Origin: Lytechinus pictus
Taxonomy: Eukaryota
NCBI RefSeq assembly: GCF_037042905.1
Contig: NC_087246.1
Coordinates: forward strand, 15,314,001-15,378,000
Length of the DNA: 64,000 nt
Direction of reading: 5' to 3'
The translations under genes and the position numbers were made by a program. The notes below the pieces were generated by a model, which did not search any database, had not been told where the DNA came from, and saw nothing but the letters and a program-made list of their open reading frames with translations. Below, piece after piece: positions 1-64,000 of this stretch (position 1 is its first letter; each line of letters opens with the position of its first letter).

Positions 1-184
1 TTTTTAAATAGACTTTCTTATGGGAACACATGAGGTGTTTTACAGTATTTTTACTGAAGATGTAATTTAAAATGGAATTGCCATGCCTTAAAAGGAGAAT
101 TCACCCTGGTCAACATTCAGTGCAAATCAAAATTTGCATCACTGCAAAGAATACCTCCTAAGCGTAACAGACTTAAATCTAAAT

Positions 185-412
185 TTAGTTATGATGGTAA
201 TTCAACAAATACCCCCAACTTGTTCAAAGTTCATTGACCCTAAATGACCTTTGACCTTGGTCATGTGACCTGAAACTCAGGCAGGATATTCAGTAATACT
301 TATTATATACTGTCATTTCAAAAACTAAACCTTCGGTTAAGATTTGATGTTGACGCCGCCGCCGAAAAACAGCGCCTATAGTCTAGTCTCACTCTGCTAT
401 GCAGGTGAGACA
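185..412 (-). mobile_element. 5' fragment of Helentron-type non-autonomous element (HINE family A)
   Basis: Reverse complement matches the start of the 18080 element (TGTCTCACCTGCATAGCAGAGTGAGACTA...) and its internal CAAGGTCAAAGGTCATTTAGGGTCAATGAAC unit. Confidence 0.7.
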
Positions 413-1018
413 AAAATGAATTAAAACCAGGGTTGGCAATATTTTTTATTCAATTTTTTTATTTAAAAAATCGAATTTATTTGATTTAGGCCTATATCAG
501 ATTTTTTTTACAAAAATTTCTAAAATAAAAATTAAAGTGGAAACACCAAAAATAGAACCAAACTAAACCTAACTAAAATTATTACTAACTTCTATTCTAT
601 TTCATAATTAAATATAGTCAATATAAGTTATAACGTTAGAATTTATATCATAAACTTATAAAGTCATGATGAAGATGCATGCGGTTTTCTCTTTTCTGCC
701 AAAAAAAAGACAAAAATCGATGAGCCACGTCGGGGGGATTTTGCATTGTTATACCCCCTATGGTGGCTGTATGATAGCGAGCCGTCTGAGTACGAGGAGA
801 AATATAAAAAAAATGTTTAAAAAAACCCCTGAAACAGACGGCTGCCAGTGCCAGCTGTCATCACCATACCATGCATGAATGGACGAAGCGCGGGGCAGCG
901 CAGGCACAGTCGCACAGCTCATCTTGCACAATCATGACAAGGGCCAGGCAGCCGAGCTGCGCTGCTACAGCCTACACTAGGGCCTAGGCTACTGTCTAGT
1001 GACTGAAAGATCACTTAC

Positions 1019-1094
1019 CCAAAGACTCTGTTTGGTCTCCTAGTCCCACTTCTCCAGCTCCTCGTCTAGAACTGCTTCTGGTTCCAACAGGCAT
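1019..1094 (-). CDS. Probable first coding exon of an unidentified gene running off the left edge (MPVGTRSSSRRGAGEVGLGDQTESL...)
   Basis: GTCACCATG Kozak-like start, 25 open codons, then a consensus G|GTAAGT donor. Followed by a GC-rich intron start (840-1010). No homology recognised. Confidence 0.5.
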
Positions 1095-1265
1095 GGTGAC
1101 GTACTCCTATTCCACTAATAAATCAATCATGAGTCAAATTATTTCTTTAGAAAAAAGCCACAATACGATTTACACGTGTGAGTTGTATTACGCAATTAAC
1201 ATATATCACAAAAATATGAATTGATGCAGCGCCATCTACGTCTCGAACTTTATATTATCATGATT

Positions 1266-1299
1266 ATACATACCATAGAGATATCTCTATGATACATAC
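1266..1299. mobile_element. 18-bp palindromic transposon footprint with 8-bp TSD
   Basis: ATACATAC-[CATAGAGATATCTCTATG]-ATACATAC. Confidence 0.6.
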
Positions 1300-1646
1300 A
1301 TATTGAGTGATGTTCCAGCTGGAGCTTTTCAACATACCAACCGTGAAACCGTGAAATATTTCAAAAACAAATATATTTTTATATCTTATATTTTTTTGAA
1401 AATATGTATTTTTAAACAAAAGCAAAAAAAACTGACATTAAATAGAAATTTGTAAAATAAACAATAACCATCCAACCAACCTTAATTACCCTTTCCACGA
1501 ACAATCAGGTTTCACGCGCATTATTTACTATTCTGTATTTTTTATAGGTTGAGTTATTTTTTGGGCGAAGATTTTATGAAATTTTGTAGGACTAATAGGT
1601 GGATGGGTGACTAATCAAAATTAACGTTTATAATCGTCGCTTCATG

Positions 1647-1680
1647 GTTTGACCATAGAGCTATAGCTCTATGGTTTGAC
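1647..1680. mobile_element. 20-bp palindromic transposon footprint with 7-bp TSD
   Basis: GTTTGAC-[CATAGAGCTATAGCTCTATG]-GTTTGAC. Confidence 0.6.
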
Positions 1681-1689
1681 GTGACATGG

Positions 1690-2370
1690 GCTCAATTGTA
1701 TACAGAGATCCTAAAACTTCTATCACAGACTTTACTCAATCGATAAATGAGTGCCTTCAGGAGTTGCTCAAGGAAAAGAAGAATATTTACTTGATGGGGG
1801 ATTTCATTTCCTGAATGACACGTTGATGACTTTGTCAATATAATTTGTAATAATTCATTGCAGCCTCTGATAGATAAGCCAACATGCATTATTAATTCTA
1901 CTGTTTCTCTGATTGATTATATTATATCATGTTATATATACTAACGAATGTTCATTCTAACAATACTATCTCAGGTATTTTCTATACAGATTTAACTGAT
2001 CATTTTCCAATCTTTCAATTGGCTTTGAACCTTGGTATGGAAGCTATGTTGAACAAAATCATAATTATTAATCATAATCCATGCCAGCGTATTGATGCTG
2101 TAATTATTTAAAATTTGAAACACGATTTGTCTACTACTAAACTTAGGAATGATATGCTCATAAACGATGATCATGTAGTAAACTACAATACTTTTTCAAA
2201 TAAAATTTAATGTTCTTGTCAAGGTGAATCTAATTTTGTAGTCAAAAATCAATTTCGTAGAAAGAAAATTTTAAAAAACCTTGGATTACTGAAAATTTGT
2301 TATGATCAATTTTAAAAAAAGATAGGTTGTACAAACAGTTTTGTCTGGACAGGAAAAACTCTACGTTAAT
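1690..2370 (+). mobile_element. Decayed LINE ORF2 fragment (APE endonuclease end and linker)
   Basis: Frameshifted motifs MGDF, LIDKPT, LIDYI, SGIFYTDLTDHFPIF and KPWIT typical of CR1/L2-clade ORF2. Confidence 0.65.
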
Positions 2371-2379
2371 TTCACAAAA

Positions 2380-2535
2380 CAGTTTTATGCACATTCTGTT
2401 CGGTATGCAAATGAGGGGACCGATGACATCACCCACTCACTATTTCCATTGTATTTTGTTATATGAAATATGAAATATTTTGATTTTCTCGTCATTGTCA
2501 TGTGAAACGAAGTTTCATTCCTCCCCGAACACGTG
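2380..2535 (+). mobile_element. Internal fragment of the Kolobok-like MITE family seen at 40983
   Basis: GGTATGCAAATGAGG..GATGAC.TCA.CCACTCACTATTTCC shared with 41140-41270. Confidence 0.55.
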
Positions 2536-3004
2536 GAATTCCAACTTTTTATAAGTATATGTACTTATTCATCCTCGTCAGGATTTCCAAAGAACAGTCC
2601 TTAAAATATTTCCTTTTCAAACGCAAATATCGTAACTTTTCATCTCTAGCTACTGGATTGCATTTTGATATGTATCCATTAATTCTAATACAAATAGTTC
2701 TGAAATACATTTTTTTCTCGTTTAATTGTCAAAGTTTTTAATCACTCTCTGATTTGATATTGGAGATACAAATCCTCTTCATTAATTGTTGACAATTATT
2801 AATATATATATATATATATATATACTTTAAATGGGCGCGATTTTAGCACTTCCCCCGAGTGCCATTTGCCCTAGATACGACGCCACTAGTTGTCCGTGTT
2901 ACTGATATCGAGGAAAACATTTCTTCTCGAAAAAAAACTTTAACTAAGGATATAGTCTATTGGTTGGCTGCTCTTGCCGCACGATGGGGAGGGGGGCTGC
3001 TCAA

Positions 3005-3571
3005 AGTGATGCTCCGGGCTGAAAATAATAAGATTTGAACAGATAAATCAGACAAAAAAAACACTGAAAATTTGATCAAAATCAGACAAGGAATAACAAA
3101 GCAATTGTATTTTAAAGATTTGCATTATTCCGGTGAAACAAATATTCTAGGCATGTCTTTATGAATATTCAATGAGCAAATTTATGATGTCATATCCCCA
3201 CTTGTTCTTTTGTATTTTACATGTATTATATTAAATTAGGTCTATTCAAAGTTTTTCTACCAAGAACTGAAAAAATTGGATTGACAACTGATTTAATAAA
3301 TTATTTCATTTAAAAGGAGACACATTGTTCACACATGTGTGAAAAAAAATTAACACTGAAATATGAAAGTGGATATATGTGGCATCATCACCTAACTAAT
3401 GGATATTCATGATGACGTGCGTAACTATTATCACAAAATTGCTTAACTTTAAAATCTAAAAACTTTGTTATTTGTTATCCAATTTTGATGAAATGTTCAG
3501 CCTTTAATTTGCTCTGTGAATGTTATACTCTATTCATTTAGATACCAATGTTTTCAGCCCGGAGAATCCCT
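3005..3571. mobile_element. Kolobok-like MITE
   Basis: TIRs AGTGATGCTCCGGGCTGAAAA / TTTTCAGCCCGGAGAATCCCT with flanks TCAA and TTAA. Internal layout resembles the 6483 and 40983 elements. Confidence 0.6.
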
Positions 3572-3575
3572 TTAA

Positions 3576-3756
3576 ATGCATGCTTAAATGTTGGCCATGA
3601 ACAAAATTAATTGAATATGCTTCGACGGCTGATTATTTGCAGCCCTGAAATTCATGTTATGATATGATGCATGCTTAAATGTTGGCCATGAACAAAATTA
3701 ATTGAATATGCTTCGACGGCTGATTATTTGCAGCCCTGAAATTCATGTTATGATAT
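3576..3756. repeat. Near-perfect tandem duplication, 91-bp period, 2 copies
   Basis: ATGCATGCTTAAATGTTGGCC...CATGTTATGATAT at 3576 and 3667. Confidence 0.9.
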
Positions 3757-4149
3757 ACCGCGGACACATTTTCCATTATTAAAAAAAAAAAGTGAATGAT
3801 CACAAACGCCTTTAAATTGTGATGTTAATGTAAAATGATGGTGAAAACCGGGGATGAAAATCAATGTTTTTTGTTTAAAGTTATTTTTGTGCATTCGGTT
3901 GGTATGAAAAGTAAAAAAATCTTGCTTACAAAAATGACAAAAATACATACCGGTACCTACGGTACGGTCTATAATGTTACTGGCCCGTGTCTGGTATTCT
4001 GTTTTAAGAAAAGCATAAGGGGTCTACCTCTCTTGATCAATGTGATTTATATAAGCATTTATTTACTTATTTCCTCACTGGAGTACATACATTTTATGAA
4101 GGCGGATCAGGAATGGGTGGAGTTGTTTTGAATTTAGTTTCGCAACTCC

Positions 4150-4321
4150 TTTTTTGTCATTAAAAATTCGTCGCCCTCGCTCGTTGTTCATTGGCCAAGA
4201 GTTATCGCAGTTCTATTTTTAGATTACGAGATGTATTTATACAGGAGTAAACGCCCAAGCGAATACACTGCCTTCTCTACCCAAATTACAAAGGATTTTA
4301 GTCAAATTTACGGCATCTCAG
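4150..4321 (+). promoter_or_regulatory. MAPK7: Putative MAPK7 promoter and non-coding exon 1
   Basis: Inverted CCAAT (ATTGG 4190-4194), CAG|GTAAAA donor after 4321, CpG-enriched sequence downstream. The exon at 6241 has an acceptor, so an upstream exon is required. Confidence 0.4.
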
Positions 4322-6294
4322 GTAAAATTCTTGACTCTTGTAAGTTTATTACTACTGTGAAATCTATTTTGGATACGTTTTAATCGTATTTGTTATTGTC
4401 GGCCTTGGAAGGTTCTGTTTTCTTTGCAAAATTATTTATCATGTTCATATCGGTCCCGCATGTACCATCTGATGTTTGTTAGGACTGAAGTAAAATCTTC
4501 CCATTTGCGCGCTGGGCCCACTCACACGTATTGCGAGGTTAGTATTAGTATACTAACCTCGCACCACGAACCGCGTTTGGCAGTGGATTTCTAACTAGTG
4601 GGTCGCGCGTGCTGGGATCTCACTTCTTAGGTCCACAACACACGACTTCTATGGCTTGAATTTTCTGTGCGCGGCGGCATGTAATGACAATGTCCTTGGG
4701 TGCGCTGGGCCCGGGGCATTGGCTTGCCCTAATTGCATTTATTCAATATACAAGGTTGAAGGTTATGAATGATGTATCCCTATTCTCTGTTGTTAGTACT
4801 CCCTGTGTGGTTAGACAGGAATAACCGTCGTTTCTGGGGATTTATTCAACAATTTCTGACATTTTACTGTAATCCCCATGTATGGTGAGTGAGCCAACGC
4901 AGTTCAGCGGAACAACCAAAATACAGAGACTGAAGCTTTTGGTCTACTGTGTGGTTAGCCAGGAGGCTCATAAAAGAGTAAAAATTATTCACTAACAAAA
5001 ACCATGTGCTATTCAAATTAGCTGTTGAATTGAAGGCAAGACTAGAGCCAAGATCGTAATAAAGTTGGTATTAAAAGTATTATATGATAGCTCTAGGTCA
5101 GTAGGTGGGGGATACTAAATTTCTACACAGAATTTTGAAACTCATTAAATATGCTATTTTATGCATATTTTTCATAACTCACAAAATATGCTTATTTATT
5201 TGTTGAATGATTTTGATTTTTTTTTCCATCTGACAATTCTGAGAGCCTCATTAGGTCCACCAAGGTTCTACACAGAATTTATAAATTTTGACGAGAAAAT
5301 TATTAATGCTGATTTATACAAAATTTATTCATAAATAAAAAAAAATGCTTTTCTGTCATTTATTCATTAATATCAATTCTGTGTCCTCAATTTATGTGAC
5401 CATTATAATTCACTTCAATGTCAACTGGGCTGAATTTTGCTGCAAGATCCACATCATTGTTGTGCTAGTTACATTCATGGAGGATGGAATTTGAATAAAC
5501 ATAATTTCCTCTGATAAAGTTACCCAGAATGATTGAAGAGATAACATCATCAACTCATTGCATTTTCATGAAGAAATGTATATACTGTTTACTGAAGTAT
5601 TGCTAAACTTTTACATTAAATTTTTTGATTATTCTCAATCTCATCAAATTTTTATGCAATTTTTAGGGGTTTTTTTAACCTTATTTTTGCACTGTTTTAA
5701 AAAACTTTCACCCTGCAATAGCCTTTTAACAACTTGCCCTTTCATGTTTTTGCTAGGTTATTTTTGCTTGCCATTGCTTTTACAACAACTCCAAATTATA
5801 TTGACATGTCTATGTCTGGAGAATTTGTAATCTATTATCATGGTTGGTCATTTGAAAAATTTGTCAGTCATAAATGCAAAAATATCGATTTCCAAATTGC
5901 CAATGCTTTTTGCTGTCTTCCACATCTAATCTTGGGTGGAAGTGTAGCACTCACAATAATTCATAGACCTACGTTCATGTTCTGAGGCATGCTTGTTATT
6001 AAACCACCTACAGTACAATATTCAAATTAAAATTGTAACAGGTAATGGCCTACTTGTATTTTAGTCTGAACTCAGAAGTGCCTTGTGCATTGAATTGCAT
6101 AGCCTTGGCATTCACTCCTTACAAACAATGCACACAATTAGTGATATAATGCCAGAGGCTGCTGACAAAGTTACATTTTTCATGTTTTACATAATTATAT
6201 TAACGATGAATAATTTTATCTGCTTTTTTGTTACCTGTAGATCTCAATGATGCCTTCGATTTGAACTTGGATCGAGTATAAGTAAACTGACACA

Positions 6295-6403
6295 ATGCAA
6301 CAAGCTGCATCACGGAGTCTTCTTGCCTTTAAGGGCAGATGCATGGATGTCAAGTTTGACATAGGAAACTCAAATTATAAGCCTCTTGAGAAGATAGGAA
6401 CAG
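6295..6403 (+). CDS. MAPK7: ERK5/MAPK7 coding exon 1; CDS join(6295..6403,7526..9527,10269..10399,10769..11945,13311..13536), 3645 nt, ~1214 aa
   Basis: Acceptor CTGTAG| at 6240. Encodes MQQAASRSLLAFKGRCMDVKFDIGNSNYKPLEKIGT(G), matching the ERK5 N-terminus. Phase-1 donor G|GTATAC joins to GAYGVV. Confidence 0.85.
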
Positions 6404-6482
6404 GTATACAAACAAGCATTACTTTCATGTGTAAAATTAGTTTTGAAATTGTTATTATTTGACTTTGTCTTGACAAAATTAA

Positions 6483-7077
6483 AGGGGAATCCAACCCAAT
6501 TAAAAACTTGTTTTTATAAGAAAAAGATAAATTAGACAAGTTGATATGTGAAAGTTTGAACCTTATTGGACAAACAACAAGAAAGTTATGAATTTTTAAA
6601 AGTTGTAAATATTGATAATCACTATACTCATGGAGACTTCAAATTGGCTACATACGGGATGTCATAGTGATGTAAGGCAAGGACTACTCTTCCATGTACT
6701 CCACTACATATTATGGCTAAAATGTCATTTTTCCGAAAAGTCTTATTTCAAATTACATTTTTCTTTCATGAGGACATTAAACAATATACTACCTGGGTTA
6801 TATTTAGATTACTGCCCCAGGGGAATGGATACTTAGGAGAAAACCACAAAACCCTGATAATAAAGTACATGGCCTATGGGAAAGTTGTCCTTGCCCCTTG
6901 TCATAATTTACTTACCCAGTTGCCAATTTGAAATCTACATACTATTAGTGATCCCAATTTTAAAGCAGCTATAACTTTCTTATTGCTTGTCCGATTTCTT
7001 TCAAATTTTCACCATTCTGTTTAATTTATTTTTCTCCTTCCCAACACAACATTTTATGGCCAAGGCTGGATTCCCCT
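6483..7077. mobile_element. Kolobok-like MITE in MAPK7 intron
   Basis: TTAA TSDs (6479-6482, 7078-7081); TIRs AGGGGAATCCA / TGGATTCCCCT. Confidence 0.75.
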
Positions 7078-7137
7078 TTAATTGTGGAATGTATTTATTA
7101 GTTGGAATAAGTATTGAAATGAACTACCATTGAATAC

Positions 7138-7262
7138 CAGGGGCCGCAGAACGGTTTTCATAGTGGGGGGGGGGGGGGGCTGACTATGCAAAAATCACAA
7201 TCATATGGTAATTTTTACGTTTTTGTATCCCCCCCCCCCCCCCCCCGTTTCCACGGCCCCTG
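7138..7262. mobile_element. Short MITE with poly-G/poly-C arms
   Basis: TIR CAGGGGCCG / CGGCCCCTG flanked by AATAC on both sides; related copy at ~47919-48080. Confidence 0.55.
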
Positions 7263-7506
7263 AATACTTTAAATTTAGTATAGCATGTACATGTAGTGTT
7301 ATTTCCCAAGAAAATTCCTGGAATATGTACATTTTTTAATTCCAATAGTTTGAAAATGAAATGACAGACAAGAAATAGTCTGTCCATGTCAGAACTCGAT
7401 GCTTTGAGAAATTATTCTATGTATTTTTTTTCTTTATTTCAAAATGAAATTGAATGTTCCTTCAGTAGCATTTGGTTGAATTCCAGCGTGACAGTCCATT
7501 TCTTGA

Positions 7507-9606
<2,100 letters not shown>

Positions 9607-10268
9607 TAGTTCCACCTTTACATTTGATTTAGATATTAATGCGAAAAATGATAGGGAGAAACATTAGAAAGATTGAATCATTTTTAGAGAAAAACCTTTC
9701 AAATATCAGAATATATGTCTATTATAATCTAAAATCACTTGTTTTCCAGTAATTTATTTATACATTTGTTCTATCCATTGTACATTCTATTCATTGTGCT
9801 GAATTATGGCAGCGTCCTTCAGGAAATATATCGTCTTGGAGCTAATATAATATATATATGGAGGAAACCTGTCGATAAAGATCACTTGACTGACGACCAT
9901 TGTCTTCAATGGGTGGTCTTTATGCAGAGGTTTTACTGTATAAAGTCAGAAATTCGCCAGCTTTCATAGGGAATTTGAAACTGCTTGGGTGTTAACCCAG
10001 TAATAAATTCTGGTCATCACACTCTGCATAGAGAGGAGCTCAATGACCATCATCTCTTTATCTACTATCATTATACAGTCCCAATTTTCTCCTGCAAGAC
10101 AATGCCCCAAAGCAGAGTGAAGAATTTAAATAGTGGTGTAACTAGTTTAGCTGTGCTTTAGAGATGAAGCTCTAATGAATATATATCCAGTGCTTTTCAC
10201 AAATGTTTGCTTATCAAAGCTGATGAATCTATAACTTATCAAGAATTGTATTGAATTCTGCTCTACAG

Positions 10269-10399
10269 CAAAGAAGCAGATGGTCAGCGAGACCGCTCCA
10301 ATAGCACTGGACAGAAAACCATCTCAGAAGACACAAAGGCTCTCATCAAAGCAGCTCTCATGAACTCTGCTCTCAAGAATCATAAAAAGGAGAGAGTAG
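10269..10399 (+). CDS. MAPK7: ERK5/MAPK7 coding exon 3
   Basis: TISEDTKALIKAALMNS corresponds to the vertebrate ERK5 ISDNTKAALKAALLKS segment. CAG| acceptor, G|GTGAGT donor, phases consistent. Confidence 0.9.
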
Positions 10400-10768
10400 G
10401 TGAGTTACTGCAACTTTTATTTTATCGAAATCCCAAACTAAGATGACATGGGTGCAGTGAAATCATTGGAATTGTCATTATTATTGTCAATCATTGTCAG
10501 CATTTATTACAGAGTGTAATCTTCAGTTGATGTCATGCTAGGTGTAAAATGGTATGAATGCTCATAATGATGAATTCATGATTTTTTATAGAGAGCATGC
10601 ATTTTCTTCATTGAGCCTAGTAGGTGTTTCATCTTTGATAAATCATTGTAATTCCTTCTGGTTTCCAATGCAATGTACCTGACAAACTTCTGTCTGGCAT
10701 TCGGAAGATGGTGTTTTCCATAAACTTTCTTTATATTTGATTTTTTTTTTCATTCTCTCCTATCTTAG

Positions 10769-11945
10769 AATCTACTTCAAGTGAACCAGGCAAAGGAGGT
10801 GGAAAGATGCCTGTGACAGCGTTATCTCGTCAGCGGGAACGAGAGGAGAAACGCAAGCAGAAAATGCGGCGATCGATGAAGAAGAAGAAGAATCGCAATG
10901 ACAAAGAGGAAAAGAATGTACCTCCTGCTCTTTTGACAGAGGAGGATAAAAGTATGTTAGAGAGATGGAATCGGATGCAACAAAAAGAAGCTACTGCTTC
11001 AAAGTCTCAGGATGAAAGCTCCAGAAGAGTGAAGTCTGAATCAGATGTGCCATATGAGCCAGCAGCTAAGTCTCAGGTTCCAAACAATCCCAAAAGATCT
11101 GACGTTGTGCAATATTCAATCAAAATTGAATCAGACGTTTCAAGTAGAAATGATTCAAAAAGTTTTAAAGTGTCAGGGAGTCTAATGGAGTCTCCAAAAT
11201 TTGGTGCAACCGCAAGTCCAACTCTCTTTGATGAGATATCATCTTTGAATCAAGAAAGTTATCCGCAATCCCCTGATTACCTCTCCCAGCTAGACCTACC
11301 TTCAGGGAATAGTTTGTTTGGATCTGTTTCTCCCTATTCCCTTAATGTGGAGAGCACAAGTGAAACAGGTAACTCATCTCAAAACAGAATGCCTTTGGGA
11401 GCTACATGTGGTCCTCAAGAGGAACTACAATTTAATTCCACCCTGCAAGCAACAAACCAACAAACCATGCCCTTCTCGCCCATGTTTGTTGCAACATCAA
11501 GGAATCGCTCCGGCAGTGATGTGTTCCTCAGCCCAAAGAAGTCTCCAAAGCAGCAGTTCCTGTACCGCTCTCCTGCAGATCGACAGACGCCCTCACCACC
11601 CAGTCACATCCCATCTCCACCATCATGCCTACAGAAATCACCACCTGATTACAGGTCCACAACTGCACAAGCCAATCCTGTAGGGTTGTTTAACAACCAA
11701 ACCACCTCCTTGGCAGGTCAATCACAAGACCCTTCTGTAGGCAGACGTAATGATTCAACTTCTTCAGACATCACCACCATCATCAGACAGCTTTCTCGCT
11801 CTGTTGTGGAAGACACATTGCCCTCACTGTTATCTGTGCCTTTACCAGTCACGCCAAAGGGAGATGGAGGTGGCTATGGGCTCAGTCTTGATATTGAGGA
11901 ACTGATGGGAGAATCTCTTGACCCCAATGTCCAAATAAATGATGG
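10769..11945 (+). CDS. MAPK7: ERK5/MAPK7 coding exon 4 (NLS region and start of C-terminal activation domain)
   Basis: PVTALSRQREREEKRK, DKSMLERWNRM and TPKGDGGGYGLSLDIEE are ERK5 tail signatures. TAG| acceptor, GG|GTAGGC donor. Confidence 0.9.
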
Positions 11946-11970
11946 GTAGGCATACGTTCAATTTCTATTT

Positions 11971-12342
11971 GAAGAGTTTGTTTGCAAACGGGGTTAGATC
12001 CAATTTAGACCATTCCCATATGGCAATATTCTTATGCGAAACTAAATTGTCATGATATACTACCCTACCATGTGCACATAAAATTTACCTGTCTTCATAT
12101 TTTTTTCAAAAAATTACTATTGTGGATCTAGCCCCTTTTGCAAACAAACTGAAATGGATCCAACCACTTAGATAAAAAAGTGGTTTTTCTTTGCCATGTT
12201 TGTTCACTTTTTAATGGAAATTTCCACTTTTCTTTGGTATCATCCTATAGAGCTACTAAAAATCTATACATTGAGACCCCCCCAAAAAAAAAATCAAATT
12301 TGATGAAAAATAGACCTAACCCCTTTTGCAATTGAGCTCTTC
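11971..12342. mobile_element. MITE (possibly Sola-like) 25 nt downstream of a MAPK7 donor
   Basis: Imperfect TIRs GAAGAG.T..TTGCAAA.GGGGTTAG / CTAACCCCTTTTGCAATTGAGCTCTTC; flanks ATTT and ATTG. Confidence 0.55.
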
Positions 12343-13310
12343 ATTGGTCAATAAAGTTAACATAGTTATCTATCAGAGGAAAAATTATACGAGGGCCGGG
12401 GGCGATTTAGTCTTTTGAAATACTCAAAATGTCCTGGAAACTAAAAAAAGGAGTCCTTGAAATGCCCATTCACCGTAATGTTAAAGCCCCTCCAATGTTG
12501 CAGATTTAGGCAGTAAGTTGTGAAAAGTGGCCCCCGAAAATTAGAAAATAATTTTGCCTATTATCCTTACAAAGGTTTGACTTTGACCCCCCCCCCCCCA
12601 CATTCTTCTTTCTATTCACACCAGTGTAGGAAATACATAAGAGTGACGGGCCATTTCGGCCCAAATTCTCTCGTAATTCCCAAAGTGGAATGATTTGGGG
12701 CAACTGCAACTATCTTCGCAAGAGTAGCCCTATCTAGCCATTCAAGAATTTTAATATAAAGAGTATTTAGAGAATTAATCATCTACATATGGCAGAATAA
12801 TTATATTTTCTTCTATACCATAATTGTGTGTTGTATATAAAAGTATTCCTTGAAATAGCCCTTAAAATTCAGTAATCTGCCAAATGTGAGTAAAAAAAGA
12901 AGAATATTTCCACCCTTAATGCACATACATTGTAGATTATTCCATATTTAATGTTATATTATTCAATTTTTAAAGATGAATATATTTCAAGTCTATATCA
13001 AAATCTACAAGGCCAGGGTACTACTGCTATATTGTAAAGAGATGCATTTATAATAAGTTCAGAAGAGACCATGTACATGTAGCACTCAATCATAAAACTG
13101 TGTCTTGTTTTTTTAATTAGCTCTGATGAAATGCATGAAAGCGATGGTGACATCAGTTTTCATGTACATGAAGAAATAGTGTTCTGAAAGTAGTTGTGAT
13201 TAAACAGACTTCAAGTGACCCTTTCTTGGAATTCTTTACATTTTTAATTAAACAGTCATTGAAATATATTATCTACTCTCTCTTTCTCACTGTTTAAATG
13301 ATGTTAACAG

Positions 13311-13536
13311 CAACAGATGTGATTCCGCTCCTCTCTCTGCCTCACTCCTCTCTGATTGGCTGGACGTCCGCAACCTGAACTCTGAAGATATGAAGGCGAT
13401 TGAGCAGGATGTGCGTAACCTGACCAATGAGAACTTACGCGATATACAACGTGAGCTCGGACTCACTTCACCTGTAGGTATACCGATCATACCACCTTTG
13501 GGTGCAGGGCAGTCAGACAGGAACCGAAAGATGTAA
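13311..13536 (+). CDS. MAPK7: ERK5/MAPK7 last coding exon
   Basis: DSAPLSASLLSDWLD is the ERK5 C-terminal signature; TAA stop at 13534-13536. Alternative in-frame acceptor at 13316. Confidence 0.9.
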
Positions 13537-16500
13537 CTGCCAAGAAATACCTGCCACTTTTACTTATGAAAAGATGTAGATTATCAGCAGTTCCAAATCC
13601 ATCATTAAATGTTATTTGTGTGTATGTGCATTAAAAAATCATCTCTATGTGTCTCTTTTTCATAAAACTTACACGAATATGGTTATTAGATCAATGTAAT
13701 TTCAGGTAACTTTTTTTTCAATCACTTTGTTAAAACCAGGGTGAGATATACACATGCTTAAATTTTTTTTTTCATCTGCAAGAGCAGTGCGCATTTGAGC
13801 TTGCATGCAACTTGAGCGATGCAATGAGCGAGTGCGCCACACATTTTATTATGAAATATACTTTTTGGGGGGCAAAATACACTTTTTTTAATCACAGAAT
13901 ACAATTTTTTATTCCCAGAGGTTGGCAGGTCTGGATCGACCCACTCTTTCATTGGTGGAAAGTGACCATTATATAGCACCAATTTTAGAAATATGCAAAG
14001 TCTGTAGAAATAATGAGTGAAATATCAGATGATCAAACCCTAGTGTTTTTGTTATTTCAAAGCAGCAAATCAACACTGTACTAAATCAAATTTTGATCAA
14101 TTTTTATTTTGCAACTTAAAGTAGACATAAGCTTTAATTGAAGTTTTGTTTGCTTGTCAATCCATGGGAGTTGTGCAGTACTGGTTTTATATGAAGAATT
14201 ACTTTCAAAATTGAAATTAACTGCAAGCTATGTCTCGTGAATCGTCAATGATTTAGATAAAATAATTGAATAAAAATTCTTCAAATTTCAATGTTAATGA
14301 AAGAAAGCATTAATTGTGTCATGAGCATTTTTTCTCACTGCCAGTAAGATAATAATATTCAGTTGAAATGATAGACTCATAATCATATGTAGTGTACATA
14401 TAAAACATGATTTTATTCACTATTGAATAGTTTACCTGATCTTTAAAACTGTATATAAAAGAAAGGCATCTAGTTATCAAATTTTTAAACTACGTATGAA
14501 TTTCAGCTGTGTGCCATCTTGACTTGATAAAAAGTGGTTCTAATCATCTGATCATATTTCATGTAGTAAAATAACAGAAAAGCAAATGTGCAGGAAAAAA
14601 GTCCGAAGGCATGTGGCAAACTGTTGTATCATTGTAAATCCTATCTTGTGTATTTTTCATGTAAAACTAGTTGTGTGCTAAGCACTTTCTGTGTAAACAA
14701 TTTTTTTTCTTTGCGCAAAGCAATTGAGAGAATCAATAATTTCTCTACATCATCACATTGGTTTGTGCAATTTTGGCCCTGTAATATTGTACAATGAAGC
14801 AGAACTGTACGTCTCTAGCAAATCAATAACAAAATTTGCAATCAGTTGTAAATATTGATGGTAACTCTGTAATACAGGGCCCTTAAGTATGCATTATTTT
14901 GATTTCCATGGGAAGCCTTTATTTTTGGAGAGGGGTGTGTGAGCTTTTAATCAAACAGGAAAATTGATTATCAATTGTAATTGTAATATTTGCATTGATA
15001 GTGATGTGTGATCAATGTTTGACACAGCTTTGCCCAGCAATAATGTTGGGATCTACTTTAAAGAAAATTACAGTGTATGTTTTTGTGGTTTATGGTTAAA
15101 CACAGATGATGCTACCCTGAAGGAAAAATTTCCTGAAAAAGTTATATTTGATCAAACAAAATATGATAGATAATTACATGAAAAAAAATCTGAATTGTGA
15201 TGGAAAAAGGTCACGTCGAGGAGTTTATGACGTTTCAGAATGCGATCATCCTTGCAATTATTTCTTTATAAATGATGTTGCTGTGAATATAGCTTTAAGT
15301 TTATTTTTACTCCACTAAATATTATTGGCCTACAGAAAGGCTTTATGTGGCATGTTAAACATGTATGATATGTAGCATAGAGTTAGGCTGAAGATGTGGA
15401 TTTGCTTTTATGCATTAAATTAATCTTGATGTAGTGCAATTACAGTTCTTGTTAAGGTGTGCATTTCTTTAAGACTTCACAAACAGTTTTAAGTTGCTTG
15501 TCTCATGAACTATTTAAAGTTGATACATGTTTACTCATTTAGATAATATGATTGCATTTATCACTTATGCAAACCTGGAACCTTATTTCTTTCAATTGAT
15601 TTTAGATTATTTGAAATACAGTCTTTATATGCTGAGATGTCAAGAAAGCTTAGGGCATTTCATTGTTTGTTAGTTAGTCTCATTTAGAACTGCAGTGTCT
15701 GTGTTAATTGCTTTCTGAAAAAGCACCCTAAATAGGGAGTGTTAAAAATGATTCCAATTTTTATAAGCAGGAAACCTGACAAATATTGTTGATTTTGATG
15801 CCATGAATGTTGATTTTCTTTGGTGTTCTTTTGACTCCTGAAATTTTTTTCCTGTATTTCAAACTTTTTTTTCTGTATTGATACCCTGAAGGGAAATTTT
15901 GAAAGTTTGAATATTGATGAGCCTCAACTTTTTAGTTGTCAAATATTATTTTGACAAAAAAGTGCTGCATGAAATGGCAATGACCTTTTTTTAATTTTTT
16001 GGCTTTTTCAGAAAATTATTGCCCCTCCGAACAATGTAAGGGTTACTTCACAAAATTTCCAGTGAGTAAAATATCATAAAATCATTTAAAAAAAATTACT
16101 CAGAAGGATATTTTCATGAGGACATATTTCAGTATGCTCTCTGTTATATGGATTATTTCACAGGGTGAAAGAGTGCTTAAATCCATATCAGCCACTCACT
16201 GCTTAATAACTACTCTTTTTTAATCTTTTGTTTTCACATTCGCTGACACAGACACTGCATACAGGTGCAGGTCTCAATGAGACTTAATCTCTTTGGTTGT
16301 TTGGAATGAATTTATGAACAGGTTAATACCCCAGACAAGTTATCTCACAAACATGTTAGGCATCGGTTGTCTTTGAGAAACATTGTAGAAAATAGAATGA
16401 TTTTGTCATTGATCATGTGTTCGTGAAACGGGCTCCAAGTGTACATTCAAAATGGTATAGAGGATATATGAATGACATAGAACAACAGAACTTGAAAGAA

Positions 16501-17061
16501 GTTAATAAAATGTTGCAATGCTAATTTTCAACCCAAGATTTACTCTGTGTGATGATGTTTTGTGACATAATTCTGCGATGGACTTCATTTTATATCCCTG
16601 GTGATGTGTGACCGATATGTCAAACTATTGAGAGTAGGTAGGTACTAATCAAAATAGTTCTGAAATTTATAGTTTACAGGCCTAAAAGCCTGTTTATAAT
16701 GACTGTCACAGCAGGATGTTTTAGCCAACTCATGTCGACATAGTCAAGCTTGTTTATTGTTAAATCCCATTTCTTGTCAAGAATTAACTCTTTATATCAA
16801 GAAATTAAATTTTCATTTCAAGAATTAATTTTAAAAAATCATGTTGTGTTTATTAGCATATGACAATGTTCGAAGTCAAGAGAAGTGTCGTTCATAAATT
16901 TACCAAATTCACATTTTATTTTTGGGGAAAAGTAATGCTTGCATGCCTCTGACAATCAATGCTCTAGCATTGCATGTCTATGGACCCCAGCCCAGAGGAG
17001 CTAGATGAACATGCAATTTTCAGAATATGAATAGGCTTTTGATATGTATTGTGCATGGAAG

Positions 17062-17148
17062 CTATGGGTGTGTGTGGCTGTGTGGTGTGGGTTGATGTTG
17101 TGTGGTGTGGGTGGGGTTGTGTGTGAGGGTGGGTGTGTGTGTGTTGTG
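17062..17148. repeat. Degenerate GT-rich microsatellite
   Basis: GTGTG/GTGG iterations. Confidence 0.8.
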
Positions 17149-17224
17149 CAAGTGACAAGATATCTTGCAGGGGGGCGTGGATATGCAAATGAAGATAGAA
17201 GATCAGTGAAGGGAAACGCACTTG

Positions 17225-18079
17225 TCAAATTTTCCTACTGCATTTCTCTTCCCCATTTTCTTTGTTTATTTCAATATTGTTCAAATTTCCTACCTCATTT
17301 CTCTTCCTTGTTTTCTTTCTTGTTTATTTCAATTGCAAAATTTCCTACCTCATTTCTCTCCCTCGTTTTCTTTGTTTGTTTCAATTGTTTGAACTTCCTT
17401 CCTCATTTCTATACCTTGTTTTCTTTCTTGTTCATTTCAATTTTAAATTTCCTACCTCATTTCTCTTCCTTGTTTTCTTTCTTGTTTATTTCAATTGTTC
17501 AAATTTCCCACCTCATTTCTCTTCCTTGTTTTCTTTCTTGTTTATTTCAATTGTAAATTTCCTACCTCATTTCTCTTCCTTGTTTTCTTTCCTGTTTATT
17601 TCAATTGTAAATTCCCTACCTCATTTCTCTTCCTTGTTTTCTTTCTTGTTTATTTCAATTGTTCAAATTTCCTACCTCATTACTCTTCCTTGTTTTCTTT
17701 CTTGTTTATTTCAACTGCAAAATTTCCTACATCATTTCTATACCTTGTTTTCTTTCTTGTTCATTTCAATTTTAAATTTCCTACCTCATTTCTCTTTCTT
17801 GTTTTCTTTGTTGTTTATTTCAATTATTCAAATTTCCTACCTCATTTTTCTTCCTTGTTTTCTTTCTTGTTCATTTCAACTTTAAATTTCCTACCTCATT
17901 TTTCTTCCTTGTTTTCTTTCTTGTTCATTTCAATTTTAAATTTCCTACCTCATTTCTCTTCCTTGTTTTCTTTCGTGTTTATTTCGTTTGTTCAAATTTC
18001 CTAACTCATTTATCTTCCTTGTTTTCTTTCTTGTTAATTTAATTTGTAAATTTCCTACCTCATTTATCTTCCTTGTTTT
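17225..18079. repeat. Pyrimidine-rich minisatellite, ~54-56-bp unit, ~15 copies; resumes at 19243-19310
   Basis: Unit AAATTTCCTACCTCATTTCTCTTCCTTGTTTTCTTTCTTGTTTATTTCAATTGT(TC). Confidence 0.95.
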
Positions 18080-19242
18080 TGTCTCACCTGCATAGCATAG
18101 TGAAACTCTGCATAGCAGAGTGAGACTATAATATAGGCGCCGCGTTTCCGACGGCGGCGTCAACACCAAATCTTAACCGAAGGTTAAGTTTTTGAAATGA
18201 CAGCATATAACTTAGAAAGTATATGGAACTAGTTCATGAAACTTGGCCATAAGGTTAATCAAGTATTACTGAACATCCTGCATGAGTTTCAGGTCACATG
18301 ACCAAGGTCAAATGTCATTTAGGGTCAATGAACTTAGACCATGTTGGGGGAATCAACATCAAAATCTTAACCTAAGGTTAAGTTTTTGAAATGTCATCAT
18401 AACTTGGAAAGTTTATGTATCTGATTCATGAAACTTGGACGTAAGAGTAATGAAGTATCACTGAACATCCTGTGTGAGTTTCAGGTCACATGATTAAGGT
18501 CAAAGGTAATTGAAGGTTAATGAACTTTGGCCAAGTTGGGGGTATTTGTTGAATTACCATCGTAACTTTGAAAGTTTATTAGTCTAGTTCATACAACTTG
18601 GACATAAGAGTAATCAAGTATCATCCTGTGCGAATTTCAGGTCAGATGACAAAGGTCAATGAACTTTGTCAATTTTTTTCGGGTATCTTGAATTACCATC
18701 ATTGCTTTGAAAGTTTATGGACCTGATTCATGAAATTCATGACATAAGAGTAATCAAGTATCATTGAACATCCTGTGCCAGTTTCAGTTCACACGACCAA
18801 GGTCAAAGGTCAATGAACTTTGGCCAATTTGGAGGTAATTATAAAGTTTATAGATATAGTTTATAAACTGTGTGGATATAGGGGTAATCAAGTATCATTG
18901 AACATCTCTTGCGAGTTTCAGGTCACATGACCAAATTCAAAGGTCTAAGGTCATTGAACTTTGGCCAATATGGAGGTAATTATTAGATCATGTCATAACT
19001 TTCAAAGTTTATAGATATAGTTTATAAAATGTGGATATAGGGGTAATCAAGTATCACTGACAAGTCTTAGGTCGTATGATCAAGGTCGAATGTCATTTAT
19101 TGTCAATGAACGTAGTATTGTATCATTATAATTTATGAATGGTGTTTTTTGTGAATAATTTTTTATAGTAGTTTTCAAAGTCAGCACTGCTGCTATGTTG
19201 AATCGCGTGATGCAGGTGAGACTGCCAGAGGCGCTCCACTTG
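18080..19242 (+). mobile_element. Full-length Helentron-type non-autonomous element (HINE family A) with internal ~150-170-bp tandem units
   Basis: Subterminal inverted repeats GTCTCACCTGCAT (18081-18093) / ATGCAGGTGAGAC (19210-19222). Short 3' tail ending CTTG; insertion in a T-run with no TSD. Confidence 0.75.
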
Positions 19243-19959
19243 TCTTTCTTGTTCATTTCAAGAGTAAATTTCATACCTCATTTTCTCTTCCTTGTTTTCT
19301 TTCCTGTCTATTTCTTAATGGCCAAGCTAATCTGTCTCAATAGCAAGATAGATCAAACCAGCTATTTTTTTCCATAATTGGATCATTAGAATCACAAACT
19401 TTTGCCAAATTTAATTCACAGTAGTTCTGAAAGATTTGCAATTAATGATCGAGTGAGAACATCATGAGTCACTAAAAATGGCGGTATCAGTTATAACAAA
19501 AAAATTAGATATTTTAAATTGTGTGGATTTGATGAAAAACTAGCTCTTGAATAAAGATGGATATTACTTTGAAAGCGTGATTTACATTAAAAAAATCATG
19601 TCAAATATGAAAGATATAACTTCGACATTGTTTGCCCTGTACTGTCAGTATTGTGCAAAAATATTTAGCTTTTCTTTTACTTAGATAAAAATAACCTAAT
19701 GTTATATCTTTTTCCGTCAAATTTTAGAAGAAATTTTCATTTGTTTTTTTCTTCACTTTCTTAATTGGCATCGACTTGACCATCAAGCCAGATTGAGGTA
19801 AAAGATGAATTTCTGGATTCATGACTAATTGCTCTGCAAATTCCAAATAGAACCAACAAAAGGGATGCTCCAGGCTGGGAATAAAGTGATTTGAACAGAT
19901 AAAGAAAAATCAGACTTTGTTTGTTTTTTTGCCTGTGAAATTTGGGAAAATGTGCCACC

Positions 19960-20206
19960 CCCAGCATGGCCCCATGGCATGTCTACTCGGAAGCACCCCC
20001 CCTCCCATTTTCACCCCGCCCGAGCCCATTTATTAATTCCCTTTATTTCCGTGCCAGAGCCGCGCCCTTGGACTTTGCGAAAATTCAACTAATGAGGGAG
20101 CTCTTTTAAACAACATTTATTTTCGGTAATTCTGTACGAAAGCTGCCGTGGGAATTTTGAGAAATATCCCAATTTTTACAAGTTCGGTCTTTTCGATATA
20201 TTCCAG
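19960..20206 (+). promoter_or_regulatory. BCKDK: Putative BCKDK promoter and non-coding exon 1
   Basis: GC box CCCCGCCC (~20014), CpG enrichment, consensus CAG|GTAAGT donor after 20206. Confidence 0.45.
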
Positions 20207-20541
20207 GTAAGTGCATTTTCAATATTGATTACGTATTGTGAATAATCAGTGTAAATAATCTCGATAATGAGGAAGTGTGGCAGGAATATTGTCCAAACAA
20301 CAATCTTGGGAATGAATGAATGATTCCCACGGCACGGGCACGGCACGGTTGCGTTAGCCTTCGGATTCGGTATCGCATCCGCATGGAGCGGGCCGGGGAC
20401 GACGGTGGTTGGTGCATGGTATAAACTATGATGGTGTGACGTGACTAAGCCAGGCAAGCTGAGCTGAGTTGGTCTGAGTCTGACTCTGAGTCTAAGATCT
20501 ACAGCCAGTCTTGAACTTGGATGAGTTAGACAGCTGGTAGC

Positions 20542-21547
20542 CAAGGCTCCACATTAACTTTTTTTGGTGGTGGCCCGTTCGGGCCACCAAAACCTTCAAA
20601 TAATTTTTTTTGGTGGCCCGATGTTAAAGTTTGGTGGCCCGAAAAAAATAAAGAAAAACATTAAAAATGAATAAATGGGTATAAATGGTTTAACCACAGT
20701 AAAAAAAAATGAAAGAAAGTAATAAAACGGCAAAAAAAGGTGTGAGAAAATTCCTTCCCTCTATTTGCCAAAATGTTGGAAAAATTCCCATTTCATATTA
20801 ATGAAATGCCTTCCCAAAGTATTTACTTTCTCAAGAGTTGTTTAAGAAGTCATTTATGAACAAGAAAGAAAGTAACTGTCTGATTATTTTTGGCTAGAAA
20901 AGACCGGAAAAGACACAGCTTCGAAAGAAACCAAGTAACAACATTCATACAAATGCACACGTAGGACTGTGATGTACTCACCTATGTGTTTTTATGTGTA
21001 TTATTTTCATTTGGAAATCGGTCTTTTTTAGTCAAAAGAGAGGTCATGATTCCTCTTTTCAATGCTTGCAAATAATCAGGATACACCAGATTTTAGCAAA
21101 AAGGTCTGTAGAAGGGCATTTCATTGGTGTAAAATGTGACTTTGACTTGGATTTTCACAGTTCTGTGGAAGATTTCTTGGCAGCAACATTTCGTATTGCA
21201 GCTCCCTGAGTCTGAATAGGCTGCTAACGCACAGCTGCTTCAAGCATGCAAAGCTCACGCCAGCCGGCCAGCGCGGCCGGCTGGATAAAAGCTACTTAAT
21301 GCTATAGCGGTAGGCCAACTATGTGTGTGTGTTTGTGTGTAGATCACCAAAAAGGGCGCATGACGAACTGGCTTGCAATTTGAACTGTAGAAAGTTGATA
21401 AATGCGTGCAAAATGGGGAGAAAAATTGCGCTATTCTGAAAATTATTGGTTGCCCGATTCGGGCCACCAAAACTTAATATTTTTTCAATAATGGTTGCCC
21501 GAGGTGAATTTCTGGTGGCCCCGGGCCACCGCTAATGTCGAGCCTTG
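20542..21547. mobile_element. Non-autonomous DNA transposon, P-element-like
   Basis: TIRs CAAGGCTC(C/G)ACATTA, 7-bp TSD TGGTAGC, repeated subterminal GGTGGCCC/GGGCCACC motifs. Confidence 0.75.
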
Positions 21548-22424
21548 TGGTAGCCATCTGTTTCGAGGAGTTTTTTTTTAACATTTTGTTATTGTATTTC
21601 TCTGTATTTGGTGAGTGGAGCCAACGCCACGGAGTTCAGCGGAACAACAAACAGACCGAAGCTTTGCCTTTGCTTGGCTTTGTTTTGAAACTTTTGGTTT
21701 AGAAACTTTAGGATGAGTTGGCCTTATCCTGAAATAAGTCACCTCTCTTCTTGTGTGTGTGTGCGCTCGTTGCGTACATGTCTTACATGTTGGAAGTTTA
21801 TTTGTTAGACCAAAACAAAAGCTTCGGTCTCTGTTAAATTGGTTGTTCAGCTAAACTCTGTTGGCTCCACTCCCCAAATACAGAGACCGAAGTTCTCTTG
21901 CATTGCGTCCCATTCATGTGTGTGTACCAAGAAAAAAACCTTATTGCTCCCAGATTTCTACTTAGTAGATCTAGATCTACTTTTCTTCTAAAAGATCTAG
22001 CCCTAGAAATAGAATCTACTTCATTTCCGACATTTCTACAATATTGATTTCATTTTTAAACAAGAATTCATTAAATAAAGAGAGAAAAATATGAAAATAC
22101 AGGGATTACTTGTGTGTTATTTACGTCGCCATCTTGCTTCTTTTTGTACTTCGCCAAAGTTATAGACGCCTATCCTCGAGATATGTATCTGTAACGTTGG
22201 CGAAGAACACTGAAAGACTAGTTAATTTTGCTAACTCCATTGCTAAACAGGATTTTAGGCCCAAGTTTGCCTGTGACCTTCACAGCGTAAGACACCGTGT
22301 TGACGTAAACAGCACGCCGGCAAAGTGTCTAGCGATATCCAGGCCATGCGATACGCTGTGCCTAGCGATCAGCTCCACTACATGTAGTTAGAGAGAGCTG
22401 CAGATACAGCAATACGATGAAGGG

Positions 22425-22590
22425 GCTCCAGACAAGTCGCCCTCGAGACAGGTCGCTCTATTAAAATGTTAAATGTACGTGAGATCGTCTCCTCTCACGA
22501 GTAGGGAAACAAGTCAAGTCACCCTCAAGAACGAAGTAAGGGTGACCTGTCATAGGGTGTCCTGTCTTGAGGGCGAATTGACCCGGATTC
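22425..22590. mobile_element. Short degenerate inverted-repeat element
   Basis: TCGCCCTCGAGACAGG ... CCTGTCTTGAGGGCGA inverted arms. Confidence 0.45.
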
Positions 22591-23090
22591 GGGCATACAT
22601 GTAGATATCGTCCCAATATTAAGCAGTATTGGGCTTGCTCAAGAATACTAAATACATCTCTACATGTATGGTGCTCACGAAGAATACTATCGCCAAAGCC
22701 GCTCAAAACAAATATTTTACAGTAGGAAAATAGCTATTCTTTACACAACACAGCGAATTCGATTGCGACGTCTGCACGATACCCGATATTGAAAGCAAAT
22801 AGAAATAAGAAATAGAATTAGAAATATGACAAAAAAAGTACGGTCTGGGTCTCGGGGATATTTTTAGGGTCGGGCGAGTTACGCTAATACAACAATTTTG
22901 GGGGGTGCCTTAGGATGAATATGACATTTGGTCTGTACCTAGATGTATGTGATATGTGGCATGTGAGGGAAAATGTCATTCATGGATATCTGAATGATTT
23001 GGGTTTTTTTAGGATTAAATTTAGTGATCTACTAGTTTATGTATATTTTTATCTTTTCAATATAAAAATGGGGATATAGTAATTGTATAT

Positions 23091-24731
23091 GGGCTATTCC
23101 ACGGTTACTCACGTTACATTTGGAGACACCTTGACTCATACTTGGAGCTGTTACTCCGTTATTATTGATAGGAACTAAACATCTCCTTATCACAACAAAG
23201 TACACAGTCTGACTATCCTTTGTATAAAAACAAAACTTTGGAAATTTTATTATGCTCCTGGCAAATCTTTGGAATGTGTCGGTTACTCACGTTACATGAT
23301 TTGGACATGCATAAAATGAAAAGTCGACATAAGTGAAAAGTCTCCTCATACAAGGCTTTTATGAAAGTTGATTATATCCATTTCAAAGAAGTATATTAGG
23401 GAGACAAACTTTGTACATAATTAAAAAAATAAAGAACACATGGTTTTTACTTGGGGTGCAGATAATATGGTTACTCACGTTACGGTTACTCACGTTACAT
23501 TTTGTCCATGTATAGTTAACAACACAAATGTCATAAAAAATTCAATAATGTGTGTAAAATTCATTGCTAGGAACATCAAAAAGAGATTTTATACAAAAAA
23601 TTGGAAATATTGGAGCTTTATTAGGGAGTAAGAGGGAAAAGTATGATTTTGCTTACTAATTATGCATAAATTAGCATAATTGCTTAATACCAATTTGCAT
23701 GAAATAAATTACTGTATAGTATTGTAGATTATGTCCAAGACAACCTGCGTGCAAATTTTTGGCGTGATCGTGCGGCCAATGGCCGAGATCTCAAGGGGGG
23801 CCTGGGAGGCCCCACCCACCCCCCCCCCCCCCCGGGCCATATTAACTCCCAAAATACCCAGCCTAGATAGGGTTACAGGTAAGGACATTCAATGTGTTGT
23901 TCGAACACTCTTTAAAGTTTGGTTAATCGAAACCAAGTCTTACTAATGCACTCTCGCATTGTGAATACTTGTACTAATATTCAATTTTTTGTGTGATTGT
24001 ATGACCACTGATATTTTGATGAACAAAGAGTCACATCAAAGAGGTGTACCCTCATTTTGCTTTCAATTAATCAAAAATAACTTCACAACTCACCATGAGA
24101 CTTAAAACTTGACATCCCACTGAAAATATTACCTCACTGCATGATTTTTACTGGTTACTCACATTACATGATGGTTACTCACGTTACAAGGTTACTCACA
24201 TTACAGTTTTTCTTCATCATTTTTATAAAAAATTGTACTTTTTAATGATTTTGATAGTCATTACTGTATCAAAGATTGTTTGAAGGAAGAGAATTTAAAA
24301 TCCCACCAATTAACTGTGAAGAATTTTTCTCTCAGAAAACAAAGTCAGTTTTTTCGGTTACTCACGTTACATCACCTGAGCAGGTTGCAATATTCATTTT
24401 TGAATGAGTACTACAAATTTACTTGAAAAGCTGCTGTGTATTTTAGGTAATTTGACTCTTCTAAACTTCAGAAATATATAAAATGGTATGTTGTTGCAAT
24501 AACAAAATGGTAATAAGGCATATTTCATTTTTCACTATTTTTCTTGTATTTTGATACAGAATGGAAGACACAACTTTTGACCATTTTTTTCCAAAGTATA
24601 CATAAGAAAATAAACTTTTTATTTCTTGTTCCTGAAACTATCATGCATGAAGGACTTAAAGTATTAAAAAATTCAAGAAAATATTGAATTTGAATTTTTA
24701 AGCTCATGTCCACCAACCTGTGGAATTGCCC
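23091..24731. mobile_element. Non-autonomous DNA transposon (Sola-like) with 8 internal GGTTACTCAC(G/A)TTAC repeats
   Basis: TIRs GGGC(T/A)ATTCCAC and 4-bp TSD ATAT. Contains an apparently foreign ~250-bp segment (23630-23875) ending CTAGATAGGG-TTAC, resembling a piggyBac-type MITE end. Confidence 0.7.
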
Positions 24732-25434
24732 ATATGCTTAATCACTTTAGTTTTTATCTCTTGAATATTGTCTGTTTTGTAGTACCAGTAATTTTAAATA
24801 TATTTTTTTTATATATTCTTCATTTTCAGTCGTTATTCCACATATATGTTTATCTTTTCAATATAGTTTGTCTGTTTTAATATGTTTGTCACCCCCTGTT
24901 TCTATTCAACTTGTAAATATTTTTGTCTTTTTGATTGTTCATTAGGAAATAGAAAAAAGGTGAATAAAAATCTCACAAATTTTCCTATGTACTTCAAGTC
25001 TTACAAGAAGTAAAATAGGGATTGGGATATTAGACCTATAGTGTAACTTCACTCTTCTTTAGTAGTTACCACTGCCACAATGCAATTCTGCACTTTGTTT
25101 GAGATAACTCTCTTTTGTGTATTGCCTTGAAATGCTTACGCTCTTCTCTTTTCATTTTTTTGGTTTTGCTATCAGGTTCCGACTAGCGTCTCCATTCTAA
25201 TTGATTACAGGAAGTGGTTCCAGGAAAGCCTTTGATTTTAATGTTGGATTTAAGCCAATGCATGGAGCAGGGAACCAGTTAGAGCTGATCTTGATATCCA
25301 TCAACCAACGAATCACATGTTTACTTGAAGACTAGCACCTGACGGCCTTAATTAATTGAGAAATCTCTGCTTTGGTACAGCATTGTTGAATTCTGAATGG
25401 AATTTTAATTGTGTTGATCTACAAAACAATTGAG

Positions 25435-25644
25435 ATGGCATTGTCAACGATGAAATCATTTCAACCAGGTATCAAGCAGGCTTTGAATTTTAAGAGAGCA
25501 TCAAAAAGCTGGAGCCTAGCTGTTACTTTCTTTCGTCCTCAGAGCAATTTCTCAGCTGTCCACGAATACAGCCCAGCAAAGGAAAAGTCCAGGCCAGTTG
25601 TGTCCTTTTACAACCAGAGTGCAATCGATGTTGCTGCAAAAAAG
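25435..25644 (+). CDS. BCKDK: BCKDK coding exon 1; CDS join(25435..25644,26653..26721,27675..27833,33514..33633,34311..34409,35663..35736,36111..36239,36881..36970,56575..56736,57541..57685), 1257 nt, ~418 aa
   Basis: Basic, Ser-rich presequence-like N-terminus, then the BCKDK signature SFYNQSAIDVAAKK; AAG|GTACAT donor. Confidence 0.88.
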
Positions 25645-26652
25645 GTACATGTGCATGTATGATTTTTTTTTTTAACCCCCCCCCCCCCCCAATTAAGTGC
25701 ATCTAATGTGTAATGCCCTAAAACAGTTTGTTATGTAAAACTTGTGAAGGATATAAAATGAAAGTGTGTTCTAACTTCTATTTGGTAAGATTTTGTGATG
25801 CAAAAATGAATATCTTGGTTTTTTGTGGAAAGCCACTTCTAAAGCATGGAATGGGATGAAAATTTTAGAATCAGTCTTTGTAGCTTTTTGATATAACCAA
25901 TAAAACTAAATTGTTTGATGAATTTAAAATAACCAAAGGCAATTTTTAAAAAAATTAGACAAATTTCAAAATGAGAGTGGATGCTAGAAAACAAACAAAA
26001 AAATGAATATTTTTTAAAACAAATCATTATTTTTGTATTGGAATGTCCATGGAAGGTGCTACTTGAGTATATTTCAGTATAGTATAATGTGGGTATTCAG
26101 TTATCACCAGCTGTAAAACCATATGCCACATATAGGGAATCTATACGTCTTGATTTTAATGCATGTCAAGGCAGATTTCTTGCCTGAAACATTAAAACCT
26201 ACTTGGATATATGTGATAGATGAAGGACCCAAATCATCTTTGCATTGGTATAAATGTACAATGCCACAATATTTTATTATATTCTGGATGTATAAAAATA
26301 AGGAAACCCAACTTCAGTGTCCTGAGAAAAATATCATGAATGATAACAAAACTTGTATGTTCTTAAGTAGTGTGTCTTATCTTATCTCATTCAAATAGTA
26401 CATCGCTCATGTTTCTATAATGTCCACACATCACTTAAGACCAGTGTAAGGGGGGGGGGTACCACAACCCAGAGAGTGCTACAGGTTGTAAATAAGGAGG
26501 AGAAACATTCATTTCCTAAATAATTATTTACACAAGAATGATAAACTCATGATCTTGCAATAAAACCATACCCCAAAATTCAGATTTCTATGATGCTCAA
26601 CCTTTTCTCTCTTTATAACTTGCTTTTTCATTCTGTTCATTTCTGTTATCAG

Positions 26653-26721
26653 CCCTCTGTTCGTCTAACACCAGCTACCCTCCTGTACACTGGGAAATCA
26701 CCTGATGGCAATCATCTATTG
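26653..26721 (+). CDS. BCKDK: BCKDK coding exon 2
   Basis: PSVRLTPATLLYTGKSPDGNHLL; AG/GT bounds. Confidence 0.92.
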
Positions 26722-27674
26722 GTAAGTTAGTTTAGATTTATAACACAGGTTCTCAGTCTGTTATGGTGACACATTAGAAATTTTTACTACGCCACTACCA
26801 TCATCCATAGTCCAGAGGCCCCTTGGAATAGTATGAGGACTTTTAGTTGTCCAAAAACTTATTTAATGTGAAAAAGGTTAATCAAAATTCAACACAATCT
26901 ATAAAAAAAAAAAAGTATCATAGATATATTTTTTCTATTCTCAGTTTGAAGATGCTGCTCTTCAAGGTGTAATATGACACAAGTGGCTTGCAAGCTGTAG
27001 GTTTATTTCTATAATTCAATTTGTGTTCAAGGAAATGTGGAAATAAATGAATTAATCAAGGTCATGTCACTACCAAATTTGATTAGGGTCACCATATCCC
27101 AAATGTAGCAACTCACTTAAACTAAGAGCCACTGCATTAAATTGCGGTTTTGATTACTAAGAGTAAGACGTAGTGTATGGTTGTTACAATCACTTCCAGA
27201 TATATTAATTTCCACTTTGTACATGTGCATGTAGTGCACCTGTGAACTGCATTTTGGTGTGCAGGGAAGTTATCTTCAATATGAAAAAAATATCTGCAAT
27301 AAAAACAGTATATTTGATGATCCAATCAAATAAGATCTCTTTTTCCACATTTCTACTGCACATAATTTTTTCATTGAGAAAGTAATGACGCCCTTCAATA
27401 CATGCCTTTATTGTTAATTTGTTTGGAATTATTACATGTTGGTGTGTTGGTGTTACACTATTGACTGATTTGACTCGTTGATAAAATGATGAAGATTATT
27501 ATGTGGTCTGAGTTCAATTATGGAAGGTTTTAAGGTTATGAGTTTAAAAAATTCATGATAACTACGTTTGATTTACTTCCATTTTAAATGTTAAATATAT
27601 TGACATGGACAGGACCTGTTGGTAACTGATTATTGTATTCACAATGAATTCATTTTACATTTTATTATACACAG

Positions 27675-27833
27675 AGGAGTGCCCAATATCTACACAAAGA
27701 GTTGCCAGTGCGGGTAGCACATCGTATTGCAGAATTCCGGGGTCTACCCTTTATTGTTGGCTGCAATCCCACAATCCTTCATGTTCATGAACTCTACATC
27801 CGTGCATTCCATCTGCTCTCAGAGTTTCCATCA
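27675..27833 (+). CDS. BCKDK: BCKDK coding exon 3
   Basis: [18 protein letters not shown]...[17 protein letters not shown]. Confidence 0.95.
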
Positions 27834-28022
27834 GTAAGTTTTTGTTTTTTCTATGTCGTACTTCATCAATAATAAACACCATTGTAAATAAGATAGACAA
27901 TGGAGATGCATTTCATTTGAGTTTGTTTTTTAGTTTTATGATGTACACATACTGACAACAGTTTGTATTAGGCCTGGGTTAAACTGATATGAAAAGCTGC
28001 ATGCCAGCTGCAGACTGCAGCA

Positions 28023-28307
28023 TAATAATAATAATAATTGGGATTTATAAAGCACTTAATCAATCTATGATTGCTCAGAGCGTTTCACAATTATTATTAC
28101 CGAGTCACTGGATAGCATTTCAAGCAGCCTGTTAGGCGCACACTTGCTTAACCAACCACAATAACGGTTGTTTCTTACTGGTACCCAATTAGCACCTGGG
28201 TGAGAGTGGCAAAGTGTGGATTGACGCCTTGCCAAAGGAGGCTAGGCCATGGTGGGATTCAAACACACGACCCTCTGATTACAACCGCTACAACACAGCG
28301 CTTCCAC
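28023..28307 (-). mobile_element. tRNA-derived SINE
   Basis: On the - strand: B-box-like GTTTGAATCCC, central CCCAGGTG..TGGGTACC block, (TTA)n tail. Confidence 0.7.
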
Positions 28308-28322
28308 AGCAGACCATATAGT

Positions 28323-28610
28323 GTGGGGGCATGATGGTCTTATGGTTATGACTCATATTTCAATCTGAGGGATGTCGGTTCAATTCCAAGCCATAGCGTA
28401 TTTTCCTTCAGCAAGAAATGTATCCACATTGTGCTGAACTCAACCCAGGTGAGGTGAATGGGTACCTGGTAGGAATTCGTTTCTTGAAACGCAGCGTGGG
28501 TAACAGCTGCTCTGCTAAAGCCAGGGTAATTATGCTGCATTACTGTAGAGCTCTTAGAGACTTCTGATAAAGTGTTTGTGCTATATACGGTATAAGCAAG
28601 TATAATTAAA
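28323..28610 (+). mobile_element. tRNA-derived SINE
   Basis: A box TGGTCTTATGG, B box GGTTCAATTCC, central CTCAACCCAGGTG..AATGGGTACC block. Confidence 0.75.
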
Positions 28611-28719
28611 TGGGCCCAGGGCTGCATGTCTTTTGCATTCTTACCCTTACTTGCCACCTACAATGTATTGTCCCATTTATAGACCATAAGCTAGTGAAAT
28701 CTGTGCATCTCTGATGGGC

Positions 28720-28890
28720 TTATAATGCCACTCTCCACCCAAGTGTAGTAAATGAGTACCCGGTAGGAAGGAATTCCGTGAAAGCTCGAGCGTCCAATCA
28801 GGATAGCCGTGCTAAAGCCGGGGTAATAGTATGCAGCACTTAGAAACATTTGTATTAAGCGCTATATAAATGTTGCATATTATTATTATA
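28720..28890 (+). mobile_element. 5'-truncated SINE with LINE-derived tail
   Basis: Same central block; tail CTTAGAAAC..TGTATTAAGCGCTATATAAATGTT..(TAT)n. Confidence 0.7.
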
Positions 28891-30092
28891 AGATCAAATC
28901 ACTTTGTTGAAAATCACTATTTGTTTAAATAAAACATCCCCCAGATTTGCAAATATATTTATCTGTTTATCAATGTATTTTCATTACATTGTAGACGAAT
29001 GCAATATTGTCATTAATAAAGATCTGCTACAATTTCCAAATACCATACATCGCTGTATTTGAGATCTGCCAGCTGAACCAGCAATGTTCTTAAGATGCTT
29101 GCATTTGTAGCACAACGTTGATGATATTGAGTGACTTCCCCATTTTAATATTGTAATTCTATAAATTGAAGTGAAACATTTATCAGTGCTTCTAATCATA
29201 AAGATTGTATTGAGTGTATGTTAGCATGTACATGTACATGTAAGCTTGCATACTGTACCTGGTTTACATAGTGTGCATGCCAAGTGGAGTTGCTTACATT
29301 ACACTGTATTGAGTTTCAGTGTAATGAATATCATTGACCCCTAGACATGTAGGCCTATACATATTAAATACAGAAATGTTTTCGATAATACAGCAGTATG
29401 CTTCTCAGTACACAGCACTTTGAAAAATACAATGTCAATCTTTCTGTGTGGTTTTTATTATGGTTTATAGAAAGGCACGTGATTCATATCTAATTTGAAA
29501 TTTATGAATTTATTAAAAATACATGTACATGGAATACATATTTACATGTACACCTTGCACAGAAGCATTTGTAGTTGTATATTTGGTTTTGAGGTTTACT
29601 TTTATAACCAGATGCTTGAATAGTTGCATGTTAGTATTCAATGCTAGTACTACTGTTGGGTTAGCCCCGTACGGCACTTGACTGCTGATTTCACGATTTA
29701 AATTTTGCTCATATTAATCTGTTCATGACCCCACCCCCATTTCCCATGTTTTTATGGTCTACATGTACATGTATATTGTATAGTCTTACCCTAATTATAG
29801 ACCTTGTGCATTGATGCCATCGCACCACCATCTAAAAGGCTGAAGCCATTGTAGAAGCCATTTGCCTCGCATGCATGGATGATCTTCAGCTGGCACATCT
29901 CTGACAACTCCTACACTTATTCCCATGAGGAGGAGGCTGTGACTGAGATTATGACAGCACATTCATAAAGTCTATTGCAGATATGATTGTGTAATCTTTA
30001 GGGCTACATTATCTACCAATACTGGTGTTTATTACTTCATTCTTAAACTGACAAGATTGTTAGAAAACTGTGGAAGTCAAGTCAACATTTTT

Positions 30093-31572
30093 TGTCTCGC
30101 CTGAACGAAGTTCGGCAGAGACCTAGTAATCACTTTTCCTGTGGATCTGTTGGTCTGTTACAAAATTGTTTTTGTTCAACTTGCTCTCATTTCTTTATTT
30201 CTGCATCAAGTATGTTGACACCTGTTACATATGATCTTTGGGTAATGCCACATGTGTCCATTAGGATGATGGGGTCAAAGGTCATCTAGGGGTCAAGCGG
30301 TCATAATCATCCTTTTTTACACTTTTTGTTCAACTTGCTCTCATTTTTTAATTTCTGCATCAATTATGTTAACACATGGTACATGTATGATGTACAATCA
30401 TTGGTAATACCACATGTGTGTCCATGAGGGTGATGAGGTCAAAGGTCATCTATGGATGGATGAGGTCAAAGGTCGTTGAGGGGTTAAGAGGTCAAATGAT
30501 ATGAGGTCATGTCCATCCTTTTTTTAAATTTTTTGTTCAACTTGCTCTCATTTCTTTATTTCTGCATCAATTACGTTGACACTTGGAGTTATTATTGATA
30601 ACAACTTGACCCTTAACCAGCATATCAGAAATGTTTGTCGTTGTGCATCATGGGGTATTTGTAAGATAGGGAAGTTAAGAAAGTATCTTGATAAATCATC
30701 TACTGAACGTATAGTACATGCCTTTGTATCATCCCATTTAGATTACTGTAATGCTTTACTTGCTGGTTTACCTCAATCTAGTATAGCCCCCCTTCAAAGA
30801 ATTCAAAATACTGCAGCTAGATTGGTAACCCTCACTAAGAAATTTGAACATATCACCCCTATTCTCTACTCCCTCCATTGGCTTCAGGTTCATAATAGAA
30901 TTATTTTCAAGCTCCTTCTCCTTGTCTATAAAATCATCCATGGTCTCGCCCCATCCTACCTTCAAAATCTTATCTCTCTCTGTCACTCATCCTCTGCAAC
31001 TCAACGTCTCTGATCTTCTTCTACTGCTCACCTTCGACTATCTCTAGGACCCCGCACTTTTACCCGTTATGGCGATCGTGCTTTTTCTGCTCTTGCCCCT
31101 AAACTCTGGAACAATCTCCCCATCTCCATCCGTAATGCATCCACTGTCGAATCTTTCAAAACACTCCTCAAATCTTACCTCATTAAGCAGTCCTCTTAAT
31201 TCCATATCCTGTTCTCTTTCACTGTATTTTGCTACCTCTTTTTTCTCTTTCCAATGCGCTTAGAAACTGTTGTATTAAGCGCTATATAAATGTTAATTAT
31301 TATTATTATTATTACATATGATCCTTGGGTAATACCACATGTGTCCGTGAGGATGATGGGGTCAAAAGGTCAAGTTTTTGTTCAACTTGCTCTCATTTCT
31401 TTATTTCTCCATTAATTGTGTTTACACTGGGTACAAATGATCCTTGGATAATACCATACATTGTTGAGGATGATGGGGTCAAAGTCATCTACAAATGTAG
31501 GGGTCAAAAGATCATATAACATATTTTAGTGATCGCGAAATCAGGCAAGCCTATGTGTTTGTGAACCACTTT
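30093..31572 (+). mobile_element. HINE-like element (family B) interrupted by a LINE
   Basis: Starts T-run|GTCTCGCCTGA, has internal tandem units with GGTCAAAGGTCA, and a degenerate 3' subTIR TCAGGCAAGC near 31541. Confidence 0.6.
30584..31314 (+). mobile_element. 5'-truncated L2/CR1-clade LINE (RT C-terminus and 3' tail)
   Basis: LGVIIDNNLT, LDYCNALL, LQRIQNTAAR, HITPILYSLHWL and LWNNLP..FK motifs. One in-frame TGA at 31011 (likely CGA>TGA decay); (TAT)n tail. Confidence 0.9.
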
Positions 31573-33026
31573 ATTGAATACAAAATACAATAAAAATACA
31601 TAGAACCATTTCTGTGAAATTTAGATCTGCAGTAAAATTCAACAACATGAATATAATAAAATCAGGAGAAAGCAACAGTTTATGAATTTTTGTGTCATCA
31701 TCATAATCTTTGTCCTCATCATTGTCATTATATTCTCATCTTCAACATTGATCATTCATTATTGCACACCGCAGTATGCATTTTCTCCATTAATTTTCTA
31801 TTTGTGTCATCTTCCACATTATTCATCATCGCACACTGTGCATGCATTTTGGCTGGATTAAATTCTAAAGTTTTTTATTTGATTTTATTGAAATAGTTGA
31901 TCATCCACTGTCATCATGGTGTGTTTTAAAGTGCAGCCAGACTCTTAAACAAAGGTTCAAGATTTCATGTTTATCTACACCAATGTATATTCCATCTCTT
32001 CCCTCATGCTCACAGCAGGGGAGTGGGAAACCATGAAAATAGCAAATTCAATATTATTGAAGTGAGCATGTTGGAATGTTGTACATATCATTGAATGATT
32101 CAGGATGCTACCTAAAAGTTCATACATGTTTGTACACTGTATATCAATTTGTTTCTATGTACTGCTGTGTACACCACATCCATTTACAAATGAATCCAGT
32201 TGGAAAGTAATGAAAGGTATTTCATAACCAATCTCGCCTTGTTGACATCTATGTCAACAAGGCAAGATGAATTATTTTGCAATCTCGACAAGTCGATTGC
32301 ACTTTAAGTTTAAAGGTTCTGTAACGTTTGACCCTATTAAGAAATTAACTTGCATAACAGTATATTTGTTTAGAATTTTTAATACAACGGTTGATTGCAT
32401 AATGCAATAGAACTGTCAAGTGTTTACATTCTACCCAATGGCTGAGCCACGAACTCCACAATGTGTCATTCTCATGAGCCCCAATGAGATCTATTACATG
32501 TAGCATAAATAATGATAGTAATTAAGTAAATTACCAAAGATAACTGTCCAATTTCCTGACTATTTCCTACCTAATTGTTTGGAAGTTGAAAAGTTTTCAA
32601 GACAGGTGTACAGATCAGTCATTAGATTCGGCAATATTTATCATTCAAATAAAGGAGGGTGAGTCCACAGTCATTCATCCTTATGTCAACTGATTCTAAC
32701 AGGCCTTTAGTGGCTTAGATGCCTGTAATTAAAATAGTTGATAACAAAATAAATACTTGGCGCTAAACTTATATACTTATTGCATACATGTATGATATAT
32801 TTCTTTATTCGCAAATTGCATTATTGCTATGCTGTAGCAAGTGACTAAAGCATACATGTAGTATCATCTCGGATAATTGGTAATAATTTGTTTTATGACT
32901 GGTCTGTGTCTCACAAGAGTTTTTATGTCATATCTTTTATTATTTTATAAATAGACCACTTCTTGTAGAATAGTTAGATCGAGGATATTGATCTACTTTT
33001 CCCTTCTCAGATCATGTATGTGATGA

Positions 33027-33409
33027 ACACCCTGCCTGAGTTTCAGGTGACATGACCAAGGTCAAAGGTCATTTAGGCCATTTTAGGGTCAATGAACTTA
33101 GACCATGTTGGGGGAATCAACATCAAAATCTTAACCTAAGGTTAATTTTTTGAAATGTCATCATAACTTAAAAAATATATGGACCTAGTTCATGAAACTT
33201 GGACATAAGAGTACTGAACATCCTGCCTGAGTTTCAAGTCACATGACCAAGGTCAAAGGTCGTTTAGGGTCAATGAACTTTGGCAAAGTTGGGGGTATCT
33301 GTTGAATTAGCATCATAACTTTGAAAGTTTATAGATCTGATTCTTGAAACTTGGACATAAAAGTAATCAAGTATCACTGAACATCCTGTGCGAGTTTCAG
33401 GTCACATGA
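33027..33409 (+). mobile_element. Internal fragment of HINE family A flanked by a ~65-bp direct duplication
   Basis: Tandem units match 18270-18500; no termini present. Confidence 0.75.
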
Positions 33410-33513
33410 TCTTGTAGAAGAGTTAGATCAAGGATACTGATCTACTTTCCCTTCTCAGATCATGTATGTGATGACCTTAAAATCACTGTTATTACATTTT
33501 ATTGTTTGTCTAG

Positions 33514-33633
33514 ATCCGAGACATGGAGACAGAGAGACAGTACTGTAAGATGGTGAAGACACTATTAGATGACCACAAAGATGTTGTGACCCATCTAGCT
33601 GAAGGCTTCAGAGAATGCAGAAAACACATCACA
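33514..33633 (+). CDS. BCKDK: BCKDK coding exon 4
   Basis: IRDMETERQYCKMVKTLLDDHKDVVTHLAEGFRECRKHIT. Confidence 0.95.
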
Positions 33634-34310
33634 GTAAGTGAGCCTATCAGGTACATTATGATGCTGTTGTTTATGTTATCAAAACACCCTATACAAATGT
33701 ACATCTATGTGCAGAGTATTACAAAATAAGATCATTTACGAGTACTATGAGATAAAGATTTTTTTTTAATCATGACCCAAGAAATTTTACCTCTTTTGGG
33801 TATTAACAGCTTACACATGCATAGCTGCAATCTTTACCATCAGACTTTTGGCAAAGCTAGTGATGCTGCATGGCAAAATTGTTATGTCGAAGAACATGCA
33901 CATTATTTGTGGTACTCATTCAGTAACTATGAATGGGTATACCAGCTACATATACGACAAGGCATTTTTTTTTTACTTTACACATCAGTTATGAGAACCT
34001 GTCCAACTTCCTATGTGCAATCTATCATAGGCTATTCCTAATAAATTAAGGCATACCTTCTGTAAGTCAAAGCCACTTTGGCCACATCTTCCAGCAGGAC
34101 TCTTGGGAGGAATTTTATGTAAATTGTCAGCACTGACTATTATTGACAGCTCTAACAATTTTGGTGAATTCCTTTTGATTGGCAAAGAAGCGTAGCTAGG
34201 GTCTCTGACTGAGAATGACTAGTATGCTGACAAGCTTCATGAAATAGTGCCTTGATGATTGTGGGCTTATCAGTTAATTAAGTTAATATTCACTTCAATT
34301 CTTCTTACAG

Positions 34311-34409
34311 GATGAGAGCCTGATACACAATTTTCTGGATCGCGTCCTCACTTCAAGACTAGGTATTCGGATGCTGGCAGAACATCATCTAGCTCTTCAT
34401 CAAGATAAG
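34311..34409 (+). CDS. BCKDK: BCKDK coding exon 5
   Basis: [33 protein letters not shown]. Confidence 0.95.
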
Positions 34410-34666
34410 GTAACAGTCACTTGATGACCATGTATGGTGGAGAATATTGATTTCTAAAGATATTCCTCTATATGTTTGTACAGAGGCCTACCTCAGCCCA
34501 TTCTATTATTAAAAGAGAGTGGTTGTCTCTGGTCAGCATCACTATTAGGGACTTTTCACAACCACTACTCAGACACTTTATGGAATGTTGAGAATCTATT
34601 GTCACAAGCCCTTAATGACAAAGCATCCTTTGTTTAAAATCGGTGAATAAAAACAGCAGTGACGTC

Positions 34667-34843
34667 CGGGGGGCCGTTTCATAAAGCTGTTCGTAAGTTA
34701 AGAGCGACTTTAAGAACGACTGGTGATCCTTTATTGTGGGAAATGGTATATTCATTGGCGATAGTTACGCGCGTAAGAAAGGTTCACCAGTCGTTCTTAA
34801 AGTCGCTCTTAACTTACAAACAGCTTTATGAAACACCCACCTG
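34667..34843. mobile_element. Hairpin MITE
   Basis: 51-bp arms (34676-34726 / 34784-34834) with one mismatch. Confidence 0.75.
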
Positions 34844-35662
34844 GACTCTGAACAAACAACATCATTGCAATTTTTTCATCAGCTCAGAATCTTAGGACAA
34901 TCTGCTCTCCAGGTTCACCAGTTTTCAACAAAGACATGTGAACTGTTCATTGTGACTTGACAGGCATTTTCTATGTCGAATGTTGTAGAATCCGTCCCCA
35001 TTGCAATTGCAAAAGCTCACTAATGATAGGTCTGGAAGGTGTTTTCCTAAATGAATTAAGAATGTGTAAGCCTTGTAGGTGATTAATTTGGCATTGCTGG
35101 CTTTCCACAATTGAGATTGATTGTGATCAATTGCAAGACTTCATTTAAATGGCAGTGCCAGGTTTATGTAAATAAGCTGTGACACACTATAAAAGATGTC
35201 TGTCTGCCTATGTGTGTGTGGATAAGGCCCTGTTTCTTTGCCGCGATTGAGATTTACAAAATAAAATCCTTACAAGAAACCTCAGTTAGCAGGAAAAGTA
35301 CTTTACTCTCTCAGTTATAACATATTTTTCTAACCGTCAACACACAGATTATTAGTAATGGATTTAATTACTTAGTAGACTCATGCAGTTTGAACCAATA
35401 GATGATTAATTTCTCTTTAAGAAAAGGGTCAATCTTAAATAATTATGTAATTTTACATTATGTCAAAGCAAGTAATTTCCCTGTTTTTGCCTTTCTGTTA
35501 TCCCTTGTTTTACTTTTCACCATCGAAGCACATTGTGACTCATTCCTTCTTTTGTGTGTGTGGTTGGTGTACAAGAATAGTCTGGTTTTCTGATATGATG
35601 AAAAAAAATTATGTTTGACATGTTGGTATTATCAGAGTATTGTTGATGTTTTTGCTCTCCAG

Positions 35663-35736
35663 AATGAGTCCATTGGCATCATTGCCACCAAGATGGCCCT
35701 CAAGAAAGTAATTGAGAAATGGGTCTCATTTGCAAG
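35663..35736 (+). CDS. BCKDK: BCKDK coding exon 6
   Basis: NESIGIIATKMALKKVIEKWVSFA(R). Confidence 0.92.
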
Positions 35737-36110
35737 GTAAGGATGAAATAACCTGAGCTGGTGACTTTTTTATATAATTCTTCATCATTCAGAGCTGGGT
35801 TCATTGCATTTTTGCTCAATGTTGTGACATTGGTTGGTTTTGTCACATGAAGGGGCTTAGACCAATTACTTGTTCAAATTATATATAACAGATATAATAG
35901 CAGCAACAGCAAACATGAGTAGTTGTAGAAGTAGATGTTATATCATCATCTATCAGATCTGATAATGTTACTTAAATGATGTATCTTAAAAGGAATATAG
36001 TAATATGTGAATGTGTAATCAGATGAAAGAAACTTTACACAAACACAAACCAGTGATCTTGGCTAATTATCATTAAATCTGATGTATGTGATGAAATTTT
36101 CTAATTCCAG

Positions 36111-36239
36111 AGAGCAATGTGAGTTGCGATACGGCTATGCTCCTAGTGTGAAGATCAATGGACACACTGGAGCCACTTTCCCATACATCATCCAGCCCTT
36201 AGACTACATGCTTCCAGAACTTCTCAAGAATGCCATGAG
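36111..36239 (+). CDS. BCKDK: BCKDK coding exon 7
   Basis: EQCELRYGYAP...LDYMLPELLKNAMR (GHKL N box). Confidence 0.95.
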
Positions 36240-36880
36240 GTACTTCACCAAATCACAGATTAATGATACATCATTCAGTCAATATCTTACCACATAAGAA
36301 CTGCAATTGCAATTTGATATACTATATGTACTTTCCTGTCAAAAGGATTTATTTCATACAAAGAATGTTTTGTTACCATAATTGTTTTCTGCGTTGGCTC
36401 TGCTTTGCAGATTGCCCTTGTAATATTATTCAATGTACATATACATTATCCACTCCTTGGGGAGAATTATAATGACTTGTCAGGTAGCACTCAAACATGG
36501 ACAATAATACCCATGTGTACATGCAGACTTGCTGTTCCCCATACTACTCAAATTAATCTGTAAAAAAACCACAAGAAAATATAATCTTGAGAATTCTGTA
36601 TTCTTGGGCAATAATCATGATTCATTCCTACCACAATTCTTCTTCAATATCTCTGCTCTTGTGGTATAAGTATAACAACATACCTATTGTTGGAATCTGT
36701 GAACATCATCAAGTAAATACCAAATTTGAAAAAAAATAATTTCTCACTCCCTTGAAACCAGTATTTGCCATGAATAATTGGTCTTTAGAATTGTGAATAG
36801 TTTGTAATTTCTGTGCTTCTTCTGCAAGCTATTGTTGTTTTTACGTACATAATTCTTCTGCATATTTTTCTGATATACAG

Positions 36881-36970
36881 AGCAACAATTGAGAGTCACT
36901 TGGATACACCAATGAATCTACCAGATGTAATCATTACCATAGCCAGTAATGACATCGATTTCATCATTAG
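36881..36970 (+). CDS. BCKDK: BCKDK coding exon 8
   Basis: [29 protein letters not shown](R). Confidence 0.95.
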
Positions 36971-38348
36971 GTGAGTATAAATTGAAATACTGTCCTCATC
37001 TCTGTTCTATGTTGAAGTGTTATTCTCCTCATTACAGTTCATTATTTTGAAGATTAGTGAGACTCCAAGAGTAAAAAAGGCGGAAGATTTGTTGACTTAT
37101 ATTTTATCCATGTACTCTGACACGGTGACAAGCGACTGTCAATAATCCCTGTTTGAGCACAACCAAGATTTCCTCTGTGCTTGACAAAGCAGAAGACGAT
37201 TTCAGCGGTCTTTTTCTGACCATGCGCATTCTGCCATCTTGTTATGACAGAAATATGATTAAATGCAACCTAATGATAACCTCTTGCCCTGTAATGTAAA
37301 CTTAATATTTAATCTTACATTTGATGTCAACCATAGATCAGACATAGCATGTAATAAAAAGTTACAATCTTAAGATGGTTGTATCTCTTTTTAATTTTAG
37401 GGCACTGTAATATATGTACGTTGTGTTTTTGTCACATATTTCATAGGCGCAGAATGAGTTTGATTTAAGAGCATTTGAAAACATTTCCTCCCTTTTAAAA
37501 ATGGAGTGAATTTCAACTTTAATATCACTAAAATAGTTAAGTCTTACTCCATCTGGACCCAAATGGTCTTATTATACCTTTTTTGTCTCCAACCAGTTCA
37601 TGTTATGATAACTATTTGGTCTATTATGCCATTTAATCTGTTTAAAATTGTTTCATATTGCCCAAGTTGAAAACTTTGAAACAGTGCACTGGAATCTGAC
37701 CGGTGGCTGCCAGTCACTGGTGCAATATCATGCAGACCAGTCAATTAATGATAAGGGAATTCATAAGAAATGCAGAGTCAAACTCTTTGAAAATTAGTCA
37801 ATTTATAGAATTAAATTTCATAAAAGTTTCATGTGATATTATCAACTATTAAAGTGGCAGTATGGAAATAAGATTACCATGTAGGACTTCTTAAATTTCC
37901 CTGCTTGAATTTATCGGCCTGTAAAATTATGATACTGTTGCATTTGCAATGCCACATATGCTTACAACTATGATAAGTTACTACATTTCTTCACTTCTCA
38001 TCCTGAGATGACACCTATTTCTAGCGGTCCAGCGGAGTAAGTATGAGTTGCAAATAATTATAGGTGCACTCATCCATAATGCATTACATGCCAATAAGTT
38101 CAAGCAAGAAAATACATGTAGAGGAATCCTGCTTAGTAATCTTAGTTTCATACTTCTACTTGGTCTATTAAAGTTTTGACATTTAATATCATGTGAAAAT
38201 TTTAAATTATAGATGAGGAAATTTCATTTTTAAATGGGTATTTTTTCAGTCTTTGGTGACATTAAATTTTTTAATGTATTTTTTTATGTCACTGGTCCAA
38301 TTATCTGTTTGTTCTTAAAAGAGTGCAAGTGATTAATTCATTTCTATC

Positions 38349-39125
38349 AAGATGTCCCCATTATATTAGGCATTACAAGAGTTGAATGCATTCAGATCCA
38401 TCTCATCTTCTACTGCCAAGTATGATTTCTCTGTGCATTTTGGGGTTTGCAACCATTTTTGTTTCTCTGTTCAAATATTATAGAATTTGATTAACTAGTG
38501 TCTGTTACATATATGAAACGGAATCAGATTACATGAATTTTGTTGCATAGAGCTACCACCATTGATTGTGTGTATGCAGAAGGGCAACTTATGATTTCTT
38601 TCTCTAATGGGAGAAACATCTTAGCAATTCAAATATATCTGAAAATGTGTTTTGCAAGTTTTCCCAGTAATATATTCTCAATTTGTGGAAAAATTGTTAA
38701 TAAAAGAATGAAGAAAACAGAATATATATTTGTTTGTGACTTATTGGTGAGTGGATGATACTGTATTTTAATACAAATCTATGTAATGCTATTGAACTCA
38801 ACCCAGTGAACAAATTTAATTCATTTGAAAAAGATGTCGCCATTAGGTTATTACAATGAGTTGAATATATATTCTTCTACTGTCAAGTATGATTTCTTTG
38901 CATATGTTTGTGTTCTTTCGGAAGAGGAACTATGATTTTCATATTCCCTCTAAATGGAGTAACATCTTGGTAATTAAAAAAAAAATGTTTTTTGCAAGTT
39001 TTTCCAGTGATATTTTCTCTTTGATTTGAGAAATATTTGTTGATAAAACTAAAGCAAGAAGAAAATTGGAGAGTGAATTGTATATATGTACTCTGTATTA
39101 ATCAAACTAATGTTATTGAACTCCT
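38349..39125. repeat. Old diverged tandem duplication (38349-38800 / 38831-39125)
   Basis: Collinear shared blocks AGATGTC.CCATT, TCTTCTACTG.CAAGTATGATTTCT, TTTGCAAGTTTT.CCAGT, AATG.TATTGAACTC. Confidence 0.65.
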
Positions 39126-40982
39126 GAATATTCCCCAACCCAGTATTAAAGGGAATAGCCCAAGTCCAAATGGTTCAACATAAAATACATGTACACAGTT
39201 GAAACTCAGTGGCTGAAAATCTCACACAGAAGAAAAGTTTAATTGTAAGCGGTGCATATTGCTTGTTTTTGCAGACTACATGAAATATCATACATTTCCC
39301 AAATGATGCATCTATATGTATTTGGAGTGTGCATGTGTGTGGATGTGTGCATGCTTTAAAAACCTAGATTGGTGTTTAAACCTTGAAGATGTTTAGAAAT
39401 AGAATACTATGTGAAGCGCATGGACCAGGAGTACCCGGTACTACCTGCCATAACAGGATTTCATTTGATATGTTTATTTTTGTTTCTCTTCAACCATATT
39501 GTCATTTTGAATGTTGCTTGATCCAATGTTCTTGAGACTGTTAGACGGATGAATGAAAATCCAGTAAGTTCAAAACAACAAAAAACTCACTGCAAGTATA
39601 TGGGATTATCTACTGTATTTGCTTTTTATTGGAGATGTATAACATAGAACATTGATTTAGAGAACCAAAACATGATTAAGTTACTGATGCATATGAAATT
39701 AAACATTTTTAACTTTCCATAGCAAAAGTATTATGTAAAAAGCATGGTACAAAGGATATGCGTAAAAATGAACATGTTTTTATATTTTCATATGAGCAAT
39801 GTACTATAATGACAATAATCAACTTCAACTGGAATAATTCTGTACATGTGCATGCTTATGTACATTTCATATTTTGCATTAATATTTCGTTTGACATGAA
39901 TTCATTAGTAAATGTTGAATTTGATTGACTGTCTAATGGTTTTGACCTCACCTCTCTTAGTCTGTCTCTCTCTAATATTTGGCATCTTTACCTCCAGATT
40001 TACAAATTGAATATTTAAGCTGTTTAGTAAATCTTACATGTTCTAGAAGCATTTTTCATCAACGATACTGCCTTTTGAATATCTATTTCAATAATAATCA
40101 CAGAACTACAGTTTATATAAGTTATAACATAATCATTTCCATATGAAAGCATACATTTAAAATCTTCATTACTGAATTCAATATCCTTCTGTATGAATGC
40201 TACAGGGAAAGGGAACTTTCTTAAAATGAATACAAAGTGCATGCTTGTCTACAGATTATGAATCAAATCACAACATGATTGGATATTTGAGGAATATATG
40301 CAGTTGGACAATCAGAGGTTGATGTCACATGTACTGTATATCACCCACAAATTGAGTTTGAAAGTCACATTAAATTGAGCCTTGTAGAAAATGTTTAGTA
40401 AAGAAATAAAGGATTGTACAAAAGTGGAGTATAATGGAGCAAACTCACAAATTTTGACATTACATTGACTTTCATGTGTTTTGAATGTACACTCTTTTGA
40501 ATTTAAAAAGGATCATTCTCCTAACTATATCTTGAAAAGCCAAAAAATGATTCATGTCAACATGATTACACAAGCAAGTAATATGAGGTTCGAAGATGTA
40601 CCTTAAAGTTTAATTTGGGCCTCAAATTATTTGATTTTCAGAAAAACGTAACAAATTATACAATTTGTTTTCACAGGCATGTGGCCTTTATATAGCAGAT
40701 TCCTTTTTTGCCTAAATCCCCAACCTATCCCTAGTCATGGGTGGAAACCTTTCCTTTCCCTTCCTCCCCCCCCCCCCCCCGAGAAATTTCCTGATTCAAG
40801 AGTTGTCGCAGAAGTACCCCTAGGGAGGTAATGTTGTCACTCCATAGTAAAGTTTTTTGAGCTGTACTCAAAACTGAAAAATGGAAGGCTCAAGACAAAT
40901 AATATGGAGAGTGAAGTTGCCATCAGTCAGAGGTCATGTATTATTGACAATTTCAAATGAATATGTGCTGTTTAATAGTTAA

Positions 40983-41583
40983 AGGACAAGTCCACCCCAA
41001 CAAAAAGTTGATTTGAATAAAAAGAGAAAAATCCAACAAGCATAACACTGAAAATTTCATCAAAATCAGATGTAAAATGAGAAAGTTATAACATTTTAAA
41101 GTTTCGCTTAATTTCACCAAACAGTTATATGCACATACCGGTTGGTATGCAAATGAGGAGACTGATGACGTCATCCACTCACTATTTCCTTTGTATTTTA
41201 TTATATGAAATATTCAAATTTTCTCCTCATTGTCAAGTGAAACAACGATTATCCTCCCTGAACGTGTGGAATTAGCATTGTTTGATACTACACTGTATAT
41301 GGTTCAGTCAAGTTGGTCCTTATTGTCAAATCTGTAAAAAATGAAATATTGTAAAATTCAAACAATTAAAAACAAAAGAAATTGTGAGTGATGGACATCA
41401 TTGACTGACCCATTTGCATGTCACTGAGTTGCGCATATCACTGTTTTGTGAAAAATAAGCGAAACTTTAAAACGCCATTACTTTCTTACTTTACATCCGA
41501 TTTTGATGAAATTTTTAGCAATATGCTGGTTTGATTTTTGTCTATTTATTCAAATCAACATTTTCTTTGGGTGGACTTGACCT
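40983..41583. mobile_element. Kolobok-like MITE
   Basis: TTAA TSDs (40979-40982, 41584-41587); TIRs AGG(A/T)CAAGTCCACCC. Confidence 0.8.
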
Positions 41584-42110
41584 TTAAGTCCACCCCCTTC
41601 CCCTCACCAAAGAAAAATATTTGATTAAAAAAAGGAAAATTTAATTATCAAAATTGCATGTAACATATTTTTTATATAAAAAAATCATAAAATGTTAGAG
41701 TTCTGCTTCTTTGCACAAACAGTGATATGCACATCATTGTATCATTTGTATTCAATTTCAAAAATTTTTACTTAATTTTTTTTCTCTTATGACAAAAAAT
41801 ATTATCTTGAAATCTCATAGAACATGTCACATGTAAATCATCATTTCATGTGAAATTCCTCTCAAATCTTTCCAAATTAAAAATTAAAAAAAATATATTT
41901 TATATAATAAAACAAAACAAGTGGTTGTCTTCATCAGCTCCCTCATTCTCTTGACAGCTTGGATGTCAATGTCAATTTTATATGAAACTGTTTTGTAAAA
42001 ATTTGCAAAAATCTATAATGTGACAGTTTTCAATTTTGCTCAAATTTTCTGTGTAACATTCTTTATGTCTCCTTGCATAATCAATAATCCAGGTTAAATC
42101 AAAATTCTGT

Positions 42111-42409
42111 GGCCCATATTCTAAAATCTGGTTTAAATTAGGCCATGGTCTAACATTGTGCTAAAATTATGGGAAGCCCACAATATTAAAATTGCATTTA
42201 TGTTACGTTTCATATCTTTACTTGGCTCTTTTCTCATGTTATAGTGAAGAGAACAATTTCAGTAATTATTCAGTCAGTAAAATGTATGAATAACTTGTGT
42301 CAAATGAGCTGACAAATTGTACTGTTCAATGTACTTCTCACAACTGGCTATCCATAGCGAAACCACATAGACCAGAGTGTGAATTAAGCCCAAGTTCAGA
42401 ATGCTGGCC
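42111..42409. mobile_element. Degenerate MITE
   Basis: Imperfect TIRs GGCCCATATTCT / AGAATGCTGGCC. Confidence 0.4.
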
Positions 42410-43112
42410 AAGGTGTTCAGAAACCATGGTACAAATAAGTGCTTGGAAATCAAATTAATGCAGAATACAATGAAATATTTCAAAAAGTCAAAGTCAAAAA
42501 AGGTAAGCATCAACAGGACAAAGGCTAATCAAGATCAATTATAGATTTAACTTTTATACCTACTATCTACTTCTCACATTTTTAAACTGGTAATTGACTG
42601 CAGTCTCTGTGTTACAGGGCCTAGGGGTAAGTATTGGAAAGTAAATATTGCAAAAAGTTCTGTTAATACCCAGAACATATATGGTTATGATCGAAATGTT
42701 CACATACACCTATTCTGTGGGAAGAACAATATTTTACTCAAATTTCCATTTTAAGAAGAGTTGAGTCTCTGAATGATTAGTGACACACACTTGGACATTC
42801 ATAGTCCAACATTCCAAAAGCAATCAAGAGGGATAAACAGTTACATTCATTAGTTTTCTTTTTTTAATCGGTTGTATAATCTTTTGGACCAAACTGTAAG
42901 TAACTTTTCAACATACATAATTATATAATACTCAAGTATATAGTCCTCTGGAGCTGTTTCATGCGGCTGTTTGTAGACTTATAACTTAAAAGCTGTATGA
43001 GTGTCTGGAATATGGCAAGCCAAATGTGGGCCTCAACATGCAGATGTTGAATGAGATTTTACCGTTAAAACACATTTTCATGGAAAGTACAGTTTTGCTG
43101 AAATACAATTGA

Positions 43113-43224
43113 AACGGGCAGATCCAGGATTTTGCAAAAGGGGGGGGGGGGGACACATTTTCCTGAGAAAAAATTTGACAAGCAAGCAAAAAAAGGCTTT
43201 GCCGCCCCCCTGGATCTGCCAGTG
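43113..43224. mobile_element. Short MITE
   Basis: GGCAGATCCAGG / CCTGGATCTGCC inverted ends. Confidence 0.55.
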
Positions 43225-43665
43225 AATTGAAATTATTTAAAGTTAAAGTAATTTTTTTTTTATATGTCATGATTCATTAAGCTTAGGTTCATATTTTGAC
43301 TTTTCATGTTCCAGTCTGTCATACATGTACATGTCATGTGATACTTTAAGAAACAACCCTTGACATTACACATGTTCAAAGCACATGGAAACATACGATT
43401 CATTTGAGGCCCTACATGTATGTCAGGGATAACATAGGCTAGGAAAATATTTACTGATATTAAATTGTGTTGGGACAGGTTTTTTTTCAAAGAAATCACA
43501 CAATTACTACTAGGCCATGATTATAAACGGAGGTTTCATATTATGCAGTGTCTACAATGAAGTATTAAAAAACATCAGCCAATGAGATTAACTTTCCTGA
43601 TGTTCAAATATAAGGTACACATGCTCTCTTGAATATAGAGTCCACAAAAAAATCCAGGATGCTCT

Positions 43666-45801
43666 TCATTCTTGGGATGTACTGGACAGTCCTCCTTGAG
43701 CTCCATCTACATTGGATGTCCCAAGTTCATGAGCAGGCACCCCTGTACTATCATCTTGCATGGGATAGAACAAAGCTGCAGATGTATCAGCAAGTGTGGC
43801 TTTCTTTGGCGTACGCTTGCGCCTCGACTGCTTGGACTTTGAGTCCTTCTTATCACTCTTGTCACCTTTCTTTTCACTCTTTGGTGACTTTGATTTTACC
43901 TTCTTAAATTTGACCTTGAGAGGCGAGTTGCTGTTGCGATCGGGACTCTTTCTCTTCTTTCCTGTCATCATCTGCGCTGATACCAGCTGCTTGGCAAGAT
44001 TCTTCTTGAACTCCAAGGTGCACATCTTGCGTGTACCAGACAGAGAGCCATGGTTTGCATTCATGTAGGTCTCCTTCATAATGATATATGCGTTGGCCAT
44101 ACATGTGTCAAAGATGAACCAGAATAGATAGTGCCACCATTTGTTGGAGGTGCGAGAGGAAGGATACTCAAGACGAAGCTGGTTGGCGTGTGATACACCA
44201 TGAAGATATTTGTTACAGTTAGACATTGCTTGGGGACAAGGGACTGGCTTTACCCAGCCATCTCGCTGTTTCCTGGTCACATTGTCAGTTACTGTAGCAT
44301 CATCTGCTGTTGACAGCACATGAACAACTCGCTTGTCTTTCCAAGCATATGCGCAGGTATTGCCCTTCTGAACAACTGCGGATTGACCATGTTGTGTAAA
44401 AGACTTGGACCCAAGCTGAGCCTCTGGAAAATCCTTGCGGTCAGCTTTGACAGTTCCCCGTCCCCTGATTCCCAGGTCAAATAGTCTCTCCAGGAGATAA
44501 GGACTACAGAAGAATCCTTTCATGTTAATTATGGCATTAGAATTATGGAGATCCTTGGTGAGATCTAGCACCACTCTTGCTGCTAACCCACCTTCCATTT
44601 TTCCTGCCTGTGACTTGCCAGTATAGAATTGAAAGTCATTCACATAACCATTAGTGGAATCGGCTCTCATCCACACTTTGATCCCTACTGTTGAACCATC
44701 AGCTGATCTCTGCCGCCAACCTAACTTGCCTTTGTAAGTAATTATAGTTTCATCAATACACAAGTTCTGGTGTGGATTGTACGATTCTTTGATAGTGTGT
44801 AGAACTGTGTCCAGAACTGGGCGAATGGCATGAAGTTTATCATGATCTGGAGCAGTCACAGGCGGGTTTGTGGTCATGTCATTAGCACTAAAGTTCCTTG
44901 CTATGTTCTGAAAGCGATTCTTAGGCATGATCTGCGAACAAGCCAGGTTACCAAAGAGCCAATCAGTGGACCAGTACATATCTTGATGAGGGAGGCTAAG
45001 AATGCTCATATAGATGCGAATACCAAGATAAGCTTTCATTTCTGTCAGAGTCAGTGGTTGCCAATGCGCATTGGCTTTATCACCTTGGCTTTGTTCTGCA
45101 AAGCGATTAGTCTCTATCATTAATTGCTCAATGAGTGACTCAGGGAATAGCAAGTTAAAGTAGTCCAGCTCTGGTGTACCAGGTGGAAACAATATCCCCG
45201 GTCCTGGCTGGACAGCATTGAATGGTGGGGGTGGAGTAGCTCTGACTTGATGAGTCCAACCAGATGGCTGATTGGCTTGCTCATTCCTTCCCTTGTGTGC
45301 AGAGGAAGCTGTAGAAGTCGGTGCTCCGACTGTGGAAGCAGGCGGCGGAGGTTGGCCACGAGGAGGCATCTGGAGACCATGAAATGGCATGTGGGAAGCA
45401 CCTTGGGAACCCATGTCAGCAGCCTGCCTTGCTGCTTGTTGGGCAGCCTGCTGCACCAATCCCAGTCCTATGCTCTGGGCAAAAGCTTGCTGGATCATAG
45501 TAGAATTAAACATCTCCCTCCTGCTACCATCTAAGTTTGTGTATGTCTTCTCAATGTCCGATCCACCGCCTTCAGATTGTTCATCAACACTGATGTCATC
45601 GGAGTCTATATCTGAACAGTCAAAAGGGACAGGAGGATGCATCATAGAGCCAGTTCCACCCATGTTGCCTCCCATGTCTGGTCCCATGTTGTGCTGCATG
45701 TTGGGGGGTACATTTTGCATACCACCAGGCATGCCCCCTTGACCCTGGCCTCCCCTGGTAGTATCATAAACACCACCTGCCAACTGCTGAATATTCGCCA
45801 T
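43666..45801 (-). CDS. piggyBac transposase-derived protein (PGBD4-like DDE_Tnp_1_7 fold), ~711 aa, catalytically degenerate, nested antisense in a BCKDK intron
   Basis: Uninterrupted ORF with piggyBac motifs YFNLLF..IETNRFA, W.PLT..EMKAYLG, DKLHAIRP, LCIDET, GIKVW, GTVKADRK, WKDKRVV.VLST, KWWHYLF. Acceptor polypyrimidine-TACAG|G lies immediately before the ATG at 45801. Confidence 0.92.
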   Translation of the reverse strand: MANIQQLAGGVYDTTRGGQGQGGMPGGMQNVPPNMQHNMGPDMGGNMGGTGSMMHPPVPFDCSDIDSDDISVDEQSEGGGSDIEKTYTNLDGSRREMFNSTMIQQAFAQSIGLGLVQQAAQQAARQAADMGSQGASHMPFHGLQMPPRGQPPPPASTVGAPTSTASSAHKGRNEQANQPSGWTHQVRATPPPPFNAVQPGPGILFPPGTPELDYFNLLFPESLIEQLMIETNRFAEQSQGDKANAHWQPLTLTEMKAYLGIRIYMSILSLPHQDMYWSTDWLFGNLACSQIMPKNRFQNIARNFSANDMTTNPPVTAPDHDKLHAIRPVLDTVLHTIKESYNPHQNLCIDETIITYKGKLGWRQRSADGSTVGIKVWMRADSTNGYVNDFQFYTGKSQAGKMEGGLAARVVLDLTKDLHNSNAIINMKGFFCSPYLLERLFDLGIRGRGTVKADRKDFPEAQLGSKSFTQHGQSAVVQKGNTCAYAWKDKRVVHVLSTADDATVTDNVTRKQRDGWVKPVPCPQAMSNCNKYLHGVSHANQLRLEYPSSRTSNKWWHYLFWFIFDTCMANAYIIMKETYMNANHGSLSGTRKMCTLEFKKNLAKQLVSAQMMTGKKRKSPDRNSNSPLKVKFKKVKSKSPKSEKKGDKSDKKDSKSKQSRRKRTPKKATLADTSAALFYPMQDDSTGVPAHELGTSNVDGAQGGLSSTSQE

Positions 45802-47662
45802 CCTGTACATGGAGAAATAAAAAGTATAACTTTTTAAAATTATTTCCATTCATTTTTCCGGGTTTATCTATTTGAATATTATCATTTGCTGAATTCCCCC
45901 GTGAATATTTAAATTTGAAATATCTCTAATTCTTTTATTCTGCAGAACAAAAGTAATGGAATTGAGCCATATAATTTATCTTACTGTGGAAAGTGTTTGT
46001 TTCTTGTCCAGCAGAAGTGCCTCTTATTATTTTGGGGGTCAGGTACATGTAGAGTGGTAGACCTTACCTAACTGAGCAATACCACTTATGACATCAAGGT
46101 GCAATGGTTGAAAAACGCTTTGACAAATTGTGACCTCCCAAAATGGTATTGGAATAATTTCATTGAAATGTCTTGAAAACACCCATATTTTAAAAAATTA
46201 TCCCGGACTGTGGAATATGAATGAATGCACAGACCAGTTTTGAATGTATCCAGGACCGACACAAAGCGTTTTATAGTTGATTTATAGTTGGATCAGTTTT
46301 CAAATTGATTGTAGTAATCATTCTGACATTCTTTAAAAAATAATGATATCTACATGTATTTCCCGCCCAATCTCCCTCCTGGCCTGAATTATTTAGCATT
46401 AAATTGGGTTGGAGTATAAAATTCAAATTTTATTCTTATCATTTTGTTTTGTATAAGGTTTTTTTTTTTTTTTTTAAGGAGTTAAGCGGGAGAAAGTTTG
46501 AACAGAGTAAGAAAAATAGTAGAAATATGTGCATATAAAAGTTGCACTCTTTACCTAGAGCTATGGAAATTTCAAATTAGCCGCATAGGCCAATGGGACT
46601 TTAGGTAGCAACCCCTTAATTTGCTCCAATACACTAATTGACAAATATACATGTACGGTATATATATATATTTTTTTTTACAAACGTTTTTTTTATTGGC
46701 AGAATCATGTTTTACTAAGACTCTAGAGCACTGAAAAATATATCCGTAGATACATGTTTGTTAGACCCAACCTATTCCTACAATGTATGGCCCTGCATCA
46801 TCTGCATGGAAAGCAGGGGGTGCTGTATAAAAAAAGCTGCACATGGCCATAGTGAAGGCAGCATCCCCTGGATGTTGTTGGCCATTTGTATATGCTAATT
46901 TGACCAAAATCAGGGAATAATTTTGCTTTACAAAGTTGAATAGCATTTTTTGTCATATGAGAAAAGCTCTCAACTAGCTAGGTAATGTACATGTACTACA
47001 GTCCTGTAAAAATATGCTTGCTATGTAAGACTTTATGCATAGCAGTACCGGTAGTCTAAAAAAGTGGAGCAAATTGCGATGCGATACCAGGAAAATTATT
47101 CCTTGAAAATCAACTTATTTTTGGAGCAAACCCCCCCCCCCTTTTTTTTTTTTTTTTTACTTGCTTGTCCATTTTTTTCTGAATGATGAATCTGACCAAA
47201 GGCAAAGAAAAGTCAAGAGTAAAGTCCAAACAAAAAAAGCAACTTCATTTTTAATTTTAGAGTGAAAACTTATTTTGGCCAAATTTGGGGCTTTGTCCCA
47301 GGCTAACCCCACCCCCCCCCCCCAACATTCAGTGAAGTCTGTACTACTTTATAAGACAAATGAACGTGATCGCGACCCTGACATGCATGTCCATGGTCCA
47401 TGACCATAGCCATCGATGGCATGAGGAGTCACGTACGCCCAGCCTTCGTCCCAATTGAACGTATGGGACTACATCATAAACTTACAGCATCTCTACACCA
47501 GAATACACGTAGATAATTACATGCACGGAGTCGGAGTCGTGAGGGTTAAACTCCCTGGTATAAAACTGATTTGTCTTTCTTTACTTGTAATCTTTTCATG
47601 ACTTACAAGGCATTGATTACGGGGAAATACTAGGGCTTAAACATATTATTTAATATTCTTAC

Positions 47663-47780
47663 CTGAAGGATATGCGAAGGGTTAAAAAGTGTAATTTGTG
47701 GCATCCACATTCAGTTTCCGCTGAAGTCTATCACCGCCATTGCCTTGGCTCAGCTAGCCCATTATAGCTTAGGCGTACCG
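47663..47780 (-). promoter_or_regulatory. Putative promoter and non-coding leader exon of the piggyBac-derived gene
   Basis: CAG|GTAAGA donor at 47663, YY1-like CCGCCAT (47734-47740), local CpG enrichment. No in-frame ATG after splicing to 45802. Confidence 0.5.
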
Positions 47781-48788
47781 CCGGTACGTACGTATTATGC
47801 ATTATTTGCAGACACGGAAAACACTGCACAAACTTTGTGTATGCATAAACTCAGATCATCGTGTACACACGTACATGTACCAGTACCAGGGACTTTAATC
47901 TTTATTGTTGTCCATTCTGCAGGCCAGGCGGAGCGGTTTTGTAAGTGTGGGGGGGGGGGGGGGGGGGGCTGACCATGCAAAAAATCATAATCAGGGTCAG
48001 TTTTACGTTTTTATACACAGTTTTGGAAAAAAAAGTGCGGGGCCCCCGTAGCCCCCCCCCCCCCGTTTCCGCGGCCCCAGTTTAGGTGTGCACTGTTTAG
48101 GCAAGCAGGGTAGAGCTGATAAGGATTTGGGGGCCAGGCTTTTTTCTGACATTCAGGCATAACATAGGGGGGAAGCGGAGGGGGTCTATTTCTTAGAAAG
48201 ACCCCTATCGCCGCCAGGAAAAACTCCCAAAAGGCATTACTTTGATTAAGATAAAAGGGAACATGGTGTATCCCTTCCCTACCCCTGGGCAAATGAAAAA
48301 AAAGTGTTTTTTGTACATTATATTCAGACTTACTGTAATATTTAACTACATTCGAATACTCCAAAGAATATTTATTTTATGAATTGTTTCAAATAGACCA
48401 GTTTATTATTTTATTAAATGATATGCGTCATTGGCCCGAAAGAAATATTATTCTAGACAAAATGGGGTTAAAATAGGCCTTGAGTGATTCTCCGACAAGA
48501 ATGTAATGCATGCAAAAAACAGGAATGAAAATTTAGTGGCCGCGGTGGGGTGGATCTAGTGACCATAAATCGACTATATAGTGTATGTCCTGCGTTTGGT
48601 GGAGCTATTTATTACATTTATTTATTCATGGACTTGGAATGTTTGTGATTTGAAAAAAAAAAAACATGTTGCGTTTTCAGGTCTACCTGAAATGGTGCAC
48701 CAAGTCAAAAGAACGAACAACTCACTATTGCAAAAAAAAAAAAACGAAAATTTAGTGTATAAAACGAGGATTAAACTCACCAGACAAG

Positions 48789-50321
48789 CAGTGGCGTAAC
48801 AGGCGGGGGGGGGGGCAGGGGGGGCAAGCTGCCCCCCCTGGCGGAGCTCACCGGGAAAATAAAAAAAAACGGGAAAAAGAAAAAAAAAGGGGGGGAAGAA
48901 AGGGAAAGGGAAAGGAAAGAAAAAAGGGGGAAGGGAAAGGAAAAGGGAAAAGAAAACTAAGAAAAAACATAAAAAAGGGAAAACGGAAAGATAACGGGAA
49001 AAGGAAGGAAAAAGAACAAGTGACAAAGAACAATTCGCCCCGATATATAAATACATTAGCATGATTAGTAAGACAGGGAAATAAATTAAAGATGACAAAA
49101 AGGCAAACAAAAGCGGGAAAAAAAGGCAGAATGGAATTAGCCAAAATCTAAATTGGAAAATAAAGAATAGGGACAAGATAACGTACACTACCGGGCTGCC
49201 GAGGATTGAGATAACGAGCGGGAAGAAAAATGGATGGTATATAGCATAATGTCGTATGAAAGTCTATCATAAACTTGCTAAATCTCCAAAGGCTCTGTCC
49301 AAGAGTCAAGACCCCGTGCAGTGGGGGCTCTTCATCTGTAACCTTCAATGGGTTCTATAACGGGCCCCTATATGGACCCTTCCTGCATTAAGCTTTACGT
49401 TGAAGCACTGGCGTACCGGGTGTGGTTCCACAGCCAATGGGAAATAAAAGAAAGGAGGCAGCGAAATGAGATGAATGAAAAAAAATATATGACATGATAT
49501 TTGCTATAATGATGTAAAAATCTATCACATAATTAGAATTTCATTTTAACAGGCCTTTTTTTTCTGGCTCGCTTCGCTCGCTGGCAACTTTTTACAAATT
49601 TTCCCACATTTGCTATGGTGTGCACCTCACAATATTTGGATGATTACGATACACAACTGCATTGAATTTATGTGTTGTGTTAAAGCTATATAAATATACA
49701 CGCAATTTGATTAAAATAAGTGGCCATCTATAAGGTTTAAAATGGCTTTGAAATCAAGAGGTTCCGGGGCTCTGCCCTGGACCCCACCCATAAAGCACTG
49801 TTATATGGATGAGTTTGGACCCTGGCCCCAAAAGTTCTACAACCAAACAAACAAAATGAGGAAAGAAAGGAAAGTGTATTATATTTTTCTGAATATCACG
49901 TTTAAAATCTATCTTCATGTTAGATTCTCATGAAAATGTGATTTTTTTTTATCTCGCTCGCTTCGCTCGCTCGGGACCTATATTAAGCTACTCCTTGCCA
50001 AAAGCGCCATACTCGGCCCCCTCAAGCATATAGAGCTTCGCCCTGATGCTGACAATCATAAGTTCATAACAAAAATCCTGTTCACCGTGGCGTACAAAAA
50101 AAGAAAGAAAAAAGGAAAGAGAGGAGGGTGAATATGATATCATCTTTTTAACATTATGTCAAAATCTATCACAAAATTTGATTTTTTTCGCTTATTTGCC
50201 CGATACGCCATATCGCCCCCTCAAAATTGTTGCCTTATGACGCCATTGCCTGTTCAATGATATGACCGGGAAATTTTTGGCTCTTGCCCCCCCCTGGCCA
50301 CCGACCCCTGTTACGCCGCTG
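48789..50321. mobile_element. Non-autonomous hAT-like element
   Basis: TIRs CAG(T/C)GGCGTAACAGG with a perfect 8-bp TSD CAGACAAG (48781-48788, 50322-50329); internal A/G-rich tract. Confidence 0.85.
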
Positions 50322-50690
50322 CAGACAAGGAAATTTCAAGTAACACAGGTGCTGATCGATAAATGATCACTATACTTGCGTTCTTTCCATTTCTTTGAAT
50401 AAGATTTTCAACATCTGGGATACCATTCAAGGAAGTTAAACATACTACCGAAACTTTTTTTTTCCCTTTTTTTTTCTAAGTGAATAAGATGACTATAATC
50501 GGGTTTAAATTAATCTTTTGTTTAGGCTTGCATATACCAGAGATGCACTTGAGATTTCATGACCATGCAATCAAATCCAACTTTGGATAGCTGCAAATAA
50601 TTATGTCCAGCAAACTGGTGGGGTCGATCAGCGGCCACAGCTCTTTTGTTGACGGCGGGGGAAATACAAAAGGAGGAAGAATAATTGTAA

Positions 50691-50691
<1 letters not shown>

Positions 50692-50733
<42 letters not shown>

Positions 50734-50830
50734 CAGTTCTTGTATAGCGCATATCACGATTATGAATAATGTCTCTATGCGCTTGCAAAGGACTTGGATA
50801 TTATTACCCCAGCTGTAGCTTGGCAGCCGT
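50692..50830 (-). mobile_element. SINE/LINE 3' tail with (AAT)n microsatellite
   Basis: About 13 AAT units followed by TATAGCGC...ATTATTACCCCAGCT, related to the 28 kb SINE tails. Confidence 0.55.
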
Positions 50831-52937
50831 AATTACTAAGATTAAGATTACTAATAATAATAGTAATGATAATAATAATAAGAAGGAGAGGAGGAGGAAA
50901 TGTAGAGAAGAGAAATAAAAGAGAAAGAGGAGAAAAAGAAAATTAAAAGGAGAAATAAAATGGAAAAAAATACATATTCAGGGGAAGCGATGGCTAATGC
51001 GAGCATGAGAGCAATTTACGGGTGACAGGTCAATAATTATTTATCGATATCAAAATTTCGCTCGCACTACACACCCTGCTCAGCTCAAATGATTTTTTGA
51101 TCTTGCAAAATGCAAATATTACTTTATTCCCTCATTTAAACATTCCATTAAATTCCAGTTTTTAGATCTAAATATTACTCAATTTCTGTTGGTGTTTCGC
51201 GCTCGCATTCTTTGTTTTGTGAGATTGGTATTATGTAAAATAATGATCCTTTAAAAAAATGACCCTTTATAAAAGGCTTGCGCTTCGCTCGCATTTTTGT
51301 TAGATGAATCTACGCACCGTGATTGAAAATTTGCTTTTAATGCCCCGTTTTCAGGTTTGAAGAGTTAATAAGCAATTTAAACCAAAAAGTTTAATGAATA
51401 AAATTGTTTCTTCTTATCCAGATATGCGAATGTAGAAAACGGATAATATTCATCCCGATGACAAAATCTCAAGTCTTCCAGGTGATCGATGATGACGTTA
51501 GAGCGTTCCTTCCATTTCTCTGAATAAGATTTCCAGTATACATGGTATAGCCTCATTCATGGAAGTTATGCCTTATCATCAACATTACGAAACTGAAAAG
51601 TTATTTTCTCTCAGTGTTTTATATGTTCAGTTCGGAACTTTCAGTTCAGGACATGATGATTATAATCCATGCACTCGCATTATTTGTATAAGATGCGAAC
51701 CCTGTTTGTGAATTTGTACAAGTAGTCCTAATAATTATGTTACTTAAAAAAAAAAAAAAAATCAGTTTCTACTTCGTACTTGCAATATTTATTTATTGTG
51801 AAACCAAAGGTGTTTATATAGAGCGTCCATTTTTTCAGGAGCACCAATGTGTAAATAATCAGCAGAATCCTAGCATATACGGTTTTGTGACCATCATGAT
51901 ACTTCGAAAACCGAGAACGTTCGCAGAAATCATAAAAGGAATTATGTGTTATCAGACATACTACCGAAAATGAAAAAAGGGGTTCCTTTTGTTTTGAACT
52001 AGATTAATAATCCATGCATTCGCATTATTTGTTTAGTGTGATACGGTTCATGAATTCGGGTTAAATGATCCCTTTCCATGTTTTTTCAGTTAATTGTCTA
52101 ATTTGAATGCTCACGGTGATATACAGAAGGGGCTCACAGAATTTTCCTTTTGATTAAGTCAGGATATGAATATATTTGAGGTTGCGCTTCATGCTCCAAT
52201 TATTTGTTTATTGGCTGTTTCTCTAGCTGGTTACGTGTCTTGTTCATGAATTCCAACTAAGTCCTTAAAATGTCACCTTTTCAGGGAAGAATAACAAAAG
52301 AATGATTGAATTGAATTGAATTGAATGTATTTATTGTCCTGTGTAGTAAATTCATTTCACATCGGATTTACAAAATTACAAATACATATGCACATAGACA
52401 GAATGAAATAGACTTACAATACCGTGGGATTACATACACAAACAAAATGCCGTATACGTTATTTCAAATATAATAGAAAAAAGTACAATTGCAGATGTAT
52501 AAATTGATTAATTGTTCAAATATTAATTGGTTTGTGATTCCATCTCCAGCCCGAATACGGGGGGGGGGGGTGGAACGAGTATTGCGAGACTTTAAATTAA
52601 AGGTGAGTATTAAAAGGGGCGGGGTTCACAGTAAGCTAAGTGCAATTCCCCATTCTATCTGACAACTGTACTATTAAACACATGTTGAGAATTGAAATGA
52701 CTGCCTAAAACGTACTCTGTTAGTACGGGAGACACAGAGGCGAACACCAGACCTATTGAAGTTGTAATATCAGTGTAGAGGGTGAGATGGATCTTTTAAG
52801 ATAGCCTCAACTTTAGCCAGTAATCTCTCGTTGTACAGAGTTTCAATTGGGGGTAATTCAAGACCGATTATTTTCTGGGCAATTTTCCGTGGGCGTGTTG
52901 TTCGATTTAGTGATGCGCTCGTATATGATTACGTTTA

Positions 52938-54297
52938 CACTCTGAATTCCAAGGATTTACGTAGAATTGATCCAGATCGGCTGTGGACAGTGACCGGCCG
53001 AATTTTGAATTTATTTTAAATCTTAAGGATTAACTTATAAATCTCTAAAGACTTTAATTCAAATCTTTTAGATTTATATTCAAATCAACAAGGTTTAAAT
53101 CTAAATCTATATTCGGCTGGTCACTATTCACAGCCGATCTGGATTTAAACCCCTGAAAAAAAAATTGGAAATCTGTGTTTTTTTCATTAATTTCTCCCAA
53201 CTCCCAATTTTACACAATGCGTGTTTTACATCATTCAAAAATCATATAATTTTCTTTAAAATGATACCATGCTTGTTATGATCATGCCATCACGAAAAGA
53301 GCAAGCTTCAAAAGTGTTGGATGAGGTCTGAATTGAAAAGCTGCAAAACAAGCAAAAAAAAGTTTGGAAATCTGAGTTTGGCCATTAATTTCTCCCAACT
53401 CCCAATTTGACACAATGCATATCTTCCATCATTCAAAAGATCATTTAATTTTCTTTAAAATGATACCATGCTTGTTATGATAATGCCATCACGAAAAGAG
53501 CAGGATTCAAAAGTGTTGGATGAGGTCTGAATTGAAAAGCTGCAAAACGAGCAGAAACAGTCATGAAGGGTCAATACAGAACATGATTCTTTTGTCTGTG
53601 TCAATAGACATGATAGAGATGAAAATCCATTCAAATCAAGTCCCTGCTTCTGTAGTGATGGTTCTGTGAGATAACATGGTTTGAGTCGTGGTTTGAAATA
53701 CCCCATGCATGTTTGTTTGTTTGTAGTATGTGTTTGCTTGGGCAGAGGTGTGTTTGACTCCATGTTAATGTTGATGTTAAGGTGCATGAAAACAATTAAA
53801 AGAAACCGCTGAGAAACTCATCACCACTGAAAAAAGAACAGTGACTTTCAATAATGTGTCATTTTTCAACTTTTGAATTTTGACCTTGCCCCACATTTCA
53901 AGGCATGCATTGCACCTCCATGTGAACCATAATCATATCATGTAGGGTATCATTTTAAAGAGAATTAAATGCTCTATTCATTGATATTAATTATACATTG
54001 ATATTTACTAAAATCGAGGAGGAATCATCGATCAAAGTAAAAACAAACCGCTGAGAAACTCATCACCACGGAAAAAGAACAGTGACTCTCAATATTGTGT
54101 CATTTTGCGACTTTCAATATTGTGTCATTTTGCAACTTTTGAATTTTGACCTTACCCCACATTTCAAGGCACTATATACACCTCCATGTGAACCATAATC
54201 ATATCATGTAGGGTATCATTTTAAAGAGAATTAAATGCTCTATTCATTTCCAAACTTTTTTGGAGGAGTTTATTTTAAATCCTTGGAATTTAGAGTG
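52938..54297. mobile_element. Non-autonomous DNA transposon with CAC termini (EnSpm/CMC-like); contains two internal tandem duplications
   Basis: TIRs CACTCT(G/A)AATTCCAAGGATTTA with TA flanks. Duplications at ~53165/53365 and ~53803/54045. Confidence 0.7.
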
Positions 54298-54789
54298 TAG
54301 TGAAATAAGACTTATTTCACTTCGAGAAGCCGATCATTAATTTTTTAAGGAAAATTTTCCGCCCTCCATGTTTGACAGTCCCAGCCTCCGCCTCTGGAGA
54401 ATACTGTTAGCTGTATACCACAGTCCTCTATACTTATAAGATGAAACATTCAACAAATCTCCCTTCTATCTGTATGGTGCGAATGTACCGACCCTCTTTG
54501 TAACTTTTTCTTTTTTTCCCCCGTTAAAGTTGCATTTTAGTTTTCATTATTCAGTAGAATGAATCTTAGCCACCCCTCCGAAACCAAAAAACACTTTGTT
54601 TTATGATATAATGCGGTTGTGGAGCAATCAAGCTGAAAGTGTTAATGCTGGAATAGAAACTAAACTTGAAAATTGAATGAATTTCAAGTAATGAAATCTA
54701 TACGTCATTCTAGGTCATCAAAGCTAAGTTATTTGATGTACAACATCAAAAACCTTAATCAGAATGAAGATTTTTTTTCATGTCATTTT

Positions 54790-56105
54790 TGTCTCGCCTG
54801 GGCGCCGCTTTTCCAACGGCGGCGGCGGCGTCGTCAACATTGAAATCTTAACTAAGGTTGATTTTTGTCTCGCCTGCGTAGAAGAGCGGGACTATAGTCG
54901 CCGCTATTCTGACGGTGGCCGCGGAGGCGGCGGCGTCGTCAACATTGGTTGAGTTTTTGAACTGTCAGTAGAAAGTATATAGACCTAGTTCATGAAACTT
55001 TGAAATAAGGGTAATCAATCACAGTGACTGACCACCTTGCATGAGTTTCATGTTACATGGCCAAGGTCAGAGATCATTTAGGATCAATGAACTTTGACCA
55101 TGTTGGGGATATCAACATTGAAATCTTAACCAAGGTTAATTTTTTTGTCTCGCCTGTATAGCAGAGCGAGACTATAGGCGCCGCTTTTCCGACGGCGGCG
55201 GCGGTGTCAACATCAAATCATAAACGGAGGTTAAGTTTTTGAAATGTCATCATAACTGAGAAAGTATATGGGCCTAGTTCATGAAACTTGGACATAAGGG
55301 TAATTAAGTATTACTGAACACCCTGCCTGAGTTTCAGATCACATGACCAAGGTCAAAGGTCATTTAGGGTCAATGAACTAGGACCATGTTGGGGAATCAA
55401 CATCAAAATCGTAACCGAAGGTTAAGTTTTTGAAATGCCATCATAACTTAGAAAGTATATGGGCCTCGTTCATGAAACTTTGACATAAGGGTAATCAATT
55501 ATAACTGAACACAATGTCTGAGTTTCAGATCACATGACCAAGGTCAAATGTCATTTAGGGTCAATGAACTTAGATTATGTTAGGGGAATCAAAATCTTAA
55601 GCAAGGTTAAGTTTTTTTAAATATCCTAACTCTGAAATTTAGGGTCATTGAACTTTGGCCATGTTTGTGGTATTTGTTGATTTCCATCATAACTTTGACA
55701 GTTTATGGATCTGGTTCATGAAACTTGGACATAAGAGTAATCAAGTATCACTGAACATCCTTTGTGAGTTTCAGGTCCCATGACCTAGGTCAATGAACTT
55801 TGGCCGTGTTGGGGGTATTTGTTGAATTGCCATCATAACTTTGAAAGTTTACTACTAGTTCATAAAATGTGGATATAAGGGTAATCAAGTATCACTGATT
55901 GTCTTGCACAAGTCTTTGGTCACATGATCAAGGTCAAATGTCATTTAGGGTCAGTGAACATAGTAATTTATCATCATATATGGTGTTTTTTGTAAATGAT
56001 TATTCGTAAATTCGATTATTCGTAAATATATAGTCGTTTTCAAAGTCAGCACTGCTGCTATATTAAATCGCGTAATGCATGCGAGACTGCCAGAGGCTCC
56101 TCTTG
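54790..56105 (+). mobile_element. HINE family A cluster with three 5' ends and one 3' end
   Basis: T-run|GTCTCGCCTG at ~54791, ~54867 and ~55147; single 3' end GCGAGACTGCCAGAGGCTCCTCTTG. Confidence 0.75.
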
Positions 56106-56174
56106 TTTTGAAATATGCTAACTTTTAATGCAAATGGATTTACATGATTGTTATTATCATATCAGTGATGTTTT

Positions 56175-56395
56175 TGTCTCACCCATCGGAGGTGAAGGCA
56201 AGACTAAAGAGATCCAAATGTCGTCCGTCTGTCACAAACATTACGACAGATAACTTTGCAACCGTAAGTCACTTTCAACCAAACTTGGGTTGTAGATGCA
56301 TTTATGTTATGGTGCAATCGGAGGTCACATGGTAAGGTCATTTCAGGTCAAACGTTAAAGGTCACGTGTAAGATTCTCTTGTGACACATAACTCT
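56175..56395 (+). mobile_element. 5' fragment of a further HINE-like family
   Basis: T-run|GTCTCACC start, GTCCGTCTGTC microrepeat and AGGTCA-rich unit. Confidence 0.45.
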
Positions 56396-56574
56396 GATAT
56401 CCACTCTCCACATAACTCTGATATCCACTCTCTCCAGAGAGTGGCTTTAGCTTTGGTTTGCTTTTTTTAAACCAAATCTTATTGAGTATTGGTCTACAGT
56501 ACTGGCATTGGTAGAAAACTAGAAATCAAACAATTATTTATATCACCCAATTACATTTTTATCTCCCATCCCAG

Positions 56575-56736
56575 GATATCAGATCGAGGAGGAGGTATCC
56601 CTCATTCCATGTTGAAGAAGGTGTTTCAGTATCACTTCACTACAGCTAATGATGATGAGAGTGTGAGTGATAATGGTGGAGCATTCGGTACTTTGATGGA
56701 AGCCGTTAATCAGACTACAGCTGGGCCTCTCTGCGG
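56575..56736 (+). CDS. BCKDK: BCKDK coding exon 9
   Basis: ISDRGGGI (G1 box) ... YHFTTA ... GPLCG. Confidence 0.95.
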
Positions 56737-57327
56737 GTGAGTGCTGCATATATTTGCAAACATACCAATCAAGAACCTATCAAATCTTATATATCATTGA
56801 TTTAAAAGCCACATCATACTGCAAAGAAATATATATAAAAATCAATCTTTTACAGGATTTTAGTTTGAGCAATATTTGGCTTGCCACAGATTCTGAAACA
56901 AATTTTTACTAGAGCTCAAATGGCTTTAAGATGTTATCATGCAAAGGCTAAAAAAATCATTTTTATTATGTGCTCAACTTGGCTCAATTTTGGGGGAAAT
57001 GTGGAACCTGCATTAAAACTTTCACTTGATTTTTTTTTTACTCAACAAGGATGAATCATTATTTTGTTACTGTTTTAATGTTGGCACAAAAAGCTCTGCA
57101 TGTTTTTTCAATATGGATAAACTCGAAGAGATATTTTGTCAAAGGGAGAAAAAAAGTGGCGTTGTTTTCGTTGGAATTAAATATGTAGTTTCATATTCTT
57201 TCATATTGATGTCATATGTTTTATGTACTAAGTGAGTTATGTTAAGTAATGCATGAATTTTCAAAAGGTCTAAAAGGCAGAACTTGTTTGATTTTTTTGT
57301 TTAAAGCCTGAAGAATCTTTTTCAGCT

Positions 57328-57380
57328 GATTATTGTTATTATTATCATTATTATTATTATTGCTGTTGTTGTTGTTGTTA
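57328..57380. repeat. (TTA/TTG)n microsatellite
   Basis: Direct reading. Confidence 0.8.
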
Positions 57381-57540
57381 TTTGTTTGGCATCTTCTGTG
57401 CGTGGAAGGCAAAAAAGCGACCTGAATGACTGTGACCCACGAGTCTCTCTTCCTGATGTGCAGTAGTACATATTTGTCATGTACAAGGAGATGAGTCATA
57501 ATTTAATTAGAATTACCATATTCTATGTTATTCTCTTCAG

Positions 57541-57685
57541 ATTTGGATTTGGACTACCTGTATCAAAGGCATATGCAGAATACCTAGGAGGATCAATATC
57601 ACTAGAGACCATGCAAGGAATCGGAACAGATGTCTTCCTCAGATTGAGGCACATCGAGGGCAAGCAAGAAAGCTTTAGGATTTAA
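57541..57685 (+). CDS. BCKDK: BCKDK last coding exon
   Basis: [17 protein letters not shown] (G2 box) ... [15 protein letters not shown] matches the BCKDK C-terminus. Confidence 0.95.
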
Positions 57686-60600
57686 CTTGAAAAGCATCAT
57701 CAAGCTCTCAAATCATAAAAAAAGAGGTATGACATCTTGAAATTCAGACCCTTTGGCATCATGTCAATTTGTGGTACCAGTATTCTCTTGTTGTTGGCTA
57801 GGCTTATACCAAAAAGATGCAAGTACCATAAGTTTGTGTTTGCGAGAAAAAGATGATCAGAGAAAGGGCCATTGATCCTTTATAATTCAGAGACTGAAAA
57901 TTGTACCCTGGTACATTCATTTATGTGATGAAAACCATTTCCAAAGAAAAGCTGTATAATTATTGTTTGAGATCACATTTGATCTCTTTTGTGCAGATAT
58001 GTAAATCCAGTGGATATTCAAAGCTTCTTTTCTGTATTCTTAAATCGTATCTATCATTCACTTGTTTGTTTTTACCTTGTTGAAATGATGTCCAGTTGTT
58101 AAACGATTACCAAGCATCTAAATAACCTTATGATAGGACAAAATGTAAAACAGTGAAATAAAATAAGTCTCTAAAATGAAACTGATAGGTGACATTCCTA
58201 TTACCCAAAATATAGCATGCATGGTCATTGACATAGAACAAAGAAAATTGCAATGTTTTAGATCTTTGAACTTAATTAACCATTTGTTGATCTAAGTCAA
58301 CTTTAAGATTGATTTTCCTGTCAAGAATACTAGCTTACACTCCTTTTGAATATAGATAATATTTTTTGTCTGTAGTTTTGATTTTCAATTTACCCAATAA
58401 CAACTCATTAGACATAACAATGTTACCATTGACTTATGCTGCATTATTTTTTTTTTTCTTCACCAAATCTTTCAACTAAAAACTTAATGAGACTTGATTT
58501 GTGACAATGTGTCTCTTGTGACCAAGATATTGGCTAGACAAAGAATTTTTGTTTGTCAAGTTTTATCAAAATATGGTGAAAATAGGCTGATTTAATGGTT
58601 TTAACTTTTTTTACATTCATGAGTTCTGTCTTTTGAGATAAGTATAAGTATAAAATTGAATATGTTGTAAGCTTGTTGTAAATTATTTTAGCTAAGTTAT
58701 ATTACATGAGCTCAGGTTTTGTGCATTTCCCTATTTGGATATGGTGCTAGAAGATGGCTAGAAGATGTATAGCTAGTATGCATAAAACAAAAAATCAATG
58801 TGTGCATCTCGATAAGGTTAAAGAGTGGCAATTACCAGAAAAGACTTTACTCTGCCAGTTAAAACTTGGTGTTTTATATTAAGATTAAGAGCTTCAAATA
58901 TTAAGGGGATATTGCAAAAAATAATTGTATTCTCTTTGGGCAAAGAGGTAATTTGTGAGTAACATACTAGTGTCATGTCACCAAAAAGAAGGCTGGTGCA
59001 GAACTCGATCAACATGGAGATTGATCCCGTTGCAAATGTTATTGTTTGGTTCATGTTCCAGCTCTACAATGCCAAATTCTATGAAGCTTCTTTCTTACAC
59101 TTCAGCAATTAATGTGCTCCATTATCTGGTGTAAGTAAACAAAATATATATATATATACATATACGACTAGGAAACAAAATGTTCTTGGATATTTGGTGG
59201 ACAGTTGTATGTATGCTGAGGTCAGATCACGGATGTAGCTGCAGTGACTAACTTTAATGAACATAGGCTGAACCAGAGAATTTTTAGAAATATGTGTTCT
59301 CTTGTATGTTTTTCTTAAAAACTAAATTTCAACAATCAATGCATAGAATTCATCAGTTTAACTGATTTATCTGTAAGGCATTTGAAAGATTGCCCACTAT
59401 GTGGAATGCTTAACTAATCGAAATGTTATTATTAATATAATCATAATTAGAGGTATTCCGATTGAACAAATTGTAAACTTACCTGATATAGCACTATAGG
59501 TGGGACATATAAACTGATATACTGGAAGGATGTAATTATAATTTGTTCATTTGTACCCTTTATAAAATTTACCTTTTACTCAAAAGATTATTTTTAAAGA
59601 TACAAAAACAGGATTTTTTTTTTAAATCTCATACAATTGCACCTAGTTCAGACATGGCAAGGCACAGCTCAGTTAAATTTCAAATTTAGCCATGGTGATA
59701 CAAATGCCCCCTTTTGTGCTGCACAGGAGCATTTAATGAAAAAACTTGTTGGATGAAAATGTTGATGAAATGCCCCCCTCTTTATTATGATGTCACAAGT
59801 CATAATTTTAATGTCGAGTTTTTCTTAGCATCTTGGAATAAACATAAATGTCCACTATAATTCTTTGAAGAATTTGATTGGTTCTCAACATTTTTGTAAT
59901 CTGAATAAAATTAAATATCTTTTGAATCTGAGGAAACAAAATTTGTGCCTCATATCCCATTGACTTTGAACACAAAATGATGCTGAACTTTAATGTGCTA
60001 TGTTTGAATTAGCCTTTACATGTAGATCTTGCCTTTATTTGTTACATATGTGTTTCACTTTGTATTTTGTAGGTCTTGATGCATCTAAATACTGCTGATA
60101 GTGAATTTATTTTGAATGAATATTGTTTTATCTTTTGTTTGTTTCATTTGTTGAATACTTTGGTTTTATATTTCATGTTGTGTGTAGATAAGGGAATATC
60201 TGTGTTAGTTATTAATTTTCTATCCCCTCCAAGTCATTGTATTTCAATCATTAGTATCAGGTATGTAGTCCAGGCTGGTACTTTGAGTCACAATGCAGAT
60301 GGAGGAAACCTTCTCCAATAGACTTTGTACTAGTGACTCGGGCCGAGTCCGAGAACATGGCTGGCAAAATGTGGCCTCAAGGCCGGTCCTAACTACATCC
60401 TTGATTAGCATGGATGAAACCGATGCCTGGTGTACAGATACAAGATACTGGCCTTCCATAGACTTTGTAGTGTAGATTTTGACCAAGGCTGGCAAATGTG
60501 GACTCAGGGCTGGCCTTCACCATAATAGAGTGAAATTAACTTCATTACGGAAGGAACAAAGGTAAATGTCTGGAGTGGAATTTACAAGTTTGATTCAGGA

Positions 60601-63600
60601 GGAAATACAGTGTGTTTATATTTTAATTCATCCTTCATCAGATAATTAGTCTGGATTTTCATGCCACCAAGATATTCAGTACTTTTTAATAACAAGACCT
60701 GTGTGCTTTTACTCATAGATGGCTATACTACCTGTGTGCACACAACATATTCTCATTCAACACTGCTATGCATACATATACCTTGTAGTGCAATGGGTTT
60801 AGCTTTCTTTTGACTAATTTAATATCAAAGGAGAGTCATTGGCCATTATCAAAGATTTCCCCTCTCCTTAAAGCAAAAACAAACTATTAGAACTGTTAAG
60901 ATATCATTGTATTAGTAAATTTAAATTTCAAAGTTTTATTTGTTTTACTTTTACAGGTGTGTGTGCATATAAGATACAATGGTGTGAATTTTTTTAATAT
61001 GATGCTTGTAATGTTATAATTTTATAACATTTGAATGATCAGTTAAAAGTCTTAGATTAGTCCTAGCAGAAGAGCATAACCTTTTATCTGCTGTCTTTCT
61101 GTCTGATGGAAACTGAGTAGTAAAGACCTTGTGTTTTGTTTATGTTAGTCACACCCATCATAATTCATTCATGAGCTAGAAAGGGTAGTACTAAAGAAAA
61201 TCTGTATTCTTTTGCGCAAAGTTTTTCATTGCTTATGCCACCTTGCCTGGAGTAAATTATTTATTTCTCTTTTTTTTTTCTTTTCTATTCTTCATGCAGT
61301 CTAGTGATATGTAACTGATTAAGACTGTCAAGTATTATTAGCATTTATTTTTATCATGGAATTTATGTTTTCAGAGACACATCCTGTTATGCCTTTGAAT
61401 TTTGAAAAATATATATAAATAGTAGTTAACAAGCTATGTGTTCTGTTAATTAATGATAAAGCAATTATAGTTTATGGTACAAAAATAGCATTGGGGAGAA
61501 ATTAGTACATTCAATGTCAAGTAATCATTTGCATGAGTGTGCTAAATTATGGAAATGGCGTTAAAAATTTTTGGCGGGAAATATGTGAATTGGCAACACC
61601 CTGGTATTCGAATTTAGGGGAAAATCACTTTTTACATTTTATGAGTAGATAACTTATCAAGTGGTGTTCTGTCTAAATTTGCCTTAAATCATCCCTACAA
61701 TCAATCACTAAAGCTTGATGTGATGAGGCCCTCTCTATCTTTAAACCTATGTTTAACACATTATTGACACAAGGGTATTTTCATCACCTTGAATCATCTT
61801 TAAATTGCTGAAAAGCGTGCAAATCCATCTCTATAATACCTTCGGAATGTCTCCTCTTGCATAACATGATGTTCTTGCAGTATCCAGTTAAGAGTTATTC
61901 TTGATGAATTACAATAAGCCAACCTGTTGTAAATCTCGTTATATTTTCATATAAACTATCTCAAAATACATATTAGCTTGCGCACAGAGTATTTATGTGC
62001 TGTTGTTAGCTTTGTGCATATTAGACCTCTGACACTATGCATCCTGAATGAAGATATAAGAAAAGATAATACAATTTTATTGTAACTGCGAAGATACATC
62101 AATATTTATGTGAAGAAAATATCAGAATATGAAATGCATTTGCATTCTCATATTTAGGATGTGGAGTGATGCAAAAGCCAGATTTCTTTCCATATTAGGA
62201 CGGCATGATTCTAGATTCATTATACATGCAGCAAGTCCCCAATTTCAGTAATAAGGTAAAATGCAGGACTTTGGGGAGTGTTTTGAGCATTTCAACTCTT
62301 GTATTTTGTATATAGAGAAAGAGTGGACTTATTGAAAATGGCAGCTTGTATAATGGACGTGTGAAAATTTGATTCATTGAAAAATAATGGTTTGAATGAA
62401 AGGTTGATTTATTCCTGTTATAAGGAATGAAATTTTTAAAGGAGAATGGGTTGACATGCTATCTGGTATTCATCTTAGTCCAAGTTTCACAAAACTATCC
62501 CAAGTTTTAATGTTTGTGTGACATCCAAAAGAAACATCAAATAAGTTTGATTTGATATGATGGTTCTTGTGAAATAGACCCTAGCTTTATACCATTAAAC
62601 ATTAAAAGACACAAATAATTGCAACATGTATCATGTTGGTTTTCTTTCCTTTTTTTCTCTAGCAGCTACTACAGTTCATGTATTGTAAAATAGCATTTTA
62701 TGGTTATTTAAAGTGAAAACTAGTATTGCTTTTTACCAACAATGTGTGTAACATGAAAAACAGATATTATGCCAAATATTGTACATATTGGATAAGGTAT
62801 ATAAGAGCTTCGGGCATTATGTAGTAATACATGTACTCGCAGCATCAAGCCAATAGAAAATATTAAGTACCGGTACATGTTTATGGTCTGAATAGTGATT
62901 TTCTATCTCTTTACATATCTATCTAATTTGTGAAATATTTTGTAGGTATAAACAGACATTTTCAAATGTAGCATGTTCAAAGATTTTGTTTGTTTGGATT
63001 AATTCTTTCATCTTTGCTGATAACAACAAAAAACATAAATGATATCCGAAACAAAATGTGTTGAATGCAGAAGATATTTGTTTTGTTATATCAAAGGTAA
63101 CACTTTGCTATGCTATTCGTTATTCAAATTAAATGTAGAATTAATCCCATATTTGAATGGATGAACATATATAACCATATATACCCCATGTTTTCCAAAA
63201 ACTTGATAGTACATAAATGGTGATTATAAATAATTACAAGTAGGCCTATAATAGGCCTTGGTTTTGAGAATGCTTTGTAAAACATATGGTACATTTTTTT
63301 AAATCGTGCTCTGAATCACAATGTGACATGTCTTGTGGTATATAGGATGTGTCATGTAATATGTTTTGAGTATTAAGACAGCAATAAAAAAAATGTATGG
63401 ACTGTATACTACCATATTACTTTTCTAGGCCTTTTCATAGAGTGCTTTATCATAGAAATCTTTTGCTCGTCATAGCTTAACAGGCATTCAAGTCAAATAT
63501 TCTCTTTGAGATAACATTATGTAATGCAAGCTTTGAGTGACGTGTGTTGTAATTACAAGTAAAGCATCCAGGAATAGCGATCAAGTACTAGTGTGAAAGG

Positions 63601-63736
63601 TATTACATCTTTAAAATGTCGGGTAGTAATGGAAATCTAATCTTCATACTAGATGTGTTGACATCCCGAGTGGACATGCGTTTCATTAGGATGTGGGTGT
63701 ATCTGTGAGATTTGTGAAATAATTATGACCAAGTCA

Positions 63737-63931
63737 TTTCATGGTACACCATGTATTTTTTTGTTGGCATATGTTGGTCCTGAAACCACCCAAATTCGAC
63801 GTTTGTACAATTATGTTCTCGTCATCTTCCGGAGAATGCGACAAGAACACACTTGTTTTTAACATCGAGTTTGGGTGGTCGTTTTCAGGACCAACATATG
63901 CCCACGAAAGAGTACATAGTGTACTGTGAAA
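63737..63931. mobile_element. Hairpin MITE
   Basis: Arms of ~65 bp including GGCATATGTTGGTCCTGAAA / TTTCAGGACCAACATATGCC. Confidence 0.7.
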
Positions 63932-64000
63932 CCACTACCCTCTTCTTCTTTGCCATAGAAACCTTCAGAAGTTAGACCAAGTAATTTGCTATTTGTCTCC

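What the first reader, a model, noticed from the sequence alone, without database searches (positions are those of the whole stretch)
36971..56574. PGBD-like gene nested antisense inside the one giant BCKDK intron
Seen: this intron is 19.6 kb whereas the other coding introns are 0.4-5.7 kb. It separates the GHKL N box from the G1 box and holds a complete opposite-strand transcription unit (leader exon ~47663, coding exon from 45802). Inference: the insertion was fixed in place and may now interact with BCKDK by transcriptional interference or shared regulation, linking a transposon-derived protein to control of branched-chain amino acid catabolism.
Basis: partly seen in the sequence, partly recalled or inferred. 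Interest (0 to 1): 0.7.

Follow-up and report, generated by a model that had tools for sequence, protein, structure and literature searches.

The report
Tamed piggyBac gene inside urchin BCKDK
A sea urchin metabolic kinase gene (BCKDK) carries, inside its largest intron and on the opposite strand, an expressed, catalytically dead transposase-derived gene that has sat in that same intron across distantly related urchins, but nothing shows that the two genes regulate each other.

Summary
BCKDK lies on the + strand and its intron 36971-56574 is 19,604 bp with GT..AG ends, against about 0.4-5.7 kb for the other coding introns. On the minus strand the intron holds a 711-codon piggyBac-derived gene (CDS 45801-43666).

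- **Expression:** stranded RNA-seq shows a minus-strand, spliced transcript. The leader exon ends at 47663 and a 1,860-nt intron joins it to 45802.
- **Not a live transposon:** the gene is single-copy in this genome and I found no terminal inverted repeats. It has no Cys-rich C-terminal domain. The catalytic DDD(D) reads D-K-S-N.
- **Selection:** dN/dS is 0.07 overall and 0.04 in the transposase core.
- **Conserved nesting:** orthologues (87-99% core identity) sit antisense in the same BCKDK intron in Lytechinus variegatus, Strongylocentrotus purpuratus and Diadema setosum.

So this is an old, domesticated transposase gene, apparently restricted to echinoids. NCBI names it "PGBD5-like". Its structure, catalytic pattern and nearest relatives argue against orthology with chordate PGBD5.

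The transcription unit lies at least 4.5 kb from either flanking exon, and conserved nesting is what passive inheritance predicts. It is a new member of known kinds (domesticated piggyBac gene, nested antisense gene) and of moderate interest.

The parts
36111..36239 (+). BCKDK exon carrying the GHKL N box (..PELLKNAMR)
   Evidence: Acceptor AG at 36109-10 and donor GT at 36240-41 read. PDB BCKDK chains hit at E 1.3e-15.
36881..36970 (+). BCKDK exon just before the giant intron (..[30 protein letters not shown])
   Evidence: Splice sites read. The exon is conserved in L. variegatus, S. purpuratus and Diadema.
36971..56574 (+). Giant BCKDK intron, 19,604 bp, GT..AG, phase 2
   Evidence: The same intron is about 12.3 kb in S. 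purpuratus, about 16.5 kb in Diadema and over 20.6 kb in L. variegatus.
56575..56736 (+). BCKDK exon starting with the G1 box (ISDRGGGI..)
   Evidence: Pfam HATPase_c match. The 3' boundary is inferred from GGGTGAGT.
57540..57685 (+). Last BCKDK coding exon (G2 box FGFGLP.. to the stop). The start coordinate is approximate.
   Evidence: BLAST match to Diadema covers 57538-57684.
43666..45801 (-). Coding sequence of the piggyBac-derived gene: 711 codons plus stop, in a single coding exon
   Evidence: ORF. Pfam DDE_Tnp_1_7 at 2.6e-72. RNA depth 5-18x, all from the minus strand. dN/dS 0.07.
45803..47662 (-). Intron of the nested gene, 1,860 nt, GT..AG on the minus strand
   Evidence: Splice sites read. 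The joint 45801|47662 is seen in 5 + 18 reads and in contigs of runs X1 and X15. No uniquely placed reads cover it: bins 45849-46833 are at zero, and the only coverage is two-stranded repeat signal at 46834-47227.
47663..47736 (-). Non-coding leader exon. The 3' end is exact. The 5' end is not mapped, and thin read coverage runs to about 48.2 kb.
   Evidence: The X1 contig reaches 47736. Positions 47656-47724 are 85.5% identical to S. purpuratus.
42453..43665 (-). 3' UTR of the nested gene. The end is approximate, and one contig runs on to about 41.5 kb.
   Evidence: Minus-strand RNA reads, plus contig X15 record 8 and X1 record 1. No clear AATAAA signal near 42450.

Best explanation
A piggyBac transposon inserted antisense into the intron between BCKDK exons 8 and 9 in an ancestor of living euechinoid sea urchins, at the latest before Diadema and the camarodont urchins split. 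It was then domesticated.

It lost its terminal repeats, its Cys-rich C-terminal domain and three of the four catalytic aspartates, giving the pattern D-K-S-N. It gained its own promoter and a non-coding leader exon 1.86 kb upstream. It has since evolved as a single-copy host gene under strong purifying selection.

It is transcribed and spliced independently of BCKDK, from the opposite strand.

Inferred, not shown: the protein keeps the transposase core fold (the core aligns to piggyBac residues 130-515) and carries a Lys-rich, NLS-like tail. It most likely acts as a non-catalytic nuclear DNA- or chromatin-binding or scaffolding factor.

The nesting is a frozen accident. Once a gene sits deep in an intron, it is inherited with it. 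The intron is large because it houses a transcription unit of at least about 5.3 kb plus later repeats, not because the two genes are functionally coupled.
For: Intron and exons:
- Boundaries read directly.

piggyBac origin:
- Pfam DDE_Tnp_1_7, 244.5 bits.
- Alignment to piggyBat 9c0f (9e-29) and piggyBac 6x67 (2.5e-19). The positions of D346 and D447 are occupied by K and S, and D450 by N.

Domestication:
- Single copy in the 812-Mb genome. The next best match is 36% identical.
- No TIRs found and no zf-Tnp_2 domain.
- dN/dS is 0.071 between Lytechinus and Strongylocentrotus, and 0.037 in the core. dS is saturated against Diadema, while core dN is only 0.05.
- The D-K-S-N pattern occurs only in the 5 echinoid sequences. 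Of 178 nearest relatives, 126 are DDDD.
- In the tree the echinoid clade has 100% support, a long stem (1.2) and very short internal branches. It is nested among bivalve and limpet DDDD elements.
- Among listed variants in the RNA-seq reads and assembled contigs, 8 are synonymous against 2 single plus 1 double non-synonymous. None of the non-synonymous changes is in the core.

Expression:
- Strand-specific reads cover the CDS.
- The splice joint appears in 23 reads and in contigs from two more studies.

Conserved nesting:
- The same intron holds the gene in S. purpuratus, D. setosum and L. variegatus.
Against: - No functional data exist for the protein. The non-catalytic DNA- or chromatin-binding role is inferred only from retained domains and lost residues.
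- Alternative catalytic residues, as once proposed for PGBD5, cannot be excluded from sequence.
- Lack of coupling to BCKDK is argued from geometry and parsimony. It was not measured, and BCKDK exon coverage and co-expression were not examined.
- The age is bounded only by the species available here. The BCKDK locus of cidaroids and of other echinoderm classes could not be fetched.
Confidence: 0.8

Rival explanations
1. The nested gene and BCKDK are functionally coupled. Antisense transcription through the intron, or shared regulatory elements, tunes BCKDK elongation, splicing or level, and selection keeps the nest for that reason.
For: - The nest has been kept in the same intron and orientation across deep echinoid divergence.
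- The nested gene is actively transcribed against the direction of BCKDK.
Against: - Conserved nesting is the default outcome for any intronic gene, so it does not discriminate.
- There is no exon overlap. The unit is at least 4.5 kb from exon 8 and about 8.4 kb or more from exon 9, so the mature mRNAs cannot pair.
- Apart from the CDS and the leader exon, BLAST recovers almost no intron sequence between Lytechinus and Strongylocentrotus.
- Intron length varies from 12.3 kb to over 20.6 kb between species.
- No expression comparison was made.
Confidence: 0.08
2. The gene is the missing echinoderm orthologue of chordate PGBD5, as its NCBI name suggests. That would move PGBD5 domestication back to the deuterostome ancestor.
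For: - NCBI names the S. purpuratus, L. variegatus and D. setosum proteins PGBD5 or PGBD5-like.
- Like PGBD5, it lacks 3 of the 4 catalytic aspartates and the C-terminal zinc-finger domain.
Against: - PGBD5 has 5-7 coding introns and lacks the first three aspartates (PMC5381638 Table 1). This gene has one coding exon, keeps the first aspartate and reads D-K-S-N.
- PGBD5 synteny is EFCAB2-HNRNPU-EGLN1 (PMC3902484), not BCKDK.
- Both papers report no PGBD5 in echinoderms.
- In an exhaustive profile search, the 150 best clusters are mostly DDDD transposon proteins. The two that lack D1-D3 are a scorpion protein and an unnamed short contig.
- The tree nests the echinoid clade among mollusc elements.
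Confidence: 0.05
3. It is an ordinary, possibly still mobile or recently decayed piggyBac copy, or an assembly artefact, that happens to lie in this intron.
For: - The genome holds dozens of piggyBac-like ORFs (39 matches).
- The intron is repeat-rich.
Against: - The gene is single-copy, and the nearest paralogue is 36% identical.
- Orthologues lie at the same site in four assemblies.
- dN/dS is 0.07.
- Catalytic residues are lost in all orthologues.
- The mRNA is spliced.
Confidence: 0.01

Closest known systems
Chordate PGBD5 (domesticated piggyBac transposase; Pavelitz et al. 2013, PMC3902484)
   Same: - Ancient, single-copy gene derived from a piggyBac transposase and under purifying selection.
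- Canonical catalytic aspartates mostly lost.
- C-terminal Cys-rich domain lost.
- The N-terminal part is weakly conserved and lies outside the Pfam domain.
   Different: - One coding exon plus a 5' leader exon, against 5-7 coding introns.
- Catalytic pattern D-K-S-N (first aspartate kept), against loss of the first three.
- Located inside BCKDK, not next to HNRNPU/EGLN1.
- Nearest relatives are mollusc DDDD elements.
- The literature reports no echinoderm PGBD5. Most likely an independent domestication.
CSB-PGBD3 (primate piggyBac inserted in an intron of ERCC6/CSB)
   Same: A piggyBac element fixed inside an intron of a conserved host gene and retained as a coding sequence.
   Different: - PGBD3 lies in the sense orientation and is spliced to the upstream CSB exons, giving a fusion protein driven by the host promoter.
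- Here the gene is antisense, with its own promoter and leader exon. No fusion with BCKDK is possible.
Nested (intronic, opposite-strand) gene pairs of metazoan genomes
   Same: The whole transcription unit lies inside one intron of a host gene, on the opposite strand. It has its own promoter, and the arrangement is conserved among related species.
   Different: The nested gene is transposase-derived, so the way the nest arose (transposition into the intron) is evident. The arrangement is otherwise typical.
Active piggyBac / piggyBat transposases (PDB 6x67, 9c0f)
   Same: The same core is present: DDE_Tnp_1_7, aligning over piggyBac residues 130-515. By my recollection of the piggyBac structure, that span covers the dimerisation/DNA-binding, RNase-H-like and insertion domains.
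   Different: - No DDD triad.
- No Cys-rich domain.
- No TIRs or TTAA ends.
- Single copy.

Membership tests
piggyBac transposase superfamily (protein fold) | Pfam DDE_Tnp_1_7 (PF13843) match above the gathering score | tested here: met
   244.5 bits against a cut-off of 22.4, residues 229-588 of the 727-aa ORF. PDB piggyBat at 9e-29.
Active piggyBac-like transposon (PBLE) | Catalytic DDD(D) aspartates (piggyBac D268, D346, D447, D450) | tested here: not met
   The pattern is D-K-S-N in all five echinoid orthologues. Of 178 nearest relatives, 126 are DDDD.
Active piggyBac-like transposon (PBLE) | C-terminal Cys-rich domain (zf-Tnp_2, PF13842) | tested here: not met
   No Pfam hit. The C-terminus is Lys/Ser-rich without Cys clusters.
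Active piggyBac-like transposon (PBLE) | Terminal inverted repeats with TTAA target duplication, and multiple copies | tested here: not met
   No flanking TIR pair in 41000-49500 by a simple seed-and-extend search. Single copy, with the next best match at 36% identity.
Domesticated transposase gene | Orthologues at the same genomic site in distant species | tested here: met
   The same BCKDK intron holds the gene in L. variegatus, S. purpuratus and D. setosum.
Domesticated transposase gene | Purifying selection on the coding sequence | tested here: met
   dN/dS is 0.071 overall and 0.037 in the core. Variants in reads and contigs are 8 synonymous against 3 non-synonymous, none of the latter in the core.
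Domesticated transposase gene | Expression as a host-type mRNA | tested here: met
   Strand-specific coverage and a GT..AG splice from a leader exon, seen in 23 reads and in contigs from 2 further studies.
Chordate PGBD5 orthologous group | Transposase domain split by 5-7 conserved introns | tested here: not met
   The CDS is one uninterrupted exon. The PGBD5 structure is taken from PMC3902484 and PMC5381638.
Chordate PGBD5 orthologous group | Loss of the first three catalytic aspartates | tested here: not met
   The first aspartate is retained (CIDET). The pattern is D-K-S-N, against '_ _ _ D/N' in PMC5381638 Table 1.
Chordate PGBD5 orthologous group | Synteny with EFCAB2 / HNRNPU / EGLN1 | tested here: inconclusive
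   The gene lies inside BCKDK. Other agents' notes place PTGR1 and KDM2 as neighbours. The wider chromosome was not scanned for the PGBD5 neighbours.
Chordate PGBD5 orthologous group | Groups with PGBD5 in a tree | not testable with these tools
   No lancelet or vertebrate PGBD5 sequence could be obtained by reference. As far as pattern and names could tell, none is among the top 150 exhaustive hits.
BCKDK (mitochondrial branched-chain ketoacid dehydrogenase kinase) | BCDHK_Adom3 plus HATPase_c domains, with BCKDK rather than PDK as the best solved relative | tested here: met
   Pfam hits on individual exons. The only PDB hits at E <= 0.01 are BCKDK chains. The orthologous genes are annotated with both domains.
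Regulatory sense-antisense pair (transcriptional interference or dsRNA) | Overlap of the antisense transcript with host exons or promoter | tested here: not met
   The transcript spans about 41.5/42.45-47.8 kb, with thin coverage to 48.2 kb. The nearest BCKDK exons end at 36970 and start at 56575.
Regulatory sense-antisense pair (transcriptional interference or dsRNA) | Correlated or anticorrelated expression, or an effect of perturbing one gene on the other | not tested
No BCKDK exon coverage was obtained.

The most novel reading that the evidence does not exclude
The nest is kept by selection. Antisense transcription of the domesticated transposase gene through the exon 8-9 intron modulates BCKDK elongation, splicing or level. 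That would tie a transposon-derived gene to control of branched-chain amino acid catabolism in sea urchins.
Probability: 0.08. Interest if true: 0.6.

Novelty: new member of a known kind. Interest (0 to 1): 0.38.

Why it matters
This adds a well-supported, independent and old domestication of a piggyBac transposase. It appears restricted to echinoids, is at least as old as the split between Diadema and the camarodont urchins, and has a distinctive D-K-S-N active-site remnant.

Echinoderms are a phylum for which the two papers read here report no PGBD5. The automatic name "PGBD5-like" is therefore probably misleading.

The gene is also a clean example of how a transposon insertion creates a lasting nested gene pair. 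The Lytechinus urchins are genetically tractable, so the function of the protein, and any effect of the nest on BCKDK, could be tested directly.

The link to branched-chain amino acid catabolism itself is currently only a positional coincidence.

Tried and rejected
- **TIR search:** an inverted-repeat search of 41000-49500 found only pairs made by dispersed repeats or homopolymer runs. None flanks the gene.
- **Rfam:** a scan of the whole intron found nothing.
- **ESM Atlas:** the look-alike search returned only generic piggyBac clusters. A first attempt failed because of my own frame error.
- **Other dead relatives:** two other catalytically degenerate relatives were checked for BCKDK exons around them, and none was found. 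These were P0050 (pattern NGTD) and P0024 (pattern HDAD), so they are unrelated loci.
- **P0004:** this is the most basal echinoid-type orthologue (87% core identity). Its contig could not be read because the sample file is too large, so its species and its nesting are unknown.
- **Other echinoderm classes:** I could not fetch BCKDK loci of sea stars, sea cucumbers, brittle stars, crinoids or hemichordates. No spliced BCKDK protein was available by reference, and the genome collections on hand are microbial. The insertion is therefore dated only by a lower bound.
- **PGBD5 in the tree:** I could not add chordate PGBD5 to the tree, for the same reason.
- **Own-genome paralogues:** my ORF extraction for them failed, and they were dropped or sat on a long branch. 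Their placement should be ignored.
- **3' end of the transcript:** no clear poly(A) signal was found near the apparent 3' end at about 42450.
Full report
**What is at the coordinates**

The window is sea urchin DNA (G000 contig 2, an 812-Mb assembly). The nested protein is 98% identical to its Lytechinus variegatus orthologue over the searched region, residues 190-640. Another agent's note names the species as Lytechinus pictus; I did not verify that.

On the + strand lies a BCKDK gene.
- Exon pieces hit Pfam BCDHK_Adom3 and HATPase_c.
- The N-box exon hits only BCKDK chains in the PDB, at E 1.3e-15.

The intron named in the finding is exact.
- The exon ends at 36970 (..NDIDFIIR) and is followed by GTGAGT.
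- The acceptor AG is at 56573-56574, followed by the exon that starts ISDRGGGI.
- The intron is 19,604 bp and phase 2.

The other coding introns are about 1.0, 1.0, 5.7, 0.7, 1.25, 0.37, 0.64 and 0.8 kb. These sizes are approximate where I did not read both splice sites.

One detail needs correcting. The N box (ELLKNAMR) is in exon 36111-36239. A further small intron and exon 36881-36970 also lie between the N box and the G1 box.

**The nested gene**

The minus strand carries a 727-codon ORF at 43666-45849. The real start is the ATG at 45801, directly after the acceptor AG at 45804-45803. That gives 711 codons beginning MANIQQ, as in the S. purpuratus and Diadema proteins. A donor GT lies at 47662-47661, so the leader exon ends at 47663.

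The protein matches Pfam DDE_Tnp_1_7 at 2.6e-72. It aligns to piggyBat (9c0f, 9e-29) and to piggyBac (6x67, 2.5e-19) over piggyBac residues 130-515.

In those alignments the first catalytic aspartate is kept (CIDET). The second is Lys (NMKGFF), the third is Ser and the fourth is Asn (HGVSHANQ). No zf-Tnp_2 domain is present, and the C-terminus is a Lys/Ser-rich tail.

**Is it transcribed?**

I laid two rRNA-depleted, paired RNA-seq runs of the same species (raw reads), plus contigs of two older runs, on 42500-48400.
- The unique bins over 43485-45848 have depth of about 5-18. Almost every read pair has its first mate on the + strand. In the usual stranded libraries that means the RNA is from the minus strand.
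- Depth is zero from 45849 to 46833.
- A joint from 45801 to 47662, skipping 1,860 nt, has CT..AC ends on the + strand. That equals GT..AG on the minus strand.
- The joint is seen in 5 + 18 reads with many distinct starts, and in one contig each of runs X1 and X15, which come from two further studies.
- Coverage continues 3' of the stop codon to about 42.45 kb. One contig runs on to about 41.5 kb.
- The 5' end of the leader exon is not mapped. A contig reaches 47736, and thin coverage runs to about 48.2 kb.
- Two short stretches (about 43.09-43.29 kb and 46.83-47.23 kb) show high coverage from both strands. These are dispersed repeats.
- No + strand (BCKDK-sense) reads were seen in the unique intronic bins.

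The antisense transcription unit is therefore real, spliced and has its own 5' exon.

**Transposon or gene?**

In the animal's own genome the protein matches itself at 100%. The next best of 39 piggyBac-like matches is only 36% identical. No inverted-repeat pair flanks the unit.

Orthologues exist in several echinoids:

| Species | Core identity |
|---|---|
| L. variegatus | 99% |
| S. purpuratus | 95% |
| Diadema setosum | 91% |
| Unnamed ENA contig (P0004) | 87% |

Selection on the coding sequence is strong.
- Pairwise Nei-Gojobori dN/dS between Lytechinus and Strongylocentrotus is 0.071 overall. It is 0.037 in the core, 0.074 in the N-terminal part and about 0.20 in the tail.
- Against Diadema, dS is saturated while core dN is only about 0.05.

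The variants listed in the RNA-seq reads and in the older runs' contigs point the same way. Eight are synonymous. Two single changes and one double change are non-synonymous, and none of these lies in the transposase core.

An exhaustive profile search of 1.84 billion cluster representatives found only the echinoid cluster matching at full length (1,621 bits). The next hit scores 435 bits and covers only the transposase core. None of the best 150 hits reaches into the first ~120 residues.

Among 178 nearest relatives, 126 have DDDD at the four catalytic positions. D-K-S-N occurs only in the five echinoid sequences.

A quick maximum-likelihood tree gives three results.
- The echinoid clade has 100% SH-aLRT support.
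- It has a long stem (1.2 changes per site) and very short internal branches.
- It is nested in a supported group (99) whose members with names come from bivalves (Dreissena, Mytilus and clam-derived contigs) and limpets (Patella), mostly with DDDD.

This is the signature of one domestication followed by long constraint.

**Is the nesting conserved?**

In S. purpuratus, D. setosum and L. variegatus the annotated BCKDK gene spans the orthologue on the opposite strand. tblastn with the window's exon peptides shows that it is the same intron in all three. The exon ending ..DFIIR lies on one side and the exon starting ISDRGGG on the other.

| Species | Length of the host intron |
|---|---|
| This window | 19.6 kb |
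| S. purpuratus | about 12.3 kb |
| Diadema | about 16.5 kb |
| L. variegatus | over 20.6 kb (the far exon is beyond the fetched locus) |

Diadematoids and camarodonts are generally taken to have split more than about 200 million years ago. That figure is from my own knowledge, not computed here. The saturated dS is consistent with it.

Between Lytechinus and Strongylocentrotus, BLAST recovers very little of the intron outside the CDS. What remains is a 69-nt block of the leader exon (85.5% identical) and two short blocks near 39.6-40.25 kb.

**Relation to PGBD5**

NCBI names the orthologues "PGBD5(-like)". Pavelitz et al. 2013 (PMC3902484) and Bouallègue et al. 2017 (PMC5381638) both report that PGBD5 is absent from echinoderms. 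They describe chordate PGBD5 as follows:
- 5-7 coding introns;
- loss of the first three catalytic aspartates;
- synteny with EFCAB2, HNRNPU and EGLN1.

The urchin gene has one coding exon, keeps the first aspartate and lies in BCKDK. Its nearest relatives are DDDD transposon proteins rather than a large vertebrate cluster. I therefore read it as an independent domestication.

I could not place a real PGBD5 sequence in the tree, so I leave about 5% for deep orthology. Three full-text searches found no paper describing this urchin gene or its position in BCKDK.

The first part, "fixed in place", is supported. The second part, interaction with BCKDK by transcriptional interference or shared regulation, has no evidence behind it.
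- The nested unit overlaps no BCKDK exon. It lies at least 4.5 kb from exon 8 and about 8.4 kb or more from exon 9.
- Because the gene is antisense, it cannot be spliced to BCKDK. This differs from the CSB-PGBD3 fusion.
- Conserved nesting is what passive inheritance predicts.
- The one test that would bear on coupling is expression correlation or perturbation, and I could not run it.

I put coupling at about 8%.

**Verdict**

The feature is an old, expressed, catalytically degenerate piggyBac-derived gene. It is known so far only from echinoids and is frozen antisense in the largest BCKDK intron.

It is a new member of two known kinds: domesticated piggyBac genes and nested antisense genes. 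It is already present in automatic annotation, under a probably misleading name. I found no description of it in the searchable literature.

Noticed in passing
window 43091-43287 and 46834-47227: Two short stretches, one in the 3' UTR and one in the intron of the nested gene, attract very high coverage from both strands. Contig word depth reaches hundreds to thousands, with many loose ends. They share a 29-nt inverted match (43166-43194 / 47152-47180). They look like copies of a dispersed SINE- or MITE-like repeat.
   Followed up: partly
window 47663-47760 (minus strand): The leader exon contains upstream ATGs. One opens a 9-codon uORF. Another is out of frame and, after splicing, would run past the main ATG at 45801. 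Whether they lie downstream of the transcription start is not known.
   Followed up: no
L013 10001-12103 (L. variegatus) against window 45801: The annotated L. variegatus protein (P0001, 700 aa) starts MILPGG.. instead of the MANIQQ.. start shared by the window, S. purpuratus and Diadema. This is probably an annotation difference at the 5' splice or start codon, not a real difference.
   Followed up: no
window 45600-45400 (protein residues ~57-130): The N-terminal part lies outside the Pfam domain but contains a block that is almost invariant in all five echinoid orthologues (PVPFDCSDIDSDDISVD.. to ..AFAQSIGLGLV). None of the 150 best hits of the exhaustive search reaches into it. Its function is unknown. 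It includes an acidic Ser/Asp run that resembles casein-kinase-2 sites.
   Followed up: partly
window 30576-31013 (+), in the 5.7-kb BCKDK intron: A 145-codon ORF resembles the C-terminal part of a non-LTR retrotransposon reverse transcriptase. This is judged by eye from motifs such as ..HLDYCNALLAGLP..; it was not searched.
   Followed up: no
window 53156-53557 and 54834-55937: Tandem arrays with periods of 144-286 bp lie in the distal part of the giant intron. The 54.8-56.0 kb arrays have many partial matches in the L. variegatus locus. They add to intron length.
   Followed up: partly
window 45328-45329: All RNA reads of both runs read AG where the assembly has GA. This changes codon 158 from Val to Ala. 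It is probably a polymorphism or a local assembly error.
   Followed up: partly
L014 5182-6531 (P0050) and L017 10001-11743 (P0024): Two other piggyBac-derived ORFs from unnamed eukaryotic contigs are intact but have degenerate catalytic positions (NGTD and HDAD). They could be further domestications. They are not linked to BCKDK.
   Followed up: partly

Follow-up and report, generated by a model that had tools for sequence, protein, structure and literature searches.

Domesticated piggyBac Transposases

Domesticated transposases such as RAG1, PGBD5, and PiggyMac are a repeated source of new nuclear proteins, and the roles of those that are catalytically dead are largely obscure. PGBD1–4, KOBUTA, and the teleost NeoPGBD are lineage-restricted domesticated piggyBacs, which are single-copy and syntenic, show low Ka/Ks, and have no transposon ends (PMC5381638). 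PGBD5 bears 5–7 introns and is described as absent from echinoderms (PMC3902484, PMC5381638); its triad is tabulated as ‘_ _ _ D/N’, and Bouallegue et al. found S. purpuratus to be without similarity to the PGBD5 flanks (PMC5381638). One published study credits human PGBD5 with promoting DNA rearrangement, for which D168, D194, and D386, not the canonical triad, are needed (PMC4625184). In Paramecium, PgmL1–5 are counted among six domesticated PiggyBac transposases acting jointly in DNA elimination (PMC6143343).

Here, we consider a piggyBac-derived gene of the sea urchin Lytechinus pictus, located in a 64-kb stretch of DNA (hereafter, the window). It is almost certainly a domesticated host gene, and its orthologues are found in other echinoids.

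Coding Sequence and Gene Structure

The coding sequence occupies positions 43666..45801 on the minus strand and comprises 711 codons and a TGA stop in one coding exon. An earlier note on this DNA, made from the sequence alone, had reported an uninterrupted 711-codon ORF at 43666–45801, and this is borne out, with the translation start agreeing with both conservation and splice signals. In the ORF listing, the minus-strand frame 43666..45849 is open over 727 codons. A start at 45849 has been ruled out: the 16 extra codons are unconserved and precede a splice acceptor that is itself conserved. The first 16 codons of the 727-codon frame are thus intronic, and the true CDS start is the ATG at 45801 (MANIQQ...). 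The homology of S. purpuratus and Diadema to the window starts abruptly at 45805/45806, and the MANIQQ start is common to the orthologues from S. purpuratus, Diadema, and an ENA assembly (P0003). An identical 711-aa protein is already present in NCBI/UniRef (P0220), where the S. purpuratus, Lytechinus, and Diadema proteins bear the NCBI name ‘piggyBac transposable element-derived protein 5(-like)’.

Upstream of the coding exon, a 5′ UTR intron is predicted from the sequence at 45803..47662 on the minus strand (GT at 47662–47661, AG at 45804–45803). The polypyrimidine tract and the AG ending 1 nt upstream of the ATG are present in the window, L. variegatus, S. purpuratus, and Diadema, and the donor CAG/GTAAGA is kept in the window, L. 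variegatus, and S. purpuratus. A putative non-coding first exon is located at 47663..47741 (minus strand), its 3′ end being set by the donor and its 5′ end being uncertain. When the interval 45802–56562 was searched, the sole block upstream of the ATG that is conserved with S. purpuratus was 47656–47724, which is collinear and 85.5% identical over 69 nt. Motif searches for the first exon in Diadema gave no match, and the support for this exon comes from camarodont urchins only. The conserved splice donor and acceptor lend indirect support to the idea that the locus may be a transcribed host gene.

On the other side of the coding sequence, a segment 3′ of the stop codon (43344..43665, minus strand), which is homologous in L. 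variegatus and S. purpuratus, is probably the 3′ UTR. A block of 96.35% identity between the window and L. variegatus runs from 45830 to 43344, as compared with 81–88% in the flanking intron, and the S. purpuratus homology past the stop codon reaches 43574. No clear AATAAA signal was seen 3′ of the gene.

Position within a Kinase Intron

The gene is embedded in an intron of a host gene for a PDK/BCKDK-like kinase. The host exon on one side of this intron lies at 36846..36984 on the plus strand (an S. purpuratus-collinear block with an open frame), and the exon on the other side, at 56562..56742 on the plus strand, encodes a part of HATPase_c according to its Pfam match and is conserved at 89.5% with S. 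purpuratus and at 75.7% with Diadema. The host product matches BCDHK_Adom3 and HATPase_c at the L. variegatus, S. purpuratus, and Diadema setosum loci. In all three species, as in the window, the piggyBac-derived gene lies antisense within the same PDK/BCKDK-like intron, the host exons being collinear, and each of the three loci carries one copy with one coding exon. A single-copy orthologue is thus found at the same position in L. variegatus, S. purpuratus, and Diadema setosum. Database records place each orthologue protein on one contig per species (two for D. antillarum), and no second piggyBac-like copy was found in the 64-kb window or in the fetched loci.

The earlier note had seen neither a TIR pair nor a TTAA-flanked element around the gene. 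The same follows from a TTAA-anchored scan of 38 × 21 TTAA pairs within ~3.7 kb on each side, where no credible TIR was detected, and a generic inverted-repeat scan around the gene gave just low-complexity or unrelated pairs. The inverted pair 43136–43194/47131–47180, considered as a TIR candidate, resembles a dispersed repeat present twice in opposite orientations; since the pair falls beyond the S. purpuratus-conserved block, its reading as a TIR was rejected. Instead of many near-identical TIR-flanked copies, we see a single copy per locus and no TIRs.

The Transposase Domain and Its Catalytic Positions

The Pfam domain PF13843 DDE_Tnp_1_7 (piggyBac transposase) spans aa 213–572 of the protein (44086..45165, minus strand). 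The match is full-length (profile positions 4–349 of 349) and scores 244.5 bits vs. the cut-off of 22.4; with E = 2.6e-72, membership in the piggyBac superfamily is not a matter of chance.

The catalytic columns were set by phmmer alignment to the solved structures of piggyBat (9c0f) and Trichoplusia ni piggyBac (6x67), and both alignments are gap-free at the D1, D2, and D3/D4 motif positions. The first catalytic Asp is kept as D350 in the LCIDET motif (44752..44754, minus strand), which aligns with T. ni D268 and is invariant among the echinoid orthologues. In the column of the D346 motif, the second catalytic Asp is replaced by K428 (NMKGFF vs. xDNxF; 44518..44520, minus strand); the D1–D2 spacing in the urchin protein is 78 residues, the same as in T. 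ni. The third and fourth conserved Asp residues, which belong to the D447/D450 motif, are replaced by S537 and N540 (GVSHANQ vs. GVDxxDQ; 44182..44193, minus strand, with the codons at 44191–44193 and 44182–44184, respectively). The earlier note had named these same residues, D350 as retained and K428, S537, and N540 as substitutions; by alignment, all of them have turned out to be exact, and the three substitutions are fixed in all orthologues. An intact Asp at a shifted position has not been found: the alignments are gap-free, and there is no Asp/Glu beside the second and third catalytic positions in the motif contexts examined.

Of 86 non-urchin relatives, 97% have D in the second column, where every urchin orthologue has K, and the third and fourth columns hold D in 95% and 88% of the relatives, respectively, and S and N in every urchin orthologue. 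Among the 193 collected family proteins, 138 are DDDD, while the DKSN combination is confined to echinoid orthologues (L. variegatus, S. purpuratus, Diadema setosum, D. antillarum, and one ENA assembly).

Aside from these columns, much of the domain has been preserved: 63 of the 90 family-conserved columns are retained in all four urchin proteins, and most of the changes concern the catalytic triad, omega-loop positions, or zinc ligands. In the AlphaFold2 (AF2) model, the core (aa 181–620) has a pLDDT above 90 for most of its length. According to Foldseek, this model resembles piggyBac 6x67 with E 1.5e-25 and TMt 0.74 and piggyBat 9c0f with TMt 0.73 and an rmsd of 2.9 Å. As far as the predicted structure goes, the overall piggyBac core fold is kept.

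Remodelled and Retained Regions outside the Triad

In T. ni piggyBac, R275, Y283, and K290 touch the DNA hairpin, whereas R372, K375, and R376 touch the target DNA (PMC7351741). The two groups have met different fates in the urchin protein. The former fall in the omega loop (aa 355–375; 44677..44739, minus strand), which, as judged from the alignment to T. ni and the family columns, has been remodelled: their counterparts are K357, R365, and T371, and all four urchins show the changes Y→R, P→S, K→D, P→G, and K→T at five family-conserved positions of the loop. The latter fall in the basic patch of the insertion domain (GTVKADRKDFPE; 44422..44457, minus strand), which is retained in the alignment to T. 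ni, with K452, R455, and K456 as the counterparts.

At the C-terminus, the urchin proteins have other residues in all seven family-conserved Cys/His zinc-ligand columns, and their last 80 residues contain 0–1 Cys vs. 5–9 in nearly all relatives. The place of the cysteine-rich domain is taken by a basic Lys/Arg/Ser-rich tail (43798..43962, minus strand) with a pI of 10, predicted to be disordered. Its motifs GKKRKSP, PLKVKFKK, and SRRKRTPKK are NLS-like and, read from composition, would function as nuclear localization signals. By these alignments, the lost parts are exactly those required for the chemistry of transposition and for the recognition of transposon ends.

In the N-terminal region aa 57–131 (45409..45633, minus strand), an acidic stretch rich in Ser precedes a conserved module specific to echinoids; the identity of this region is 99% to S. 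purpuratus and 79% to Diadema. The module itself (aa 84–131) is lacking in the transposon relatives and has been seen only among echinoid orthologues; a Pfam search with it gave no match, and a homologue search found nothing outside these orthologues. Two helices, at residues 99–110 and 114–128, are predicted within the module in the AF2 model with low confidence.

Selection and Phylogeny

Since its capture, the gene has evolved under strong purifying selection. The dN/dS ratios (Nei–Gojobori) are 0.037–0.10 overall, 0.076–0.078 for the whole gene, and 0.037–0.089 for the transposase domain, i.e., about 0.04–0.10 and far from a value near 1, and Fisher tests of pS vs. pN give p from 6e-14 to 8e-138. 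In the comparison with Diadema, synonymous sites are saturated, while the dN of the domain is just 0.05; the amino-acid identity of the domain between Lytechinus and Diadema is 90%, with dN/dS ~0.04. Synteny, single copy, low dN/dS, and the lack of TIRs thus bear out the proposal of the earlier note that this is a host gene kept after domestication.

In the tree, the DKSN proteins form a clade with 100/100 support, a stem length of 0.88, and tips ≤ 0.09, and the branching within the clade matches the species tree. This clade sits within a larger one of 24 rows (100/98), whose other members are mostly DDDD. The relatives are mostly DDD-intact, zinc-finger-bearing elements, the nearest of which, from molluscs and echinoids, are 44–47% identical to the urchin gene. 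The three relative families examined (Diadema, Pecten, and Dreissena) are multicopy, and the sister family has from 2 to 14 members per genome. In Diadema, the sister family is DDD-intact, multicopy, and 46% identical to the urchin gene; the protein sets of Lytechinus and S. purpuratus yielded no such family. A search around one Diadema sister element (P0172, locus L004) revealed no TTAA/TIR pair, and the transposon nature of its family is deduced from copy number, the intact DDD triad, and the zinc domain. The annotated protein sets of sea stars, sea cucumbers, and crinoids yielded no orthologue of the urchin gene.

The nesting among DDD-intact elements argues for a lineage-specific domestication. 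The tree showing this nesting covers 53 rows, none of which is a chordate PGBD5.

Proposed Origin and Function

The reading that we consider likely as a whole is an echinoid-specific domestication that gave rise to a non-catalytic nuclear DNA-binding or scaffold protein independent of PGBD5. A piggyBac-like transposase would have been captured once, before Diadema and the camarodonts (Lytechinus, Strongylocentrotus) diverged; the Diadema–camarodont split dates back roughly 200–250 My. The protein has lost the second and third metal-binding Asp residues together with the fourth Asp and all zinc ligands of the C-terminal end-binding domain, and the omega-loop Tyr/Lys that hold the hairpin are altered. 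The overall core fold has been kept, as have the basic target-DNA channel residues; a nearly invariant N-terminal module has been gained, and a basic tail is present as well. Such a protein is expected to be nuclear and to be unable to cut DNA via the canonical mechanism. It may act through the retained dimerisation/DNA-binding core, either as a DNA or chromatin binder or as a scaffold for assembly, and the new N-terminal helices might recruit a conserved cellular partner. On the basis of the alignments and the model, a binding or scaffold role without catalysis seems somewhat more likely than not.

It could be supposed instead that the protein is a transposon repressor, i.e., that a dead transposase poisons or competes with active relatives from its own family that persist in echinoid genomes, either through inactive heterodimers or through occupancy of DNA. 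This would agree with the dimerisation/DNA-binding core retained in the model and with the presence of a related DDD-intact multicopy family in Diadema. However, the urchin gene is just 46% identical to that family and has lost the zinc domain for its ends; moreover, it is kept in Lytechinus and S. purpuratus, whose protein sets showed no sister family. The 90% domain identity between Lytechinus and Diadema at dN/dS ~0.04 is easier to reconcile with a fixed cellular partner than with an arms race against a changing element, and we regard the repressor role as unlikely.

Two further alternatives take PGBD5 as their model, and it is improbable that either of them is true, whether a capture in the deuterostome ancestor shared with chordate PGBD5 or DNA breakage and rearrangement by a non-canonical active site. 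As regards the latter, human PGBD5 provides the precedent, with D168, D194, and D386 reportedly used instead of the canonical triad (PMC4625184), so that the loss of the canonical triad is not strict proof that all activity is lost; the urchin protein keeps D350 and the adjoining Glu. That the protein still cuts or rearranges DNA with non-canonical acidic residues is also favoured by the retention of D350/E351 within an entire RNase H-like fold (predicted) and of the insertion-domain basic residues for target DNA. Nevertheless, Lys stands at the second and Ser at the third metal-ligand position in every orthologue, and no Asp/Glu is found beside either of them in the printed motif contexts. 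Hairpin-handling residues of the omega loop have changed, the end-binding zinc domain is gone, and no TIR-bearing substrate family is known for the urchin protein. Residual cutting is thus quite improbable.

The other alternative regards the gene as the echinoderm orthologue of chordate PGBD5, which would require one domestication in the deuterostome ancestor, a later acquisition of introns in chordates, and a divergent decay of the triad. The NCBI names PGBD5 or PGBD5-like given to the S. purpuratus, Lytechinus, and Diadema proteins point this way, and both proteins lack the cysteine-rich domain and three of the four conserved Asp residues and have an N-terminal extension. However, the label is loose, as NCBI has also given ‘PGBD5-like’ to a DDDG lungfish protein, and the triad has been lost differently: urchins keep D1 and lose D2–D4, while PGBD5 is ‘_ _ _ D/N’ (PMC5381638). 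No intron breaks the urchin CDS in the window, in S. purpuratus, or in Diadema, in contrast to the 5–7 conserved introns of PGBD5. The 100/98 nesting in DDDD mollusc and echinoid elements 44–47% identical to the gene also argues against orthology, as does the failure to find the urchin gene in the sea-star, sea-cucumber, and crinoid protein sets; two published searches have found neither PGBD5 nor similarity to its flanks in S. purpuratus (PMC3902484, PMC5381638). The orthology with PGBD5 is accordingly very unlikely.

No chordate PGBD5 emerged in word-index searches or among the proteins looked up from the best 150 HMMER matches. Among these best 150 representatives, two, a scorpion protein and one nameless protein, have no Asp at any of the first three catalytic positions. 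Given the nesting among DDDD elements, the absence of PGBD5 from those of the top 150 matches that were examined, and the literature, the echinoid gene is probably independent of PGBD5.

Finally, the idea of a still undecayed, immobilised transposon copy, or of a chance ORF, can practically be dismissed: the intronless, transposon-like CDS would suit such a copy, but the idea is refuted by the same position being occupied across species whose synonymous sites are saturated, by the dN/dS of ~0.08, and by the pS/pN tests, and the conserved splice signals, the lack of TIRs, and the single copy also speak against it.

Significance

The earlier note had suggested an undescribed lineage-specific domestication. 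With respect to the searched literature, an echinoid-specific event distinct from PGBD5 is undescribed; the gene record itself, however, is already known and annotated as ‘PGBD5-like’. This automatic label on the urchin proteins probably implies an orthology that is unsupported here and denied by the literature. Compared with other piggyBac domestications, this one appears to be rather old and under rather tight constraint, and its pattern is clean: transposition-specific features are lost, the core fold and DNA-channel residues are kept, and a conserved N-terminal module is added. Since urchin embryos are open to injection, knockdown, and imaging, the function of the gene is directly testable. 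If the shared capture with PGBD5 or the non-canonical catalysis proved true, it would overturn the view of PGBD5-type genes as a chordate innovation, and the embryos of L. pictus and S. purpuratus would become a tractable system for addressing the disputed role of piggyBac proteins that lack the triad.

Comparison with Known Systems

With the active piggyBac-like elements, represented by T. ni piggyBac (6x67), piggyBat (9c0f), and the Diadema/bivalve ‘PGBD4-like’ family (P0172, P0010, and P0014), the urchin gene shares the Pfam family and the core fold; unlike them, it has no DDD triad, zinc finger, or TIR/TTAA flanks and is single-copy and syntenic.

As a functional precedent for a dead piggyBac serving as a scaffold, Paramecium PgmL1–5 are the closest. 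These proteins have no complete catalytic triad and are partners of an active enzyme. Their sequences are not close to the urchin gene, and their work in programmed DNA elimination is done together with a paralogue that is catalytically active, while we know of neither an active domesticated paralogue nor programmed elimination in sea urchins.

PGBD5, compared here by its published description, is likewise an ancient domesticated piggyBac transposase under purifying selection. The urchin gene differs from it in residing in a PDK-like intron, in its intronless CDS, and in being nested among DDDD invertebrate elements.

PGBD1–4, KOBUTA, and NeoPGBD represent the same kind of event, each in one animal lineage. 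In most of them, the cysteine-rich domain is retained and the triad is complete or largely so (PMC5381638), whereas the urchin gene has lost both. As it predates the Diadema–camarodont split, the urchin gene is probably older than PGBD3 and PGBD4, which are restricted to primates (PMC5381638).

Coding Sequence and Catalytic Residues

The piggyBac-derived gene lies in a frame that is open for 727 codons (43666–45849, minus strand). Cross-species homology begins sharply only at 45805/45806, and a polypyrimidine tract with an AG ends 1 nt upstream of the ATG at 45801; thus, the start at 45849 was rejected, and the true coding sequence runs for 711 codons from 45801 to 43666, the extent that the earlier note had given to its uninterrupted ORF. 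The 711-aa protein matches the entire Pfam DDE_Tnp_1_7 profile (E 2.6e-72), and phmmer against solved structures retrieves piggyBat (9c0f, E 9e-29) and Trichoplusia ni piggyBac (6x67, E 2.5e-19). In these alignments, which are gap-free at the catalytic motifs, LCIDET falls on T. ni D268, NMKGFF on the D346 motif, and GVSHANQ on the D447/D450 motif. The residues D350, K428, S537, and N540 (DKSN), together with the 78-residue spacing, had been read from the sequence exactly. Nor have the aspartates merely been displaced, as no Asp or Glu adjoins the second or third position in the printed motif contexts. The four columns read DDDD in 138 of the 193 collected family members, among which DKSN is confined to echinoid orthologues.

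A TTAA-anchored scan around the gene found no flanking inverted repeat, in agreement with the first inspection, and no further piggyBac-like copy was found within the 64-kb window. Two inverted-repeat matches about 4 kb apart (43136–43194/47131–47180; 29 nt at 90% and a 15-nt G-run/C-run at 100%) do flank the gene; they were rejected as piggyBac ends because they lie outside the S. purpuratus-conserved block and resemble inverted copies of a dispersed repeat.

Orthologues, Locus, and Gene Structure

The 711-aa protein is already present in NCBI/UniRef as an exact match (P0220). Orthologues were found in L. variegatus (99% identity), S. purpuratus (88% overall, 95% in the domain), Diadema setosum (76% and 90%), D. 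antillarum, and one ENA assembly, and DKSN is common to all five. No orthologue was found among annotated sea-star, sea-cucumber, and crinoid proteins, where the closest crinoid match (34% identity) reads DDDD. Two database models deviate from the full-length protein. L. pictus XP_054749218.1 is identical at 482 of residues 1–483 (the sole change being V158A) and then, from window position ~44350, continues with 17 unrelated residues to a stop at 500 aa, which could come from a frameshift in this version of the assembly or represent a different isoform. At the L. variegatus locus (GCA_018143015.1, L003:9966–10075), one additional G in a G-run ~15 codons past the MANIQQ start causes the NCBI model to begin at a downstream out-of-frame ATG (MILPGG..., 700 aa); since this N-terminus is conserved in other species, an assembly error in the homopolymer is the probable cause.

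The gene consists of one coding exon in S. purpuratus, D. setosum, and L. variegatus, placed antisense within the same intron of a gene whose product matches BCDHK_Adom3 and HATPase_c and which is therefore a PDK/BCKDK-like mitochondrial kinase gene; the orthologue at the same position, proposed earlier as a check, thus exists. In the window, the plus-strand kinase exons (~33.5–37.0 kb and 56.6–57.7 kb) match the same Pfam families, are collinear with S. purpuratus, and enclose a ~19.6-kb intron (36984–56562) that contains the piggyBac-derived gene.

Between 45802 and 56562, the sole S. purpuratus-conserved block upstream of the ATG is 47656–47724 (85.5%), closed by a conserved donor CAG|GTAAGA at 47663|47662. 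Taken together, the block, the donor, and the acceptor indicate a putative non-coding first exon and a 1.86-kb 5′ UTR intron; no such exon was found in Diadema. The putative exon bears a sense-strand TTAACCC (47679–47685, minus strand) resembling the beginning of piggyBac left ends (TTAA + CCC...), whose S. purpuratus counterpart reads GTTACCCC. No matching right end exists, and the motif is probably due to chance, or conceivably a remnant of an ancestral left end or promoter. Directly upstream of the block, a 15-nt palindrome CGTACCG-G-CGGTACG (47774–47788, minus strand) followed by TATAAT (47761–47766) may be a candidate promoter element of the gene.

Elsewhere in the kinase intron, downstream of the gene, 39598–39887 (70% over 308 nt) and 40208–40252 (84% over 45 nt) are conserved and collinear in S. 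purpuratus. They lack an open frame, and either conserved non-coding elements or an ancient repeat could account for them. The window also carries a perfect tandem pair of a 91-nt unit (3576–3756; 2.0 copies, 100% identity) and further tandem repeats at 17222–18079, 18160–19111, 33011–33410, and 54834–55959. These comprise one array of a 54-nt T/C-rich unit (15.5 copies) and several arrays of a repeat with periods of ~144–286 nt, a dispersed satellite-like family that occurs in three places of the window and also upstream at the L. variegatus locus. A long open plus-strand exon with a protein kinase domain (7642–9609; Pfam Pkinase, E 6.5e-53), followed by a 380-codon plus-strand ORF without a Pfam match (10807–11949), presumably represents a neighbour gene upstream of the PDK-like gene.

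Selection

By the Nei-Gojobori method, dN/dS is 0.076–0.078 for the whole gene and 0.037–0.089 for the transposase domain, far from the value near 1 that would have spoken against a retained gene. Synonymous and non-synonymous proportions differ with p from 6e-14 to 8e-138 (Fisher tests); the Diadema comparison shows saturation at synonymous sites (pS 0.84) with a domain dN of 0.05. In the L. variegatus comparison, the gene block is 96.35% identical versus 81–88% for the intron around it.

Origin and Relatives

Searched exhaustively with HMMER, 1.84 billion representatives yielded 14,411 matches, of which the S. purpuratus cluster alone is full-length (1464 bits); the second-best match (393 bits, 44% identity) covers the domain region only. 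In a 53-row maximum-likelihood tree (LG+C20+F+G4 PMSF, without PGBD5 sequences), the DKSN proteins form a clade (support 100/100) whose internal branching matches the species tree and which sits inside a 24-row clade (100/98) of otherwise mostly DDDD rows, including Diadema (P0172), Dreissena, and Patella proteins; a quick 105-row tree gave the same placement. The C-terminal Cys/His domain is still present in these relatives, and all three families looked up are multicopy: Diadema (D. setosum has two loci and D. antillarum four or more, truncated in some cases), Pecten (14 cluster members spread over eight or more contigs), and Dreissena (four or more). The source was thus an ordinary piggyBac-like element whose family is still present in marine invertebrates. 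The long stem (0.88) followed by near-stasis (tips ≤0.09) suggests that the protein changed rapidly upon or after its capture and was strongly constrained from then on. In a neighbouring clade, two Protopterus annectens proteins (P0030/P0031) have partly degenerate triads, DDDG (named "PGBD5-like") and DDSN (873 aa); they could be additional candidates for domestication or copies undergoing decay.

Retained and Lost Protein Features

An AlphaFold2 model built from a 90-sequence alignment has pLDDT >90 over most of aa 181–620, with aa 1–98 and 628–711 predicted to be disordered. Foldseek places the predicted model with 6x67 (TMt 0.74) and 9c0f (TMt 0.73, rmsd 2.9 Å), Tn5 being far behind. Ninety columns are conserved at ≥80% across 86 relatives from outside the urchins, and the four urchin proteins all retain 63 of them. 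Most of the 27 altered columns belong to one of three regions: the triad surroundings (D428K, D537S, D540N, Y529C), the omega loop, which follows the first Asp (R→K, Y→R, P→S, K→D, P→G, K→T), or the cysteine-rich domain, where all Cys/His zinc-ligand columns are altered. According to a piggyBac cryo-EM study (PMC7351741), omega-loop residues R275/Y283/K290 hold the DNA hairpin, the cysteine-rich domain recognises internal repeats of the transposon end, and insertion-domain R372/K375/R376 contact target DNA. The first three align with K357, R365, and T371 of the urchin protein, and the last three with K452/R455/K456, where the basic character is kept.

The urchin N-terminus is longer by ~100 residues and includes a module (aa 84–131) that is 99% identical to S. 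purpuratus and missing from the transposon relatives; it has no Pfam match, and no homologue was found outside the echinoid orthologues. The basic C-terminal tail (pI 10) contains NLS-like motifs partially conserved to Diadema.

Function and Comparison with Known Systems

The gene is a conserved, single-copy, syntenic gene of its host, under purifying selection and nested among DDDD elements, which bears out the proposed domestication; its product keeps the piggyBac core fold but lacks the hairpin loop, the end-binding domain, and a canonical active site. It is a lineage-restricted domesticated piggyBac transposase. The suggestion that it was undescribed stands for the searched literature, where no description of an echinoid-specific piggyBac domestication was found, but not for public databases, which already hold the gene models. 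The case stands out by its age, strong constraint, and clean pattern of loss and retention, in an experimentally tractable animal.

On balance, we consider it fairly probable that the protein is nuclear, does not carry out canonical transposition, and works through its dimerisation and DNA-binding core and its DNA channel, either by binding DNA or chromatin or by scaffolding an assembly; its new N-terminal helices would offer a surface for a binding partner. We know of no active partner for it in urchins. Repression of related elements is unlikely given the extreme conservation of the gene and the loss of the end-binding domain, and some remaining catalysis by a non-canonical route, of the kind claimed for human PGBD5 (PMC4625184), seems quite improbable.

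Orthology to PGBD5 is suggested by the NCBI name of the orthologues, "piggyBac transposable element-derived protein 5(-like)". This label does not indicate orthology, since the DDDG lungfish protein shares it and near relatives of the urchin clade are variously named PGBD3 or PGBD4-like. By published description, 5–7 introns interrupt the PGBD5 domain, whose triad is given as "_ _ _ D/N" (PMC5381638), whereas the urchin coding sequence is free of such introns and its columns read D K S N; moreover, PGBD5 is stated to be missing in echinoderms, S. purpuratus having only "distant intronless piggyBac ORFs" (PMC3902484, PMC5381638). Judged from such sequence features, this orthology is very doubtful. 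Among the best 150 of the 14,411 matches, two rows, a scorpion protein and one unnamed, lack Asp at all first three catalytic positions. For a DNA-binding factor or scaffold, the nearest functional precedent is provided by the PiggyMac-like partner proteins of Paramecium (PMC6143343).
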